Assembly: GCA_035402805.1 (NCBI GenBank)
Contig: DAONDY010000001.1
Location: forward strand, 253,672 to 317,671
DNA from: Candidatus Woesebacteria bacterium
Lineage (GTDB): Bacteria; Patescibacteriota; Microgenomatia; UBA12405
Length of the DNA stretch: 64,000 nucleotides
Direction of reading: 5' to 3'
Shown: positions 1 through 64,000 of the stretch, piece after piece
Layout of the letters: every line of letters begins with the position of its first letter
How positions within the stretch are numbered: position 1 is the stretch's first letter
Program-made: the position numbers and the translations under genes
The notes under the pieces: model-generated
Database searches by the model: none
What the model was told of the DNA's origin: nothing
Seen by the model: the letters and a program-made list of their open reading frames with translations, nothing else

Positions 1-994
1 TAGATACGAAGCCGCTTGTGCCTCTGGTTCTGTTGCTATAGATGCCGCTTCATCAAAGATAAAAACAGGGGATTATGACGTTGCAATTGTTTTAGGAATC
101 GAATTAATGAAAACTGTAGATTCACAAATTGGAGGAGATTTTTTAGGTACTGCCGCATATTACCAAAAAGAGGCTAAAAATATAAGTTTTCCTTTTCCTA
201 AACTTTTTGGTCAATTAGCTGATGTTTATATTAAAAAATATTCTTTAGATGAAAAAAGATATCTAAACTGTTTATCTAAAATTTCAGCTATCAATTACGA
301 TAATGCCAAAAAAAATCCTAACGCTCAAACCAGAAGTTGGTTTATGAACGAAGAACATGCTGAAAACCGTAATAGTAAAAGCAACATGTTAGTTGGAGGC
401 AAGTTAGCCATTGCTGATTGTTCGCAAGTCACTGACGGAGCTGCCGTTGTCGTTTTGTGTTCCAAAAAATATTTATCAGAATACAAAACAAAAAGAAAAC
501 TAACTAATAAAAATTTCTCCGAAATTACTGGTTGGGGACATCGAGTTGCTCCCATTCAGTTCTCCGAAAAAATAAAAGAATCTAAAGATAGTCCTTTTGT
601 TTTACCATGGACAAGACAAGCTGTATTAGACGCTCTAAAAAGAGCTAATCTTAAAGAAAAGGAGATTGATGTTTACGAAACTCACGACTGTTTCACTTCA
701 AGTGAATATGCTGCCATATCTGCTTTTGGACTAACAAAACCAGGAGAAGAATACAAAGCAATCGAAAATGGTTTGATTAGTTTTAATGGCAAAAAACCAA
801 TAAATCCAAGTGGTGGATTAATTGGTTGCGGTCATCCAGTCGGTGCTACAGGAGTTAGAATGTTACTCGATTTACATAAACAAATAACTAAAACAGCTGG
901 TAATTATCAAGTCAAAAAAGCTAATCACGCCATGATGTTAAACATCGGTGGATCAGCAACTACGAATTTTGTATTTATAGTAAGCAAACTATAA
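1..994 (+). CDS. thiolase-family protein (acetyl-CoA acetyltransferase / SCP-x-like), 5'-truncated at window edge
   Basis: The frame is open from position 2 ([10 protein letters not shown]..., a thiolase-type active-site Cys motif). The C-terminal [10 protein letters not shown] motif is typical of thiolases. ORF track 107..994 is the in-frame continuation. Confidence 0.6.
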
Positions 995-1069
995 TCTAAC
1001 CTTTTCCCCATTTCCTTCCTCAACACCAAAACTATTTTGTATTTATGCTAACATTTTGTATCTAACCCT

Positions 1070-1732
1070 ATGTCTAGCAAAATTAAAAAAATAATCTTTT
1101 CCCTTCTTGCCATAGTCTTGTCCATTCTAGTCTATTTTTATCAACAAATTAAGACATACCAAAAACAACAAGATTTAATTTTAGTAACTGAAGTTTTGGA
1201 TGGAGATACTTTAGTAATCGCCCCCAACCAAAGTATCAGATTGGCCAACATTGACACTCCCGAAATCAATTTATGCCTTGGTCAAAACGCTAAAGACTTT
1301 TTAACAAATTTAATCCTTAATAAAAGAGTTAACATTGTAAGTGTTGGCAGAGATGCTTATAAAAGAACTATAGCTCTAATTTATTTACCAGATGGTCAAC
1401 TAGTTAACGAAATTGTGGCTTTAAATGGAATGGGTATCTACACCAGCACTAATACTAAGGAAAAAGAAAAAATAAATTTAGCAATAGAATCTGCCAGAGA
1501 TAAAAAGATTGGCATCTTTAGCCAAGTTTGTTCTCAAACAGAAAACATTGATAATTCTAAATGCAATATCAAAGGCAACATTGGTAAACATGACAGAGAA
1601 AAATATTACCATTTGCCCGAATGTGCTGAATACAATCGAACCGTGGTTGAACTACATCTAGGTGAAAAATGGTTTTGTAATGAAAAAGAAGCCATCGAGT
1701 CTGGATATAAAAAGTCTAAAAATTGTCCTTAA
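1070..1732 (+). CDS. thermonuclease (staphylococcal nuclease/SNase-like), membrane-anchored, with Cys-rich C-terminal extension
   Basis: N-terminal hydrophobic helix. SNase-like LDGDTL...R..N.DTPE and GRD.Y.R motifs. C-terminal C..KGNI...YHLP.C..Y....E..FC.EKEA tail. Confidence 0.6.
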   Translation: MSSKIKKIIFSLLAIVLSILVYFYQQIKTYQKQQDLILVTEVLDGDTLVIAPNQSIRLANIDTPEINLCLGQNAKDFLTNLILNKRVNIVSVGRDAYKRTIALIYLPDGQLVNEIVALNGMGIYTSTNTKEKEKINLAIESARDKKIGIFSQVCSQTENIDNSKCNIKGNIGKHDREKYYHLPECAEYNRTVVELHLGEKWFCNEKEAIESGYKKSKNCP

Positions 1733-2394
1733 GCTTTTATAAAGCAGGCCTCTCCAAGCATACCCGCCATCAATCCCTCTGTTTTTTCTAAGATCACAAC
1801 AACACTAAAGATTCCCGCCTTCTTATTTGAATAGGGGAGTATTAATTTAGTTTTTCCTTTCAATTTCTCTCCGACTGAAGTCAGTGAAATTTCCATCTCT
1901 TTCTCTTCTTCAAATTTAGATAAATCATCTTGACTTATTTCAAACTCAAAATAAAAAGAAGCGGTATCTAATATTTTAAAAGGGGAAGAGGCTGGAGAAA
2001 CATAAAGCCCAGCAACGATATCGCTGTCATCAACAACAACCCCACTTACTGGCGAAAATAATTCAACTTGATCCAATTTTGCCTTGGCCAGCTCCACTGA
2101 TCTGACACTTAAATCCAACGAGGCTTGTTTTTGTTTTTTTGAAAATCTACCCAGATCATCACTTGGTTCGCCTGCCTTAAGTCCATAGGCGTCAAAATCA
2201 GCTCTTACCTTTTCATAATCTAAAAGCTCACAGTCTAACTCTTTTTGTAAAACATTTTTGTCAAGACTAGCTATTAAATTTCCTTTTGAAACTATATCTC
2301 CACTTCTTTTGGCCACGTGTGACACCATTCCAGACGTGGCAAATCTAACTTCTACAATTCTTGCTTTTATTTCACCTTTGTATATATCAGCCAT
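1729..2394 (-). CDS. HlyD/membrane-fusion-protein-like periplasmic adaptor fragment (biotin-lipoyl-like N-domain)
   Basis: Sequence pattern resembles efflux-adaptor lipoyl/beta-barrel domains. There is no obvious signal peptide. GC is slightly elevated. Overlaps the nuclease gene end by 4 nt (convergent). Confidence 0.35.
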   Translation of the reverse strand: MADIYKGEIKARIVEVRFATSGMVSHVAKRSGDIVSKGNLIASLDKNVLQKELDCELLDYEKVRADFDAYGLKAGEPSDDLGRFSKKQKQASLDLSVRSVELAKAKLDQVELFSPVSGVVVDDSDIVAGLYVSPASSPFKILDTASFYFEFEISQDDLSKFEEEKEMEISLTSVGEKLKGKTKLILPYSNKKAGIFSVVVILEKTEGLMAGMLGEACFIKA

Positions 2395-2472
2395 ACTAAA
2401 AAATTATAACAAATATTACATTTTAAATAATAGATAAATATGTGCGGTTATGATCTATAATCAATTATCTTT

Positions 2473-4194
2473 ATGATAAAAAAAATCTCCCCCTTTTTCA
2501 CTTTTTTTATTCCTTTTATTTTTTCTTTTCTCTCTCAACGTCTAGTCATTGGCAGGGGATATGAATTCACTCAAAATAATATCTCTATTATTTTGATTAA
2601 TTACGTACTTTGGTTAGGCATTTATCTCTTTTTTATTTCCATTTTCAAAAAAAATTACCAATCAATTTTTGGCTTTTTAATTTTCTTTATAATTTTTACT
2701 CTTGCCAATCGTTATAAAAGCAAACTTTTAAATCAACCAGTAACTGCCAATGATTTTTATCTTTTAAAAAATCTTCTTATATTTTTACCTGATATTTTTA
2801 ACCAGCCAAACATCAAAAAAGAATTAATTGCTTCCGTAATTGCTCTATTTTTCTTTTTTTTCGCTATCAAAAAAATCTTTTATTTTCAAAACCCATCCAT
2901 AAAAATAAAATTATTTCTATTACCATTATCAATTTTTATCTTAACTTTTTCTTTTTTCTTTCCTAATAAATTCAATCTTCTTATTTCTGACATTGGGATA
3001 AACCCTGATGTTTCCAATCCCATGAACAGTTGTAAACAAAATGGTGCTTTATTTTGTTTTTATGATGATTTAAAAAAAATTAAAAATCCTGCTCCTAAAA
3101 ATTACAATCAATCCACCATTCAGCAAATTTACTCAAATATAAAACTTGATGAACTTTATAAACTTGATGAACTTTCAACTAAACCTAATATCATTGTCGT
3201 TCTTTCTGAAGCTCTTTGGGATCCGACTCTTTTATCAAACGTTAAAATTACCCAAGATCCAATTAAAAATATTAGACCCGATATCAAGTCCACCTTAATT
3301 TCTCCTACTTATGGTGGAGGCACTGCTAATGTGGAATTTGAAATTGCCACTGGTTTAAGTGCTTATTTTTTAACCGGCAAAATTGCTTACAGTCAATCCA
3401 TTCGCCAGGATATGCCTAGTATTTTTTCTTTATTTGAAGAAAATGGTTATTCAACTGCCGCCATTCATCCTTTCGTCAAATCCACTTATAATCGCACCAC
3501 TGTTTACAAGCATTTTGGTGTCGATAAATTTATCGGAGTTGAAGATATGAAGAATTACGAAAAAGCCGGGCCTTTTGTTTCCGATAAATCTTTTGCCCAA
3601 GAAATCATCAAACAATTAAATTCAACTGATCAGCCTCAATTTATTTTTACTTTATCCATGCAAAATCACTTTCCTTTTGAAGCCGATCGTTTTTCTGAAC
3701 ATCCAATTGATTTTTCCAGCAACCTCGACACTGAAAGTCATAAATCTCTCCAGAGTTATATTGATGGAATAAATTTAAGCGATAAATCTTATCAGGATTT
3801 AAAAACAGAAATTGAAAAATCAAAAAAACCAACAATTCTAATCGTTTATGGCGACCATCTTCCTTTGCTCGGCGATGATTTTGACATTTATAAAAAAACT
3901 GGCTTTTACCAAGATAATGATTTAAAAATGTATTCCACTCCTGTTGCCATTTGGTCAAACTTTAAAACAAATTTAGATTTACCAAAATTAATCAGTCCTA
4001 ACTTTTTATCCTTAGAAATATTAAAATTAGCCCAAATAAAACCAAAATATCAATATTCTTTTTTAGAAAGTATTGAAAAAACCGATACTGTTTTAAAACA
4101 AAACTTTTCTACAAAATTAACCAAAGAACAACTAGAAAATTACGAACTTATTCAATATGACCTTGTTTCAGGTAAAAAATACGGAATAAAATAG
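2473..4194 (+). CDS. LTA-synthase family membrane protein (N-terminal polytopic domain + C-terminal sulfatase/alkaline-phosphatase-like domain)
   Basis: Multiple TM helices in the first ~180 aa, then a sulfatase-like core (IIVVLSEALWDP...TYGGGTANVEFE). Confidence 0.7.
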   Translation: MIKKISPFFTFFIPFIFSFLSQRLVIGRGYEFTQNNISIILINYVLWLGIYLFFISIFKKNYQSIFGFLIFFIIFTLANRYKSKLLNQPVTANDFYLLKNLLIFLPDIFNQPNIKKELIASVIALFFFFFAIKKIFYFQNPSIKIKLFLLPLSIFILTFSFFFPNKFNLLISDIGINPDVSNPMNSCKQNGALFCFYDDLKKIKNPAPKNYNQSTIQQIYSNIKLDELYKLDELSTKPNIIVVLSEALWDPTLLSNVKITQDPIKNIRPDIKSTLISPTYGGGTANVEFEIATGLSAYFLTGKIAYSQSIRQDMPSIFSLFEENGYSTAAIHPFVKSTYNRTTVYKHFGVDKFIGVEDMKNYEKAGPFVSDKSFAQEIIKQLNSTDQPQFIFTLSMQNHFPFEADRFSEHPIDFSSNLDTESHKSLQSYIDGINLSDKSYQDLKTEIEKSKKPTILIVYGDHLPLLGDDFDIYKKTGFYQDNDLKMYSTPVAIWSNFKTNLDLPKLISPNFLSLEILKLAQIKPKYQYSFLESIEKTDTVLKQNFSTKLTKEQLENYELIQYDLVSGKKYGIK

Positions 4195-4234
4195 TTAAAA
4201 GTTAAAAGTCGAAAGTTTATCAAGTAAAAACAAA

Positions 4235-4594
4235 TTATAATTTTTTAATTAAACCAGAAATTATCTTAGAAATTTCTATAGATTTTGTATAAAAATTATT
4301 AAAATCGCTATTTGAAATATAATTTAAAGATAAAGCCAAATAAAGCATTGATCTTACCTCTCCACAAGAACCTTTTGATATAAACAAAAATTTTTTAAAA
4401 TCTTTATTAGTCTCTTTTTCATATCCTTCAGCAATATTATTCATAATTGAAACAGCTGCTCTTAATATTTGATCTTTAAACGAATAATCTTTACAAAAAA
4501 TAAAATTTTTATAGATATCTAAAACAAAAACTTTAGCCTTTTGCCAAACTAAAATATCTTCAAATCTCTCTATCGTCATGTAAAATTGTAACAA
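4235..4594 (-). CDS. four-helix-bundle protein (23S rRNA IVS-protein family, TIGR02436-like)
   Basis: 119 aa with the characteristic W.KA..L...IY......P..E.....QLRRAA.SI..NIAEG pattern. Confidence 0.75.
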   Translation of the reverse strand: MLQFYMTIERFEDILVWQKAKVFVLDIYKNFIFCKDYSFKDQILRAAVSIMNNIAEGYEKETNKDFKKFLFISKGSCGEVRSMLYLALSLNYISNSDFNNFYTKSIEISKIISGLIKKL

Positions 4595-4783
4595 ACTTTA
4601 CAAACTTTACAAACTTTCAACTTGATGAACTTTTTTGTGCTAAAATACCACTACTATCAAGCAAAAGCGCTTTGTAGTAGGTTCTTTAAAAGCAAAGGGA
4701 AGGGAGGCAGCCAATAATGTCACCATAGCTTCTAGTGTTTCTCAAACCAATTCACCTCAAAAGACAGAAGGGAAGGTATCAGA

Positions 4784-4975
4784 ATGGGAAACAGTTCTCA
4801 AAGGGTTAACCGTTTGCAAAAGCTGTTAAAAAAGAGAGGTCCTATGACATTGGAACAAATTTCTGATGAGACAGGTATGAGATACAACCGATGCAGAAGG
4901 ATTTTGAAGCAAAATTTTTTTCAAGTAGAAATCGGGAGCAACAAAAAATGGGCTGTAAGTCAGTTAGATAAATAA
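4784..4975 (+). CDS. small hypothetical protein with HTH-like segment (MTLEQISDETGMRYNRCRRIL)
   Basis: 63 aa ORF preceded by a strong SD (GGGAAGG, 7 nt before ATG). Local GC is higher than surroundings. A hairpin terminator follows. Confidence 0.3.
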   Translation: MGNSSQRVNRLQKLLKKRGPMTLEQISDETGMRYNRCRRILKQNFFQVEIGSNKKWAVSQLDK

Positions 4976-4996
4976 CACCTTCTTCCTTTGAAACAA

Positions 4997-5046
4997 AAAG
5001 CCGACAGGTTTATGTATTTTTTTATTCTCTGCCGGCTTTTCTTTTG
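4997..5046 (+). terminator. candidate rho-independent terminator (AAAGCCGACAG ... CTGCCGGCTTT + TTCTTTT)
   Basis: 10/11-bp inverted repeat with ~20-nt loop, followed by a T-rich run, downstream of the small ORF and upstream of ugd. Confidence 0.4.
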
Positions 5047-5141
5047 GTAAAAATTTGAAATTATATTAACTTATCTTTTTCCCCTCATTTCCTCAAGGGA
5101 GGGGATCAGAAGGGTGGGTTTTATATGTTATATTATTCCAT

Positions 5142-6437
5142 ATGAACAAAATCGCAGTTGTTGGAGTCGGTTATGTCGGCTTAGTTACTAGCACCTGTTT
5201 TGCCGAACTTGGAAATAAAGTTATCGGAGTTGATATTAATCAAAAAAAAATCAGTAATTTAAACAAAGGTATTATTCCTATCTACGAAAAAGGGTTAACC
5301 GAGTTGGTTAGAAAAAACTATAGTTCAGGTAATTTATCTTTTACCACTGATATTAATAAAGCCGTTAAAGCTTCAGATATTATTTTTGTTGCTGTTGGCA
5401 CCCCGCCAATGCCAGATGGCAGTGTTAATTTGGAATATGTTAAAGCTGCTGCCGAATCGATTGGTAAAGCCATGAATGGTTATAAAGTGATTATAAATAA
5501 GTCAACTGTTCCCATTGGCACTGGCAGTTTTGTTGAAAGAATTATTCAGCAAAATTATAAAGGTAAATTTGATATCGTTTCTAATCCTGAATTTTTAAGA
5601 GAGGGGAGCGCTGTTAGTGATTTTATGCATCCCGATCGAATTGTCATCGGCACTAGTTCTAAAAAAGCCAGGAAAATTGTCAATGAACTTTATGCCCCTC
5701 AAAACTCAACTATTGTTAATACCAACACTAAAACTGCTGAACTGATTAAATATGCCTCCAATGCCTTCTTAGCCACTGAAATTTCCTTTATAAACTCTAT
5801 TGCCAACATTTGTGAAAAAATTGGCGCCAATATTACTAAAGTTTCCAAAGGAATGAGACTTGATAACAGAATTGGACCTAAAGCCTTTTTAACCGCTGGA
5901 ATTGGTTACGGTGGCAGCTGTTTTCCCAAAGATGTTAAAGGCTTAATCCAAATTGCTCACGAAAACGGTGTTCGTTTTAGTATTCTTGATGCTGTTGAAG
6001 ACACTAATTTAGCCCAAAAACAATCTCTTTTACCCAAAATTCAATCTCTCCTTGGTGAAGATCTGCATGGTAAAAATATCACCGTTTGGGGATTGGCTTT
6101 TAAACCAAAAACAGATGATGTTCGCGAATCACCATCATTAGTTGTCGTTAGACAACTCCTCGACCGCGATGCCACAGTTACTGTTGTCGATCCAATTGCC
6201 ACTAATCAAGCAAAATTAATTTTAAAAGACACTGTTAAATACGAAAAAGATTTAATCAAATCAGTTACCGGTGCCGATTGTTTAATTATTGCCACTGATT
6301 GGCCAGAATTTAAGGCTATTGATTTAAAACAATTAAAAAAATCAATGAAAAAAACCAATATCGTCGACGGTAGAAATATTTTTAATAAAAGAAAAATAAA
6401 GAAACTTGGTTTTAAATATTTATCTGTTGGTCGATAA
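5142..6437 (+). CDS. ugd: UDP-glucose 6-dehydrogenase (nucleotide-sugar dehydrogenase family)
   Basis: N-terminal Rossmann motif VVGVGYVGL and catalytic GGSCFPKD motif. 431 aa. Confidence 0.85.
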   Translation: MNKIAVVGVGYVGLVTSTCFAELGNKVIGVDINQKKISNLNKGIIPIYEKGLTELVRKNYSSGNLSFTTDINKAVKASDIIFVAVGTPPMPDGSVNLEYVKAAAESIGKAMNGYKVIINKSTVPIGTGSFVERIIQQNYKGKFDIVSNPEFLREGSAVSDFMHPDRIVIGTSSKKARKIVNELYAPQNSTIVNTNTKTAELIKYASNAFLATEISFINSIANICEKIGANITKVSKGMRLDNRIGPKAFLTAGIGYGGSCFPKDVKGLIQIAHENGVRFSILDAVEDTNLAQKQSLLPKIQSLLGEDLHGKNITVWGLAFKPKTDDVRESPSLVVVRQLLDRDATVTVVDPIATNQAKLILKDTVKYEKDLIKSVTGADCLIIATDWPEFKAIDLKQLKKSMKKTNIVDGRNIFNKRKIKKLGFKYLSVGR

Positions 6438-6442
6438 TTTTT

Positions 6443-7951
6443 ATGAAATTCATTAAAAAATATCAACACTTAATAATCGCTTGTTTTTTGTTTTTAATAA
6501 TTTCAATTGTTTATCTCTACAAAATAATTCCTTCTTATAATTATGATTCTGATTTTGGTCGAGATTTAAATGACATTCTCCAAATAACCAGAGGCAAAAT
6601 GTCTTTAATTGGGCCAAAATTAAGTTTTGGCGGAATTCATGCTGGACCGTATTACTATTATCTCTTTGCTCCAGTTTTAAAAATATTCAGCCTTAAACCA
6701 GAATCCATGATTATTTTTAATGCCCTTATTTTCTTGATTATTCTGGCCATTTCTTTTGGAATAATTTTAAAAAGCAATTTAAAGAATAAATATTCTTGGC
6801 TTTTGGGAGCTACTTGGATTTTTCTAAGCCCGTTTATGATTTATTCCGGCAGGAGACCAGGCAATGCTTTTTCCTATCTGGCTTTATTATTTGTTCTTTT
6901 AATAATCTTTCCTTGGGTATTAAACAAAAATAAACTATTTTTAGGATTAATTTACGGATTTTTTGTCGGAGTTGTCATTAACTTTCATCTAATTAATCTT
7001 CTCATCTTTACTCCGCTTATTTTGATTACTTTTGTTTTTTATATCTTTAAAAAGGACTGGAAGAAAATTCTTTTAACTTTCTTAATGTGTTTGGGCATTT
7101 TAATTTCTTTTGGACCGCTTTTACTTTTTGAAGCCCGTCATAATTTTGTCCAATTTAAGAATACTTTTATTGACAAATCCTACATTATGTTTGTTGATAA
7201 TAAAAATCTCGTCGATCCACTCCCAACTTCTTCAAATCGTTTATTAAATTTTTGGTTGCTTCAAAAACATTTCACTACTTGGTCTCAAATTTCTTTTTTA
7301 GTTCTTTTTATCCTAACTATAGTTCTTTTAATAATTAGATGGAAAAAAATCGATTTTCCAACCAAAATTTATATTTTTTCCTCTCTCTTTGCTTTTATCT
7401 TATTAGTACTTATAGCTAAATCACAAGTCGCCATCCACTACTTCTTTCCTTTTATTCTAGCTATCCAGGTCTCCTTAATAATTTTAATTAGCAATTTATC
7501 TCCCAAAATTTCTTCCAAAATATTTTTATTATTTTTAATAATCAGTTTAATAAAATTCCCTAAATGGTTTTATAGTCCAGTCACTAGAACCATTGATAAT
7601 TATCGAAATTTTACTAATAAGTTAACTTCTTCTGACTTATTTAAAAACATTGATTCTCAAATTAATGTCTTTTGCGCCCGAGAAACTCCAGTTGCTATTC
7701 TTGGCTGGGAATATCGTTATTTTATGGAATTAAACGGTTATAAGGTGTTAGCCCCAACATTATTTAATCAAGCCAATCAACTCTTGATTATTAAAGAAGC
7801 CAGAAATTCAGATAATATTGATTCCCTAAAATCTTGGGAATTAGACGAATTTGGACCAAGGGTTCTAAATAAAACTATTGAGATTGACGGCCGAAAGATT
7901 TTTTTGTTCGATAAAAAAACATCATCAACACCAAAACAACAAACTCGCTGA
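6443..7951 (+). CDS. polytopic membrane glycosyltransferase (GT39/GT83, ArnT/PMT-like)
   Basis: Around 12 predicted TM helices. YDSDFGRD acidic loop after TM1. Typical architecture and context within a glycan locus. Confidence 0.5.
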   Translation: MKFIKKYQHLIIACFLFLIISIVYLYKIIPSYNYDSDFGRDLNDILQITRGKMSLIGPKLSFGGIHAGPYYYYLFAPVLKIFSLKPESMIIFNALIFLIILAISFGIILKSNLKNKYSWLLGATWIFLSPFMIYSGRRPGNAFSYLALLFVLLIIFPWVLNKNKLFLGLIYGFFVGVVINFHLINLLIFTPLILITFVFYIFKKDWKKILLTFLMCLGILISFGPLLLFEARHNFVQFKNTFIDKSYIMFVDNKNLVDPLPTSSNRLLNFWLLQKHFTTWSQISFLVLFILTIVLLIIRWKKIDFPTKIYIFSSLFAFILLVLIAKSQVAIHYFFPFILAIQVSLIILISNLSPKISSKIFLLFLIISLIKFPKWFYSPVTRTIDNYRNFTNKLTSSDLFKNIDSQINVFCARETPVAILGWEYRYFMELNGYKVLAPTLFNQANQLLIIKEARNSDNIDSLKSWELDEFGPRVLNKTIEIDGRKIFLFDKKTSSTPKQQTR

Positions 7952-9152
7952 TCACCAAACTCCAACCGCCTTGGACAAATCCTAATTTAGGAATTAAGAA
8001 ATAATTTATTGTTAAATTAAACAAAGTTCCTATTAGAATTGACCAAAAAACCATATTCTGTTTATGTTTTATCACCAATAAATTTCCCATAAAAACCCTA
8101 AAATAATTAATCACTCCCGACCAAACTAATAAGCTCATGACTTTAGCCGCCACCATGAATGATTGGCCATAAATTAACTTCATAATTAGTTCTCTTTGCC
8201 AAGTAATAACTATAGCCAATGGTATTAACCCCAAAAGAGACAATATGGTTACTAATTTGATTATTTTTTTGGCTGTATCTTCCTTGTTTTCATGAAATAA
8301 AATTGTCAGTCTGGGAAAAACCACATAATTGACCACATTAATGCTCTGAAAAGCAAACAATATTTTATAAGCAGTCTGATAAAAACCGACTTGATCATTA
8401 CCAAAATATCGGCCAATTAACAAAGTATCATTATTGGCATAAATAACCATTGCTGCCGTCATTCCCAAAAGTGGCAACGTTTCTTTAATTATTTCTTTCC
8501 AAAAACTGAAATCAAAAATTATTTTAATTTTTATTTTTAATAAATATGATTGCCAGATTCCCACCATTATTGTCAACACGGCTGACATTCCATACCCCAA
8601 AACTAAATTTATAGCACTTCCATTATTTTTAATTACCAACAAAGCAGAAACTAAAACTCCAACATAAAAAACCATTCTATTTAAAAACACCATTTCCATT
8701 CTTTCCCAAGCCTGAAAAATAGAAATAAAAAGTGTTTGAAAACCCTGAATTAAGCTATAAATCAAGGTCGCCACCAATAATTCAATTGAAACTGGTTTGT
8801 TAACAAACAAAAATGAAGCCGCAAAAAATAGTCCAATTACTAACGATAAAAGCAGTTTTAAACCAATTAAATTTCCTAAATATTTTTCGCTTAAATCTTT
8901 ACGCTTGGCCACTTCTCTAGTGGTAATTGTTGATAAACCAAAATCTGCCAAAATCATAAAAATAGATACATAAGCAGAAGCCAAATTGAAAGCTCCAAAT
9001 TCCTTTGCTCCCCAATATCTGACCAAACCAACAACTACAAAAAACAATAAAATCTTAGAAAAAAATTCAACTGCCCCCAACCAAAAAACATTTTTTATTA
9101 ATATCTTTTTATTAGACATTCTTTTTAAATTGTTTGTGCCAATTCCAAGCAC
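7875..9152 (-). CDS. wzx: polysaccharide/O-antigen flippase (Wzx, MOP superfamily)
   Basis: 425 aa polytopic protein with Wzx-family N-terminal pattern (KNVFWLGAVEFFSKILLF...). Confidence 0.7.
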   Translation of the reverse strand: MLGIGTNNLKRMSNKKILIKNVFWLGAVEFFSKILLFFVVVGLVRYWGAKEFGAFNLASAYVSIFMILADFGLSTITTREVAKRKDLSEKYLGNLIGLKLLLSLVIGLFFAASFLFVNKPVSIELLVATLIYSLIQGFQTLFISIFQAWERMEMVFLNRMVFYVGVLVSALLVIKNNGSAINLVLGYGMSAVLTIMVGIWQSYLLKIKIKIIFDFSFWKEIIKETLPLLGMTAAMVIYANNDTLLIGRYFGNDQVGFYQTAYKILFAFQSINVVNYVVFPRLTILFHENKEDTAKKIIKLVTILSLLGLIPLAIVITWQRELIMKLIYGQSFMVAAKVMSLLVWSGVINYFRVFMGNLLVIKHKQNMVFWSILIGTLFNLTINYFLIPKLGFVQGGWSLVISEFVVLVLMMFFYRTKKSFGRQSQ

Positions 9153-10089
9153 TGGTCATTATGGTTTTCAAATCAAAATATTTGGGTTCCCATTTTAAAA
9201 TTTCTTTAGCCTTCTTGGAATCAGCAATAAGCTCTGGAGGATCACCAGCTCGCCTATCTTTAGGTGTAACTTTAAAATCAATCCCCGTAACTTCTTTTGC
9301 CATATCAATAACCTCTTTAACTGAAAATCCTTTACCATTTCCCAAGTTAAAACAGTCACTTTTACCACCCTCCATTAGGTATTTAAGCGCCAAAACATGA
9401 GCCTCGGCTAAATCAGTCACATGAATGTAATCACGAATACAGGTACCATCTGGAGTTGGATAATCAGTTCCAAAAATTCCAATTTCCTCTCTAGCCCCAA
9501 TGGCGGCATCAAGAGTTAAGGGGATTAGATTTGAACTGCTTCCTTGCCATTCTCCGGTTTCACTTTCTAAATCAGCTCCACAAGCATTGAAATATCTCAA
9601 AGCCACATATCTGAAATCATAAGCCGTTGAATAGTCGCGCATGATATGTTCCACCATTAATTTTGTTTCTCCATAAGGATTAATTGGAGATTGTGGGTGT
9701 TTTTCATCAATTGGAATATATTGAGGATTGCCGAATGTTGCTGCTGACGAAGAAAAGATAAATTTATTGACATTATTTTCTCTCATCACTTTAAATAAAT
9801 TTAAAGTATTAGCCACATTATTTAAATAATATTTTTGCGGGTCAACCACCGATTCTCCCACTGCTTTAAAAGCGGCAAAATGTAAAACTGCTTCGATTGG
9901 ATATTTTTTAAAAACTTCTCTGATATTTTCTATGTTTCCCAAATCACCCTCAAAAAATTCACCCCATTTAACTAATTCTTTTTTACCACTCGATAAATTA
10001 TCAAAAACAACAGTTTTAAATCCTTGTTCAGTTAATTCTTTATTTATGTGGGATCCGATATATCCCGCTCCGCCAACAATCAAAATCAT
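9112..10089 (-). CDS. galE: UDP-glucose 4-epimerase
   Basis: GGAGYIGSH Rossmann motif, YGETK catalytic motif. 325 aa. Confidence 0.85.
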   Translation of the reverse strand: MILIVGGAGYIGSHINKELTEQGFKTVVFDNLSSGKKELVKWGEFFEGDLGNIENIREVFKKYPIEAVLHFAAFKAVGESVVDPQKYYLNNVANTLNLFKVMRENNVNKFIFSSSAATFGNPQYIPIDEKHPQSPINPYGETKLMVEHIMRDYSTAYDFRYVALRYFNACGADLESETGEWQGSSSNLIPLTLDAAIGAREEIGIFGTDYPTPDGTCIRDYIHVTDLAEAHVLALKYLMEGGKSDCFNLGNGKGFSVKEVIDMAKEVTGIDFKVTPKDRRAGDPPELIADSKKAKEILKWEPKYFDLKTIMTSAWNWHKQFKKNV

Positions 10090-10127
10090 AGAAATATTAT
10101 TAATTTTTAATTACTAAATTTTACCAT

Positions 10128-11231
10128 TTAAACAACTTTTTCCCACGGATATTCTTCATATCCAAAATGACCATACTTAGCCGTATTTTTATATATTGGT
10201 CTTTTTAAATCTAAACCATTAATAATTCCTTTAACCGACAAATCGATTAATTTCCAAGCAAATTCTTCAATCTCTTTTAAATCTTTTTTAGCTGTTTCAA
10301 AAGTTTCAATTGATTTAGAAATCGGATCTCTTTGACCAATTGCATAAGCTAATTGAACTTCACATCTATCAGCTAATCCAGCCGCCACAATATTCTTAGC
10401 GATATATCTAGCCGCATAAGCCCCACTTCTATCAACTTTTGTTGGATCTTTTCCGGAAAAACAACCACCGCCAATTCTTCCCATACCACCATATGTATCA
10501 ACTATAATTTTCCTACCAGTCAATCCAGTATCCGATGCTGGCCCACCAATTTCCCATTGACCAGTACCATTAAAGATAATTTGATTAATATCCAATTTAT
10601 TTAAATTATATTTTTTCAAAACTGGTAAAATTGCCAACTCGTATAAATGTTTTTTTACTTCATCTTTATTTATTTTTGGATCAAATGGTTTAGCTAAAAC
10701 TATTTTTTCCACTTTTATTACTTTTCCATTTTTATAACTCACACCCACCTCAGCTTTTCCATCTGGTCTTAAATAATTTAATTCTTTAAATTGTAATTCG
10801 TCCATCTTTCGACATAATTCATGTGATAAAACAATTGGCAATGGCATTAATTGTGGAGTCTCATTACAAGCATATCCAAACATCATCCCCTGATCGCCAG
10901 CTCCATCATTATCAGCTCCAATGGCAATATCACGAGATTGTTCATGAACCGCCACATCAAAAAAAGCATCTTTAGTAAAACCCAATTCTGGTTTGTTATA
11001 ACCTAGATTTTCTATCACTTTTTGGGCAATTTTTTTGTAATTTAATTTTGATTGGCTTGTCACTTCTCCTGCCATAGTTACTTTATTGGCAGTTACCAAA
11101 GTCTCTACGGCTACTCTAGAATTAACATCTAAACTTAAGGCTGCGTCTAAGACAGCATCAGAAATCTGGTCACAAATTTTATCTGGATGACCAGCACAAA
11201 CAGATTCGGAAACGAAAAAGGGATATTTCAT
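10128..11231 (-). CDS. metK: S-adenosylmethionine synthetase
   Basis: SESVCAGHPDKICDQISDAVLDA, GAGDQGMMFGYA and GGGCFSGKDPTKVDRSGAYAARY motifs. Confidence 0.95.
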   Translation of the reverse strand: MKYPFFVSESVCAGHPDKICDQISDAVLDAALSLDVNSRVAVETLVTANKVTMAGEVTSQSKLNYKKIAQKVIENLGYNKPELGFTKDAFFDVAVHEQSRDIAIGADNDGAGDQGMMFGYACNETPQLMPLPIVLSHELCRKMDELQFKELNYLRPDGKAEVGVSYKNGKVIKVEKIVLAKPFDPKINKDEVKKHLYELAILPVLKKYNLNKLDINQIIFNGTGQWEIGGPASDTGLTGRKIIVDTYGGMGRIGGGCFSGKDPTKVDRSGAYAARYIAKNIVAAGLADRCEVQLAYAIGQRDPISKSIETFETAKKDLKEIEEFAWKLIDLSVKGIINGLDLKRPIYKNTAKYGHFGYEEYPWEKVV

Positions 11232-11353
11232 ATTTTTCCTTTAATTAATTAATAAAGGCTTGTCTACTTCACGATGATTGAAGTACTAGCACCGCGACCC
11301 CTTTTGGGCTCGGTTGCTGTTCCCAATTTTCATTGGGGATCTCTTGACAAAGC
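11232..11353 (-). ncRNA. candidate SAM-responsive riboswitch (S-box-like) leader of metK, with an SD-sequestering hairpin
   Basis: Minus-strand RNA GCUUUGUCAAGAG-AUCCCCAAUGAAAAUUGGGGA-ACAGCAACC-...-GCGGUGCUAGUAC-...-GACAAGC. A P1 helix (GCUU(U)GUC/GACAAGC) encloses islands UCAAGAG, AUGAAA, GCAACC and GGUGCUA in S-box order. Downstream, CCUUUAAUUAAUUAAUAAAGG pairs the SD (AAAGGA) 6 nt before the ATG. Confidence 0.4.
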
Positions 11354-11359
11354 AATTTT

Positions 11360-11388
11360 ATATTAAAGTAATTTTTAAAAATTTTCAA
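11360..11388 (-). promoter_or_regulatory. sigma70-like promoter for metK leader (-35 TTGAAA, 17-nt spacer, -10 TAATAT)
   Basis: Read on the minus strand: TTGAAA-N17-TAATAT-aaaatt-G. The predicted TSS coincides with the 5' end of the P1 helix. Confidence 0.4.
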
Positions 11389-11398
11389 CTTGATAATT

Positions 11399-12358
11399 TT
11401 ACAAACTTTTCAACTTTCCTTTCGTCTCTTGATCAAAAAATGACAACACACCTCCAAACAAAGCATTGATTATTCCTAAAATTCCCAAAAATGTCGACAT
11501 TAATAAAATACTTTCGTTTGAGCCTCCGGCCTGAGAAAAGAAAAACAAAAACAACTGTTCTCTGGCTCCAAAACCACCAATTGAAATCGGTAAAACTAAA
11601 ATCATTGAAATGATAGTCATAAAGGCAAAAATCGAAAAAATACTAATGCCAACCCCAAATTTCCAGCTAATAAACCATGCCTGCAAAATCCAAATTGTCT
11701 CGCTCATTAAAGAAATCAAAAGACATTTAATAATTTTTTTCTTATTTTCACTAGTTAATGAATCAAAAGCATCATCTAATTTGTGTAAAAAAGTAACTTT
11801 AGGCAAAAATTTTGATGCATCAAAAAAATAAATTACTAAATAAACCAATAAACAAAGAATTGTTAATACCACCAATAAATAAAAAATATAATCTGGAATA
11901 TTTATGCCTTTTTTTCTACTTACAACAGCCGAAATTAACGCCAAAAACATAAACATTGAAAATCCAATAAATCTATCTAATATTATTGATCCTAATACTT
12001 TAGTTTTTGGAATTTCTGAATATTTACGATCAATCACTATCCACTTCAACACATCGCCAGCTGCTGAAGTTGGAAAAATTAAAGAATAATATGAAGCTAA
12101 AAAACTTGCTCTAGTAAAAGTTAATATTGTTTTAATTTTTATTTTTGGAAACAAAAGTAAACTCCATCTAACCGAAATTAAAAACACTATAAAAAAACTA
12201 ATAATTATATTGCTTATCACAAACCATAAAGGTACTTCCCTTAAATTTTTAAAAAGACTTACTATATCAACCTTTCTAAAAGCAAAATAAATTAAAACCA
12301 CCGAAAATGTTATCCTGAAAAGTTTAGAAGTAAAAATTTTCTTAAAAATCTTTAACAT
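11399..12358 (-). CDS. flippase-like membrane protein (lysylphosphatidylglycerol-synthase TM-region / UPF0104 family)
   Basis: 319 aa with ~8 TM helices and sequence pattern typical of TIGR00374-like proteins that accompany glycosyltransferases. Confidence 0.45.
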   Translation of the reverse strand: MLKIFKKIFTSKLFRITFSVVLIYFAFRKVDIVSLFKNLREVPLWFVISNIIISFFIVFLISVRWSLLLFPKIKIKTILTFTRASFLASYYSLIFPTSAAGDVLKWIVIDRKYSEIPKTKVLGSIILDRFIGFSMFMFLALISAVVSRKKGINIPDYIFYLLVVLTILCLLVYLVIYFFDASKFLPKVTFLHKLDDAFDSLTSENKKKIIKCLLISLMSETIWILQAWFISWKFGVGISIFSIFAFMTIISMILVLPISIGGFGAREQLFLFFFSQAGGSNESILLMSTFLGILGIINALFGGVLSFFDQETKGKLKSL

Positions 12359-12396
12359 AAGCTAATTATTAGGATAACACGAAGTATAATTACTAA

Positions 12397-13575
12397 ATGA
12401 GGATTTTATTATTAAGTCACATTTTTCCCAAAGCCATTGATGGGGGATCAAAGGTTATTTACAAACTTGGCCAATATTTTGAATCCCAGCAACATCAAAC
12501 CCTTTACATTTCCTCTGATTGTTCCAGCACCGATGATTTTGTCAAAAAAATCCAACATACCAGCCCACCAATAAACCAAAAAATTATAAAACTCCCTGTT
12601 TATCACCATCTTCGCCGTCCATTAAAATTTTTAAATCTATTTTTAAAATCAGATTTTTTAAAAGTTCTTCAAAAAGGACCAATTTTTAAAATTATTCCAT
12701 TTATAAAAACTGTAATCAAAATTATTAAATTCAATCCAGATTTAATCGTCGCCGGACCTCTTCCTACCACCATTGTCCTTTATGGTAATTTTTTCAAAAA
12801 AATAACCAAATCAAAATTATTAATCAATTCTTCATTTCATCCAACTGACTTCGATTTTCAACAAAAACCTTTAATCAAATCTCTCCAATCCGCCAATTTT
12901 TTATGGACTCTTACCCAATTCGAAACCGATTATTTTATTAAAAATTTTAATATTGATCCTAAAAAAATTATCCTCGCCGGCAATGGAGTTGATTCTAATT
13001 TTCTGTTAAAAAGATCTAAAATAACTACTAATAAACCCACTACTAATTTATTGTTTATCGGTTCTCTTTCCGCCCATAAACGTGTTGATCTTCTTATCCA
13101 ATCTTTTTCTAATTTTATTTCCCCAAAAATTTCTCTAACTATTGCCGGTCAAAAAACTCTTTTTTACCCTCAAATCGAAAAATTGGTCAATTCTCTTGAT
13201 CCAAAAATAAAATCCCAAATTAAATTTATTTTCGACTTTCCTCAAAACGATTTAATTAATCTTATTGATAATTGTGATGTTTTAGTTTTTCCCTCAATCC
13301 AGGAAAGTTTTGGATTAGTGGTCATTGAAAGTTGGGCCAGACAAAAACCAGTAATTTGTGCCGATATTCCAGCCCTAAAAGAACTGGTAACTAAATCAAA
13401 TGGAGGATTATTATTCAAAACCGACGATCAAACTGATCTAGCTAAAAAAATTGAATTTATTTTTAATCATCCCAAAAAAGCAAAAGAATTGGGGAAAAAT
13501 GGTTACGAATATGTTAAAAATAACTATACTTGGAAAAAAGTAGGAGACAAAATATGTCAAAAAATATTATTTTAA
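12397..13575 (+). CDS. glycosyltransferase family 1 (GT4-like)
   Basis: C-terminal GT-B donor-binding motif (FPSIQESFGLVVIESWARQKPVICADIPALKELV). Confidence 0.7.
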   Translation: MRILLLSHIFPKAIDGGSKVIYKLGQYFESQQHQTLYISSDCSSTDDFVKKIQHTSPPINQKIIKLPVYHHLRRPLKFLNLFLKSDFLKVLQKGPIFKIIPFIKTVIKIIKFNPDLIVAGPLPTTIVLYGNFFKKITKSKLLINSSFHPTDFDFQQKPLIKSLQSANFLWTLTQFETDYFIKNFNIDPKKIILAGNGVDSNFLLKRSKITTNKPTTNLLFIGSLSAHKRVDLLIQSFSNFISPKISLTIAGQKTLFYPQIEKLVNSLDPKIKSQIKFIFDFPQNDLINLIDNCDVLVFPSIQESFGLVVIESWARQKPVICADIPALKELVTKSNGGLLFKTDDQTDLAKKIEFIFNHPKKAKELGKNGYEYVKNNYTWKKVGDKICQKILF

Positions 13576-14009
13576 TTTTTACTCCGGTTTTAATAATTAT
13601 TGCCGGTATTTTAATTTGGCGTTTATTTTTTTATTTACCAACCTCTAATTTTATTAAAATCAAAATTGCCGACACTGATTACAAAATTGAATTAGCCAAA
13701 ACTTCATCTCAAAAAATAAAAGGATTATCAGATAGAGAGTCTCTTTGTCCAAAATGCGGTATGCTTTTTATTTTTGGCTTTGAAACTGACCTGCCTTTTT
13801 GGATGAAAAATACCCTTATTCCATTAGACATGATTTGGCTTGATAAAACCGGAAAAATTGTCGATATTAAAACGGCCACTGAAGTTAATTCCCAAAAAAT
13901 TTACACCAACCAGTCTCCAGCCCAATATGTTCTTGAATTAAATGCCAACGATTCTAAAAAATTAAACCTAAAAATAGGCGATATAATTTCATTACCAAAT
14001 ACTTTATAA
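13554..14009 (+). CDS. DUF192 domain protein
   Basis: GMLFIF...PFWMKNTLIPLDMIWLD..GKIV pattern. Start chosen at ATG 13554, preceded by AGGAG SD. The track ORF begins at 13530. Confidence 0.65.
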   Translation: MSKNIILIFTPVLIIIAGILIWRLFFYLPTSNFIKIKIADTDYKIELAKTSSQKIKGLSDRESLCPKCGMLFIFGFETDLPFWMKNTLIPLDMIWLDKTGKIVDIKTATEVNSQKIYTNQSPAQYVLELNANDSKKLNLKIGDIISLPNTL

Positions 14010-14026
14010 CTTTAAAAACTTTAAAC

Positions 14027-15007
14027 TTGACAAACTTCTCTATTATCATTCCAAACTACAACGGTGGTCAATTTTTATCTGAATGTCTCAATTCACTTCT
14101 CTTAAGCATTCATAATTGTCCCGAATCTCAATTTGAAATAATTTTAATTGACAACAATTCACACGATAACAGTATTGAAATATTCGAAAATATCGTTCCT
14201 AAAAGTTTCCATTATCGAATTTTATTAAATCCTAAAAATTATGGATTTGCTAAAGCGGTCAACCAAGGTATTAAAAAAGCTAAATATAAATATGTCGTCC
14301 TTTTAAATAATGATCTAACTATGGAAAAAAACTGGTTTAAATTAATCAACCAAACCATTAAAAATAATAAAAACCCTAAAATAGGCACTTTCTTTGGCAC
14401 TGTTCTTACTAAAGATGGCACTAAATTTGAATCTCAAGGTTTAGAATTTTTCTATCGAGGCAAAGCCAAAAACATTTCCAATGGAAAAAATTTCACCCCA
14501 TCCTTGTCAAAGGAGGAGACAGGGGGTGGATTAGTTTGGGGAGCCTCTGCCGCTTTAGTTGTTTATAAAAAAAACATTTTAGAAGAAATCGGCCTCTTTG
14601 ATGATGATTTTTTTGCCTATGAGGAAGATGTTGATCTGGCTCTCCGACTCCATAATTTAAAATATCAAACTCTCTATATTCCTCAAGCCATCTCTTACCA
14701 CTTAGGTGGGGGAACTAGTAATAAAATGGGTATTTTTAGAAACAAAATGGACGCTAAAAATTGGATTTATATCATTGTCAAAAATTTTTCTTCAAAAGAA
14801 ATATTAAAAAATCTATTTTCAATAACAGAAGAGCGATTAAGAAACCTGTCTGGACTATGTAAACAAACAATTCGTATTTATAAAATAAAATCTTTTTTTT
14901 ATCTACCCTATGTCTTAATTTCCACCTATGGTGAAGTTCTTTTAAAATTACCCAAAATGTTTAAAAAGCGAAAAGCTATCCAAAAATTGGTAAAATTACA
15001 TAATTAA
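14027..15007 (+). CDS. glycosyltransferase family 2
   Basis: IIIPNYNGG ... DNNSHDNS ... DxD-like motifs. The track start is TTG; the true start is uncertain. Confidence 0.75.
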   Translation: MTNFSIIIPNYNGGQFLSECLNSLLLSIHNCPESQFEIILIDNNSHDNSIEIFENIVPKSFHYRILLNPKNYGFAKAVNQGIKKAKYKYVVLLNNDLTMEKNWFKLINQTIKNNKNPKIGTFFGTVLTKDGTKFESQGLEFFYRGKAKNISNGKNFTPSLSKEETGGGLVWGASAALVVYKKNILEEIGLFDDDFFAYEEDVDLALRLHNLKYQTLYIPQAISYHLGGGTSNKMGIFRNKMDAKNWIYIIVKNFSSKEILKNLFSITEERLRNLSGLCKQTIRIYKIKSFFYLPYVLISTYGEVLLKLPKMFKKRKAIQKLVKLHN

Positions 15008-15009
15008 AT

Positions 15010-16146
15010 ATGATTATTGGTATTGATATTTCTTCTATTCCCTACAAAACTGGTGTCAGTAGCTACACTCTAAATTTAGTCAGAAATCTTCTTAAAATCG
15101 ATAAAGTAAATACTTACAAACTTTTTTATTCTTCCATGCGCCTTCCTTTACCAGAAGAAATCATTGAACTCAAAAAAAATCATTCTAATTTAAAAATTTA
15201 TCAATTTAAACTACCTCCGACTTTACTTCAAATTTTATGGAATCAATTACGGCTCTTTCCAATTGAACTTTTTATCGGCAAGTGTCATCTTTTTCATACT
15301 TCAGATTGGACTCAGCCACCGACTATAAAGGCCAAAACTATTGCCACTGTCCACGATTTAACTCCATTTCTATATCCACAATGGCACCAAAAAAAGGTCA
15401 TTGTGGCTCATAAAAATAAAATGCGTTTGGCAGTAAAAAAATGTTCTAAATTAATTAGTGTTTCTCAAAACACTAAAAATGATTTATTAAAAATATTTTC
15501 TCAAATTAATCCCCAAAAAATTGAAATAATTTATGAAGCCGCCGAAGAAAAATACGGAAAATTTATAAAACTATCTAAAGATGCTCAGCAAAAGAAAAGA
15601 GAGGCCATTAAAAAACAATATGATCTAGATAGATTTATACTCGCCCAAGGCACTCGTGAACCCCGAAAAAATTTAAAGAGATTGATAGATGCTTTTATTG
15701 CTTTTAAAGAAAAAAATCCCAATTGCCATGTTGATTTAGCCATCGCCGGTAAATACGGCTGGGGTCAGGATGTTGATGGTGTTAAAGATCCATCAGTAAA
15801 AATTCTTGGCTTTATTCCCGAAAAAGATATGGTCGCTCTCCATGCCAGTGCTCTTTGTTTAGCCTATCCCTCACTTTATGAAGGCTTTGGTTTACCTTTA
15901 GTCAAATCACTCAAAGTTGGTACACCTATAATTACCAGCAATATTTCTTCTATGCCTGAAGTCGGAGGTAAAGCTGCTCTTTATATTGACCCAACTTCAA
16001 CCGAAGACATAACTAAAGCTATTACCAAGATAATTAAATCGAGTGCCGTTAGAAATAAATTAACATCAGCCGGTTTAATTCAAGCCCAAAAATTTGATTG
16101 GCTTAAAACCGCCGAAGAAACCTTACAAGTTTATCAATCCCTATGA
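15010..16146 (+). CDS. glycosyltransferase family 1 (GT4-like)
   Basis: MIIGIDxS N-terminus and EGFGLPLVKSLKVGTPIITSNISSMPEV C-terminal motif. Confidence 0.7.
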   Translation: MIIGIDISSIPYKTGVSSYTLNLVRNLLKIDKVNTYKLFYSSMRLPLPEEIIELKKNHSNLKIYQFKLPPTLLQILWNQLRLFPIELFIGKCHLFHTSDWTQPPTIKAKTIATVHDLTPFLYPQWHQKKVIVAHKNKMRLAVKKCSKLISVSQNTKNDLLKIFSQINPQKIEIIYEAAEEKYGKFIKLSKDAQQKKREAIKKQYDLDRFILAQGTREPRKNLKRLIDAFIAFKEKNPNCHVDLAIAGKYGWGQDVDGVKDPSVKILGFIPEKDMVALHASALCLAYPSLYEGFGLPLVKSLKVGTPIITSNISSMPEVGGKAALYIDPTSTEDITKAITKIIKSSAVRNKLTSAGLIQAQKFDWLKTAEETLQVYQSL

Positions 16147-17261
16147 TTATTGGAATTGACGGTAATGAGGCTAATATAAAAAACCGGGTTGGTGTTGGCC
16201 AATATGCCTTTAATCTTCTAAAGAATCTTTATTTATTGGATAAAAAGAATCAATATATTATTTATCTCAAAAATCCTCCTCTTTCCGATCTACCAATAGA
16301 AACTAAAAACTGGCGTTATAAGGTATTTGGACCAAAAAAACTTTGGACGAAATTTTCCCTACCTATTCATCTTTTTACTCAATCAGAAAAGTTAAATCTT
16401 TTTTATTCTCCCAGTCATTATTCTCCTTCTTTTGCTCCTTGTCCCACCATTCCTACTATTCATGATTTAGGCTATCTTCAGTTTCAATCTCAATTTACCA
16501 AAAAAGATTTTTACCAACTAAAAAATTGGACTAAACAATCAATTAAAAAGGCCTCTCATATAATTACTGTCTCTGATTTTTCTAAAACCGAAATTGAAAA
16601 AACTTATAAAATCGATCCTAAAAAAATAACTATTGCCTACAATGGTGTTGTTGATGAACCATTCAAAATTAATATTAAAGATCAACAAAAGATTATTTCT
16701 TATTATCAGCTAACATCTAAAAAATATTACCTGTATTTAGGCACTCTTAAACCCAATAAAAACATTCCTTTTTTAATTAAATCTTTTGCTAAATATTTAA
16801 AAATAACTAACTCAAAAAACAAACTCGTCATTGCTGGAAAAAAGGGTTGGCTTTTTGATGAAATTTTTTCCACTGTCAAACAAGAAAGATTAGAAAAAAA
16901 TGTCGTCTTTACTGATTTTATTGACGATATTCAAAAAACAGTTCTTTATCAAAATACTCTAGCTCTAATTATGCCCAGTAGTTACGAAGGCTTTGGCATT
17001 CCTGTTATTGAAGCCATGAAATTAAATACCCCCGTAATCTCTAGCGATATCCCTCCATTAAAAGAGGTGATCCAAAATAATGGCTTTTTTTTCGATCCCA
17101 CCAACCAAGAACAATTAGTCAATCAATTAATTAAATTTGAAAATACTAGCCTTTCAGAAATCGAAAAGATAACCAAATTAGCTAAAGTCAGAGCTGACTT
17201 TTTTAATTGGGCTAACACTGCCAAATCAGTATTAAAAGTTTTTGAACAATTTCAAAAATAG
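16143..17261 (+). CDS. glycosyltransferase family 1 (GT4-like), tandem paralog of the preceding gene
   Basis: MIIGIDGNEANIKNRVGVGQYAFNLLKNL N-terminus parallels the upstream gene, with an EGFGIPVIEAMKLNTPVISSDIPPLKEV motif. Overlapping ATGA junction. Confidence 0.7.
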   Translation: MIIGIDGNEANIKNRVGVGQYAFNLLKNLYLLDKKNQYIIYLKNPPLSDLPIETKNWRYKVFGPKKLWTKFSLPIHLFTQSEKLNLFYSPSHYSPSFAPCPTIPTIHDLGYLQFQSQFTKKDFYQLKNWTKQSIKKASHIITVSDFSKTEIEKTYKIDPKKITIAYNGVVDEPFKINIKDQQKIISYYQLTSKKYYLYLGTLKPNKNIPFLIKSFAKYLKITNSKNKLVIAGKKGWLFDEIFSTVKQERLEKNVVFTDFIDDIQKTVLYQNTLALIMPSSYEGFGIPVIEAMKLNTPVISSDIPPLKEVIQNNGFFFDPTNQEQLVNQLIKFENTSLSEIEKITKLAKVRADFFNWANTAKSVLKVFEQFQK

Positions 17262-17313
17262 GTTTCACTAACTTTACAGCTTTATAAACTTTATAAACTT
17301 GATAAACTTAATT

Positions 17314-17907
17314 ATGAAAGATAGAACTGGTAAAAATCTAAGTCTTCAAGAAATTTGTCAAAAAATCTTCAACCGTTTTAAAACTATTTTACTTGAATTT
17401 TGGCTCATGATCCTTCGTTTTATTGGCTTTATTCCTATTCATACTATTAGAAAAATATTCTATATTGCCTCTGGAATAGACATGCCTTTTAACTCAACTA
17501 TTCACATTGGAGCTAATTTTTTTAAACCATCAAACATTAAAATTGGCCACGACACCATTATTGGTGACCATTGTTTTATGGATGGTCGGGCTAAATTAAC
17601 TATTGGTAACCATGTCGGAATTGCCAGCCAGGTCTTAATTTACAACGATGAACACGATATTAATTCTATTGATTATAGAAATTCTTTCGGCCCAGTTGAA
17701 ATCGGTGATTATGTTTTTATCGGCCCTCGATCCGTCATCTTACCTAATATTAAAATCGGCAAAGGTGCTGTCATCGCCGCTGGTGCTGTTGTCACCAAAG
17801 ATGTTCCCGAATTTGAAATTTGGGGTGGAGTTCCAGCCCAAAAAATAAGTGATAGAAAAAATAAAAACCCAAATTATAAACTCGGTCGTGCTATGTGGTT
17901 TCAATAA
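17314..17907 (+). CDS. hexapeptide-repeat (left-handed beta-helix) sugar O-acetyltransferase
   Basis: Repeated [LIV]G..xx[LIV] hexapeptides (IHIGANFF, IGHDTIIGDHCFM, IGNHVGIAS, IGDYVFIGP, IGKGAVIAAGAVV). ATG at 17314 is preferred over the TTG at 17299. Confidence 0.7.
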   Translation: MKDRTGKNLSLQEICQKIFNRFKTILLEFWLMILRFIGFIPIHTIRKIFYIASGIDMPFNSTIHIGANFFKPSNIKIGHDTIIGDHCFMDGRAKLTIGNHVGIASQVLIYNDEHDINSIDYRNSFGPVEIGDYVFIGPRSVILPNIKIGKGAVIAAGAVVTKDVPEFEIWGGVPAQKISDRKNKNPNYKLGRAMWFQ

Positions 17908-17908
17908 T

Positions 17909-18454
17909 ATGATTAAAAAAATATTAATCATTATTTTTTTTCTTTTTAATATTTTTGCTATTGTTTATTTAATTAGTCCTACACCAAATTTCCCCGATTT
18001 AGCCAACAGTGTTAAGTCTGATCTTCCTGGAGATACGGTCCAAATCGAAAATGTCTCCGCTTACTTTACCAACATGACCCGAACCGAAGTTATGAATTTC
18101 TATAAAGCTTACTACAGTGGCCCATTTAGAATCATCATTAATCATCCGCCAGAAAAAGCCCAGGAGCTTATTGTTAACACTCTTCAAAGTTATTATTTTG
18201 AAGAATTTATTTTACCTTTTAAAGAATCTTTATATATTAATGGATTCGAGTGGGAAAATAATGTTTTTACTAAACCAGAAAATAGAGACCAATTTAAAAT
18301 TATTTATAATGGCAAAGAATATAAATCTAAAATTACCCTGCGTCTTTATCCAACCTCTATTCCCAAAAGAATTTTTGCCTTTTTATTCACTGAATTTGTA
18401 GTTATATTTGCCTTTTACACCTATAAGTCATTTTTAAAAAAGAAACATGATTAA
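17909..18454 (+). CDS. hypothetical membrane protein (N- and C-terminal TM helices)
   Basis: ORF with a start at ATG 17909 immediately after the upstream stop. No recognisable domain. Confidence 0.4.
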   Translation: MIKKILIIIFFLFNIFAIVYLISPTPNFPDLANSVKSDLPGDTVQIENVSAYFTNMTRTEVMNFYKAYYSGPFRIIINHPPEKAQELIVNTLQSYYFEEFILPFKESLYINGFEWENNVFTKPENRDQFKIIYNGKEYKSKITLRLYPTSIPKRIFAFLFTEFVVIFAFYTYKSFLKKKHD

Positions 18455-19397
18455 CCCGGTCCTTTCGATAATTATAATTTCTTATAATACCAGTGACATT
18501 ACTGTTAACTGTTTAAAATCCATATTTCAAGACAAAGGCCTTAAAGAAATTCCTTTTGAAATCATTATTATTGATAATAACTCTCAAGATGACAGTTTAA
18601 AAAAAATTAAAGAATTTCAAAAATCATTAAAAATTGGGAATTGGGAACTGAAAATTATAGAGAATAAATTCAATGGGGGATTTGGAAAAGCTAATAATCA
18701 AGGTTTAAAAATTGCTAAAGGTAACTATATTTTATTATTAAATTCTGACACTATTGTTCTTCATTCGGCCATCAGTCAAAGCCTTAATTGGTTATGTTCC
18801 CATCCTGAGGCTTCAGTTTGCACTGCTCAGCTATTAAATAAAGATAAAACCATCCAAGCATCTGGTGGATTTTTCCCCAATTTAATCAATGTTATTTCTT
18901 GGTGTTTGAATCTTGATGACCTTCCTTTTGTTAATAAAATGATTAAACCGCTCCATCCCCATACCCCTTATTTTTATACTCATGACAAATTTTATCTAAA
19001 AGATCATCAGCAAGATTGGGTCACTGGTGCTTTTATGATGATTAGGAATTCTCATTTAAAACCAACTAATGGCTTCGATGAAAATTATTTTATGTACGGC
19101 GAAGAAGTTGAATTGTCTTATCGTATCAAAAAAAATAATCCCCAAGGTCAAACTTGGTATTTAGTTGGTCCTCAAATTATTCATCTTGGTGGTGCTTCGG
19201 CTAAAAATAAGATAGATCCCATTCTCAATGAATATCTCGGAATTTTAACTTTTTTTAAAAAGCACAAAACTAGACTCGAATATAAAATTGTTAAACATTT
19301 AATTAAATTTAATGCTCTTAACCGCAGTGTTATATACTCTTTAAAGGGCAATAAACAAATTGCCTCTCTTTATCTTCAAACATGTTCAAAAATATAA
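18447..19397 (+). CDS. glycosyltransferase family 2
   Basis: LSIIIISYNTSD ... IIIIDNNSQDDS ... LLLNSDT motifs. Confidence 0.75.
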   Translation: MINPVLSIIIISYNTSDITVNCLKSIFQDKGLKEIPFEIIIIDNNSQDDSLKKIKEFQKSLKIGNWELKIIENKFNGGFGKANNQGLKIAKGNYILLLNSDTIVLHSAISQSLNWLCSHPEASVCTAQLLNKDKTIQASGGFFPNLINVISWCLNLDDLPFVNKMIKPLHPHTPYFYTHDKFYLKDHQQDWVTGAFMMIRNSHLKPTNGFDENYFMYGEEVELSYRIKKNNPQGQTWYLVGPQIIHLGGASAKNKIDPILNEYLGILTFFKKHKTRLEYKIVKHLIKFNALNRSVIYSLKGNKQIASLYLQTCSKI

Positions 19398-20782
19398 ACA
19401 TCTTTAGACCAATAATTGCCATTCTTCTTTTTTTTATTCCTCTCTATCCTAAATTTCCCTTAATTGGCGTCACTGGTACCTATGTTGCTATTCGTCTAGA
19501 TGATATTGTCATTGCCATTTCTATTTTAATCTGGCTTATTTATCAAATAATTCATAAATTTCCAGTTTTTAAAGTAAAAATTACCAAATTATTTTTAGTC
19601 TATTTTTTGGCCATTATTGCCAGCTTCGTTACCGCTTTTTTAATTTATCGAAACACCACTCCTGATAATATTTTAATACTTCATCTCCTACGTCGTTTTG
19701 AATATATTTCCTTATTTTTTATTGCCCTTAACAGTATTAACTCAACTCAAGATTTTAAACTCAGTTATATTTTTCTTCTGATTTCTACTTTTTTTGTCAG
19801 CATTTACGGTTATGGTCAAAAATATCTGCAATTTCCAGTAATTTCCACCATGAATTCAGAATTTTCCAAAGGTCAACTAATTAAAATGAGTACTTGGACT
19901 AGAATTAATTCTACTTTTGCTGGCCATTATGATTTAGCCGCCTTTTTAAGTGTCGTTTTAGTTATTATTGCCGTTGTTTTTATTGTTAGTAAAAACATTT
20001 GGACAAAAATAATCAGTTTTATTGTTTGGATTGCCGCTTATCCAATTTTTACTTTTACCGCTTCTCGTGTCTCCACTTTTGCTTTTTTAGGCGGCATTTG
20101 TTTTACCCTATTTGTTTTAAGAAAATATCTCTGGATTATTCCTTTTTTTATTTTAGTTGGATTTAGCATCTTCAGTTCTAAAGACCTAAATCAAAGACTA
20201 TTAGCTACTATTCCCGCCATTAAAAATCAAATCAAAAACACTGCCACCTCCACCATAACTCCCACTCCAACTCCAGCACCAATCATTGCCGCTGTTACTC
20301 CAAAACCAAGTTCAAAACCAATCGTTCCCACCCCAACTGTCATCCGTAATAAACCAACCGAAAGTTATCCAACTGTCGACGCTGACGCCGGTGTTGCTAG
20401 ATCCGGAGAAATTCGCTTCAATGTCGAATGGCCCAGAGCCATTAATGCTTATAAAAAAAATATTATCACCGGCAGTGGTCTTGGCTCGATAACTTTAGCC
20501 ACCGACAATGATTATTTAAGATCTTTAGGGGAAAGCGGACTTTTAGGTTTTGTCTCTTTTATGGCTATAATTTTATTTTTTATAATAAAAACCATACCGT
20601 TGATTTTTAAAAAAGAAAAAACCAGCCATAATTTAATCTCCATAATTTTCTTAGGATGTCTCTTAACTACTTTAGCTAACGCCATTTTTATCGACGTTTT
20701 TGAAGCATCAAAGACAGCCTATCTTTTTTGGATAATGATGGGTCTTTATTATCAATCATTAAATCTAAAAAATGAAAAATAA
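19382..20782 (+). CDS. O-antigen ligase/polymerase-like membrane protein (Wzy_C family) with Pro/Thr-rich insertion
   Basis: Polytopic protein with a central low-complexity TPTPTPAPIIAAVTPKPSSKPIVPTPT segment, then a periplasmic loop with TGSGLGS glycine-rich motif typical of Wzy_C/O-antigen ligase. Confidence 0.55.
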   Translation: MFKNINIFRPIIAILLFFIPLYPKFPLIGVTGTYVAIRLDDIVIAISILIWLIYQIIHKFPVFKVKITKLFLVYFLAIIASFVTAFLIYRNTTPDNILILHLLRRFEYISLFFIALNSINSTQDFKLSYIFLLISTFFVSIYGYGQKYLQFPVISTMNSEFSKGQLIKMSTWTRINSTFAGHYDLAAFLSVVLVIIAVVFIVSKNIWTKIISFIVWIAAYPIFTFTASRVSTFAFLGGICFTLFVLRKYLWIIPFFILVGFSIFSSKDLNQRLLATIPAIKNQIKNTATSTITPTPTPAPIIAAVTPKPSSKPIVPTPTVIRNKPTESYPTVDADAGVARSGEIRFNVEWPRAINAYKKNIITGSGLGSITLATDNDYLRSLGESGLLGFVSFMAIILFFIIKTIPLIFKKEKTSHNLISIIFLGCLLTTLANAIFIDVFEASKTAYLFWIMMGLYYQSLNLKNEK

Positions 20783-21986
20783 ACGCAAAATTTTAATGCT
20801 TACTCCTTATCTCCCTCGTCGCGCTCAATCTGGTGGACAAAATAGCTCCTATTATTCCATAAAATATCTCGCAGCTGAAAACGATATTACTCTAATTTGT
20901 TTCAGTCGTGATCAAGAGGGTCTAGAAGAAATTAAACAATTTTGTAAAAAAGTTATTGTTGTTAAACGCGGTAAAACTTGGACTGCTAAAAAAATTCTCT
21001 ATACCGGTTTTAGTACTTATCCTTTTTTAGTCGCCAACTATATTAGTAGTGAGTTAAAAAAAACCATTGCTATTGAATTAAAGAATCACCAATATGACTT
21101 AATTCATTGTGAATGTTTTTATTTAATGCCCAATATTCCTAAAACCGAAATTCCCATCGTTCTTGTTGATCAAACTATTGAATACGCTGTTTACCAACAT
21201 TATGTCGAAACTGTTCAAAAGTGGAAAAAAATAATTAAACCATTTCTATGGCTCGATGTTATTAAATTAAAATATTGGGAAACTTATTATTGGAAAAATA
21301 CCCACACTGTAGTTGCTTTTGCTGCTGAAGATCAAGAATTAATTTGTAAAGTTACTGGTCGAAAAGACATTAAACTTTTTCAAAATGGTGTTGATAATAA
21401 ATTTTTTGAATCAAAAACAAAAACCCCAAAAAGTCCGTTTCCATCCATTCTTTTTGGCGTTTCCAACATGAAATGGATGCAAAACCGCGAATCAGTCGAA
21501 ATGATTATTAAAGATTCTTGGCCAGCAATCAAAAAGACCATCCCTGAATGCAAACTTTATATTATTGGTCGTGGTGCTCCAGATTATTATGGTCATTATC
21601 GATCTAAAGATATAGTTGTTGAAGAGGCTGATTTTGATGGTGAAGCTCATGATCCTATATATTATTACCAGTATTGTTGGACTTTAGTCGCTCCTATGGG
21701 TAGTGGTGGAGGTACTCGTAATAAATTCCTAGAAGCTATGGCTTGTCGACTTCCAATTGTCACCACTCCAGAAGGAATGGGCGGAATTAAAATTGAAAAT
21801 TTCAAACAATCTATTATTTGCAGCTATGATCAAATTGCTAAAAACACTATTGACCTTTTAAAAGATGATAAGAGAAGAACCAAAATGGGGGATGAAGCCA
21901 ATAAACTTATCAGCAGTAAATACTCCTATCAAAGTAGTGTTAATGGTTTAAACCAAATTTATAAAGAAATTACTAATAAAAAATAA
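20772..21986 (+). CDS. glycosyltransferase family 1 (GT4-like)
   Basis: GT-B-like architecture and context. Weaker motif conservation. Confidence 0.6.
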   Translation: MKNKRKILMLTPYLPRRAQSGGQNSSYYSIKYLAAENDITLICFSRDQEGLEEIKQFCKKVIVVKRGKTWTAKKILYTGFSTYPFLVANYISSELKKTIAIELKNHQYDLIHCECFYLMPNIPKTEIPIVLVDQTIEYAVYQHYVETVQKWKKIIKPFLWLDVIKLKYWETYYWKNTHTVVAFAAEDQELICKVTGRKDIKLFQNGVDNKFFESKTKTPKSPFPSILFGVSNMKWMQNRESVEMIIKDSWPAIKKTIPECKLYIIGRGAPDYYGHYRSKDIVVEEADFDGEAHDPIYYYQYCWTLVAPMGSGGGTRNKFLEAMACRLPIVTTPEGMGGIKIENFKQSIICSYDQIAKNTIDLLKDDKRRTKMGDEANKLISSKYSYQSSVNGLNQIYKEITNKK

Positions 21987-21987
21987 A

Positions 21988-22899
21988 ATGGATTTATCTG
22001 TCATTATTCTTAACTACAATTCAGCTGACTATCTTAAAAAATGTCTTGAAAGTATCAGCAAGTCAGATATTGGTAATTATCAGTATGAAGTCATTGTGGT
22101 CGATAATTGTTCCACTGATAACAGTATAAAACTAGCCAAAGATTCTAAAACACCAAATACTAAGTACTTGATATTAAACACTAATAAAGGTTTTGCTTAT
22201 GGCAATAACCAAGGTTTAAAAGAAATCAATCCCAAAACTCGTTTTGTTTTATTTTTAAATCCCGACACCATCATTCAAAAAAATACATTTAAAAACATGA
22301 TCGATTTTTTTGACCATAATAAAGATGTTTCCGCCGCCACTTGTCAAATAGATCTTGCTCTTACAGGTAAAATGCAACCAGAATGTCATCGCGGTTTTCC
22401 TACTCCATGGAATTCTTTATGTTATTTTAGTGGACTCTCAAAGTTATTTCCTAAATCAAAAATATTTTCTGGGTATTTTATGGGTAATTTAGATCTCACT
22501 GTTCCTCATAAAATTGATGCTTGTGTCGGCGCTTTCCTAATGGTTAAAAAAGACGTCGGTGACAAAGTTAATTGGTGGAATGAAAAATATTTTTTCTATG
22601 GTGAAGATTTAGATTTTTGTTATCAATTAAAAAAACAAAATTTTAATTTATTCTTTAATCCCGATTGTAAAATTATCCATTATCAAGGTGTTTCCTCTGG
22701 CTTAATTAGTAAAAGTAAACATCTCTCCCTGGCTTCTAGAGAAACAAAAATTAAAGTGGCTAAAGCCAGCACTCAGGCCATGAAAATTTTTTATCAAGAA
22801 AATTTATTTTCTAATTATTCGGCTCCAATTCGACTTTTAGTTATGCTCGGTATTAAAATACTAGAACTTAAAAGAGTTTTTAAAGCCAGATATTTATGA
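21988..22899 (+). CDS. glycosyltransferase family 2
   Basis: LSVIILNYNSADYL ... VVDNCSTDNS ... NPDT motifs. Confidence 0.75.
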   Translation: MDLSVIILNYNSADYLKKCLESISKSDIGNYQYEVIVVDNCSTDNSIKLAKDSKTPNTKYLILNTNKGFAYGNNQGLKEINPKTRFVLFLNPDTIIQKNTFKNMIDFFDHNKDVSAATCQIDLALTGKMQPECHRGFPTPWNSLCYFSGLSKLFPKSKIFSGYFMGNLDLTVPHKIDACVGAFLMVKKDVGDKVNWWNEKYFFYGEDLDFCYQLKKQNFNLFFNPDCKIIHYQGVSSGLISKSKHLSLASRETKIKVAKASTQAMKIFYQENLFSNYSAPIRLLVMLGIKILELKRVFKARYL

Positions 22900-24011
22900 A
22901 AAAAATGAAACATATCGTTATTGATGCTCGTCTTTATGGACCAAAACACACTGGAATTGGTCGATATACTAAAAACTTACTTAAAGCTTTAGTAAAACTT
23001 CCTGATTTTAAAAAATATAAATTTACCCTCATCATTTATAAAAATTTAGAAGAAGAAGTCAAAAGAGATTTAGGTGATAATTTTAATTACGTTACCACCA
23101 ACATTCATCATTATTCTTTAGCTGAACAATTTTTATTGCCTTTTATTATTTACAGATTAAGAGCCGATTTAGTTCACTTTACTCACTTTAATAAACCAAT
23201 TCTTTATTTTAAAAAATCAGTCATTACTATTCATGATCTGATTAAGCACTTTTTTACCGGCAAAGACACTACTACAAAAAATCAATTTTTATACAGTCTA
23301 AAACACTTAGGTTATCTATTTTTAACCAATATTATCGTTAAAAGAAATCAATTAATTGTCCCCAGTAATTTTTGGCGCAAATATTTAATTAAAAAATATA
23401 AATTAAATCCATCAAAAGTTGTTACCACTCATGAAGCTGTTGATCCCACTTTTTTATTTAATGATCAGAATAGTCTCATCGAAACACCACAAAACTATAT
23501 TATCTATACCGGTAATTTATATACTCACAAAAATATAAAAGTTATTTTGGAAGCATTAAAAGGTTTACCAAATATTAGTCTTAAAATTATTTGCGCCAGA
23601 AGTTTTTTTAGTGAAAAATTAAAAGACAAAATAGTCGAAATGGGACTTAAAAAACAAGTTGAATTCTTGGGTTATTTAGACGACAAGCAGTTTAAAGATA
23701 TTTATCAAAAAGCTCTGGCTTTAGTCCATCCATCGTTAATGGAAGGCTTCAGTTTAACTGGTCTCGAAGCCATGGCTCTTAATTGTCCTGTTATTTCTTC
23801 TAATGCCAGTTGTTTACCGGAAATTTATGATGACTCAGTTTTATATTTTGACCCTAATAGTGCCCCGGATTTAGTTCAAAAAATTAATCAACTCAAAAAT
23901 AACCCCGAACTTAGACAAAAATTAATTAAATTAGGTCAACAACAACTTAAAAAATATTCTTGGTCTAAAACAGCCAAACTTACTATGGCTGTTTATAAAA
24001 AATTATTATGA
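22896..24011 (+). CDS. glycosyltransferase family 1 (GT4-like)
   Basis: HIVIDARLYGPKHTGIGRY N-terminus and EGFSLTGLEAMALNCPVISSNASCLPEIY motif. Confidence 0.7.
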   Translation: MKKMKHIVIDARLYGPKHTGIGRYTKNLLKALVKLPDFKKYKFTLIIYKNLEEEVKRDLGDNFNYVTTNIHHYSLAEQFLLPFIIYRLRADLVHFTHFNKPILYFKKSVITIHDLIKHFFTGKDTTTKNQFLYSLKHLGYLFLTNIIVKRNQLIVPSNFWRKYLIKKYKLNPSKVVTTHEAVDPTFLFNDQNSLIETPQNYIIYTGNLYTHKNIKVILEALKGLPNISLKIICARSFFSEKLKDKIVEMGLKKQVEFLGYLDDKQFKDIYQKALALVHPSLMEGFSLTGLEAMALNCPVISSNASCLPEIYDDSVLYFDPNSAPDLVQKINQLKNNPELRQKLIKLGQQQLKKYSWSKTAKLTMAVYKKLL

Positions 24012-25099
24012 TCAAACCAAAGGTTGCTCTCTTTTATGATTGGTTAAACCAATGGGGAGGAGCCGAAAAAGTTTTATTAGACCTAATTAAACTTTACCCC
24101 AAAGCTCCTGTCTACACATTAATTTATGACCCAAAAAAAACTAAGTGGTTACCCAAAAATACTGTCGTAGTTCCTTCATTTCTTAACAAATTATCTCCTT
24201 CTAAAAAAAACAATATTCTTCACACTCCGCTTTATTCATCAGCTGTCCGCAGTTTTGATTTTTCTAAATTTGATATTGTCATTTCCACTTCATCAACTAT
24301 TGGCCACCATTTATTAATTCCTAAAAAAACCCTTTTTATTTGCTATCTTCACAACGTTAATCGCCACATTTATCAACAAAAATATCATTGGCCACTTTCT
24401 TATTTAATTTCTAAATATAAAGAAAAAGATAAACTTTACTCCCAAAATCCAGATTGTTTTTTTTGTAATTCCAAAACCGTTCAGAAAAGGATTTTTGATA
24501 TTTACAAACGAAAAGCCAAAATAATTTACCCGGGAATCGATACTTCTTTTTTTATTGCCTCAAAAAAGAAAGTGAAGGAAAAATATTTTTTAATTGTTTC
24601 CCGTTTGGTTTCTCATAAAAAAATTGATATTGCCATTAAAGCCTGTCATCAATTAAACAAAAAATTATATATTGTCGGCACTGGCCGAAATAAAAATAAG
24701 TTAAACAATTTAATTAATTATCTTAAAGACAAAAAGATAAAATTATTAGGTCAAATTGATAATGATAAACTTTTAAATCTTTATCAAAATTGTCAGGCCC
24801 TAATTTGCCCCCAATTAGAAGATTTTGGATTAACTCCTATTGAAGCTCAATCCTGTGGCAAACCAGTTATTGCCTACAACAAAGGAGGATTAACCGAAAC
24901 AGTAATTAATGAAAAAACAGGAATCTTTTTCAATAACCAAACAGTCAATGATTTAGTTGATGCTATTCAAATATTCGATTCAAAAAAATTTTCTCAAAAT
25001 CTTTGTCGGCAAAACGCTAAAAAATTTTCTAATCGAAGCTTTATGTTAAACTTTGAAAGAGAAGTAAATCTAATATGGAACAACAATCACCATCGATAA
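24008..25099 (+). CDS. glycosyltransferase family 1 (GT4-like)
   Basis: EDFGLTPIEAQSCGKPVIAYNKGGLTETV motif. Overlapping ATGA junction. Confidence 0.65.
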   Translation: MIKPKVALFYDWLNQWGGAEKVLLDLIKLYPKAPVYTLIYDPKKTKWLPKNTVVVPSFLNKLSPSKKNNILHTPLYSSAVRSFDFSKFDIVISTSSTIGHHLLIPKKTLFICYLHNVNRHIYQQKYHWPLSYLISKYKEKDKLYSQNPDCFFCNSKTVQKRIFDIYKRKAKIIYPGIDTSFFIASKKKVKEKYFLIVSRLVSHKKIDIAIKACHQLNKKLYIVGTGRNKNKLNNLINYLKDKKIKLLGQIDNDKLLNLYQNCQALICPQLEDFGLTPIEAQSCGKPVIAYNKGGLTETVINEKTGIFFNNQTVNDLVDAIQIFDSKKFSQNLCRQNAKKFSNRSFMLNFEREVNLIWNNNHHR

Positions 25100-26175
25100 A
25101 GCATTATATTTTTGTCCTCTGTGGCGGCACTGGACCACGTCTTTGGCCATTATCTAGAAAAGACAATCCCAAACAATTTCTTTCTCTCTTAGACAAAAAA
25201 TCAATTCTAGAACAAACTCTCAAAAGATCTCAACGAACAGTTGATCCTCAAAATATTTATATAGTTTCTGGAAAAAATTACTTTGACAAAATTATTAAAA
25301 TCGCTAAAGATTTTAATCTAACTAAAAATGTCATCATTGAACCAGAAAAGAAAAATACTGCTTTAGCCATTCTCTACGCCGTCACTAAGATCAAACAAAT
25401 TGACCCTAATGCTGTTATTAGCACTCTTCCATCAGATCACTATATTAAAAACATTTCTCGATTTAAACAAACTTTAGCCAAAGCTAAACGAATAGCTCAA
25501 TTAACCAATACTATCGTTACTATTGGAATTAAACCCACCAAACCAGATTCTTCTTACGGTTATATTTATCCAGATAAAAAAATTGACGACTATTATCATG
25601 TTGCTAAATTTATTGAAAAACCAGACGCCAAAAAGGCTCAAGATTTAATTGATAAAAATTCTTATTGGAACTCAGGAATTTATACTTTTTCAATTTCCAC
25701 CATCCTTTCTGAATTTGAAAAATTACAACCAGAATATTTTTCCATCTTTAAAAGATTAGAAGAAAATTTAAATTATCCAAAAAAAATAGAACAAATTTAT
25801 AAAGAGTCTCCTGATCTGGCAATAGATAAGGCCATTTCAGAAAAATCATCAAAAATGACCATGGTTCCCGCCACCTTTGATTGGAGTGATATTGGTGAAT
25901 GGGAGACTATTTTTTCAAAATCAATTAAAAGAAAGGATAACAATGCCATTATTAATTCTAAAACTCAATTTTTAACCACTAATTCTCAAAATTGTTTAAT
26001 TTCTGGTCAAGATAAAAAATTAATCGGTTTGGTCGGAGTCAATAATTTAGCCGTTATTGATACTCCAGATGCTTTATTAGTTTGTAATTTAGACTCTAGT
26101 TTTAATGTTCGAGATTTAGTAAGCTTAATGGTGAAAAATAAAAAATATAAAGTATATTTCCTAGGTCAAAAATGA
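25075..26175 (+). CDS. mannose-1-phosphate guanylyltransferase-like nucleotidyltransferase
   Basis: N-terminal NTP-transferase motif LCGGTGPRLWPLSRKDNPKQF. 366 aa with no cupin PMI domain. Confidence 0.7.
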   Translation: MEQQSPSIKHYIFVLCGGTGPRLWPLSRKDNPKQFLSLLDKKSILEQTLKRSQRTVDPQNIYIVSGKNYFDKIIKIAKDFNLTKNVIIEPEKKNTALAILYAVTKIKQIDPNAVISTLPSDHYIKNISRFKQTLAKAKRIAQLTNTIVTIGIKPTKPDSSYGYIYPDKKIDDYYHVAKFIEKPDAKKAQDLIDKNSYWNSGIYTFSISTILSEFEKLQPEYFSIFKRLEENLNYPKKIEQIYKESPDLAIDKAISEKSSKMTMVPATFDWSDIGEWETIFSKSIKRKDNNAIINSKTQFLTTNSQNCLISGQDKKLIGLVGVNNLAVIDTPDALLVCNLDSSFNVRDLVSLMVKNKKYKVYFLGQK

Positions 26176-26810
26176 GAAAAAAAATATTTGCAATTTTTAA
26201 AAGAACCATCGACATCATAGGCTCTATAATCCTTTTGATTTTATTTTCTCCCATAATGTTAGTCACTATGGTTTTAATAAAATTTGGTTCAGTCGGACCA
26301 ATTTTTTTTAAGCAAAAAAGAGTTGGCAAAGGTAGCCACGAATTTTGGATGTATAAATTTCGTTCCATGTATATTGGCGATAACGATAAAAGACTTAGAG
26401 AAAATTATCCTGACTTATGGAAAAAATATAAAGAAAGTGGTTGGAAATTACCAATGTGTGAAGACCCTCGTATTACTCCCATCGGTAAAAAAATAAGATC
26501 TCTAACTATCGATGAATTTCCTCAATTGATTAATGTCTTAAAAGGGGACATGAGTCTAGTTGGACCAAGAGCTTATCGCGAGGAAGAACTTCAAGAACAA
26601 GAAAAACGATATCCTAAAACCAAAAAATATATTGAAATAATAAGAACAGCCAAACCCGGAATTACTGGTGTCTGGCAAACTTCAGGACGAAATGACATTA
26701 CCTTTGAAGATAGAGCCAAAATGGATGCTGAATATATCAAAAAAGAATCATTTCTTGAAGAGATATTGATAATTATCAAAACTCCAATGTCCATGTTGTC
26801 TCGCTGGTAG
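26172..26810 (+). CDS. sugar transferase (small initiating undecaprenyl-phosphate hexose-1-phosphate transferase, Bac_transf family)
   Basis: Single N-terminal TM helix, then KFRSMY...DEFPQLINVLKGDMSLVGPRA motif. Confidence 0.8.
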   Translation: MRKKIFAIFKRTIDIIGSIILLILFSPIMLVTMVLIKFGSVGPIFFKQKRVGKGSHEFWMYKFRSMYIGDNDKRLRENYPDLWKKYKESGWKLPMCEDPRITPIGKKIRSLTIDEFPQLINVLKGDMSLVGPRAYREEELQEQEKRYPKTKKYIEIIRTAKPGITGVWQTSGRNDITFEDRAKMDAEYIKKESFLEEILIIIKTPMSMLSRW

Positions 26811-26829
26811 TTTTAAGTTAAACTTTAAT

Positions 26830-28740
26830 ATGGATCAATTAAACCCTGTAGTGCCTCCTGTTAAAATCAAAAAAACAATTCCAAAATTTGTCTGGATTAT
26901 TTTAATCATTTTATCGATAATTACCGTCTTACTTTTCTTTTTTATTTTTGTCCCTGGCAAAAAAATATACTCTCAAGTTAAAAACATTAAAGAAATAATT
27001 CCTGCCGTTAAAGAAGCCATTAATGATAAGGATTTAGACAAGATTAAAGAATCTTTAAACACTGCCACTAATCAGGTTAACTCCATCGAAATTAATTATA
27101 AAAAACTTGCTTGGACAAAGATTTTACCCATAGTTGGTAACTATTATAAAGATGGCCAACAAGCTTTAATAATTGCCAATCAAGGAATTGACACCGGTAA
27201 AATATTAATTCAAGCAATTGAACCATATAAAGATTTCTTAGGTGCTAAAGGTTCTTCAACCAGCAACGAAAAAACCACCGAAGATAGAATTGCTTTTTTA
27301 ACCGAGTCAGTTGAAGGTTTGATTCCTTATTTAGACCAAATTGAAGCCAAAGCCGCCATTATTCAGACCGCCATAGAACAAATTGATCCAGATCGTTATC
27401 CGGAGGAATTTAGAGGTATTGAGCTTAAGTCCAATATAATCAAAGTTAAAGATATTGTTGATGAAAGCTACAAGTTTATTAAAGATGGTAAACCGATTAT
27501 CGGTAAAATATCTTGGCTTTTAGGTAAAGACTCTCCACGCAAATATCTAGTGATTTTTCAAAATGATGGTGAACTTCGACCTAGTGGTGGTTTTTGGACA
27601 GCCTACAGCACCCTTACTGTTAAAAATGGTAAAGTTATTCCCGGTACTGCCAGTAATATTTATGATCTTGACGATAAAATTGCCAGCAAAATTCCTGCAC
27701 CTCGTTTAATTAAAAGCTATCATATTGGCGTTCCTTACTTAAATCTTCGTGATAATAATCTTTCTCCAGATTTTCCGACAGATGCCCAAATATTTTTAGA
27801 TCAATATTACAAAGCCATGGGTAAAAAAGATAAATTTGACGCTGTAATTTCCATTGACACCAATCTTTTGGTTGATATGGTAAAAGTTCTCGGAAAACTC
27901 GACACTCGTGTTGGAACTTTCACTGCCGAACCAGATAAAAGGTGCAACGGTTGTCCGTCAATAATTTATGATTTGGAATGGATTGCTGGTCGACCTAGAA
28001 ATTACATCGAAAAAAATAGAAAAGATTTTATGAATCCACTCATGTCATCTTTGCTTTCCAATATAATGGGTTCAGAAAAAACCAAAATGCCTTCTATTAT
28101 TGAAGCAGGACTAAAAAACATTAATGAAAAACATGTTATGTTCTATTTCCCAGATGATGAAATACAAACTATAGGTAATTTAGCCAATATTACCGGGAAA
28201 ATAGTTGATGTCGAAAAAAATGTAGACTATTTTCATTTAAATGATGCCAATTTTGCCAGTGCTAAAAGCAATATTTTTATCACTCAAAAAATTAAACATG
28301 ACATCACCATTAAAAATAATGTTGCCGAACACAAAATCTCAGTAACTTACGAAAACCCAGCTCCAGCTTCTAACTGTAATCTAGAAAAAGGAGACCTTTG
28401 TCTTAATGCTTCTCAATATCGCGATTTGTTCCGATTCTACGTTCCCATCGGTTCTAAGTTAACCAAAATGACTGGTTCTGAAGTCGAAGCAGTCCAATAC
28501 GAAGAATTAAACAAACAAGTGTTTGAAGGTTTCTATGGTAATAAATATGCCTTAAATGCCAAATCTAGTATAAAAACTTCAATTCAATATACTTCCAGCG
28601 TCACAGTTGGTTCAACTTATACCTTATTGCTTCAAAAACAGCCAGGAACTAAACCGGTTGAATATGAACTAACAATTAATGGCGAAGAACAGCCTGCTTT
28701 TCAGTGGGTTGCTGATAAAACCATTAAATTTTCCCTATAA
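26830..28740 (+). CDS. membrane-anchored large extracytoplasmic protein, DUF4012-like
   Basis: 636 aa with an N-terminal TM anchor. Pattern and location at the end of a polysaccharide locus resemble DUF4012 proteins. Assignment is from memory, not a search. Confidence 0.4.
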   Translation: MDQLNPVVPPVKIKKTIPKFVWIILIILSIITVLLFFFIFVPGKKIYSQVKNIKEIIPAVKEAINDKDLDKIKESLNTATNQVNSIEINYKKLAWTKILPIVGNYYKDGQQALIIANQGIDTGKILIQAIEPYKDFLGAKGSSTSNEKTTEDRIAFLTESVEGLIPYLDQIEAKAAIIQTAIEQIDPDRYPEEFRGIELKSNIIKVKDIVDESYKFIKDGKPIIGKISWLLGKDSPRKYLVIFQNDGELRPSGGFWTAYSTLTVKNGKVIPGTASNIYDLDDKIASKIPAPRLIKSYHIGVPYLNLRDNNLSPDFPTDAQIFLDQYYKAMGKKDKFDAVISIDTNLLVDMVKVLGKLDTRVGTFTAEPDKRCNGCPSIIYDLEWIAGRPRNYIEKNRKDFMNPLMSSLLSNIMGSEKTKMPSIIEAGLKNINEKHVMFYFPDDEIQTIGNLANITGKIVDVEKNVDYFHLNDANFASAKSNIFITQKIKHDITIKNNVAEHKISVTYENPAPASNCNLEKGDLCLNASQYRDLFRFYVPIGSKLTKMTGSEVEAVQYEELNKQVFEGFYGNKYALNAKSSIKTSIQYTSSVTVGSTYTLLLQKQPGTKPVEYELTINGEEQPAFQWVADKTIKFSL

Positions 28741-29300
28741 TGGATAAATACCAAAGTACAGTTGGCATTGTTATTAATAAAAAAACAATTAAAGAAACTG
28801 ATTTATTAGTAACTCTTTTAACCCCAAAAAACGGTAAAATAATTGCTCTCGCTAAAGGTGCCAAAAATATCAAGAGTAGTCGTTTAAGTTCTCTTCAGCT
28901 TGGTAATATTATCAAGGTTCAACTTTATCAAAAAAATGATTTTTTATGGTTATCAGAAGCCCAAACTATAACCCCTTTTCTTCAACACAATAAAAGCTTA
29001 ACTCAAATAAACCTATTATTTTATTTTTTAGAAATTTTAAATCGATTAATTGCTGAGAATCAACAAATCGAGAATATCTATAAAATCTCCCAAGACTTAG
29101 TTGAGGCTATTAATCAAAATCAATTACATCGTTATATTAAAAACGAAATTTTATTTTTAGAGACTCTCGGATTTGGTGTCCCAGATGAGATTACTCAATA
29201 TTTTAAAAAAGAAGATTATAAAACCACCCAACAACTTATTAAAGGATTTTTTGAGTCTATTATTGAAAAGCCCCTTGAAAGCAATAAACTTTTTAGGTAA
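28740..29300 (+). CDS. recO: DNA repair protein RecO (short form)
   Basis: N-terminal OB-fold pattern GIVINKKTIKETDLLVTLLTPKNGKIIALAKGAKNIKS. 186 aa is shorter than canonical. Confidence 0.6.
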   Translation: MDKYQSTVGIVINKKTIKETDLLVTLLTPKNGKIIALAKGAKNIKSSRLSSLQLGNIIKVQLYQKNDFLWLSEAQTITPFLQHNKSLTQINLLFYFLEILNRLIAENQQIENIYKISQDLVEAINQNQLHRYIKNEILFLETLGFGVPDEITQYFKKEDYKTTQQLIKGFFESIIEKPLESNKLFR

Positions 29301-29317
29301 ATCAGTTATAATATTGC

Positions 29318-30640
29318 ATGGCCGAAAATAATCAAAATGAATTAGTTAGTAAAATCGTCAGTCTTTGCAAAAGACGAGGAATAATTTTTCAAAATTCTGA
29401 AATCTATGGTGGTGTTCAAGGTTTTTACGACTACGGCCCAATTGGTTCTTTAATGAAACTTAACTGGAAAAATCTTTGGTGGAACGATAATATTACTCAT
29501 CGTCGCGATGTTGTTGGTATTGACGGTTCTATTATTACTCATCCAAAAGTTTGGGAAGCATCAGGTCATGTCAAAAATTTTGCCGATATTATGGTTGAAT
29601 GTAAAAAATGTCATAAAAGATTCCGCCCAGATTTATTGGAAGATTCGTCAAAATGCCCCGAATGTGGTGGTGAATTCACTACTGGTCGCAAATATAATAT
29701 TTTATTTGAAACTGAAATTGGTGTCATTGAAGGTGAAAAACAACATGCTTATTTAAGAGGGGAGGCTTGTCAAACTATTTATCTCGATTTTAAAAATATT
29801 GTTGACTCTTGCCGAGTTAAAATTCCTTTTGGTATTGCCCAAATCGGAAAAGCTTTTAGAAATGAAATCACTCCAAAAAATTTTTTATATCGCACCCGTG
29901 AATTTGAACAATGGGATATTCAATATTTTGTTCATCCGTCAGAAATGGAAAAATGGTATGAATATTGGAAAGAAAATCGTATGAATTGGTATAAAAAAAT
30001 ATTTAATAATCCAGATAATTTAAGATTTAGACAACATGAAAAAGACGAACTTGCTTTTTACGCTAAAAAAGCTTTTGATATTGAATATAATTCTCCCTGG
30101 GGTTGGGCCGAAATGGAAGGAATTCATTGGCGTTCCGATTATGATCTAACTCAACATTCTAAATTTAGTGGCCAAGATTTAACTTATATCGATCCAACTA
30201 CTCACGAAAAATACTTGCCTCATATAACTGAATGTTCTGGTGGTGTCGATCGTAGTTTCTTTTTTATACTTCTCGATGCCTACCATGAAGAAAAAACTGA
30301 ATCTGGCGAAATCAGAACCGTTCTTAAAATTAATCCTAAAATTTCCGCTTATAAAATGGCCATTCTCCCCCTTGCCGCCAATAAACCAGAACTTATTAAA
30401 AAAGCTGAAGATATTTTTGAAAAATTAAATGAAAAGTACTCGGTTGACTATGATGATTCCAGTAATATTGGCAAAAAATATCGCCGCCAAGATGAAATCG
30501 GTACTCCATGGTGTTTGGTTGTTGATTATCAAACAATGGAAGATGGCACCGTCAGTATTCGAGATCGTGATACTATGCAACAAATCAGAATTAATTCCGA
30601 TGAGGTTGACAGTTGGTTAGAAAAACAGTTAAATAAATGA
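29318..30640 (+). CDS. glyQS: glycine--tRNA ligase (dimeric class II type)
   Basis: N-terminal GIIFQNSEIYGGVQGFYDYGPIG and class II motifs. 440 aa. Confidence 0.9.
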   Translation: MAENNQNELVSKIVSLCKRRGIIFQNSEIYGGVQGFYDYGPIGSLMKLNWKNLWWNDNITHRRDVVGIDGSIITHPKVWEASGHVKNFADIMVECKKCHKRFRPDLLEDSSKCPECGGEFTTGRKYNILFETEIGVIEGEKQHAYLRGEACQTIYLDFKNIVDSCRVKIPFGIAQIGKAFRNEITPKNFLYRTREFEQWDIQYFVHPSEMEKWYEYWKENRMNWYKKIFNNPDNLRFRQHEKDELAFYAKKAFDIEYNSPWGWAEMEGIHWRSDYDLTQHSKFSGQDLTYIDPTTHEKYLPHITECSGGVDRSFFFILLDAYHEEKTESGEIRTVLKINPKISAYKMAILPLAANKPELIKKAEDIFEKLNEKYSVDYDDSSNIGKKYRRQDEIGTPWCLVVDYQTMEDGTVSIRDRDTMQQIRINSDEVDSWLEKQLNK

Positions 30641-30641
30641 T

Positions 30642-31346
30642 ATGAAAAAAATAACAATTATCTTGATTCCAATTATTTTTTTAGTTTTAATATTAATTTT
30701 TGTCCTTACCAAAACTAAAAAAACTACCATTAATATTCCAACTGAAACCAAAAAAACTTCTAAAGAAATCCAATTATCTGATGATGAAAAACCAGTTGTC
30801 AGCCTTATACCTCGAGTAGATGGACATAATTTAACACTTAAAATTACTAATATTCCCGACAAATTTACTACTGTTGATTACGAATTAATTTATACTGCTG
30901 AAGATGAAGGTTTAGAAATTGAAAAAGGCGTTAGCGGTACGGTTAAATTAACCGGTTCTGAATTAGAAAAAGATGATCTATTGTTGGGAACTTCTAGCTG
31001 TACTAATGGTTGTAAATATAAATATGACGAAGGAGTTAATGGTGGCACACTCACCTTAACTTTAACCACCTCTGATAAACAATATGTCAGTTATGAAACT
31101 CCTTTCACTTTAAAAAGTGCCACTAATCTCAATAAATCCAAAAAATTAACCTTAGATTCTGAGGGCTTAATCATTAATGGTACTGTCAATTCTAAAAATG
31201 ACTATTTTATAGTAATTAAGAATTTTAATTCTGTTTATTCTGTTTTTTCCAGTGGCAACGGTAAAGGTAAAATTACCTCGATTGAACCAAGCACTGTCAC
31301 TAAAACTGATTTAACATCAATAGTTGGTGATTATATTTCTAAATAA
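30642..31346 (+). CDS. hypothetical membrane-anchored extracytoplasmic protein
   Basis: N-terminal TM helix, Thr/Gly-rich beta-like body, no recognisable domain. Confidence 0.4.
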   Translation: MKKITIILIPIIFLVLILIFVLTKTKKTTINIPTETKKTSKEIQLSDDEKPVVSLIPRVDGHNLTLKITNIPDKFTTVDYELIYTAEDEGLEIEKGVSGTVKLTGSELEKDDLLLGTSSCTNGCKYKYDEGVNGGTLTLTLTTSDKQYVSYETPFTLKSATNLNKSKKLTLDSEGLIINGTVNSKNDYFIVIKNFNSVYSVFSSGNGKGKITSIEPSTVTKTDLTSIVGDYISK

Positions 31347-32218
31347 TGGATTTTCATATTCCAGTTTTATCTGCCGAAATTATCGATTTTTTTGATATTC
31401 AAAAAGGTAAAATTTACATTGACGGCACTCTTGGTCACGGAGGACATGCTCTTGAAATTCTTAAAAAAGGCGGAGTTGTTTATGGTATAGACCAAGATCC
31501 TCAAAATTTAAAAATCGCTACCAATCGCATTAAAGAAGCCGGTTTTGAAAATCAATTTTTTCCTATACATAACAATTTTAATAAACTGGAAAATATTGTA
31601 AAAAATAAGATTAAACAAAAAATTGACGGCTTGATCATTGATTTAGGGTTGAGTCAAAATCAACAAACCAATCAGGGAAGGGGATTTTCTTTTAACGATA
31701 AGATATCTTTAGATATGCGCCTTGACACTCAAAAACAAGAATTAACTGCCGAAAATATTATTAATACCTACGACTACAACGAACTTTTTGAGATTTTTAG
31801 TAAGTATGCTCAAGAAGTTTATGCTAAACCAATTATTTTAAAAATAATTAGTGAACGTCAAAAATCACCCATTAAAACAGCCACTAAATTAGCTGATATC
31901 ATCCGAGATTTTTATAAAAATCATCACCTTAAATCAAAAATAGATCCTAGTACTAAAATTTTTATGGCCCTTCGAATCGTAGTTAACGATGAATTTGAAA
32001 ATTTAAAAAAACTACTTACTCAAAGCCTAAAAGTTGTTAAAAAAGATGGAAAAGTTTGTATTATCACCTTTCACTCTGGAGAAGACCGTATTGTTAAGTT
32101 GTTTTTAAATCAAAACCCTTTATGTTTAGCCCAAAAACCAATCAAACCTTCTTTTGAAGAAATAAAATATAATCCACTCTCTCGCTCAGCCACCCTAAGA
32201 TCGTATAGAATAGTATAA
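31346..32218 (+). CDS. rsmH: 16S rRNA (cytosine1402-N4)-methyltransferase
   Basis: HIPVL ... DGTLGHGGHA motif at the head of a dcw cluster. Confidence 0.9.
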   Translation: MDFHIPVLSAEIIDFFDIQKGKIYIDGTLGHGGHALEILKKGGVVYGIDQDPQNLKIATNRIKEAGFENQFFPIHNNFNKLENIVKNKIKQKIDGLIIDLGLSQNQQTNQGRGFSFNDKISLDMRLDTQKQELTAENIINTYDYNELFEIFSKYAQEVYAKPIILKIISERQKSPIKTATKLADIIRDFYKNHHLKSKIDPSTKIFMALRIVVNDEFENLKKLLTQSLKVVKKDGKVCIITFHSGEDRIVKLFLNQNPLCLAQKPIKPSFEEIKYNPLSRSATLRSYRIV

Positions 32219-32219
32219 G

Positions 32220-32477
32220 ATGTTTAACAAACCATTCTTTATAATTCTCTTTATTCTCATCGCCAGTCAAATTCTTTTTTCTTTCTATTACTCTAGCGAG
32301 ATTATCAATCAAAATAATATTATCAATCAAAACCAAACAACCCTTCAATCTTTAAAAATAACCAATCAAGAATTAGAAAAACAACTAACTTCGCTAACAT
32401 CTTTGAATCAAATTCAATTTTTGGTTGATCAAAAAAATTATATAAACTTAAAAGAAACTCTTAACCTTCAAAATTAA
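32220..32477 (+). CDS. FtsL-like cell division protein (TM helix + coiled coil)
   Basis: 85 aa, N-terminal TM and Q/L-rich coiled coil, positioned between rsmH and ftsI. Confidence 0.5.
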   Translation: MFNKPFFIILFILIASQILFSFYYSSEIINQNNIINQNQTTLQSLKITNQELEKQLTSLTSLNQIQFLVDQKNYINLKETLNLQN

Positions 32478-32478
32478 A

Positions 32479-34128
32479 GTGATAAATCAAAGATCTAAAA
32501 TATTATCTATTGCCTTAACTTTTTGCTTCATCTTAGTTTCATCGCGTCTTTTTTATTGGCAAATAATAAAAGGACCAGAGCTAAGGGAAAAAGCTCAAAA
32601 CCAAGCTTATAAACTAGAAAAAATAATACCAGAACGAGGGAAAATATATTCATCAGATAATTTTCCCTTGGTTTTAAACCAAACCACCTATCAATTATCA
32701 ATTTATAAACCAAATCTTAAAGACAGCCTAGACGAAGTCATCGATAAAATAGAGCAAAATTATCCTAACTTTAAACTTGAAAATAATATTTCCATTGATA
32801 AATTTAAAAACAATCCAAATCAAAAATGGATTACTTTTAACTCGTTTTTTAGTGATAGCCAAAAAAAACAACTAGAAATCCCTGGGCTTGAATTTCAAAA
32901 AATAGCCAAAAGATATTATCCAGAAAATTTAATGGCCAAGGATATTCTCGGAATAATAAGTAAAGATTATCAAGGATCACCAGTTGGTTATGGTGGATTA
33001 GAAGCTTTTTATCAAAAACAGCTAAAAGGAAAAACTGGGTTCGTTTGGGCCCCACAAGATGCCACTGGCAAAACCATTTTAAACAAAAAAAGTTGGAGCT
33101 CTGAATCAATAAATGGTAGAGATATTTTTACTTCTATTAATCGAAGTGCTCAATTTTATGTTGAAAAACTATTACAAGAGGGTATAGATAAATATTCCGC
33201 CGACTCTGGTTCTATCACCGTTATGGAACCAAAAACCGGAGCCATTTTAGCTATGGCCTCTTTAACCAGTACTAGCTCCGCTACTATCAGTTCGATTAGA
33301 AATCCGGCTATTTCCGACCTTTTTGAACCAGGATCAATTTTTAAACCCATTGTTGTGTCTATGGCTCTAGATAATAAATCTATAAATACAGATTTTATCT
33401 GTAGCCAATGTCATCAACCTAACGTTATTGGTAAGTACTTTATCAGCAATTGGGATAATGAATTTCATCCTAACTCCAGTCTTCAAGATATTATTAAAAA
33501 TTCGGATAATATCGGTATGAGTTATATAATCGAAAAACTCGGAAAAGATGATTTTTTGAAATACTGTCAGAAATTAGGACTCAACCAAAAAACTGGAATT
33601 GATCTTCAAGGAGAAGCTAAACCGTCTTTAAAAACTGAATGGCCTGAAATCGACCTAGCTACCGCTTCTTTTGGTCAAGGAATTGTTGTTACTCAAATCA
33701 ACATGCTTCAAGCTTTTAATACCATTGCTAATAATGGTGTCTTGGTTAAACCAAAAGTTGCTAATTATTTTACAGAAGGGGATAAAATCATAAAAAATAA
33801 GAACCAGACCGAGACAAAAGTATTTAGCGATCAAACTATCACCGATGTTAAGGCAATTCTAAAATATGCTGTTGAAAATGGTGTTGTTTCACAATTTAAG
33901 CCAAAGAAACTAGAAGTTTGTGCTAAAAGCGGTACCGCTCAAATAGCTATTGGAGGAAAATACACCGATTCAAAAACTATTGCTTCATATATAGGATTTT
34001 CGCCTTGTGACAATCCTAAATTCACCATGATTGTCACCATTAATAATCCCAAAACTTCTCCCTGGGGATCAAGTACCGCCGCTCCAATTTGGTACGAATT
34101 AGCGTCAAAACTAAACGATTTGTTATAA
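32479..34128 (+). CDS. ftsI: peptidoglycan D,D-transpeptidase (class B PBP, FtsI-like)
   Basis: N-terminal TM, SxxK-region (SIFKPI), KSGTAQ (KTG-type) motif, dcw context. Confidence 0.85.
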   Translation: MINQRSKILSIALTFCFILVSSRLFYWQIIKGPELREKAQNQAYKLEKIIPERGKIYSSDNFPLVLNQTTYQLSIYKPNLKDSLDEVIDKIEQNYPNFKLENNISIDKFKNNPNQKWITFNSFFSDSQKKQLEIPGLEFQKIAKRYYPENLMAKDILGIISKDYQGSPVGYGGLEAFYQKQLKGKTGFVWAPQDATGKTILNKKSWSSESINGRDIFTSINRSAQFYVEKLLQEGIDKYSADSGSITVMEPKTGAILAMASLTSTSSATISSIRNPAISDLFEPGSIFKPIVVSMALDNKSINTDFICSQCHQPNVIGKYFISNWDNEFHPNSSLQDIIKNSDNIGMSYIIEKLGKDDFLKYCQKLGLNQKTGIDLQGEAKPSLKTEWPEIDLATASFGQGIVVTQINMLQAFNTIANNGVLVKPKVANYFTEGDKIIKNKNQTETKVFSDQTITDVKAILKYAVENGVVSQFKPKKLEVCAKSGTAQIAIGGKYTDSKTIASYIGFSPCDNPKFTMIVTINNPKTSPWGSSTAAPIWYELASKLNDLL

Positions 34129-34139
34129 TTAAACACCAA

Positions 34140-35456
34140 ATGATTCAAAAACTTAAAAATATTTTTATTCATCTACCAAAAAGTATTTTTTACAATTTCT
34201 ATTACGGTTTTCCCTCAAAAAAACTAACTCTCATCGGAGTTACTGGTACAGATGGCAAAACCACCACCTGCACCCTAATTCATGAAATTTTAAAACAATC
34301 TGGCCTAAAAACAGGATTAATTACCACTATTGGAGCCAAAGTTGAAGACCGGGAAATCGATACTGGTTTTCACACTACTACACCAGATCCATCTTTACTT
34401 CAAAAAATTTTGGCCGAAATGGTTAAGGCCGGTATGACTCATGTTGTTTGTGAAGTTACTTCTCACGCTCTTGATCAATATCGTTTTTTAGGTTGTCAAT
34501 TTGAAATTTCTGGAATTACTAATACCTCTCACGAACATCTTGATTATCATAAAAATTTAACCAATTACATCAACACTAAAGCCAAGTTATTTTCTATATC
34601 AAAAAGTGCTGTTTTAAATAAAGACGATCAATCCTTTGAAATTATTAAAAAACAAATTAAAACTCCCTTTAAAACATTTAGTATTAAAGAAAATTCCGAT
34701 TATCAAGCCAAAAAAATTAAGTTAGATCAAAATCTACTTAACTTTGAAGTCAACGATCAAAAATTTACTACCGATAGTAATTATGAATATCAAATTTACA
34801 ATATTCTTTTAGCTTTAGCCATTTGCCAAAAATTAAAAATTGATTTAAGTCTTGTTCAGAAAACCATAGAACATTTTCCTGAAACTAAAGGTCGTCGAGA
34901 AGAAATTCCAAATGATTTTAAATTTAAAACTATTATCGATTTTGCCCACACTCCTTTTGCTTTGGAAGCCTCACTTTCATCACTTAGAAAAATAGATAAA
35001 GGTAATCTTATTGTTATTTTTGGTGCCACCGGAGGACGAGACCAAAGCAAACGCCCTGAGATGGGTAAAGTTGTTTCTAAACAAGCTAATATTGCTTTTA
35101 TTACCGCCGACGATACTCGAAACGAAAAAATAGAAGATATTAATAAACAAATAATTAGCGGAATTGACCCCAAAAAATCAGAGTTGATCGATTATCAGGA
35201 AATAAAAAACAAAAAACAAATTCAAAATATAATTGAATTATCAAAACAAAAATTTATTTATTTTAATATTCCTAATCGGCAAGACGCTTTCAATCTAGCT
35301 ATAAAATTTGCCCAACCACAGGACATTGTTATTGCCTGCGGTAAAGGTCACGAAACCACTATTCTTCACGGCCGCACTGAATATCCCTGGTCAGAAGCCG
35401 AAGCTTTCAGAACCGCTTTTAGACTTAAAAAATTAAATAAAAATGGCTCAATTTAA
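34140..35456 (+). CDS. murE: Mur ligase, MurE-like (UDP-MurNAc-L-Ala-D-Glu:diamino acid ligase)
   Basis: GVTGTDGKTTT P-loop and Mur-ligase middle/C domains. Start moved to ATG 34140 just after the ftsI stop. Position after ftsI. Confidence 0.75.
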   Translation: MIQKLKNIFIHLPKSIFYNFYYGFPSKKLTLIGVTGTDGKTTTCTLIHEILKQSGLKTGLITTIGAKVEDREIDTGFHTTTPDPSLLQKILAEMVKAGMTHVVCEVTSHALDQYRFLGCQFEISGITNTSHEHLDYHKNLTNYINTKAKLFSISKSAVLNKDDQSFEIIKKQIKTPFKTFSIKENSDYQAKKIKLDQNLLNFEVNDQKFTTDSNYEYQIYNILLALAICQKLKIDLSLVQKTIEHFPETKGRREEIPNDFKFKTIIDFAHTPFALEASLSSLRKIDKGNLIVIFGATGGRDQSKRPEMGKVVSKQANIAFITADDTRNEKIEDINKQIISGIDPKKSELIDYQEIKNKKQIQNIIELSKQKFIYFNIPNRQDAFNLAIKFAQPQDIVIACGKGHETTILHGRTEYPWSEAEAFRTAFRLKKLNKNGSI

Positions 35457-36036
35457 CTTAAAAAATACCAAAAGTATTGAAGAAAATTATCAAAGCGGAC
35501 TTTTACCTCAAAGGAATGATAAAAATTCCTTTTACTTTCAAACGAGCAGTCGTTCTAATTTAGAAAATTTTAATCTTAGTTCAGAAAATCGCCGAATATT
35601 ACGAAAAACCGAAAATTTCACTTTCGAGAAAAAAAGCCTTAATGATTTTGACTATAATTTTAAAGTTCAAAAAGACATAGCTGGTTGGATAAAAAATCTA
35701 TCTTGGAATTTTCCCGTTAGCTCCGTCAAAAATGTTTTTAAAAATCATATTTTTAATTATCTATACATTTGGAAAGACGAAAAAAACGAAATTATTGCCT
35801 ATTCTTTGTGTTATTTTTCAAAAAATATCAGTCACATTGCTTATGTTTTTTATAATCCTGCCCTTGCTAATAGCAATTTACCAATTAGGCTAGTACTTCA
35901 AGCTATTATTGATAGTCAAAAATTAGGTTTAAAATATTGTTATCTCGGTCGTTTCTCCTTAGAATCCGGTTATTATAAAAGAAATATGCCTGGTTTTGAA
36001 TATTTTAAAGATAATAATTGGGTTACACTTAATTAA
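35443..36036 (+). CDS. GNAT-fold aminoacyl-tRNA-dependent transferase-like protein (ATE/Bpt C-terminal-like or Fem-like)
   Basis: C-terminal YCYLGRFSLESGYYKRNMPGFEYF...W resembles the ATE_C/Bpt LGYW..S.KM.YK..F.P.E pattern. Embedded between two Mur ligases. Confidence 0.4.
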   Translation: MAQFNLKNTKSIEENYQSGLLPQRNDKNSFYFQTSSRSNLENFNLSSENRRILRKTENFTFEKKSLNDFDYNFKVQKDIAGWIKNLSWNFPVSSVKNVFKNHIFNYLYIWKDEKNEIIAYSLCYFSKNISHIAYVFYNPALANSNLPIRLVLQAIIDSQKLGLKYCYLGRFSLESGYYKRNMPGFEYFKDNNWVTLN

Positions 36037-36039
36037 TAT

Positions 36040-37413
36040 ATGCACATCCATATTCTAGGCATCGCTGGTACGATGACCGCTCCTTTAGCCGTCGCCTTAA
36101 AAAAGGAAGGACACTTAATCACTGGTTCTGACCAAGAAAAAATTTATCCGCCTGTCAGTACTATTTTAAAAAAATCTAATATTAAAATTAATTCTCAAAA
36201 AATTGATTCTACTATCGATTTGGCCATAATTGGCGGATCATACTCCAGTTTTCAAAAAACCAAAGAAGAATTTGAGCAAATTAAAAAACTTAAAATTAAA
36301 TATATATCCGCAAGTGAGTTTATAGCTCAAAAATTAATTAAAGAAAATTCTGTTTTAATTGCCGGAACATATGGAAAAACTACCATCACTTCCTTAGTTT
36401 CCTGGATCTTTTGTCAATCAAATTTTAATCCAAATTATATGTTTGGAGGCGAAGCCATTAATCACTTTCCCTCTACCAATATTTCTTCGTCAAATTGGTC
36501 TGTAGTTGAAGCCGATGAATCAATTCACGGACTCGACAACCAAGCTAAATTTTTGTATTACCCAGTTAAGTTCTTAACATTAACTAGTGCTGATTGGGAA
36601 CACAAAGACTCATATTCCACAGAAATTGCCAATTTTAATGCTTTTAAAAAACTCATAACCAATGTTCCAGAAAATGGATTTTTACTCGTCAATTCTAAAG
36701 GTTTTCAAACTAAAGAGTTAAGCCTTTATTCTAAAACAAGAATAATCACATATAACTCATCAAATTCGGACTACTATCTAAAACATATAAAAATAAAAAA
36801 GAGTTATTCTGTTTTAAATATCAGAACCCCCAGAAATATTATTGAAATCAAAACTAAATTAATAGGTCAATTTAATTTTGAAAATATTCTAGCAGCAGTC
36901 GCTCTAACCGACAGTCTCAATATTAATCAAACTATTATCAAAAAGGCCATTTTCAATTTCAAGGGAATTAAACGCCGAATTGAAAAAATTTATGACCAAA
37001 ATAAAATTACCATCTTTGATGATTTTGCCCAATCTTCAAATAGAATTAAATCTACATTAGAAAGTATTAAATCTCATTTTCCCAAAAGAAATATAAAAAT
37101 TCTTTATCAACCTCATGCTTCCTTTATTCAATATAAAGAAAGCTTAAAAGATTTTAAAAACGCTTTCTCCTTAGCTTCTGAAATTGTTTTATCAAAAATA
37201 AATTACAACCATAACATTGATAAAAACAACCGCACTACTGCCAAAGATTTTAGAGATATTATCGGTTCAAAATTAGTTTATATACCGATAGACGAAGACA
37301 TTATTAATTTTTATAAACAAAACCTCAAATCTGGCGATATTTTAATAAATATGAGTTCTGGCGGTCTTAATGGAAACAACATTGTCAAATCTGTTATTAA
37401 TTATTTAAAATAA
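36040..37413 (+). CDS. Mur ligase of the MurC/Mpl subfamily (Mpl-like N-terminus)
   Basis: MHIHILGIAGTMTAPLA...GSD...YPPVST (Mpl/MurC-type N-domain) and a GTYGKTT P-loop. Confidence 0.75.
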   Translation: MHIHILGIAGTMTAPLAVALKKEGHLITGSDQEKIYPPVSTILKKSNIKINSQKIDSTIDLAIIGGSYSSFQKTKEEFEQIKKLKIKYISASEFIAQKLIKENSVLIAGTYGKTTITSLVSWIFCQSNFNPNYMFGGEAINHFPSTNISSSNWSVVEADESIHGLDNQAKFLYYPVKFLTLTSADWEHKDSYSTEIANFNAFKKLITNVPENGFLLVNSKGFQTKELSLYSKTRIITYNSSNSDYYLKHIKIKKSYSVLNIRTPRNIIEIKTKLIGQFNFENILAAVALTDSLNINQTIIKKAIFNFKGIKRRIEKIYDQNKITIFDDFAQSSNRIKSTLESIKSHFPKRNIKILYQPHASFIQYKESLKDFKNAFSLASEIVLSKINYNHNIDKNNRTTAKDFRDIIGSKLVYIPIDEDIINFYKQNLKSGDILINMSSGGLNGNNIVKSVINYLK

Positions 37414-37416
37414 TCT

Positions 37417-38745
37417 ATGTCTAGATATATCATAACCGGTGGTAATCAACTTAAAGGCGAAGTCTCTATTAGAGGCGCTAAAAACGCTAGTTTTAAACAA
37501 ATAATTGCCTCAATGTTGACTAATAAAACTGTTTCATTAAATAATATTCCTCAAATATCTGATGTAAAAATAACTTTAAGCATTGCTAAAAGTCTTGGTT
37601 GCCAAGCAAAACAAATAGGTGAACATTGCCTTGAATTAACTACTCCAAAAATAAATAAATCAATTGTTCCCAGTGGTACTGGAGAAAAATCTCGAACCTC
37701 TTTTATGTTTGTAGCTCCGCTTCTGGCCAGAACTGGTACTGCCACAATTCCATCACCAGGAGGGGATAAATTAGGCAACCGACCTCTCGATCGTCTTTTC
37801 GATTGTTTTTCTCAAATGAATATAAAAACTTCTGAAAAAGAAAACGAAATTACTTTCAACACCGACAAAATCATTGGGACTCATTACACTTTTACTAAAC
37901 CGTCACATACTGTTACTGAAGTAATTATTATGACTGCTGTTTTAGCCCAAGGTGAAACAATTATTGATAATGCTGCTCTAGAACCAGAAATTGATGATCT
38001 TATTTTAATGTTAAATGAAATGGGAGCCAAAATTGAAAGAGATCCATCCAATAACAAAAGAATTACCATCCAAGGCGTTTCTTTATTAAACGGAACTGAA
38101 CACAGCGTAATTTGCGATCGAAACGAAATTGTCACTTTCGCTTGTGCCGCTTTAGCCACCAAAGGTTCTATCTGCATTCTTAGAATAAAACCAGACGTAG
38201 TCAAAACATTTTTAGACGTTATAAAAAAAATGGGGGCCGAAGTTAAAGTTGGTAATGATGAAATCTGTATTCAATGGGTTAAACCATTAACTAATATAGA
38301 TATCGAAACTGGTCCAGAACCTATGTTTATGACCGATTGGCAAGCCATCTTTACTGTTCTATTGACCCAAACTGTAGGGTGTAGTTCACTTATTGAAACA
38401 GTTTTTCCAAATAGATTTCAACATATTGAAAATCTCAAAAAAATGGGTGGAAAATTCAATTTCTTTAATCCACCTGTTAAAGATCCAGATAATTATTATC
38501 AATTCAATAAAGAAAGTGATAATCCTCAATACTTCCACGGTGTAAAAATATATGGACCAACCATGCTTAAACCAGCCAACTTTGTTATTAGTGACCTTCG
38601 AGCCGGAGCTTCAGCTACTGTTGCCGCTCTAACAGCTCAAGGAAAATCAATTATTGATGGAGTTGAATACATAGAAAGGGGATATGAAAAATTAGCTGAA
38701 CGTCTTTCTTCTTTAGGTGCTAACATAGAATATATAAAAACGTAA
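37417..38745 (+). CDS. murA: UDP-N-acetylglucosamine 1-carboxyvinyltransferase
   Basis: IRGAKNASFKQIIASMLT N-terminus and two-domain EPSP-like architecture. 442 aa. Confidence 0.9.
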   Translation: MSRYIITGGNQLKGEVSIRGAKNASFKQIIASMLTNKTVSLNNIPQISDVKITLSIAKSLGCQAKQIGEHCLELTTPKINKSIVPSGTGEKSRTSFMFVAPLLARTGTATIPSPGGDKLGNRPLDRLFDCFSQMNIKTSEKENEITFNTDKIIGTHYTFTKPSHTVTEVIIMTAVLAQGETIIDNAALEPEIDDLILMLNEMGAKIERDPSNNKRITIQGVSLLNGTEHSVICDRNEIVTFACAALATKGSICILRIKPDVVKTFLDVIKKMGAEVKVGNDEICIQWVKPLTNIDIETGPEPMFMTDWQAIFTVLLTQTVGCSSLIETVFPNRFQHIENLKKMGGKFNFFNPPVKDPDNYYQFNKESDNPQYFHGVKIYGPTMLKPANFVISDLRAGASATVAALTAQGKSIIDGVEYIERGYEKLAERLSSLGANIEYIKT

Positions 38746-38749
38746 TTTT

Positions 38750-39784
38750 ATGATGCATTTATATCTTGGTTTATTACTTTTTTCTTTTTTAATCACTAGT
38801 ATTTTAGTTGTTCCTTTTATTAATCTTCTCTATAAACTTAAGTTTCAAAGACAAATTCAAAAAACTACCGACTTCCAAAATAAAAGAACCACTATTTTTG
38901 ATAAATTTCACAACCAAAAATCTGGCACTCCTGTTGGTGGCGGTCTTCTGATAATAGTCTCAGTTTGTTTAATGTTTATAATTCTTTTCCCCATACTTAA
39001 ATTCTCCAGAATCTTTATTTCCTCCAACTACAATATAGAGAACGAATTATTTATTCTCTTTTTTACCTTTATAAGCTTTGGATTATTAGGACTTTATGAC
39101 GACATCTATAAATTTTTCGGATTTAAAAAAACTGGCTTTTTCGGCTTGAAGATGGTCCACAAATTTATATTACAAATATTGATCTCTTTAGTTATTTCTT
39201 TAATGATTTATTTTAAACTTAAGATCGAATTCATTTATATACCCTTTTTAGGTCCCATTCACTTAGGATTTTTCTTTGTTCCTATTTCAACTGTTATTAT
39301 CACCGGTTTTGCTAATTTCTTTAATATAAGTGACGGCCTAGACGGGCTTTCTTGTGGATTATTAATGATTGCCTTATTTTCATTTTGGATTTTAGCCAGC
39401 AACTCTTTAGACACCGTCATTTCTTCTTTTCTGGCACTTTGGATTGGTGCTCTAATCGCTTTCTTGTATTTTAATGTTTATCCAGCCAGAATCTGGCTTG
39501 GCGATGTTGGCTCACTTTCCTTTGGAGCCACTTTTGCGGTCATTGCTCTTTTATTAGGAAAAATAGTCCCCTTAATAATTGTTGGCTCACCCTTCATTAT
39601 TGAAGGTATGTCCAGTGCTATTCAGCTAATTAGTAAAAAATATTTTAAAAAGAAAATTTTTCCAGCCGCTCCGCTTCATTTAACCCTTCAAAGTATTGGT
39701 TGGGAAGAACCAAAAATAGTTATGCGTGCTTGGTTGGCTGGAATTATATTAGCAATCTTTGGATTATGGCTGGGAATAAATTAG
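38750..39784 (+). CDS. mraY: phospho-N-acetylmuramoyl-pentapeptide transferase
   Basis: DD.YKF, NFFNISDGLDGL and C-terminal HH-like motifs. 10 TM helices. Confidence 0.9.
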   Translation: MMHLYLGLLLFSFLITSILVVPFINLLYKLKFQRQIQKTTDFQNKRTTIFDKFHNQKSGTPVGGGLLIIVSVCLMFIILFPILKFSRIFISSNYNIENELFILFFTFISFGLLGLYDDIYKFFGFKKTGFFGLKMVHKFILQILISLVISLMIYFKLKIEFIYIPFLGPIHLGFFFVPISTVIITGFANFFNISDGLDGLSCGLLMIALFSFWILASNSLDTVISSFLALWIGALIAFLYFNVYPARIWLGDVGSLSFGATFAVIALLLGKIVPLIIVGSPFIIEGMSSAIQLISKKYFKKKIFPAAPLHLTLQSIGWEEPKIVMRAWLAGIILAIFGLWLGIN

Positions 39785-40320
39785 ATTTATTAAAACAGGA
39801 GATCCAATATTATATTGGCTTACCTTATAGTAAAAACATCCTTAAGAACGGAAAAATAATTAAAGAACAATTTCTTGGGGGTAAAGGTAATTATCGTCAA
39901 ATTGCAACCGAAACCATTAGACTTGCTCAACAACAAAAAATAGATTTACTTAAACTAAGTAACCAAGAGTTCTATAATTTTCAAAAGAAAAATCATCTTG
40001 GAATAGATTGTTCTGGACTTGCCTGTCAGTTATTAAACTTTTATTTTCAAGCTGATTTAAATCCGCGAAAAACTTCAGCCGACATGTTAACATCTGCTCC
40101 AATTTCCCAAAAAATAACCGATTTGGATAAAATCCAAACAGGTGATTTAGTTCGCCAAAACAACGGCCATCATGTTTTATTTGTCATCGAAAAACAAAAC
40201 AACACCATTTACTACGTTGACAGTTCACTTAAAGGCAGGGGAGTAAAATATGGTAAGTTTGATATTACCGATAAAAATTTTATTCACCAAGGTTTTTATC
40301 GATTACTTTTCCTCGATTAA
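39766..40320 (+). CDS. NlpC/P60 (C40) family cysteine peptidase-like protein
   Basis: HLGIDCSGLACQLL (catalytic Cys motif) and TGDLV....GHHVLFVI (His motif). Start chosen at ATG 39766, overlapping the mraY end by 19 nt. Confidence 0.45.
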   Translation: MAGNKLDLLKQEIQYYIGLPYSKNILKNGKIIKEQFLGGKGNYRQIATETIRLAQQQKIDLLKLSNQEFYNFQKKNHLGIDCSGLACQLLNFYFQADLNPRKTSADMLTSAPISQKITDLDKIQTGDLVRQNNGHHVLFVIEKQNNTIYYVDSSLKGRGVKYGKFDITDKNFIHQGFYRLLFLD

Positions 40321-40461
40321 TTCTCGATATTTTAACGGGTTTATAGACAAAATCTCAACTTCAGTTCCACATTCAGGACACTCGATAATATCTCCCACCA
40401 TAGTATTTTCTGTTATTTCAATTTCGGTTTGACAATCTGGACAAATAACTTTTTCGTTCAT
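40303..40461 (-). CDS. LysW-like zinc-ribbon small protein (52 aa, 2x CxxC)
   Basis: Translation MNEKVICPDCQTEIEITENTMVGDIIECPECGTEVEILSINPLKYRELIEEK follows the LysW/ArgW carrier pattern CPxC..E.......GE.IEC.ECG.E.E.....P. It lacks the canonical C-terminal EDWGE tail. Missed by the 60-aa ORF cutoff. Confidence 0.45.
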   Translation of the reverse strand: MNEKVICPDCQTEIEITENTMVGDIIECPECGTEVEILSINPLKYRELIEEK

Positions 40462-40501
40462 GTTTTATTAAATTAATAACTAGTATAATTAAACTAATTA
40501 T

Positions 40502-41257
40502 ATGGCAAACACTCCTTTAATCAAATTAGAAGATGTTTATTTCAAAAGAGAAGATCTAAATGAAACTGGATCAGCTAAGGATCGGGCTATTATTTTTCAA
40601 ATAGAAAATCTCAAAAAACAAGGATTTAATAGTGCTGTAATTTCTAGCACTGGCAATGCTGCCATTTCTGCTTGCCATTTTTGTTTTTTGAACAAAATTA
40701 ACCTAACCGTTTTTTTATCACCCAAAGTAAACAAAAATAAATTAAATTTAATCAAAAACTGCCAAATAGTTTTCTCTAATAAAGCCATTAGCGATGCTAT
40801 TAAATTTGCTAAAAAAAATAACGCTTATCTTTTACGTCAATCAACTGACCCCAGTGCTTTAATTGGTTATCAAGAAATTGGCAAAGAATTAACCAAAGCT
40901 ACCAGCATTTTTGTTCCAGTTGGCAGTGGCACCACTCTTTTAGGAATCTCCCAAGCGGTTAATCCTTCAGTTAAAATGTTTGCCATTAAACCAGAAAACA
41001 CCTTATTAACTGATGCTCTCACTGTCAAATACCAACCCCTAAAAAACAGAGTAGCTTCTACTGTCAAAAATTCTGAAGGGTCAGAACTAATTATTCAAAA
41101 TAAAGAAATCTTGGAAGCTCAAAAAATACTAGAATCAAATAATATAAAGACCTCTCCCGAGGGAGCGTTGGCTTTTGCTGGATTTAAAAAAGCTAAAAAT
41201 CAAAAATTAGATATCGGTAGTTATCCAGTTGTAATCTTCACCGGATGTCAAAGATAA
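40502..41257 (+). CDS. short PLP-dependent enzyme of fold-type II (threonine-synthase/TrpB-like)
   Basis: TPLIKL...FKREDLNETGSAKDR (PLP-Lys motif), ISSTGNAAISA, PVGSGTTLLGI. Only 251 aa, lacking much of a ThrC C-terminal region. Confidence 0.55.
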   Translation: MANTPLIKLEDVYFKREDLNETGSAKDRAIIFQIENLKKQGFNSAVISSTGNAAISACHFCFLNKINLTVFLSPKVNKNKLNLIKNCQIVFSNKAISDAIKFAKKNNAYLLRQSTDPSALIGYQEIGKELTKATSIFVPVGSGTTLLGISQAVNPSVKMFAIKPENTLLTDALTVKYQPLKNRVASTVKNSEGSELIIQNKEILEAQKILESNNIKTSPEGALAFAGFKKAKNQKLDIGSYPVVIFTGCQR

Positions 41258-42360
41258 ATTTAGAAACTATCATTAATGATTCTCACTATTCCTTTTATTT
41301 TTTAGTGGTCGATAAGTTTCTAGACATAAATCTACCTCAAATCAAAAATTTTCACAAAATTTATCTTTCGGATTATTCTTCAATTAAAGTAAAAAATAGC
41401 GGAAAGCTTCTTAGTAATCAGAAAGTAATCGATTACATAAAATCGACATCAGGTTCTCTAATTCCCGCTATTATCCCTTTTAAGCCATCTGCTAAAATTG
41501 ATTTTTTATGTAAAAAATATAATTGGATAAATGTCAGTAATCCAGCCCCAATTAACCGATTTTTAGAAGATAAAATCAAGTTTGCCAAACTTTGTCAAAA
41601 ATATAAATTACCAATGATTCCTTTTGTCATTGGTAATTTTAATCAAAAAAACTTTTTAAAATATCAAAAATTATATGGCCCAAAATTGGTCTTACAAACT
41701 CATTTTGGTTGGGCTGGAAACAGCACTTTTTCTGCTTCGTCTTGGAACGAGATTAAAGATAAAATTTCTCCAGAAGTTATTACTAAATATAGCCCTTTTA
41801 TAAATTCTTCTTATTCTTTATTAAATAATTGTTGCCTTACTAAATTTGGTCTAATCCAAAGTCCTCCAGCTCTTCAATATACCGGAGTTAAACCATTTAC
41901 TCAAAACCCATTTACAACTGTTGGTCGACAATGGCCATCTTTTGCCCCATTAAAAATAATTAAAAAAATTAACACCATAACCAAAGATTTTTCCAAAATT
42001 TTAGAAGAAATCGGCTATAAAGGTTTTTTTGGACTTGATTTTTTAATCGATCAAGATAAAGTATTTTTATTAGAATGCAACCCTCGATTAACTGCCTCTT
42101 TTGATTTCTATACTAGACTCGAGTTAGGTCAAAAGATAACCCCTCTTTTTTATTTCCATCTGGCCGAATTTTTAAAACTTGATTATCAAATTGACATTAA
42201 ATTAGAACAAAAACGATTTGACAATAAAAAAATTATTGGCTCTGAATTGACTCCAAAAAATAAAAATAATAATTCTTGTCAGAAGCTAAATTTTTTTTAT
42301 CCTTTATCTAAAACCACTAATCCAATTTCTATCCCAAAAGATTTAAATGAAAAAAACTAA
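41245..42360 (+). CDS. ATP-grasp carboxylate-amine ligase (CPSase-type ATP-grasp), at the syntenic ddl position
   Basis: EDKIKFAKLCQKYKLPMIPF pre-ATP-grasp motif and GFFGLDFLIDQDKVFLLECNPRLTAS core. The E.NPR.S signature differs from Ddl's E.NT.PG.T. Confidence 0.55.
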   Translation: MSKINLETIINDSHYSFYFLVVDKFLDINLPQIKNFHKIYLSDYSSIKVKNSGKLLSNQKVIDYIKSTSGSLIPAIIPFKPSAKIDFLCKKYNWINVSNPAPINRFLEDKIKFAKLCQKYKLPMIPFVIGNFNQKNFLKYQKLYGPKLVLQTHFGWAGNSTFSASSWNEIKDKISPEVITKYSPFINSSYSLLNNCCLTKFGLIQSPPALQYTGVKPFTQNPFTTVGRQWPSFAPLKIIKKINTITKDFSKILEEIGYKGFFGLDFLIDQDKVFLLECNPRLTASFDFYTRLELGQKITPLFYFHLAEFLKLDYQIDIKLEQKRFDNKKIIGSELTPKNKNNNSCQKLNFFYPLSKTTNPISIPKDLNEKN

Positions 42361-43525
42361 ATCTCCTTTATTATTTTTAGTTTTTAGTCTAATTTTTATT
42401 GGCCTTATTTTTATTTCCATCTCTTCATTAAGTGAAGCCAATTCTACTATTGGTGACAAATTTTTCTTTATTAAAAAACAAGCCTTTTGGCTTATTTTAG
42501 GTATAATTTGTTTTTTTATAACTTCAAAAATTAAAATTGAAACAATCAAAAAATTTTCTTTTCTTTTTTATGCAGCCTCTATTTTATGTTTAGTTTTAGT
42601 TTTGATTCCTGGTTTTGGCAACGAAGCTCTTGGAGCCAAACGCTGGCTAAATTTAGGGTTTACTAGTATTCAACCATCAGAAATACTAAAACTTAGTTCA
42701 ATTATTTATTTTGCTTATCTATTTTCTAAAGAAGAAAAACGTCATATAAAAAACCTGATTTTTTATTTAGGAATTCCTTTTATTCTTATCATCATTGAAC
42801 CTAACTTGAGCACTGCTATTTTAATCTCTGCCATTGTTGGTTCTATTTATTATCTTTCTGGTGGCGATGTTATGCCTTTATTCGGAATTATCAGTCTTAT
42901 TTTAATTTTAAGTGTGCCATTAATCTTTTTTTCACCCTATAGATCGGCTAGATTAAAAACATTTTTAGAACCTCAACAAAATCAAGAAACATCTTCCTAT
43001 CATAGCAACCAAATAATACTAACTCTTTCTTCTGGGGGTCTCTTGGGAAAGGGTTTTGCTAATTCAGATCAAAAATATAAATTTCTACCTAAAATATCAA
43101 CCGATTCAATTTTGGCAGTTATTGGCGAAGAGGTTGGTTTTGTTGGTATTTTTGTAGTTTTATTAATTTATCTTTCTTTAATAAATTACCTGTTAAAATT
43201 TTCCAAAACTATAGATGACCAATTTCAAAGCCTTTTGGTTTCCGGCACTGCCTGTTGGATCGCCTACCAAAGTTTGATAAATATTTCTGCTATCGCTGCT
43301 CTTATACCCCTAACAGGAGTTCCTCTTCCTTTTATTTCCTATGGTGGATCATCACTATTAACCCTTTTTGTCGCCATTGGTTTAGTCAGAAATGTCGAAA
43401 AAAACCAAAAAATGCTGTTATACTCAAAGAGTGACCACAGTCAAACAAAAAAAAACGATCATTATCACCGGGACCCATCTCACCCCAGCCTTAGAACTCA
43501 TTCGACAACTAAAATCAGATCCTGA
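42347..43525 (+). CDS. ftsW: SEDS-family peptidoglycan glycosyltransferase (FtsW-like)
   Basis: 10 TM helices, periplasmic loop motifs SDSILAVIGEEVGFVG and PLPFISYGGSS. The 3' end overlaps the murG ORF. Confidence 0.8.
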   Translation: MKKTKSPLLFLVFSLIFIGLIFISISSLSEANSTIGDKFFFIKKQAFWLILGIICFFITSKIKIETIKKFSFLFYAASILCLVLVLIPGFGNEALGAKRWLNLGFTSIQPSEILKLSSIIYFAYLFSKEEKRHIKNLIFYLGIPFILIIIEPNLSTAILISAIVGSIYYLSGGDVMPLFGIISLILILSVPLIFFSPYRSARLKTFLEPQQNQETSSYHSNQIILTLSSGGLLGKGFANSDQKYKFLPKISTDSILAVIGEEVGFVGIFVVLLIYLSLINYLLKFSKTIDDQFQSLLVSGTACWIAYQSLINISAIAALIPLTGVPLPFISYGGSSLLTLFVAIGLVRNVEKNQKMLLYSKSDHSQTKKNDHYHRDPSHPSLRTHSTTKIRS

Positions 43526-44531
43526 AATTGATTGGCAAATAAATTATATCGGCCGAAAAAACAATTCTAGTGTTGACAATACTCCATCTATAGAATCCAA
43601 TATAATCCCTAAAATGGGAATAAATTTCTATTCAATTAATTGCGGAAAATTAGACCGCCGATGGATTCCAAATACCATTAGAGGTCTTCCCCAAACATTT
43701 AAATCCGTTTTTCAATCCTTTAAATTAATCAAAAAAATTAAACCAGACGTTATTATTTCTTTTGGTGGCTATGTTTCCGTTCCCATTATTATCGGTGGAT
43801 TTTTTAAAAAAATTCCTTCAATCACCCACGAACAAACCCTTACTAATAGTTTAACTACCAAAATTAATAGCCTTTTTGTCAATATAGTTGCCCTTTCTTT
43901 TAATAATCAAAAACAAAAAAATAGCCTCCCTAAACATAAAATAGTTGTTACTGGAAATCTTTTACGACAGGAACTTTTTAATCCTAAAAAATCAAAAATA
44001 GGGGATCAGATTGCTAAAATAAAAACAAAAATTATTTTTATTACCGCTGGTAACCAAGGTTCTCATGTTATTAATCTAATAATTGAACAATTATTACCTG
44101 AATTAAAAAATTATTTTATAATCCACCAAACTGGGAAAAACGATTTTGATAAATTTAATAAATTATCTAAAAAATATCCTAATTATCGAGTTTTCGACTA
44201 TATCGAAGCCAATGATATTGGTCATATTTTTAATAAATCAGAACTCATTATCAGTCGCTCCGGTGCTAACACCAGTCAAGAAATAGTCGCTTTAAACAAA
44301 AAATCAATTTTAATTCCCTTAAAAATCAGTCAACAAAATGAACAATTTTTAAACGCCACCTGGGTTAAAGAAAAAATCCCCGAATTTACCGAAATAATAG
44401 AAGAGAAAAATCTAAATAATATTAGCCTTTTAGGAGTTATAAAAAAGTTAATTTCTCTTAAAGTCAAAAATAATATTACCAAAGAAACTAACAATCCAAA
44501 ACTTTTAAGATTGATTCATGAAATTATTTAA
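43392..44531 (+). CDS. murG: UDP-GlcNAc:lipid I N-acetylglucosaminyltransferase (MurG-like, GT28)
   Basis: Two-domain GT-B, FITAGNQGSHVIN donor motif. The N-terminal G-loop is divergent (TGTHLTPA instead of GGTGGH). The true start may be downstream (GTG ~43431), which would reduce the overlap with ftsW. Confidence 0.7.
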   Translation: MSKKTKKCCYTQRVTTVKQKKTIIITGTHLTPALELIRQLKSDPEIDWQINYIGRKNNSSVDNTPSIESNIIPKMGINFYSINCGKLDRRWIPNTIRGLPQTFKSVFQSFKLIKKIKPDVIISFGGYVSVPIIIGGFFKKIPSITHEQTLTNSLTTKINSLFVNIVALSFNNQKQKNSLPKHKIVVTGNLLRQELFNPKKSKIGDQIAKIKTKIIFITAGNQGSHVINLIIEQLLPELKNYFIIHQTGKNDFDKFNKLSKKYPNYRVFDYIEANDIGHIFNKSELIISRSGANTSQEIVALNKKSILIPLKISQQNEQFLNATWVKEKIPEFTEIIEEKNLNNISLLGVIKKLISLKVKNNITKETNNPKLLRLIHEII

Positions 44532-44898
44532 AATTTCTTTATTCATTATTTTTTTTTCCCTATTATCTTTTTCTACCTATTCATTGGTTAATTTTTCTAA
44601 TAATAAAATTAACCCCGCTTCCAGTAAAAATAATTTTTATCTCCAAATAGAACATGCCTTAAAAACTAGCCAACTTGTAACCACTAAAAACACCATTAGG
44701 GATTATCAAAATCAGTTTGAATTCTATATAATTAATGAAAGTAATCCAATTAAAGTTAATTTATCAACTCAAAAAAATCCTTATTGGCAAATTACTTCTT
44801 TACAAGAAATTTTAAAAACAGCTAAAATTAATAATAAACAACTTCAATTAGTTGATCTAAGTATTAATCATCCTTATGCAACATTCAAAAATAATTAA
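44518..44898 (+). CDS. small FtsQ/DivIB-position membrane protein (minimal FtsQ-like?)
   Basis: 126 aa with an N-terminal TM helix, located between murG and ftsA where ftsQ normally lies. No clear POTRA signature. Confidence 0.3.
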   Translation: MKLFKISLFIIFFSLLSFSTYSLVNFSNNKINPASSKNNFYLQIEHALKTSQLVTTKNTIRDYQNQFEFYIINESNPIKVNLSTQKNPYWQITSLQEILKTAKINNKQLQLVDLSINHPYATFKNN

Positions 44899-46123
44899 TG
44901 TAATCGATATCGGTACCTCAAAAATTACTACTCTTGTTGGTCAATATTTTGAAGATGAAGATAAATTTAACATTGTTGCTGTTTCTTCGATTCCATCCTT
45001 AGGTTTTAGAAAAGGACAAATAATCAACCTAGAGCAGGCCTCGCATACTATCACTCAAAGCATAGAATCTGCTGAAAGAATGGCTGGTTTTCAAATAAAT
45101 AGTGCTCATATTTCTATTTCTGCTCCTCATATTGAATCAATTAATTCCCACGGTGTTGTTGCTATTAGTAATCCCAATGGTGAAATTGATCTTAATGACA
45201 TAAACCGTGTTACCGAAGCTGCTAAAGCTATTTCTTTACCAACCGGTAAAGAAATAATTCACATTATTCAAAGAAAATTTACTGTTGACGGTCAAGAAGG
45301 GGTCATTGATCCGGTCGGAATGAACGGTATCAGGCTTGAGGTTGAAGCCCATTTAGTTTTGGCATCAAGCCCGGCCTTAAAAAATCTCAAGAAATGTCTT
45401 GAAGATATCGGTATTAAGATAGAGTCTTTGACTTACGCTGGACTAAGCACTGCTACTGCGGCTTTAACTGATACTGAAAAAGAACTCGGTGTTGCTTTGG
45501 TTGATATTGGTGGCAGTATTACCAACATTACTATTTTTTCAGAAGGTTCACCTGTATTTTCCTCTGTAATTCCAGTTGGAGCTAATAATGTCACCAATGA
45601 CATCGCTATCGGTCTTCGATTTTCCATTGAAGATGCCGAAAAAATAAAATTAAAATTAACTAAATTAGCTGAAACTAAAAAATTTGAAGATGAAGTTGAA
45701 CTCTCTCATTTTGATATTCATTCCGATGATAAGAAAAAAATCTCCCTTCAAATGGCAATTAACGGTATTATTAAACCTCGATTAGAGGAAATTTTTAGTT
45801 TAATTTATTCCCAAATTGAGACCAGCGGTTTCAGTCAAACAATTCCTGCTGGTATCGTTTTAACTGGCGGGGGAGCCATGACTGTTAACGCCAAAGAAAT
45901 TTGCAATAAAATAATTCCTCTGCCATTAAGAATTGCCGATCCTCCCAAAGTCGGAGGTGTAGTTGATGATATTATTAATCCGGCTTATACTAGCACCATT
46001 GGTCTCTTAATCCATAATAAAAACACTAAAAAGAATAGTGGGTCAAATATTAAGGCTCCTAAAGTTTCTATGGGTGGATTTATTGGCAAGTTAAAAAAGA
46101 TTCTAGAACCACTTTTACCCTAA
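44876..46123 (+). CDS. ftsA: cell division protein FtsA
   Basis: Actin-fold motifs (IDIGTSKI, DIGGSITNITIF, LTGGGAM), directly upstream of ftsZ. Confidence 0.9.
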   Translation: MQHSKIINVIDIGTSKITTLVGQYFEDEDKFNIVAVSSIPSLGFRKGQIINLEQASHTITQSIESAERMAGFQINSAHISISAPHIESINSHGVVAISNPNGEIDLNDINRVTEAAKAISLPTGKEIIHIIQRKFTVDGQEGVIDPVGMNGIRLEVEAHLVLASSPALKNLKKCLEDIGIKIESLTYAGLSTATAALTDTEKELGVALVDIGGSITNITIFSEGSPVFSSVIPVGANNVTNDIAIGLRFSIEDAEKIKLKLTKLAETKKFEDEVELSHFDIHSDDKKKISLQMAINGIIKPRLEEIFSLIYSQIETSGFSQTIPAGIVLTGGGAMTVNAKEICNKIIPLPLRIADPPKVGGVVDDIINPAYTSTIGLLIHNKNTKKNSGSNIKAPKVSMGGFIGKLKKILEPLLP

Positions 46124-46126
46124 AAT

Positions 46127-47302
46127 ATGGGATTAATCAAAACTCTTACTGGACAATTTGCCAAAATAAAAGTCATCGGAGTTGGTGGCGGTGGTAATAA
46201 TGCCATTAATTCAATGATCTCCGAAGATTCCATCAAGGGCGTCGATTTTATTTCTGTTAATACCGATTCTCAAGCTTTGTTAAATTCTTTGGCCTCAGTC
46301 AAAATTCAAATCGGTGAAAAATTAACTAAAGGTTTAGGAGCAGGTGGTAATCCTCAAATTGGCCAAAAGGCAGCAGAAGAATCCAAAGAAAGAATTAAAG
46401 AAGTGTTGGAAGGCACGGATATGGTTTTTATTACTGGTGGCATGGGAGGAGGCACTTGTACTGGTGCCGCTCCGCTTATTGCCCAAATCGCCAAAAAAGA
46501 GTTGGGGATTTTAACTATTGGTGTCGTCACTAAACCATTTTTATTTGAGGGCACTCGCCGCATGACTAATGCTGAAGAAGGAATTTCTCAACTAAGAGAA
46601 AATGTCGATACCTTAATTGTCATTCCTAATCAAAAAGTTATGGAAGTTGTCAACACTAAAGCCACCCTGCTTGAAGCTTTTAAAATTGCCGATTCTGTTT
46701 TAAGTAAGGGAACTAAAGCTATTGCTGATTTAATCACTGTCCCTGGTCTTATAAATCTTGATTTTGCTGATATTAAAACCGTCATGAGTAATGCTGGTTC
46801 TGCTCTTATGGGAGTAGGGGAATCCGAAGGTGAAAATAAAATTCAAAAAGCCGTTGAAGACGCCATTAATTCACCTCTTATTGAAGTCAATATTGAAGGT
46901 GCTAGGGGAGTTCTCATAAACGTTACTGGCGGACCAGATATTACTATGGCTGAAATTGAAGAAGCAGCTAAAGCTATAACCGAAAGAACCGCCCCCGACG
47001 CTAATATTATTTTTGGCGCTACTATCGATAATGATTTAAAAGGTAAAGTTAAAATAACTGTCATTGCTACTGGTTTTGATCCTAGTCGAGCTAATCTTTA
47101 TCAACATATTAAAAAACCTCAGCCAACTTTAATTAACCTGTCTAAAATAGAAGAAAATAAAAAACCCGAAAATAATCTTTCAAATCCAGCCGAACTTAAC
47201 GATAATCAGATAAAAGAATTTTTAGACAATAAAGAAGTTCCCGCTGGAATTGATATTGTCGACGAGTACGATATTCCCGCCTTTTTAAGAAAAAATAAAT
47301 AA
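46127..47302 (+). CDS. ftsZ: cell division GTPase FtsZ
   Basis: GVGGGGNNAIN, tubulin signature GGMGGGTCTGAAP, C-terminal DIPAFLRK tail. Confidence 0.95.
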   Translation: MGLIKTLTGQFAKIKVIGVGGGGNNAINSMISEDSIKGVDFISVNTDSQALLNSLASVKIQIGEKLTKGLGAGGNPQIGQKAAEESKERIKEVLEGTDMVFITGGMGGGTCTGAAPLIAQIAKKELGILTIGVVTKPFLFEGTRRMTNAEEGISQLRENVDTLIVIPNQKVMEVVNTKATLLEAFKIADSVLSKGTKAIADLITVPGLINLDFADIKTVMSNAGSALMGVGESEGENKIQKAVEDAINSPLIEVNIEGARGVLINVTGGPDITMAEIEEAAKAITERTAPDANIIFGATIDNDLKGKVKITVIATGFDPSRANLYQHIKKPQPTLINLSKIEENKKPENNLSNPAELNDNQIKEFLDNKEVPAGIDIVDEYDIPAFLRKNK

Positions 47303-47327
47303 AAAAAACGGCCAAAAACTAAAAACA

Positions 47328-47340
47328 AATAACACCTTTC
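47328..47340. repeat. 13-bp direct repeat AATAACACCTTTC (copy 1)
   Basis: Exact copy of the sequence at 47808-47820. Lies in the loop of the long hairpin/terminator between ftsZ and the minus-strand ORF. Confidence 0.6.
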
Positions 47341-47373
47341 GGTATCAAAGTTTCAGCTTTCAGCCGTTTAATA

Positions 47374-47805
47374 TTACGGATGTCCGACGAAGTAGAAGTT
47401 CTTCACTTCTGATTGAGCTCCTACAAGATCAGATAATTTTCCATTATATTCTGATGAAAAATTAGTGAGTTTGGTTATATAACTGTAATCCCCCGGAAGA
47501 TAAATCCACAAGGAACCCTGAGAAAAGCATCTCTTCGATTCAAAGAAGACAACTACGCCTTCTGTTACGGGCGCATTTTCTTCCCCCATATCGCTTTCCC
47601 CATCAACAACCAGATGTGACGAGTAATCAACCACCATAATTGTTCCTTTCGGAACAATTGCGTTTACATTTTCCATCTTCTGCCAGCCTGGCTGAAGACT
47701 CAAATGATTCTCAAAGCCAGTCACTGAAAACACGATTATAAACGCTACCGCCAGTACTACTAGTACTGTAAAAATAACTTCTCTCTTTTTGTCCATGAAT
47801 AACAC
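47374..47805 (-). CDS. hypothetical membrane-anchored protein encoded in a GC-richer islet
   Basis: 143 aa with an N-terminal TM helix. Local GC is about 40% vs about 30% in flanks. Strong SD GAAAGGTG 7 nt upstream. A long-loop hairpin + U8 terminator lies downstream. Confidence 0.4.
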   Translation of the reverse strand: MLFMDKKREVIFTVLVVLAVAFIIVFSVTGFENHLSLQPGWQKMENVNAIVPKGTIMVVDYSSHLVVDGESDMGEENAPVTEGVVVFFESKRCFSQGSLWIYLPGDYSYITKLTNFSSEYNGKLSDLVGAQSEVKNFYFVGHP

Positions 47806-47807
47806 CT

Positions 47808-47820
47808 TTCCTTCTCATCC
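47808..47820. repeat. 13-bp direct repeat AATAACACCTTTC (copy 2; contains the SD of the minus ORF)
   Basis: Exact repeat of 47328-47340. The two copies bracket the GC-rich segment. Confidence 0.6.
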
Positions 47821-47962
47821 GTTTTTAATGTACATCTTTTATATATAAACTCGAAGCTTAATTCGAGAATAAAAAAGATTTTACTAGTTTAAACAATTTT
47901 CATTGTCAAACTAACCTATAATATCACAATTTATATTATAAGTCAATATCTTAAGCCCAAAA

Positions 47963-47983
47963 CATAGTGTAAAATACACTATG
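47963..47983 (+). promoter_or_regulatory. perfect 9-bp inverted repeat CATAGTGTA-aaa-TACACTATG spanning the ileS start codon
   Basis: Seen directly in the sequence. The ATG of ileS is the last 3 nt of the right arm. Confidence 0.5.
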
Positions 47984-50791
47984 TCTAAATTCAAAGATGT
48001 TCCTCAAAATCAAAGTTTTCCTGCTCTCGAAGAAGAGATAATTTCTTTTTGGAAAGAAAACAAAATTTTTGAAAAATCTGTTGATCAAAGACCAGCCGAT
48101 AACGCCTACACTTTTTATGATGGCCCTCCGTTCATCACTGGTATGCCTCATCATGGCCATTTATTATCCAGCATCGCCAAAGACATTATTCCTCGATATC
48201 AAACCATGAAAGGTAAAAAAGTTAGAAGAGTTTGGGGTTGGGATTGCCATGGTCTTCCAGCTGAAAATAAAGTCGAAGAAAAACTTGGTTTAAAATCCAA
48301 AAAAGACATCGAACAAATCGGTATCAAAAAATATATCGAAGAATGTTATTCCTATGTTCAAAATGTTTCTCAAGAATGGCCCTGGTATATTGATCATATT
48401 GGTCGTTGGGTTGATCTAGAACATGCCTACAAAACCATGGATTTAAATTATATGGAAAGTGTTATGTGGGTTTTTTCTGAATTATATAAAAAAGGTTTAA
48501 TTTACAAAGGTCGTCGAATTTCTCTTTATTGTCCTCGTTGCTCCACTCCACTTTCTAATTTTGAAATCGCCATGGATAATTCCTATAAAGATGTTGAAGA
48601 TCCAGCCATTTCTATCAAATTTAAATTAAAAGACCGAGATGCTTTTATATTAGCTTGGACCACTACCCCTTGGACTCTCCCTGGAAATTTAGCCTTAGCT
48701 GTCAATAAAAATGAAAATTATGTTGAAATCAATATAAATAATGAAAATATTATTTTATCTAAAGCCCGATTTGAATCAGTTTTAGGTAATCAAGAATATA
48801 AAATAATTAAAGAGTTTAAAGGTCAAGAATTGATCGGACTTTCTTATGAACCTCTCTATAATTTTTTCGAAGTAACTTCGACTGATTATAAAATCTATCA
48901 CGCTGATTTTGTTTCTATGACCGATGGCACCGGAATCGTTCACATTGCTCCTGGCTTTGGTGAAGACGATTCAGCTCTTGGTAAGGCCAATAATTTATCT
49001 GTTATTGACCATGTTGATGATGAAGGCAAAATAATTGACAAAGTAATTCCTTTTGCTGGTCTTTTTGTTAAAAAAGCCGATCCTTTGGTTGTTGATGATT
49101 TAAAATCAAGAAATTTAATTTTTAAAGAAGAGAAAATTAAGCACAGCTATCCTTTTTGTTATCGTTGTGGCACTCCTTTAATTTATAAATCTCAAACCGC
49201 CTGGTATTTAAATGTCCAATCCATCAAACCAGGAATGAAGGAGACTAATCAAAAAATTAATTGGGTTCCAGAACATATTAAAAATGGCCGTTTTGGGCAG
49301 GGGATTGAAACCGCCCCAGATTGGTGTCTTTCTCGATCTCGCTATTGGGCCTCTCCTGTCCCAGTTTGGGAATGTGACTGTGGCGAACGTTATGTTCCAG
49401 AATCAATTGCTGATTTAGAAGCTCGCTCTGGTCAAAAAGTAACCAATCTTCACAAGCCTGATATTGACAAAGTCGTTGTTAAATGTGATAAGTGTGGAAA
49501 AGACGTCCACCGTGTTCCGGAAGTTTTGGATTGTTGGTTTGAATCAGGTTCCATGCCTTATGCTGAACGCCATTATCCATTTGAAAATAAAGATCGATTA
49601 GAAAAAGAATTTCCTGCTGATTATATCGTCGAATATATCGGCCAAACTCGAGGTTGGTTCTACACACTTCACACTTTATCTAATGCTCTTTTTCAATCAG
49701 AATCATTCAAAAATTGTGTTGTTACCGGCACCATTATGGGCAATGATGGTCGCAAGATGAGTAAACTTTTCAAAAATTTCCCTGATACTAAAATGGTTCT
49801 CCAAAAATATGGTGGGGAAGCTATGCGTCTTTATTTAATGAGTGGTGTCATTATGGTTGGAGAAAATATGAACATCAATGAAAAAGAGATTGAAGATAAG
49901 GTTAAATTTATTCTTCTTCCTCTTTGGAATTGTCTTAAATATCTCACCACTTATGCCCAAATGTATAATTGGACTCCAAACTTAAATTCCACTAACAATT
50001 TCAAAAACATTCTTGATCAATGGATAATTACTAGAACCGATCAATTTACCAAAGATTTTGGCCAAGAATTAGATAAATATATTATTCCCAACGCAGTTAA
50101 ATTAGTAACTCCTTACATTGAAGATTTATCGCGTTGGTACATTCGACAATCACGAGATCGATTCGTTAACGGTGATCAAGAAGCACTTCAAACTCTTTGG
50201 CAGGTTTTAGTTCAATTTACTAAAACATCAGCTCCATTAATCCCTTTCATCACTGAATATTTTTGGCAAAATCTAGTTTTACCTTTTGATTCCAACGCTA
50301 AAGAATCAGTTCACCTAGAACTTTATCCAGAAATAAAATCGATTGATCAACAATTATTAGACAATATGACCTATGTTAGAGAAATTTGTGAACAAGGAAA
50401 CATGGTCAGAAAAACTAATAATATCAGCACTCGTCAACCACTATTAAAAGCCATTATTAATAATTCTCAAAAAATAAATTTAAGTCCTGAATTAATAGAA
50501 GTTGTTAAAAACGAATTAAATGTTAAAGATATCGAAACAATTTTATCCAATGATAATTTAACTGTATCTCTCGACACTAATATTACTCCTGAATTAAAAG
50601 CTGAAGGTGATGCTCGAGATTTAATTCGCCAAATTCAAAGTCTTCGTAAAGAAAATCAATTGGATTTAAAAGACAAAATTAAAATTTTTGCTCCAGATTG
50701 GCCAGCTAAATTCGAAAAAGAAATTCTGTCAAAAACACTCGGGCAAAGCATAACTAAATCAGAAAACATTAAGATTGAAAAAATAAGTTAA
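47981..50791 (+). CDS. ileS: isoleucine--tRNA ligase (type 2, archaeal/eukaryote-like)
   Basis: FYDGPPFITGMPHHGH (HIGH region, type-2 IleS style), KMSKLFKN (KMSKS), CP1 editing domain. 936 aa. Confidence 0.9.
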   Translation: MSKFKDVPQNQSFPALEEEIISFWKENKIFEKSVDQRPADNAYTFYDGPPFITGMPHHGHLLSSIAKDIIPRYQTMKGKKVRRVWGWDCHGLPAENKVEEKLGLKSKKDIEQIGIKKYIEECYSYVQNVSQEWPWYIDHIGRWVDLEHAYKTMDLNYMESVMWVFSELYKKGLIYKGRRISLYCPRCSTPLSNFEIAMDNSYKDVEDPAISIKFKLKDRDAFILAWTTTPWTLPGNLALAVNKNENYVEININNENIILSKARFESVLGNQEYKIIKEFKGQELIGLSYEPLYNFFEVTSTDYKIYHADFVSMTDGTGIVHIAPGFGEDDSALGKANNLSVIDHVDDEGKIIDKVIPFAGLFVKKADPLVVDDLKSRNLIFKEEKIKHSYPFCYRCGTPLIYKSQTAWYLNVQSIKPGMKETNQKINWVPEHIKNGRFGQGIETAPDWCLSRSRYWASPVPVWECDCGERYVPESIADLEARSGQKVTNLHKPDIDKVVVKCDKCGKDVHRVPEVLDCWFESGSMPYAERHYPFENKDRLEKEFPADYIVEYIGQTRGWFYTLHTLSNALFQSESFKNCVVTGTIMGNDGRKMSKLFKNFPDTKMVLQKYGGEAMRLYLMSGVIMVGENMNINEKEIEDKVKFILLPLWNCLKYLTTYAQMYNWTPNLNSTNNFKNILDQWIITRTDQFTKDFGQELDKYIIPNAVKLVTPYIEDLSRWYIRQSRDRFVNGDQEALQTLWQVLVQFTKTSAPLIPFITEYFWQNLVLPFDSNAKESVHLELYPEIKSIDQQLLDNMTYVREICEQGNMVRKTNNISTRQPLLKAIINNSQKINLSPELIEVVKNELNVKDIETILSNDNLTVSLDTNITPELKAEGDARDLIRQIQSLRKENQLDLKDKIKIFAPDWPAKFEKEILSKTLGQSITKSENIKIEKIS

Positions 50792-50800
50792 ACTTGTCTA

Positions 50801-51796
50801 ATGTCAAAATCATTATGGTTGCCAACTTTGATTAGTTTGTCAGTTCTGTTTTGTATCAACATTTTGATGATCAGTTCCATTGCCCCAAATTTAATTCTCA
50901 AACAACTTATCGCCTGGTTTTTAGGCTTAATTCTTTTTTTAATCGGCAAACAAATAAATTTAAAACAACTTAGCTCTTACAAATGGCCAATTTTTATTGT
51001 TTGCTGCGTTCTTCTCCTTTTACCTATAGTTTTAAACAGCATTACTCGAGGTTCTCGCCGTTGGATTTATTTAGCCGGTCTTACCCTTCAACCTTCAGAA
51101 ATGGTTAAGCCTTGGCTAATGTCATTTTTAGCCAGTTCCAATATACCCCTTCTTCATATCATTCCTGTTGCCATAATTATGATTCAACCAGATCTGGGCA
51201 GTGCTATTTCTGTGTTTTTTTTAATTATTCCCATAATCTTATATAACAAAAAATTGCTTCGACTTTCGCTTGTTTTAGGATTAATTTTTATTGTAATCTC
51301 CCCTTTAGTTTACAAATATGTTTTACATGATTATCAGCAAAAAAGAATTATTACTTTTTTAAACCCTAAAGCCGATCCTTTGGGTGAAGGTTATAATGTT
51401 ATCCAATCTCAAATCGCTATCGGTTCCGGTGGTTTTTTTGGAAAAGGTTATAAAAAGGGGACTCAAGGTCAATTACTTTTTTTACCAGAAAAACATACCG
51501 ATTTTATGTTCGCTACCACAGCTGAAGAATTAGGATTCGTTGGTATCATTATTGTTTTATTTGCCTATTATCTATTAATTAGCACTTTATTTAATAAAGC
51601 TTTTTCCACAGTAAACAGACCCTTATTTCTTTTTACTCTCGGAATTGCCATTCAAATTTGGATGCAAGCTTTCGTTAATATCGGGATGAATATCGGTCTT
51701 CTACCAGTAACTGGAATCCCTTTACCATTCATTTCCGTTGGTGGCTCATCCATAATGACATTACTTTTTTCTCTCGGAATTATCTATTCTTCCTAA
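50801..51796 (+). CDS. rodA: SEDS-family protein (RodA-like), second copy in window
   Basis: TDFMFATTAEELGFVG and GIPLPFISVGGSS motifs. 331 aa. Confidence 0.75.
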   Translation: MSKSLWLPTLISLSVLFCINILMISSIAPNLILKQLIAWFLGLILFLIGKQINLKQLSSYKWPIFIVCCVLLLLPIVLNSITRGSRRWIYLAGLTLQPSEMVKPWLMSFLASSNIPLLHIIPVAIIMIQPDLGSAISVFFLIIPIILYNKKLLRLSLVLGLIFIVISPLVYKYVLHDYQQKRIITFLNPKADPLGEGYNVIQSQIAIGSGGFFGKGYKKGTQGQLLFLPEKHTDFMFATTAEELGFVGIIIVLFAYYLLISTLFNKAFSTVNRPLFLFTLGIAIQIWMQAFVNIGMNIGLLPVTGIPLPFISVGGSSIMTLLFSLGIIYSS

Positions 51797-51807
51797 GAAT
51801 CTTAACC

Positions 51808-51835
51808 TTGTCAAGATAATTTCCTATGCTATAAT
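51808..51835 (+). promoter_or_regulatory. sigma70-like promoter of rplU-rpmA (-35 TTGTCA, 16-nt spacer, -10 TATAAT)
   Basis: Near-consensus hexamers at 51808-51813 and 51830-51835. The ATG at 51844 implies a leader of about 5 nt. Confidence 0.45.
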
Positions 51836-51843
51836 CGAACAGT

Positions 51844-52158
51844 ATGAAATACGCCGTTATTGCCATTTCTGGCACCCAACATCAAGTTGAAGAAAATCAA
51901 AAAATTGTCGTTGATCTTTTAGATGTAAAAGAAAATGAAAAATCCTCAACCGATCAAGTTTTATTAACTGTTAATGAAGATGACGTTAAAGTTGGCACTC
52001 CAACTGTTAAAAATGCTTCTGTTGAATTTAAAGTTTTAAAACATTTTCAAGGTAAAAAACTTAAAGTTTTTAAATATAAATCAAAATCACGTTATCGTAA
52101 AACTACTGGTTTTCGCCCTCAATTAAGCGAAATTCAAATTACCAAAATTAACTTTTAA
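51844..52158 (+). CDS. rplU: 50S ribosomal protein L21
   Basis: MKYAVIAISGTQHQV... L21 signature. 104 aa. Confidence 0.9.
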   Translation: MKYAVIAISGTQHQVEENQKIVVDLLDVKENEKSSTDQVLLTVNEDDVKVGTPTVKNASVEFKVLKHFQGKKLKVFKYKSKSRYRKTTGFRPQLSEIQITKINF

Positions 52159-52190
52159 CTTTATAACTTGATAAACTTTTAACTAAAAAT

Positions 52191-52442
52191 ATGGCACATA
52201 CAAAATCACAAGGTAAAACAAATCAAAAAGCTAATCGACCCGGTCAAAGACGGGGTGTTAAAGTTTTTGGTAGTCAAAAAATCAACACCGGAGAAATCAT
52301 TGTCAGACAAGTTGGCTCTAGTTTCCATGCTGGTAAAGGCGCAAAAACCGGCAAAGATTTTACCATCTATGCCATCAGACCAGGTATCGTCAAATTTTTC
52401 AAAAAATTTGGCAAAAACATCGTTTCTGTCATAAAAGGTTAA
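52191..52442 (+). CDS. rpmA: 50S ribosomal protein L27
   Basis: MAHTKSQGKT...GQRRGVKVFG...FHAGKG L27 signature. 83 aa. Confidence 0.9.
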   Translation: MAHTKSQGKTNQKANRPGQRRGVKVFGSQKINTGEIIVRQVGSSFHAGKGAKTGKDFTIYAIRPGIVKFFKKFGKNIVSVIKG

Positions 52443-52508
52443 GATTGATTTAGTTTGAATCATTTTTGGATACTTTTTTCACGAGACTTTTCATAGTAAT
52501 CTTATTCT

Positions 52509-53348
52509 ATGATGAAACAGGTCAGCCAAATTCCAACTAATCAATTAGAACCAAACCCACTTCAACCACGAGGAATTATTAACCAAGAATCGATTTCTGA
52601 ATTAATTGAATCCATTAAAGAACACGGAATTCTCGAACCACTCATCGTTGCTAAAACTCCAGCCGGATACCAAATAATCGCCGGAGAAAGGCGCTGGCGA
52701 GCTGCTAGAACCCTTAAACTAGAATATGTTCCAGCTATTATCAAAGAAACCACACCTCAACAGATGTTAGAGATGGCTATTGTAGAGAATGTCCAACGAA
52801 AAGATCTTAATCCAATAGAAAGAGCTAAAGCTTTTCTGCGATTAAAAGAAGAATTTAGCTTTGATAATAACCAAATTTCCAAAAAAGTCAGCAAAAGTGT
52901 TCCTTATGTTATCAATTGTCTAAAATTATTAACTCTCCCAGATGCCATTAAAGACGGGTTATTATCCGGTTTAATCAGTGAAGGTCATGCCCGAGCTTTA
53001 TCTGGAATAGGGGATACCCGTCTAATGATTGAAGCTTATAAAATTATTTTGAAAGAAAAAGCTTCTGTTCGTAGAGCCGAAGATATTGCTAGAAGAATGC
53101 GTAAAAAAATAGAAGAAGGCGATGTCCCAATTACTAAAGAAAATCTACCTCAATTTTTAAAATCAAAAATTGATAATATTAGCCAAGATATGCAGTCTGT
53201 TTTTAATAATAAGACCACTTCGGTTAAAATCGTCCAAACAAATATTTTAACCAAGGTAACTTTCCAATTTAAAGGACCAATCGATCAAAGGTTTGATGAA
53301 CTAAAAAATCTCTATAAACAAATTTGTAAAAAAGATCTTCAAAATTAA
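52509..53348 (+). CDS. parB: ParB/Spo0J-family partition protein
   Basis: ParB N-terminal box GERRWRAAR and HTH middle domain. Confidence 0.85.
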   Translation: MMKQVSQIPTNQLEPNPLQPRGIINQESISELIESIKEHGILEPLIVAKTPAGYQIIAGERRWRAARTLKLEYVPAIIKETTPQQMLEMAIVENVQRKDLNPIERAKAFLRLKEEFSFDNNQISKKVSKSVPYVINCLKLLTLPDAIKDGLLSGLISEGHARALSGIGDTRLMIEAYKIILKEKASVRRAEDIARRMRKKIEEGDVPITKENLPQFLKSKIDNISQDMQSVFNNKTTSVKIVQTNILTKVTFQFKGPIDQRFDELKNLYKQICKKDLQN

Positions 53349-53935
53349 AACCTGACAGTGGGAACTAATCCGAGAGAACTTAATGGCCAGTACTTAAAGA
53401 AGGCCTTTCCTATAATCAAATCTTCTTTTATTGGACCAAATTCTCGACCATCTCGAGAATGTTGTCTATTATCTCCAAAACACAAGTATTGACCTTCGGG
53501 AACTGTTTGTTCGACTCCTTCTTTACTATATTGACCAGCCTCACTTATCACTCCTTCTGGCAAAAAAGTTTGATTTAATAATTCACCATTTAAATAAACC
53601 TGACCACCCTTAACCATAACTTTATCTCCAGGTAAACCAATGACTCTTTTAATATATTCGCATTCTTCAGCCGCACATGGTTCACCTGCCGGAGCTTTAA
53701 AAACTACCACATCACCTCTCTTTGGTGTTCCAAACTGATAAGATAATTTTTCTGTTAACAAAAATTCTTTATCTACAAAATTAGGCACCATTGAGCTTCC
53801 TTTAACCTCATTTGGTTGAGCCACAAATAAATAGAGTAGAACAAAAACAGCTAAGGCTAAAACTATTGACTGAATAAAATCCAACACAAAAGAACCAATT
53901 GAACCGCCTTGTTTTTTATAAATTTTGTTTTGCAT
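53345..53935 (-). CDS. lepB: signal peptidase I
   Basis: GSSMVPNF (Ser box), KRVIGLPGD, GDNRQHSRDGR motifs. Confidence 0.9.
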   Translation of the reverse strand: MQNKIYKKQGGSIGSFVLDFIQSIVLALAVFVLLYLFVAQPNEVKGSSMVPNFVDKEFLLTEKLSYQFGTPKRGDVVVFKAPAGEPCAAEECEYIKRVIGLPGDKVMVKGGQVYLNGELLNQTFLPEGVISEAGQYSKEGVEQTVPEGQYLCFGDNRQHSRDGREFGPIKEDLIIGKAFFKYWPLSSLGLVPTVRF

Positions 53936-53967
53936 AATGAATAATTATAGTGTAATTTTAGCGATCT

Positions 53968-53976
53968 TGGTATAAT
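53968..53976 (+). promoter_or_regulatory. extended -10 promoter element TGGTATAAT
   Basis: TGnTATAAT match located about 18 nt upstream of the hairpin repeat array and about 115 nt upstream of the GIY-YIG start. Confidence 0.3.
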
Positions 53977-53993
53977 CTGATTTATTGAGGTTG

Positions 53994-54067
53994 TTTTCAG
54001 CCACAGGCTGATGAGCCTCTGGCTCAAGCTCAGTTTCAGCCAAAGGCTGATCGGCCTCTGGTCGAGG
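53994..54067 (+). repeat. two-unit imperfect tandem repeat (~39-nt period), each unit forming two GC-rich 5-bp hairpins
   Basis: Unit 1 CAGCCacaGGCTGatGAGCCtctGGCTC. Unit 2 CAGCCaaaGGCTGatCGGCCtctGGTCG. GC-rich against an AT-rich background. Confidence 0.6.
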
Positions 54068-54091
54068 TTAGAGCATTCATGTAAAAATAAT

Positions 54092-54352
54092 ATGTATTTC
54101 GTATATTTTTTAAAAAGTCTTAAGAATGAAAAAATATATGTTGGTTATACAGAAAAAGATCCTCAGATTAGATTAAAAGAACATAACCAAGGTTGCAACA
54201 GTTGGAGTAAAAACAATAATCCCTTTGTTTTAATTTACTTTGAAAAATATCATTGCAAAACAGACGCTATTGCAAGAGAAAGTTTTTATAAATCTGGTTT
54301 TGGAAAAAAAATTAAAAAAGTTATAATAGATACACTTACAAAGGTTGTTTAG
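54092..54352 (+). CDS. GIY-YIG nuclease-superfamily small protein (UPF0213/YhbQ-like)
   Basis: MYFVYFLKSLKNEKIYVGYTEKDPQIRLKEHNQG matches the GIY-YIG signature. Start moved to ATG 54092. The upstream part of the track ORF is read-through of the hairpin array. Confidence 0.65.
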   Translation: MYFVYFLKSLKNEKIYVGYTEKDPQIRLKEHNQGCNSWSKNNNPFVLIYFEKYHCKTDAIARESFYKSGFGKKIKKVIIDTLTKVV

Positions 54353-54416
54353 CTCAGTTGGTTAGAGCGTTTCGTTCACATCGAAGAGGTCACAGGTTCG
54401 AGTCCTGTAACAACCA
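54343..54416 (+). tRNA. tRNA-Val (anticodon CAC)
   Basis: Cloverleaf: acceptor GGTTGTT/AACAACC, D-arm GCTC-AGTTGGTTA-GAGC, anticodon arm TTTCG-TTCACAT-CGAAG, T-arm ACAGG-TTCGAGT-CCTGT. No encoded CCA. Confidence 0.85.
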
Positions 54417-56858
54417 CTTTTTAAACTCATCTCTATGGCCTTTCATTAAAACTTCATTGCCATAATTTAAAGCCGTAAAGTTATTGGCACAAATTTCAGA
54501 ATAATCTTTTTCATCTAAATCATTTCTATTTTCTTCTAAAATTTTAGTCATCTTTTCATAACTAATTGCCATATTTTCATTAATTCCTGAATATTTTTTA
54601 TATTTTAAACCAACCACTCTCTCGATTAAATTTTGATAGTTGTTAACTATTTTTAAACCACTTATTGCCTTATTTTTAAGGCATTTTTCAATTAAAGATA
54701 ACCAAATCGTTGTGTTATCTATAATTTTTTGACTAATATTTTTTTCGCTAGTTATCCTTCTAAAATTAAAAATACTTCTAATTAATTTTTTTGGTTGATT
54801 TTTATCTAAAGACTTCAGAGATTCTTTCAAGTCTTTACTGTTTTTATTTAAAACTAAAAGAGAATTTAAATCTTCCTTAATAATCGATTTTAAAAATAAA
54901 ATGTTATTTTTATCATTAACAATTTCACCATCATTTGGATCAACTTTAACTACCCCTTCCTCTCCATTAACGACATTCTTTTCCCAATACGACCATTGAT
55001 TATTGTCAGTATTACCAGTAACGATATGAATTAAGCCATTTCCACTTCCAATATAGTTGATGTTGCAAATTTTATAGTTGTTATTTTTAATAACCACAAA
55101 CCCATCCTTTTCCAAAATAGGGGAATCATTGTCACATTGTACAGAGTAATTAACCGGCGAACCAATGAAAAATACCAAAGTATTTTTTAGATTTTCATTT
55201 TGATCAATAATTTCAACCTGACTTAAGCCAATTTCCATCATCACTTGATTAACTGTTTTATCTACAATTTCCCCATGATTACTATCTAATTCCACAAAAC
55301 CATTTTTATCATAATTAGCACTTTTAATTAAAACCGTTCCATCACCTTCATTTGTATATAAAAAATTATTAATTCTTCCATCTGGCCAAATACCCAACAC
55401 CCTATCAAAAACATTATTGTTTTTTAAATTAATCGAATCTATTGTCTTAACACCATTTCCAACGAACAATTTTAAATTTACCCCCAAATCAACATTTGTA
55501 TTATTCTTTTCTATCAAATAATTATTTTTTGTTTCCAACTGACTCGTAAAATCAACACCATTTTTAGATACAAAACTAAAAGTTGGCAATAAATCTTTTA
55601 CAGAGGGAATATAAGTTCTAACTGCATCCATATCTGTTTTAGTGGTTAAACCCTTAAGTTTTAGTAAAATTTTAAAAGCAATTGAACTTATATTTGATAA
55701 ATCAGAAATCTGCCCGCCATTCCAAGCTTCATATGCATCTACAGATCCTAAGTGTGGACTACCCAAAGTAATAATTTTTTCTAGTCTAGTATCGTCTTTA
55801 TTATCTTCTGCCCAAATTCTAGCTGCTAATCCACCTAAACTGTGACCAATCAAAATAACCTTTTCACTCGAATTAATTTTTTGACCAATAAAATTATCTA
55901 AATCATTAACAATACTCGATAATGGTTTTCTCCAATCATAATTCCAAACATAAAAATCTTCATTTTCTTTCAAACTATTATCTTTTAAGGCTTCTATTAA
56001 ACCTTCATAATTTTTAACAAAAGGTGTCATTTTCCATTGATCATTATTGACATTTTTATCATAAACAATCGCCTCCGAGTTCCAACTCGCCCCTAAACCA
56101 GGGATAATAATTATTTTCGGTGTAGGGGTAGGGGTGGGGGTAGATGTAGGTGTGGGTGTAGAAGTCGGTCCTTCATCATAATTAAAATCACCAACAATAA
56201 GATTGTCAAATAAATTTCTAGTTGATCCATAACAAAAACTACCACCCCAATTATAGAAGCCAAAACTTCCAGTCAAAATAGGGTTTTCATCATTTAAATC
56301 TATCACTAAAACTGAATCAAAATATATTTTTATATTTGATGATATAACCTCAATTTTAACTTTATGAACCTCATTTTGTGTTAAACGTACTTTACTAGGT
56401 TCATTAAAAGTTGATAATGCACTATACCCGATACTGGAATTATATTTCCATAAAACAATCTCTCCTCCTTCAGACCAATCAGAATCATTAAACCTCAAAT
56501 TCAACATATAATATTCACTTCTATTTTCATTAATTCTAAAAACAATCTCTTGGTCAACACCATTTTCATTTATAGAGTCAAATCTAATCGAATAATCAGA
56601 TAAATTCCAAAAAGATTTAGCTATTAAAAAAGAAGATTGATACCAAGTAACCTCACCTAATAAATTACCATTTGATGGTGTCCAACTATTTTTTACTGAA
56701 GGATATTCTGAAGAGTGATCAACAAACAACTCCCAACTATCTAAACTGTCTCCATCAAAATTATCCGAAAAATATTCCATGCCTAAAACACCTTTGACAT
56801 TAATCATAAATGATAAAATCAAAAAGAGTGTTAAATATATTTTAGTTTTTAAATACAC
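54390..56858 (-). CDS. secreted multidomain protein: N-terminal lectin/glucanase-like beta-sandwich, Pro/Thr linker, alpha/beta-hydrolase lipase domain (LCAT/PGAP1-like, GHSLGG, YDWR)
   Basis: Signal peptide, PTSTPTPTSTPTPTPTP linker, IIPGLGASW...YDWR...GHSLGG lipase-type motifs. 822 aa. The 3' end overlaps the antisense tRNA-Val by 27 nt. Confidence 0.5.
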   Translation of the reverse strand: MYLKTKIYLTLFLILSFMINVKGVLGMEYFSDNFDGDSLDSWELFVDHSSEYPSVKNSWTPSNGNLLGEVTWYQSSFLIAKSFWNLSDYSIRFDSINENGVDQEIVFRINENRSEYYMLNLRFNDSDWSEGGEIVLWKYNSSIGYSALSTFNEPSKVRLTQNEVHKVKIEVISSNIKIYFDSVLVIDLNDENPILTGSFGFYNWGGSFCYGSTRNLFDNLIVGDFNYDEGPTSTPTPTSTPTPTPTPKIIIIPGLGASWNSEAIVYDKNVNNDQWKMTPFVKNYEGLIEALKDNSLKENEDFYVWNYDWRKPLSSIVNDLDNFIGQKINSSEKVILIGHSLGGLAARIWAEDNKDDTRLEKIITLGSPHLGSVDAYEAWNGGQISDLSNISSIAFKILLKLKGLTTKTDMDAVRTYIPSVKDLLPTFSFVSKNGVDFTSQLETKNNYLIEKNNTNVDLGVNLKLFVGNGVKTIDSINLKNNNVFDRVLGIWPDGRINNFLYTNEGDGTVLIKSANYDKNGFVELDSNHGEIVDKTVNQVMMEIGLSQVEIIDQNENLKNTLVFFIGSPVNYSVQCDNDSPILEKDGFVVIKNNNYKICNINYIGSGNGLIHIVTGNTDNNQWSYWEKNVVNGEEGVVKVDPNDGEIVNDKNNILFLKSIIKEDLNSLLVLNKNSKDLKESLKSLDKNQPKKLIRSIFNFRRITSEKNISQKIIDNTTIWLSLIEKCLKNKAISGLKIVNNYQNLIERVVGLKYKKYSGINENMAISYEKMTKILEENRNDLDEKDYSEICANNFTALNYGNEVLMKGHRDEFKKWLLQDSNL

Positions 56859-56885
56859 AATTTAAATGTAAATTAATTATCAATA

Positions 56886-57737
56886 ATGTCAACTAGCAAA
56901 AAATCTATAATAATTATTAATTATAATTCATCGGAAAATACCAATAATTTGTTAATATCTATCAAAAAAAATATCTACAAATATATCAACGAGATAATCA
57001 TTATAGACAATAATTCAAAAGATATTAAAAAATTAAACATTAACGACAAAAAAATTAGGTTAATAAAAAACAAAAAAAATTTTGGATTTGCTAAAGCAGT
57101 CAATCAAGGAATAAATAAATCAAAAAACAATTTACTAATATTATTAAATCCAGACACAACCATCATAAATGATTCTATTTTGACAACAATTAGCTTAATA
57201 GAAAACGATAAAAACATTGGTGTAATAGGTGGAAAAATAAAATATAAAAATAAAGATATATTCACAGCCAATAATGTTCCAACATTTTTCACTGGCCTTT
57301 TTGAATTTACTAATCTTAAAAAAATATTTCCAAACAATAAATACACTTTAAATTTTTGGCCAGAAAAATCTAAAAAAATAATGAAACCAATTAACGTTTA
57401 TGGAGTTTGTGGAGCTTATTTAATATTTAAAAAATATGATAAAAAAGGGAACATAAACTATTTTAATGAGGACTATTTTTTATATCTAGAAGATTTAGAC
57501 TTTTGTTTAAAAATGAGAAAGAAAGGTTACAAAGTTATTTTTGATCCAAGATCAGAAATATTACACCTAGGTGGAGCCAGTAGTCAGAACATATACAATA
57601 TGGCGTTAAATCACTGGTATAAATCAAGAAAAATATTTTTTAAAAAACATTTAAATAAGCTTGAAGGTATAATATTAAATATAATATTTACGATAGAAGA
57701 ATTATTTTTAAAAATACGACTTTTTATAAAACCATGA
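56886..57737 (+). CDS. glycosyltransferase family 2
   Basis: IIIINYNSSENT ... IIIDNNSKD ... LLNPDT motifs. Confidence 0.75.
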   Translation: MSTSKKSIIIINYNSSENTNNLLISIKKNIYKYINEIIIIDNNSKDIKKLNINDKKIRLIKNKKNFGFAKAVNQGINKSKNNLLILLNPDTTIINDSILTTISLIENDKNIGVIGGKIKYKNKDIFTANNVPTFFTGLFEFTNLKKIFPNNKYTLNFWPEKSKKIMKPINVYGVCGAYLIFKKYDKKGNINYFNEDYFLYLEDLDFCLKMRKKGYKVIFDPRSEILHLGGASSQNIYNMALNHWYKSRKIFFKKHLNKLEGIILNIIFTIEELFLKIRLFIKP

Positions 57738-58510
57738 TTAAAAAACATCGACATTTTTCCATCCTGCTTCTTACCCACAACGAAGAAAAAAATCTTCTCA
57801 AATACTGGACTTGGCTTGATAAGGCTAAAAGAATTAACGAAATTGTAGTTGTTGACGATAACTCCGACGATAAAACCATAGAAATATTAAAAAAACTCGG
57901 TTCAAAAAAAATTAAAGTTAAAGTCTTTAAAAGGGGATTAAATAATAATTTTTCCAATCAACGCAATTTTGGCATTACTAAAACAACTAATAATTGGGTT
58001 CTATGGCTTGACGCCGACGAAAAACCAAGTACAGATTTAATCCGATTCTTAAATCATATAGACAACCTCCAATATAAAAGCTATGCCTTTAAAAGGAATG
58101 ATATTTTTATTGGTCACGAACTAAAACATGGTGAAAATGCCCATCAACATTTCGTCAGATTTTTCAATAAAAAATATGGCCGCTTTACTGGTTTAGTTCA
58201 CGAAATATGGCAAACTCCCAAAGAAATTGAATTAAAAAAAATTCATATCCATCATTACCCACACCAATCGTTAAGAGGGTTTATTAAAAAAATAAACTTC
58301 TATTCCGATATTCGTGCTCAGGAATTATTTGACCAAAATCAAAAAAGCAATTTATTCCAAATAATTTTTTACCCATTTGGTAAATTCATTAATGATTATT
58401 TCTTTAAATTAGGGTTTTTAGATGGCACTCCTGGAATTATCATGGCTCTTGGTATGAGTTTTCATTCATTTTTAGTCCGATCTAAATTATGGCATTTGTC
58501 ACATCATTAA
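57734..58510 (+). CDS. glycosyltransferase family 2
   Basis: SILLLTHNEEKNL ... VVVDDNSDDKT ... LDADE (DxD) motifs. Confidence 0.7.
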   Translation: MIKKHRHFSILLLTHNEEKNLLKYWTWLDKAKRINEIVVVDDNSDDKTIEILKKLGSKKIKVKVFKRGLNNNFSNQRNFGITKTTNNWVLWLDADEKPSTDLIRFLNHIDNLQYKSYAFKRNDIFIGHELKHGENAHQHFVRFFNKKYGRFTGLVHEIWQTPKEIELKKIHIHHYPHQSLRGFIKKINFYSDIRAQELFDQNQKSNLFQIIFYPFGKFINDYFFKLGFLDGTPGIIMALGMSFHSFLVRSKLWHLSHH

Positions 58511-59565
58511 TTTATTTATCCACAATTGTTGTTTTCTTCTTCGGTCAATTGTTAAGAATCGAACTAAAAGGTATTTCTTTCCCCATAATTGATATTTTCA
58601 TTGCCATTATTTTTTGTTTAAACATCTTTCAAAAGATAAAAAATAAGGATATTAAGGTAAAAAATAAATACATATTATTTTTTTTGATCTTTACGTGGCT
58701 AAGCTTTTTCTTTAATTATTTTCGTTATCAATTCGATCTTATTAAACCAATTTTATATTTATTTCGTCTAACTTTTTTACTCTCATTCTTTATTTTTCCA
58801 CCAAGAATCAATGAAAAAATAAAAATGATTTTTTACTTAAGCATATTTAGCAACGTTATCTTTGGTCTGATTCAGTATTTTCTTTGGCCAGATTTCACTG
58901 TTTTCAAATCTTTAAATTGGGACCCTCATTTATACCGATTAATTAGTACTTTTTTTGACCCAACTTTCACCGCCTTAATTTATTTATTTCTAATTATTAT
59001 CGTTTTTTTAAATAAAAATTTTCCTTTTAGAAAAACTATTTTAGTTATTTCATATTTAGCTTTAGCTCTAACCTATAGCCGATCCAGTTATATCTGTTTT
59101 TTAGCCGCTTTTACTTTTATTGCTTATCAAAAAAAGAATTTAAAAATTTTTATTTTTAGTTCACTTTTAATTCTTTCTACTCTCTTTCTTTTACCCCGTT
59201 TTGAAGGTGAGGGGACTAAACTTGAAAGAACTTCCTCAATTGTCGCTAAGATTGAAAATTACAAAGAGGGATTTAACCTTTTTTTAAAATCACCCATAAT
59301 TGGACACGGTTACAATAATCTTTTTTATATTCGTCAAATTAAAAATCAAAACTCTCACGCCAATTCTGGTTTTGACGGATCACTGATGACAATTTTGACC
59401 ACCAGCGGACTCATCGGATTAGCTTTTTTTATTTTAGGATTTAAGACAATTTTTAACCAAGCTAATTTAACAACCAAAACTATTTTAATTTCAATATTTT
59501 TTCATTCCCTGTTTGCTAATTCTCTTTTATATCCTTGGATATTACTTTCCTTTATCTTTCTTTAA
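58489..59565 (+). CDS. O-antigen ligase/polymerase-like membrane protein (Wzy_C family)
   Basis: Polytopic protein with LTYSRSSYICFLAAF and IIGHGYNN loop motifs. Confidence 0.55.
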   Translation: MAFVTSLIYLSTIVVFFFGQLLRIELKGISFPIIDIFIAIIFCLNIFQKIKNKDIKVKNKYILFFLIFTWLSFFFNYFRYQFDLIKPILYLFRLTFLLSFFIFPPRINEKIKMIFYLSIFSNVIFGLIQYFLWPDFTVFKSLNWDPHLYRLISTFFDPTFTALIYLFLIIIVFLNKNFPFRKTILVISYLALALTYSRSSYICFLAAFTFIAYQKKNLKIFIFSSLLILSTLFLLPRFEGEGTKLERTSSIVAKIENYKEGFNLFLKSPIIGHGYNNLFYIRQIKNQNSHANSGFDGSLMTILTTSGLIGLAFFILGFKTIFNQANLTTKTILISIFFHSLFANSLLYPWILLSFIFL

Positions 59566-60278
59566 ATATCATAGGTAATAGTTATTTTCTTTTTAGTTTC
59601 ATTTAGAGCCTCATCCTTAACAATTATCTCAATATCGTTTTTGCCGGCATTTAGTTGCACTTTTAGTTTAAAATTCCCCTCATCATCAACTGTCGCCACT
59701 CTGCTGTTAATCAAAACACTAACTCCTTTTTCGCTTTTTCCTACAACATCAAAATCAGGGGATTCAACAGTTAAAGTTTCCTCAACCGGATTAGTCATGG
59801 TTAATTCAGGTGCTTTATTATCAAAAATTACAGTTATTTCTTTTGAAACTTCACTGCTTCCACTTTTATCTTTGATAGCCACAGCTGAAAAACTATTTTC
59901 TCCTTCAATTAATTCAATATTTTCAAATAAAAAATCTCCGTTTTCACTTACATCAATTCTGCCTACTGATTCGTCATTTTTAAGTAATTCAACCGAAGAT
60001 CCAGTTTCGGCAAATCCATTAATCTTAATTTTATTACTATTAGTTGCTTCAAAAGGAACCACTAATCTTGGTGCTAATGGAGGTAAAACATTTTCACTAA
60101 CTACTTCCTTTTTACTCTTAGTATTACCCAAAAAAATTGAAAAATTAATTAGAAAAGGCAATCCAAAAACAATAATCAAAATAAAAACCAATACTGTTAA
60201 AAACCCCAAAAAAACTGTTTTTTTAGTTATCTGTTCTTCTTTTTTTCTTTCTAATCTTGATCTTTTAAAATCAGTCAT
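59562..60278 (-). CDS. membrane-anchored protein with Ig-like (Big-type) beta-sandwich domains
   Basis: N-terminal TM helix and repeated beta-rich segments (NGFAETGSSVEL...GENSFSAVA). Preferred over the low-complexity antisense ORF 59641..60312. Confidence 0.35.
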   Translation of the reverse strand: MTDFKRSRLERKKEEQITKKTVFLGFLTVLVFILIIVFGLPFLINFSIFLGNTKSKKEVVSENVLPPLAPRLVVPFEATNSNKIKINGFAETGSSVELLKNDESVGRIDVSENGDFLFENIELIEGENSFSAVAIKDKSGSSEVSKEITVIFDNKAPELTMTNPVEETLTVESPDFDVVGKSEKGVSVLINSRVATVDDEGNFKLKVQLNAGKNDIEIIVKDEALNETKKKITITYDI

Positions 60279-60315
60279 AACTTATTTTAAGTATAACAAT
60301 ATTTATTTCTAATTG

Positions 60316-60388
60316 AGCCGAAGGGGAGAGTCGAACTCCCGACCCCAGCTTTACGAAAGCTATGCTCTACCAACTGAGCTACTTCGGC
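60316..60388 (-). tRNA. tRNA-Thr (anticodon CGU)
   Basis: Reverse complement GCCGAAG-TA-GCTCAGTTGGTAGAGC-A-TAGCT-TTCGTAA-AGCTG-GGGTC-GGGAG-TTCGACT-CTCCC-CTTCGGC-T folds as a cloverleaf. Confidence 0.85.
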
Positions 60389-60393
60389 ATCAG

Positions 60394-60464
60394 AGCGGCT
60401 AGAGGGAATCGAACTCTCGACCTATCCTTGGGAAGGATATATTTTACCACTAAACTATAGCCGC
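60394..60464 (-). tRNA. tRNA-Gly (anticodon CCC)
   Basis: Reverse complement GCGGCTA...TATCC-TTCCCAA-GGATA...GAGAG-TTCGATT-CCCTC-TAGCCGC-T. One A-C mismatch in the T-stem. Confidence 0.8.
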
Positions 60465-60484
60465 AACGGCTTATTTTATCACGT

Positions 60485-61075
60485 CTATAGCTTTGGAATA
60501 TTAAGCACCATTCCAATTTCCAACAAATTAGGACTATTAAGTTTTGCTTTATTTTCTTTATAGACATTAACCCACTTATAACCATCACCATAAGCCCTTA
60601 CCGAAATTTTCCATAAATTATCGCCTCTAACTACTTTGTATTCTCCAGCTTCAATTTTACTATTAGAATCATTTGCGGCTGCTACAATTTTAGTCTTAAC
60701 CTCTAGTGTTGGCATTTTTAATTTTTGGCCAACATATATAACAGAAACATTTTTTAAGTTATTTTCTTTAGCAATTTTTGTCCAGGCATAACCATCGTTA
60801 TATCTTTTTTCTGCAATTTTCCAAAGATTATCTCCTTTATCTACTACATAAACACCTTCATTTTCTTGTTTATCTCTTATTGCTTCATCAGATAAATTTA
60901 TATTAGTCGCACCTGGAATTTCCACTGTTCCCTTTTTCCTTTGGACAAAGTTAAAAATTAAAGAAACCACCACAATCACAATTGCCAAACCTAATAACAT
61001 ACTTACCAATTCTTCCGAAGATTTTATATATTTTTTACCTGCTTTAATTAAAAACATATTATTTATAAACAGCAA
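60485..61075 (-). CDS. LysM-domain peptidoglycan-binding protein (two LysM repeats, N-terminal TM)
   Basis: Two copies of Y.V..GDNLWKI......W..I...N.L....I..GQ.L LysM pattern. Confidence 0.75.
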   Translation of the reverse strand: MLFINNMFLIKAGKKYIKSSEELVSMLLGLAIVIVVVSLIFNFVQRKKGTVEIPGATNINLSDEAIRDKQENEGVYVVDKGDNLWKIAEKRYNDGYAWTKIAKENNLKNVSVIYVGQKLKMPTLEVKTKIVAAANDSNSKIEAGEYKVVRGDNLWKISVRAYGDGYKWVNVYKENKAKLNSPNLLEIGMVLNIPKL

Positions 61076-61137
61076 TTAATAATTTATGCTGACTTATAAT
61101 AATCTACAACTCAAATCAAAAATAGTCAATCTAGGTA

Positions 61138-61440
61138 TTATTTTCTCGATCTAATTTCCATATCATTAGAAATATTTTCCGCAAAATTTCCGACAAATTT
61201 ATCTATATTATTAGCAAAACTTCTAAGTAACTCAATATTCAACCTATAAATTCTTTGTTTTCCAAAAATACGATTTTCGATTAAGTTTGCTTTTCTTAAA
61301 ATCGCCAAATGACTTGATAAAGTTGCTTGAGTTATCTCAAAATTTTTTAATAATTCATTAACCGACATCTCTCCACTTTTTAATAGAGTTAAAATTTTTC
61401 TTCTATTAATATCAGCCATTGCTTTGAATATTTTATCCAT
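61138..61440 (-). CDS. ArsR/SmtB-family transcriptional regulator
   Basis: ADINRRKILTLLKSGEMSVNELLKNFEITQATLSSHLAILRKANLI wHTH signature. Confidence 0.85.
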   Translation of the reverse strand: MDKIFKAMADINRRKILTLLKSGEMSVNELLKNFEITQATLSSHLAILRKANLIENRIFGKQRIYRLNIELLRSFANNIDKFVGNFAENISNDMEIRSRK

Positions 61441-61524
61441 AGACGTATTATATCGATAAATATCAATATATTCAATTTTTTAATAACTTGATTATTCACG
61501 TCATTTTAGAGAAAATAAGCCAAT

Positions 61525-62136
61525 ATGAAAAACTTTGATGCTAAACAAGAACAAACACTCGTCATTATTAAACCAGATGGTGTTCAAAGAGGTTTAATTG
61601 GTGAAGTTATAAAAAGATATGAAACCTGTGGTCTTAAATTAGTTGCTCTTAAAATGCTTATTCCCAGTAAAGAAACTGTTTGTCAACATTATTCTATTGA
61701 TCCCGATTGGGCTATCAAAACTGGAACTAAAACCTTTGAGTCCTACGCTTCTAAAGGCTTACCAATGCCAGGAAAAAGTCCTGTGGAGTTTGCTGAAGGT
61801 GTCAGGAAAAATCTTATGGAATTTATGAGTAGTGGTCCAGTTGTCGCTATGGTTTGGCAAGGTATGGGTGCCGTCGCTGTTGTTCGTAAAATTACTGGTT
61901 CTACCGAACCATTAACTTCTGCACCAGGAACTATTCGTGGTGATTATACTATTGATTCTTACACTGCTTCCGATATCGACAAACGTGCCGTTCGAAACAT
62001 CATTCATTCTTCAGGTTCTATTGATGAAGCTTCAAAAGAAATTCCTATCTGGTTTGATAAAAAAGAAATTCTTCAATTCCGACTTGTTAGTGAAGAAATA
62101 ATTTATGATGTTAATCTTGACGGCATTTTAGAATAA
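61525..62136 (+). CDS. ndk: nucleoside diphosphate kinase with an internal ~35-40 aa insertion
   Basis: QTLVIIKPDGVQRGLIGEVIKRYE ... NIIHSSGS motifs. 203 aa vs about 140 typical. Confidence 0.85.
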   Translation: MKNFDAKQEQTLVIIKPDGVQRGLIGEVIKRYETCGLKLVALKMLIPSKETVCQHYSIDPDWAIKTGTKTFESYASKGLPMPGKSPVEFAEGVRKNLMEFMSSGPVVAMVWQGMGAVAVVRKITGSTEPLTSAPGTIRGDYTIDSYTASDIDKRAVRNIIHSSGSIDEASKEIPIWFDKKEILQFRLVSEEIIYDVNLDGILE

Positions 62137-62241
62137 ATTCAAAATCGAACAATTAAAGCTAATTTCTGTTATAATTGACTTACACTTATTCGGCCTCCGG
62201 AATAGTTTGCCTTTATTTTTTTACACTATTTTGCTCAATTT

Positions 62242-62757
62242 ATGACAGATATTAAGAAAGGATTTTCAATTGGTGATTACATTATTGATTTTGAAAATAT
62301 TTATCAAATCACTAGTCAAAAAAAAGGAGAGGATTGCTCTGGAAAAACTCTTTCTTATTTTTTTTATCAACCCATTGAAATTGACAGTCAAAACAATACC
62401 ACTTATTCAACTCCAATTGATAATATTTACAAAAGTGGTCTAAGACATCTAGTAACTCCTGTAATTGTTAAAAAGCTATATCAAGAGGCTAAAGAAAAAA
62501 TAAGTCATGAGGCTATTCTGGATTATAAATCTATTAAGGAAACTTTATATCAAAACGATCCTAGCAAAAGTTTAGTTATTTTAAAACAATTATTTTTAGA
62601 AAGGGACAAAAATGCCGAAGCCTTTTCTAGAACCAATAAAGAAATTTTGGAATCAATATTGCAACATCTATCTAATGAAATCGCCTTTGTTACCAATAAA
62701 TCGATTGAAAAAGTTTCTCAAAAACTCACTATCCTAATTAAACAAGCTATTAAATAG
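62242..62757 (+). CDS. hypothetical protein, possibly CarD/CdnL-like N-terminal domain
   Basis: FSIGDYIIDFENIYQI resembles the CarD RNAP-interacting domain (F..GD.VVH..HGVG.I). Weak evidence. Confidence 0.3.
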   Translation: MTDIKKGFSIGDYIIDFENIYQITSQKKGEDCSGKTLSYFFYQPIEIDSQNNTTYSTPIDNIYKSGLRHLVTPVIVKKLYQEAKEKISHEAILDYKSIKETLYQNDPSKSLVILKQLFLERDKNAEAFSRTNKEILESILQHLSNEIAFVTNKSIEKVSQKLTILIKQAIK

Positions 62758-63047
62758 TTTTTATTAAAAAATCCCCGAATGAGGAGTGCTCTAAGCGGAC
62801 AATGTGAAACGAAATTGGAACGTTTTTAAAATAAATAATAAATTTTTAATAAAAAAAAGCGCCTAAGGTATTGAATTGCAGAATAAAAAGTGGTTTTACA
62901 ACCAACAGTTTTTCTGTTTTTCACCATTAGACGCTTAATTCGACCTGAAGTCGATTGTGGAATTTTCCTCAATATTTGATATTAAGATCGCATTTTGATC
63001 CCCATACAAACACCGAGGCAACATCTTCCCGAAAGGAGACATAGTTA

Positions 63048-63305
63048 TCATTTTTTTCTATCAAACAAAAAGAAAGACAGGATTTCTACAATTATAAGCA
63101 AAATACATGACACGACTACGAACCAACCGGCTACCAAGCAAGACAATACAAGGATACAACCCAATAATGATACGTTGACCAAGAAAACGGCAGGGGTTTC
63201 GTTGCACTTCTTAACGAAAGTCACTGTTCGAACTATGCCAATGAACAGAGCGTAAACAATCAAAAGAAGTAATAGAACTAAACCTAAAATTGTTTGAATT
63301 TCCAT
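63048..63305 (-). CDS. small hydrophobic membrane protein in a GC-richer segment
   Basis: 85 aa with 2-3 TM helices. A very strong SD (AAGGAGAGAGG) lies 6 nt upstream, unlike most genes here. The opposite-strand ORF looks non-protein-like. Confidence 0.3.
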   Translation of the reverse strand: MEIQTILGLVLLLLLIVYALFIGIVRTVTFVKKCNETPAVFLVNVSLLGCILVLSCLVAGWFVVVSCILLIIVEILSFFLFDRKK

Positions 63306-63600
63306 AGTATGACCTCTCTCCTTTTTTTTACACGATTACTCGTGGCTAACCTAGTGGATAGCACTTTGGACACAAAATTTATGTCTAAGGTGCTACCCAC
63401 TATTCAGCAAAATTCAAATTCCACAATTTTAATGTACAAGTATAATTAAAAAACGGTTAATTATATTAATCCGCATCTTCAATTATCTGCTCATTATATC
63501 AAAAAATATCCCAAAAATCAATATTATAAGACTTATTTTACAGAAAATCACTAAAAACAAACCATTTATTTATAAGATAAAACAAAACTTTTAAGCACAA

Positions 63601-63627
63601 AAAAATCCCCTAAAGTAGGGGATTTTT
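63601..63627 (-). terminator. rho-independent terminator (perfect hairpin AAAAATCCCCTA-aag-TAGGGGATTTTT)
   Basis: 11-bp perfect stem flanked by A/T runs on both sides (bidirectional), immediately downstream of tRNA-Asp. Confidence 0.6.
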
Positions 63628-63634
63628 ATATTTG

Positions 63635-63708
63635 CGGACCGGATGGGATTCGAACCCACGATCTTCCGCGTGACAGGCGGATGTGCTAGACCGCTGCACC
63701 ACCAGTCC
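63635..63708 (-). tRNA. tRNA-Asp (anticodon GUC)
   Basis: Reverse complement GGACTGG-TG-GTGCAGCGGTCTAGCAC-A-TCCGC-CTGTCAC-GCGGA-AGATC-GTGGG-TTCGAAT-CCCAT-CCGGTCC-G. Confidence 0.85.
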
Positions 63709-63788
63709 ATATTCGGTCTAATTACCTTGATACTATACCAAAACTTGCCATAACAAACAACAAATCAGTTTTTGATTTAAAATAGTTT

Positions 63789-64000
63789 ATGGACAAAATT
63801 TACAGTAATGCTGAAATTGCTGAATTTTTGCAAAATATTGCCACTGCTTACGAAATTAAGAAAAAAAACATCTTCCGAACTTTATCTTACCAAAACGCCG
63901 CTGAAACCGTTGTCTCTTATCCTAAATCCCTTCAAGAACTCTGGAAAAAAGACCCTTGTGAATTAGATAATATTCCTAATATTGGACAAAATATTATGGA
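63789..64000 (+). CDS. DNA polymerase X-family protein (N-terminal 8-kDa/HhH domain), 3'-truncated at window edge
   Basis: MDKIYSNAEIAEFLQNIATAYEIKKKNIFRTLSYQNAAETV matches the PolX N-terminal pattern (N..IA..L..IA.L.E......F...AY..AA..I). The frame is open to the end of the window. Confidence 0.5.
   Translation, partial: MDKIYSNAEIAEFLQNIATAYEIKKKNIFRTLSYQNAAETVVSYPKSLQELWKKDPCELDNIPNIGQNIM

Follow-up and report, generated by a model that had tools for sequence, protein, structure and literature searches.

The locus raises the question of what a small LysW-like zinc-ribbon protein does among the cell-wall genes of a Candidatus Woesebacteria bacterium. A preliminary description had put this as a choice between a diverged carrier and a different ribbon function, which we find to be the right question. 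The gene lies at positions 40303..40461 on the minus strand of the window (the whole stretch of 64,000 nucleotides analysed here), starts with ATG, ends with TAA and encodes the 52-aa protein MNEKVICPDCQTEIEITENTMVGDIIECPECGTEVEILSINPLKYRELIEEK. Its position and translation were confirmed, as were the 18-nt convergent overlap with the NlpC/P60 gene, which ends at 40320, and the 40 bp that separate it from the divergent PLP gene, which starts at 40502; the neighbours had been accurately described as NlpC/P60, PLP and ATP-grasp enzymes. The gene had, however, been called unannotated, and GenBank lists the identical protein, HPT65967.1, under the name 'lysine biosynthesis protein LysW [Candidatus Woesebacteria bacterium]', so the small gene is already annotated publicly; IMG likewise labels the protein LysW. 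A literature search found no publication on an EEK-tailed (ending in Glu-Glu-Lys) LysW-like ribbon or on its gene module.

The small ORF is a real gene under clear coding selection. Homologues are abundant, with 146 found by a word-indexed search and 798 by an exhaustive profile search, and at least 109 species-level genomes have a relative of the ribbon. Among 76 unique DNA sequences, diversity at the first, second and third codon positions was 0.20, 0.08 and 0.51, with a pN/pS of 0.17, a third-position variation consistent with coding; the same sequences use every synonymous combination of the terminal E-E-K codons. A match to a LysW HMM and conservation of the ORF, on which the preliminary description had made the gene depend, are both present, and the gene is therefore real. 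A 60-aa plus-strand ORF at 40250-40432 was rejected as a rival frame, as the reverse-complement frames carry 0.6-2.4 stops per sequence in relatives. We also dropped the argument that a gene with no Shine-Dalgarno sequence is untranslated: since an SD-like motif is found for just 3 of the 43 window genes, its lack does not argue against translation of the small gene.

The protein has the LysW zinc-ribbon fold, in line with its original assignment. It matches Pfam PF21344 (Zn_ribbon_LysW) with 50 bits against a GA of 27, residues 6-47 aligning with profile positions 2-43 of 46, and the precomputed PF21344 label is carried by all ribbon homologues. The best matches in the PDB are the LysW proteins of T. 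kodakarensis (5k2m; E 1.3e-7) and T. thermophilus (3wwl), in alignments that reach into the tail. Zinc would be bound by two CxxC pairs, C7 (40441-40443) with C10 (40432-40434) and C28 (40378-40380) with C31 (40369-40371), whose codons lie within 40369..40443 of the minus strand and are invariant in both ribbon alignments. A globular zinc-ribbon domain with three or four zinc-binding Cys is a feature of LysW/ArgW carriers (PMC10433800). Comparison with LysW HMMs, which had been suggested as a check, gave a divided answer: PF21344 scores above its cut-off, whereas TIGR01206 (41.2 bits against 53.2) and NF041070 (39.5 bits against 75) fall below theirs, and neither alignment reaches the C-terminal tail of the model. 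By these models, which miss their cut-offs, the ribbon is not a LysW/ArgW orthologue.

The database annotation would nevertheless make the ribbon LysW, the alpha-aminoadipate/glutamate carrier of Lys/Arg biosynthesis, and it can draw on the GenBank and IMG names and on the Pfam LysW domain match. Besides the two missed NCBIfam cut-offs, it is contradicted by the lack of EDWGE and of a terminal Glu in the ribbon. Translated in all six frames, the window has no EDWGE, nor does it contain GSWGR, the LysX/ArgX motif. LysX, LysZ, LysY, LysJ and LysK were absent from the annotated ORFs of the 64-kb window (the ORFs outside the scan are all shorter than 235 aa), and LysZ, LysY, LysJ and LysK from the Pfam-labelled neighbourhoods of ribbon relatives. 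The context is invariably one of cell-wall genes, and the host lineage is minimally biosynthetic, Shapirobacteria being among the metabolically sparsest CPR (PMC6744442). A role for the ribbon in lysine biosynthesis is implausible because these enzymes are missing from the 64 kb and the lineage is so sparse. LysW identity is refuted, as far as sequence reaches, by the cut-offs, the tail, the partner genes and the context; we consider it exceedingly improbable, and the name LysW for HPT65967.1 is probably wrong.

The composition of the ribbon bears on a further pair of readings. With a pI of 4.07 and 13 acidic and 4 basic residues, it is strongly unsuited to bind DNA or RNA, as it would have to do if it were a divergent regulator of the PLP/ATP-grasp-ftsW operon. 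Its divergent orientation and short shared spacer are typical of autoregulators, and there are weak matches to TFIIB/Brz-type ribbons, but these lie below the cut-off whereas the LysW match lies above it. Alternatively, the ribbon could be a graspetide-like peptide in whose tail the ATP-grasp enzyme forms an intramolecular cross-link between Lys and Glu. In graspetides, ATP-grasp ligases are known to make such Lys-Glu omega-amides; the enzyme encoded here, however, does not belong to their RimK-like type, and neither a leader/core architecture nor protease or exporter genes accompany the ribbon. Both the regulator and the graspetide are highly improbable.

LysW is defined by a terminal Glu that carries the substrate (PMC10433800). 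The ribbon ends in ...RELIEEK, and the preliminary description was correct that this departs from the canonical EDWGE, but the degenerate tail that it implied is not what relatives have. The EEK terminus, checked for conservation as had been proposed, is present in 118 of 120 family members, and the terminal codons E50-E51-K52 (40306..40314, minus strand) would thus mark a functional end of fixed length. Among 90 representatives of short LysW-like clusters, 50 end in K, 40 of these in EEK, and 9 of the 90 end in WGE. In an alignment of 36 divergent K-enders (mean identity 36%), the positions conserved at 90% or more are the four Cys, two Pro, E-E-K, the start Met and one Glu of the ribbon, so that the EEK tail is, in these sequences, conserved as strongly as the zinc cysteines. 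The second CxxC is followed by 21-22 residues in 48 of the 50 K-enders, in contrast to 26 in canonical LysW and the WGE-enders; Glu is found at -2 in 46 and at -3 in 43 of the 50. Variant tails in ...ETK occur as well, and those in ...EQK and ...VQK have unchanged neighbour genes, the Lys therefore being more constant than the Glu. We assign the ribbon, by its sequence, to a distinct and widespread LysW-like subfamily with an acidic tail of fixed length that ends in E-E-K. Having a zinc-ribbon fold and an EEK end, not a beta-grasp fold and Gly-Gly, it was rejected as a sulfur carrier of the ThiS/MoaD/CysO kind.

The genes around the ribbon point to the cell wall. Domain and family models and synteny place the module between MraY (38750..39784, plus strand) and FtsW (42347..43525, plus strand) of the dcw cluster, where it fills the mraY-ftsW slot usual for murD. 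The order MraY, the 184-aa NlpC/P60-like protein, the ribbon on the opposite strand, the PLP enzyme, the ATP-grasp enzyme and FtsW is common to 83 close (Shapirobacteria-type) loci, and genes missing from any of these are always at a contig end. The ribbon is divergent from the PLP gene and then the ATP-grasp gene, with the PLP gene adjacent in 82 of the 83 close and 23 of 25 distant loci. In distant lineages the three genes adjoin MurD (TIGR01087, 260.7 bits against 212) or MraY; in a clade with the tail PLEEEK, a metagenome scan with the profile of a tight 10-sequence ribbon clade found the NlpC/P60-like gene, MurD, the ribbon, the PLP enzyme and the ATP-grasp enzyme in this order at 13 of 13 loci. 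The linkage of ribbon, PLP enzyme, ATP-grasp, NlpC/P60-like protein and murD/dcw genes thus holds across lineages. The five-gene module with murD and the NlpC/P60-like amidase is portable: one locus (L095) has no homologue of MraY, FtsW, MurG, FtsA or FtsZ within 10 kb. One lineage (L091) lacks the NlpC/P60-like gene beside the trio of ribbon, PLP and ATP-grasp genes, and one EEEEK-tailed ribbon (L087) adjoins a gene of metallo-beta-lactamase fold instead.

No MurD-type ligase was found within 10 kb on either side at 66 Shapirobacteria loci, and the link to murD is therefore lineage-dependent; in the 64-kb window, the scanned ORFs include no murD, murF, murB or ddl. For Shapirobacteria we make no claim that the module replaces murD, as loss and relocation are inseparable at the level of a locus. 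The enlarged gap of one locus (L077), considered as a murD remnant, is an insertion unrelated to murD. As the module is tied to murD and to the mraY-ftsW junction, it would serve peptidoglycan-precursor synthesis in CPR/Patescibacteria, and the ribbon very likely functions as a partner within this cell-wall-linked module, with no part in lysine biosynthesis.

The 40-bp spacer and the first codons of the PLP gene (40462..40524) hold back-to-back promoter-like elements recognized by consensus match. TTGATT-16-TATAAT (40524..40497, minus strand), a candidate for the small gene, agrees with the consensus at 10 of 12 positions, the number of such sites being not above that in shuffled sequences; a TATAAT at 40484-40489 on the plus strand may serve the PLP/ATP-grasp genes. 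The spacer motifs CATATAAT and TATACT/TATAAT are conserved among close relatives. The small gene is always on the strand opposite its partners, an arrangement that sits less easily with a carrier and also fits a regulatory role.

These observations bear on whether the ribbon carries anything covalently. It could instead be a non-covalent subunit or regulator, serving as accessory, scaffold or pseudo-substrate on the ATP-grasp enzyme, the PLP enzyme or MurD, while the enzymes act on soluble precursors, for instance as a D-amino-acid racemase and a side-chain ligase in the manner of aspartate racemase/Aslfm. Strict co-occurrence is equally expected of an obligate subunit, and the opposite strand with its own promoter-like site would allow separate dosage control. 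A dcw cluster that holds an ATP-grasp enzyme along with a PLP enzyme related to racemases recalls D-amino-acid ligase systems for cross-bridges, and the tail ...Glu-Glu-Lys-COOH is similar to the gamma-D-Glu-L-Lys terminus of what MurE makes, which it could mimic in an active site. A subunit of this kind would, however, depart from the sole known role of the homologous family, which is covalent carriage (PMC10433800), and conservation of the last three residues and of the tail length at the level of the zinc site is more typical of a reactive terminus than of a surface for docking. We regard the non-covalent reading as unlikely.

The PLP enzyme (251 aa; 40502..41257, plus strand; PALP, 119.8 bits) is of fold type II and threonine-synthase-like, in a subfamily of its own. 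Every equivalog model scores far below its cut-off, and the family profile is about equidistant from threonine synthase, dehydratases, cysteine synthase/SbnA and serine/aspartate racemases; the presence of these racemases among its near neighbours counts in favour of the reading preferred below. K26 in TGSxKDR, the SSTGNAA loop and the GSGxT loop are invariant in 74 homologues. NSVNPYRLEGQ of B. subtilis threonine synthase (6cgq) aligns with QSTDPSALIGY of the PLP enzyme; in 8 of 8 cross-lineage sequences its Arg is replaced by Ala, and one Asn has become an invariant Asp. We take the Arg of this motif (N-S-x-N-P-x-R-x-E-G-Q) to bind the phosphate of O-phosphohomoserine. With this replacement and 92 bits against the 358 required by the best threonine-synthase model, the enzyme was rejected as a threonine synthase. 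Its loop is S-T-G-N, as in threonine synthases, in contrast to S-S-G-N in serine racemases, and racemase chemistry is therefore not favoured by the sequence.

The ATP-grasp protein (371 aa; 41245..42360, plus strand; ATP-grasp_3, 27 bits) falls in an uncharacterised 'PRK06524-like' clade, scoring 107 bits against PRK06524 itself, below the cut-off of 684. Its glycine-rich loop is GWAG(N/S/K)xT with an invariant Trp, the copy in the window reading FGWAGNS where LysX has GSWGR. A phmmer search of PDB sequences gave no match, and the family profile found in the PDB the nucleotide-binding motif ExNPR alone, in CPS, PurK and pyruvate carboxylase; with these comparisons nearly empty, sequence offers no clue to the substrate. 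An AF2 model (pLDDT 92.5) has biotin carboxylase, PurK and PurT as its best folds, at a TM of about 0.6, and neither LysX nor RimK is among its top 50 structural matches. Biotin carboxylase, PurK and PurT each activate a small acid and transfer it to a nitrogen nucleophile. The ATP-grasp protein also matches the gamma-glutamyl-amine ligase MfnD weakly (E 3.5e-6).

A fold-II PLP enzyme next to an ATP-grasp enzyme would also be compatible with chemistry at the alpha-carboxylate of the tail. The ATP-grasp enzyme would phosphorylate the alpha-carboxyl of Lys52, leading either to extension by amino acids (RimK/Ddl-like) or to a thiocarboxylate for the PLP enzyme, in a synthesis like those of CysO/CysM/Mec+ or MetO/MetM with the NlpC/P60 peptidase as the release enzyme. 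The fixed tail length fits this, CysO-CysM-Mec+ parallels the whole set of carrier, activating enzyme, fold-II PLP synthase and peptidase, and cysteine synthase, CysM and SbnA are among the near neighbours of the PLP enzyme. Known sulfur carriers, however, are beta-grasp proteins with a Gly-Gly end that are activated by adenylation and not by ATP-grasp enzymes, and no sulfur-transfer genes were found in the examined neighbourhoods. As the link to murD/dcw and the invariance of the Lys itself would also be left unexplained, alpha-carboxylate chemistry appears decidedly improbable.

The NlpC/P60-like protein is a putative amidase of papain fold (184 aa; 39766..40320, plus strand), 100% identical to GenBank HPT65966.1, the mechanical ORF start at 39700 being 22 codons too far upstream. 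It scores 19.5-19.9 bits with Pfam NLPC_P60, below the GA of 23, and its AF2 model (pLDDT 90) has MepS, CHAP and RipD as best, weak matches (E 3.5e-3, TM 0.4-0.48). Cys82 in GIDCSGL and G-H-H135/136 are invariant, and the homologues in distant modules have the same Cys/His motifs. The protein has no hydrophobic N-terminus and is predicted to be cytoplasmic. Together with the PLP and ATP-grasp enzymes, it keeps its catalytic motifs, and all three look catalytically competent. NlpC/P60 enzymes typically cleave gamma-D-glutamyl-diamino-acid bonds, normally where gamma-D-Glu is on the alpha-amino group of Lys/DAP and not on an epsilon-amine, a preference that counts against an amidase step at a lysine side chain.

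The same cleavage preference allows the ribbon to be seen as a pro-carrier, from which the NlpC/P60-like peptidase would cut off the encoded Lys as a cap (Glu|Lys). The ATP-grasp enzyme would then load the exposed Glu by ligating its C-terminal carboxyl to the amino group of a substrate, which the PLP enzyme would modify while tethered; LysX acting on LysW, RimK on S6, and tubulin tyrosine ligase/vasohibin on alpha-tubulin are the models for this. The LysW fold and acidic tail, the frequent Glu at -2 and -3 of the K-enders, and the linkage to the ribbon of a gene whose family cuts between Glu and Lys/DAP all suit such a protein, and the tail minus its K would be ...EE, as in the termini of S6 or of LysW, the latter as defined in PMC10433800. 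A cap should vary, yet the Lys is the most constant residue; ETK, EQK and VQK would expose no Glu, and the latter two keep the same neighbours. Moreover, a fold-II PLP enzyme requires an external aldimine, which a substrate held by its alpha-amino group is unable to form, the peptidase gene is missing beside the trio in L091, and there is no GSWGR/LysX-type ligase. We consider the pro-carrier improbable.

Our preferred reading is that the ribbon is a carrier-like partner in CPR peptidoglycan-precursor synthesis with a lysine tether; as a whole we hold it tentatively, at slightly below an even chance. By analogy with its family, the chances that the ribbon is a covalent carrier at all appear evenly balanced. 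That the tether is the epsilon-amine of Lys is a possible but doubtful choice, and that the module makes D-Glu is quite unlikely. We infer from gene linkage and family analogy that loading is covalent, which atom the substrate is attached to, and what the substrate and product are. The ribbon would dock in the manner of LysW on its basic partner enzymes and present its tail to their active sites. The partners have a pI above 9.4, in contrast to that of the ribbon, which is weak evidence for docking because a high pI is typical of AT-rich CPR proteomes; as the ATP-grasp enzyme is not LysX/RimK-like, even LysW-style docking is an extrapolation. The terminal Lys would offer its epsilon-amino group, reversing the polarity of LysW, and the ATP-grasp enzyme would convert the carboxylate of a free amino acid, most economically the gamma-carboxyl of L-glutamate, to an acyl phosphate and ligate it to Lys52. 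The PLP enzyme would then act on the tethered residue, whose alpha-amino group would still be free, by epimerisation or by beta/gamma modification, and the NlpC/P60 amidase would free the product, D-glutamate or a position-2 analogue, from the ribbon for use by MurD. At its most specific this would be a 'reverse-polarity LysW', a carboxyl-group carrier, with an NlpC/P60 amidase specific for gamma-D-glutamyl bonds, in an ATP-driven route to D-glutamate or a non-canonical position-2 residue for MurD that replaces glutamate racemase, which we consider speculative and rather improbable.

The EEK ribbons form a large, unrecognised sister class of LysW with an invariant C-terminal Lys and a different enzyme set, and the label 'lysine biosynthesis protein LysW' across hundreds of CPR genomes points to a systematic mis-annotation, by which metabolic reconstructions could be misled into inferring lysine prototrophy. 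To our knowledge, the ultra-small CPR organisms do not grow in pure culture, and next to nothing has been learned about the chemistry of their cell walls. Should the ribbon be a covalent carrier, carrier-protein metabolism would extend to peptidoglycan precursors, with a new attachment chemistry, and could explain how minimal genomes supply D-amino acids or non-canonical stem-peptide residues.

The closest known systems are the LysW/ArgW and DADH-type AmCPs, which share with the ribbon the PF21344 fold, a length of about 50-55 aa, a strongly acidic composition, a flexible C-terminal tail that follows a conserved P-L motif, and a gene that adjoins ATP-grasp and PLP enzyme genes. The only settings in which we know of LysW-type carriers are Lys/Arg biosynthesis in thermophiles and archaea and the making of a few natural products by actinobacteria, and all of these carriers use a C-terminal Glu. 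The ribbon differs in its tail, which has 5 residues fewer and an invariant E-E-K at its end, whereas LysW has EDWGE with the terminal Glu. Its ATP-grasp enzyme is biotin-carboxylase/PurK-like and lacks GSWGR, in contrast to the LysX/RimK-like partner of LysW, and its PLP enzyme is a threonine-synthase-like protein of fold type II, in contrast to LysJ, a fold-I aminotransferase. LysZ, LysY and LysK are absent from its module, and its context is murD/dcw in CPR, whereas that of LysW is amino-acid or secondary-metabolite clusters.

The CysO-CysM-Mec+ and HcyS/MetO-type systems likewise co-encode a small carrier, an activator of its C-terminus, a fold-II PLP synthase and a dedicated peptidase. 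These systems assemble an amino acid at the C-terminus of the carrier and then cleave it off as the product. There, however, the carrier is a beta-grasp protein with Gly-Gly that is adenylated, whereas the module here pairs an ATP-grasp enzyme with a Lys-terminated zinc ribbon, is linked to murD and has no sulfur-transfer genes. Tubulin tyrosination (TTL and vasohibin) and RimK/S6 share an acidic ...E-E-X C-terminus on which an ATP-grasp enzyme acts, and in the tubulin cycle a cysteine peptidase of transglutaminase/papain fold, vasohibin, removes the terminal residue. The analogy is one of component types alone, as those systems tune protein function and do not serve as carriers in metabolism, include no PLP enzyme and have no sequence relationship to the module.

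For the proposed lysine tether, we know of no precedent in which the C-terminal Lys of a free-standing protein is the acceptor of an ATP-grasp enzyme. Acylation of a lysine epsilon-amine by ATP-grasp enzymes is, however, carried out by PylC, in pyrrolysine synthesis, and by Aslfm, the peptidoglycan D-aspartate ligase of Enterococcus, which has a racemase as its partner in making peptidoglycan precursors. Both are likened to the module enzyme by chemistry and not by sequence relationship. They share with it and with biotin carboxylase an ATP-grasp enzyme that puts an activated carboxylate on a nitrogen nucleophile, and biotin carboxylase, the nearest fold to the ATP-grasp of the module, acts on a group borne by the Lys of a small carrier protein.

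The ribbon ORF occupies 40303-40461 on the minus strand, where it runs from ATG to TAA and encodes 52 aa, MNEKVICPDCQTEIEITENTMVGDIIECPECGTEVEILSINPLKYRELIEEK. As previously described, it overlaps the 3′ end of the convergent NlpC/P60-like gene by 18 nt and lies 40 bp from the divergent PLP-enzyme gene. It is not, however, unannotated: GenBank lists the exact sequence as 'lysine biosynthesis protein LysW [Candidatus Woesebacteria bacterium]' (HPT65967.1), adjoining HPT65966.1 (the NlpC/P60-like protein) on a contig of 578,770 bp. The ORF, whose conservation the preliminary description had left to be checked, is widely conserved and is not a chance ORF; a word-indexed protein search returned 146 homologues (50-59 aa, 60-92% identity), a profile run exhaustively over 1.84 billion cluster representatives gave 798 at E≤1e-3, and a scan of one genome per species placed relatives in at least 109 species. 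In 76 unique DNA sequences (41 aligned codons), diversity at the three codon positions was 0.20/0.08/0.51, with pS 0.78, pN 0.136 and pN/pS 0.17. Every synonymous combination of GAA/GAG and AAA/AAG was used for the terminal Glu-Glu-Lys (EEK), and selection therefore acts on the amino acids. The absence of a Shine-Dalgarno sequence at the ribbon gene is uninformative, because such a 4-mer occurs at -22 to -4 in only 3 of 43 window genes. This count, together with a TATAAT 12 nt 5′ of the PLP-gene ATG, points to mRNAs with very short leaders, or none, in the host. A 60-aa antisense ORF (40250-40432, plus strand) is very likely spurious; the corresponding frames in relatives contain on average 0.6-2.4 stops per sequence.

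The earlier assignment of the product to the LysW-like zinc ribbons was upheld. It scored 50 bits with Pfam Zn_ribbon_LysW (cut-off 27; residues 6-47), and its closest matches among all PDB sequences were LysW of T. kodakarensis (5k2m, E 1.3e-7) and T. thermophilus (3wwl), with alignments that take in the conserved P-L motif and the first part of the tail. The protein is very acidic (pI 4.07; 13 acidic and 4 basic residues). The proposed search with LysW models thus succeeded with the Pfam model but not with TIGR01206 (41.2 bits, cut-off 53.2) or NF041070 (39.5 bits, cut-off 75), whose matches stop short of the tail. LysW and ArgW are marked by zinc-binding cysteines, by a C-terminal EDWGE with the substrate on the γ-carboxyl of the terminal Glu (the E54A mutant is auxotrophic), and by a LysX/ArgX partner that recognises EDWGE through its GSWGR motif (PMC10433800). 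Of these hallmarks, the ribbon has only the cysteines. Neither EDWGE nor GSWGR is encoded in any of the six frames of the window, and no LysX/Z/Y/J/K-type genes were found in its 64 kb; the host lineage has been counted with the CPR groups of sparsest metabolism (PMC6744442). To read the ribbon as LysW of lysine biosynthesis, as the database does, has the fold in its favour, but given the sub-cut-off scores and the motifs and pathway genes missing from the window this reading is effectively excluded, and on sequence grounds we do not consider the ribbon a LysW/ArgW orthologue.

The preliminary description took EEK to mean either a diverged carrier or a different ribbon function. The departure from EDWGE is real, but the tail is conserved rather than decayed. 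In the close family, 118 of 120 proteins end in ...PL(K/Q/E)Y(R/Q)EL(I/V)EEK, and the other two are longer read-through forms. A wider census took the best 150 of the 798 profile matches, which represent 50%-identity clusters; 90 were short, and among these 50 ended in Lys (40 of them in EEK) and only 9 in the canonical WGE. In 36 aligned Lys-ended proteins (36% mean identity), the start Met, four Cys, two Pro, one ribbon Glu and the terminal E-E-K were at least 90% conserved. The tail after the second CxxC measures 21-22 residues in 48 of 50 Lys-ended proteins, versus 26 in 8 of 9 WGE-ended ones. The Lys is preceded by Glu in 46 of the 50, otherwise by Gln, Thr or Asp, and variants ending in ...EQK and ...VQK have unchanged gene neighbours. 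Because the Lys is kept although the preceding residue varies, and the tail length is fixed, it is the C-terminal Lys that stays constant; judging from these alignments, EEK is not a decayed LysW tail. A pro-carrier, in which the Lys is removed and a Glu exposed (in a TTL/vasohibin-like or true LysW-like manner), would make use of the usual Glu; with the Lys as the constant, we regard it as distinctly unlikely. Many proteins of 100-210 aa carry two or three LysW-like ribbons in tandem, with basic linkers and basic or W/D-rich tails, and in others a single ribbon is followed by a long acidic tail that closes with a W-containing motif other than EDWGE (proteins P0386, P0394, P0397, P0399-P0401, P0406, P0408-P0411 and others).

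The ribbon gene lies in a Shapirobacteria/Woesebacteria-labelled CPR division/cell-wall (dcw) cluster (within 32479-47302). Genes for MraW, PBP, MurE, a 197-aa arginyl/leucyl-transferase-like protein, MurC, MurA and MraY are followed by those for the 184-aa NlpC/P60-like protein, the ribbon (opposite strand), the 251-aa PLP enzyme (40502-41257, plus strand) and the 371-aa ATP-grasp enzyme (41245-42360, plus strand), and then by those for FtsW, MurG, a 126-aa ORF, FtsA, FtsZ and IleS. The usual slot of murD is between mraY and ftsW, and here the four-gene block fills it. The cluster contains murA, murC and murE; murD, murF, murB and ddl were found neither there nor in the rest of the 64 kb, and 66 Shapirobacteria-type loci had no MurD-type ligase within ±10 kb. 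Gene order is identical in 83 close loci, with the ribbon on the opposite strand in all; the PLP enzyme is present in 82, the NlpC/P60-like gene in 80 and the ATP-grasp in 77, each missing partner being at a contig end. The ribbon is the best conserved (60-92% identity, versus 44-80% for the PLP enzyme, 42-84% for the ATP-grasp and 38-85% for the NlpC/P60-like protein).

In one Shapirobacteria genome (L077, 10160-11525), two inserted ORFs separate the ribbon and NlpC/P60-like genes, one of 92 aa and one for a 350-aa protein whose N-terminus includes a hydrophobic segment, so the adjacency of the two genes is not absolute. The 197-aa protein (35443-36036, plus strand), which has a sub-threshold arginyl/leucyl-tRNA protein transferase match (NF002343, E 4e-8), keeps its murE-murC position in all 62+ related loci reaching that far, and may modify a peptidoglycan precursor as a tRNA-dependent (Fem-like) transferase. 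A second SEDS-family (FtsW/RodA) gene (50801-51796, plus strand) immediately follows ileS, downstream of the cluster. Many MAG records titled 'uncultured Gammaproteobacteria bacterium' (e.g. L006, L008, L010-L012) contain loci that share the gene order of Shapirobacteria dcw clusters at 70-92% identity; the organism name is apparently a placeholder or a mistake.

Lys-ended ribbons of other lineages retain the partner genes. Locus L085 reads MraY-PaaX-X-MurD-[ribbon]-PALP-ATPgrasp-FtsW-MurG-FtsQ-FtsA, where X is the NlpC/P60-like gene and PALP the PLP enzyme, and its MurD scores 260.7 bits (TIGR01087 cut-off 212). Among L084 and 13 metagenome loci of a '...PLEEEK' clade, X-MurD-[ribbon]-PALP-ATPgrasp recurs in every one that has enough flank. 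L091, the one lineage lacking an amidase gene next to the ribbon, PLP enzyme and ATP-grasp, reads MraY-[ribbon]-PALP-ATPgrasp-FtsW-..., and L088 and L089 read MraY-[ribbon]-PALP. Within 10 kb either side of the L095 ribbon, homologues of MraY, FtsW, MurG, FtsA and FtsZ were not found, and the neighbours are prfB, ftsE, ftsX, a PcsB-like M23 peptidase, PAP2 and GT4. The conserved core is ribbon, PLP enzyme and ATP-grasp, usually with the NlpC/P60-like gene and repeatedly against murD, although the murD link is lineage-dependent. These loci, including L095 outside a dcw context, therefore describe a portable module and not a mere dcw passenger. A ribbon serving this core as a non-covalent subunit or substrate mimic is unlikely, if less so than a pro-carrier. 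On a 683-bp contig (L087, 55% GC), the gene for a 49-aa LysW-like ribbon ending ...FEEEEK follows a metallo-beta-lactamase-fold gene in the same orientation, and no PLP gene is close by; Lys-terminated ribbons may thus occur in more than one context. To a regulator or a graspetide-like cross-link we give low probability.

Against PDB sequences, the ATP-grasp had no relative beyond the ExNPR motif. Its model (pLDDT 92.5) was nearest to biotin carboxylase domains, PurK and PurT (E 1e-16 to 1e-13, TM about 0.55-0.64), and NCBIfam gave a sub-threshold PRK06524 'biotin carboxylase' and a weak MfnD (tyramine-glutamate ligase) match. No LysX or RimK structure was among the top 50 structural matches. 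Chemistry on the C-terminal α-carboxylate, RimK-like or CysO/CysM-like, is in our estimate very unlikely. The Trp of the glycine-rich loop, GWAG(N/S/K)xT(F/Y), is invariant across lineages, a curious parallel to the Trp of LysX GSWGR.

The Schiff-base Lys (TGSxKDR), SSTGNAA substrate loop and GSGxT phosphate loop of the PLP enzyme are kept in 74 homologues and across lineages. A cross-lineage profile of the enzyme lies at roughly equal distances from several families, scoring 82 bits with threonine synthase, 72-76 with threonine/serine dehydratases, 65-67 with cysteine synthase/SbnA and 55-62 with serine/aspartate racemases, and no equivalog model came near its cut-off. The substrate loop is of the threonine-synthase, not the racemase, type. 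In the segment matching the threonine-synthase motif NSVNPYRLEGQ, the Arg, which binds the O-phosphohomoserine phosphate, is not conserved, and an invariant Asp stands opposite one Asn; we therefore do not regard the enzyme as a threonine synthase. The enzymes of the window and L107 lack a 13-16-residue segment (consensus ...HxPIAxxFDxxFxPE..., columns about 198-213 of the cross-lineage alignment A6) that is present in other Shapirobacteria and every distant lineage, apparently a lineage-specific loss of a loop close to the C-terminal domain.

The NlpC/P60-like gene (39766-40320, plus strand) starts at 39766 (184 aa; 100% match to P0241), as in the public record and 22 codons downstream of the mechanical ORF start at 39700, and overlaps the mraY end with either start. 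The GIDCSGL and G-H-H motifs of the protein are invariant, with the Cys and His kept in distant homologues, and its N-terminus is not hydrophobic. Its model (pLDDT 90) matched MepS, CHAP endolysin domains and RipD best, all weakly. We read it as a predicted divergent, cytoplasmic NlpC/P60-type amidase.

The ribbon is thus an acidic protein of the LysW fold, conserved and with a Lys-ended tail of fixed length, and is co-inherited with three enzymes predicted to be catalytically intact and with murD/dcw genes. We infer that it serves those enzymes as carrier or obligate partner when a peptidoglycan precursor is made or modified. In the model that we put first, the tether would be the ε-amine of its terminal Lys, a possibility to which we give well under an even chance. 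The ATP-grasp would ligate a carboxylate, most simply the γ-carboxyl of L-Glu, to this Lys, leaving free the α-amine that a fold-type-II PLP enzyme needs on its substrate; the PLP enzyme would act on the tethered residue, the amidase, whose family typically cleaves γ-D-Glu-diamino-acid bonds, would free the product, and MurD would take it up. A Lys tether would explain the invariance of Lys rather than Glu, the nature of the three enzymes and the murD linkage. It is weakened by the threonine-synthase-type substrate loop, by the normal preference of NlpC/P60 enzymes for α-amino linkages, by the lineage with no amidase gene beside the trio and by the lineage dependence of the murD link.

The literature searched contained no description of a Lys-terminated LysW-like class. 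If the carrier reading is true, carrier-protein metabolism would extend into CPR cell-wall precursor synthesis, and the module offers a concrete, testable handle on CPR wall chemistry. Lys-terminated ribbons also expose a widespread mis-annotation as 'LysW, lysine biosynthesis'. The closest known family is LysW/ArgW (AmCP), which shares with the ribbon its fold, size, acidity and a nearby ATP-grasp and PLP enzyme. The ribbon differs, however, in tail chemistry and tail length, and its module in the clades of both ATP-grasp and PLP enzyme, in lacking the kinase/reductase/deacylase set, and in its pathway context.
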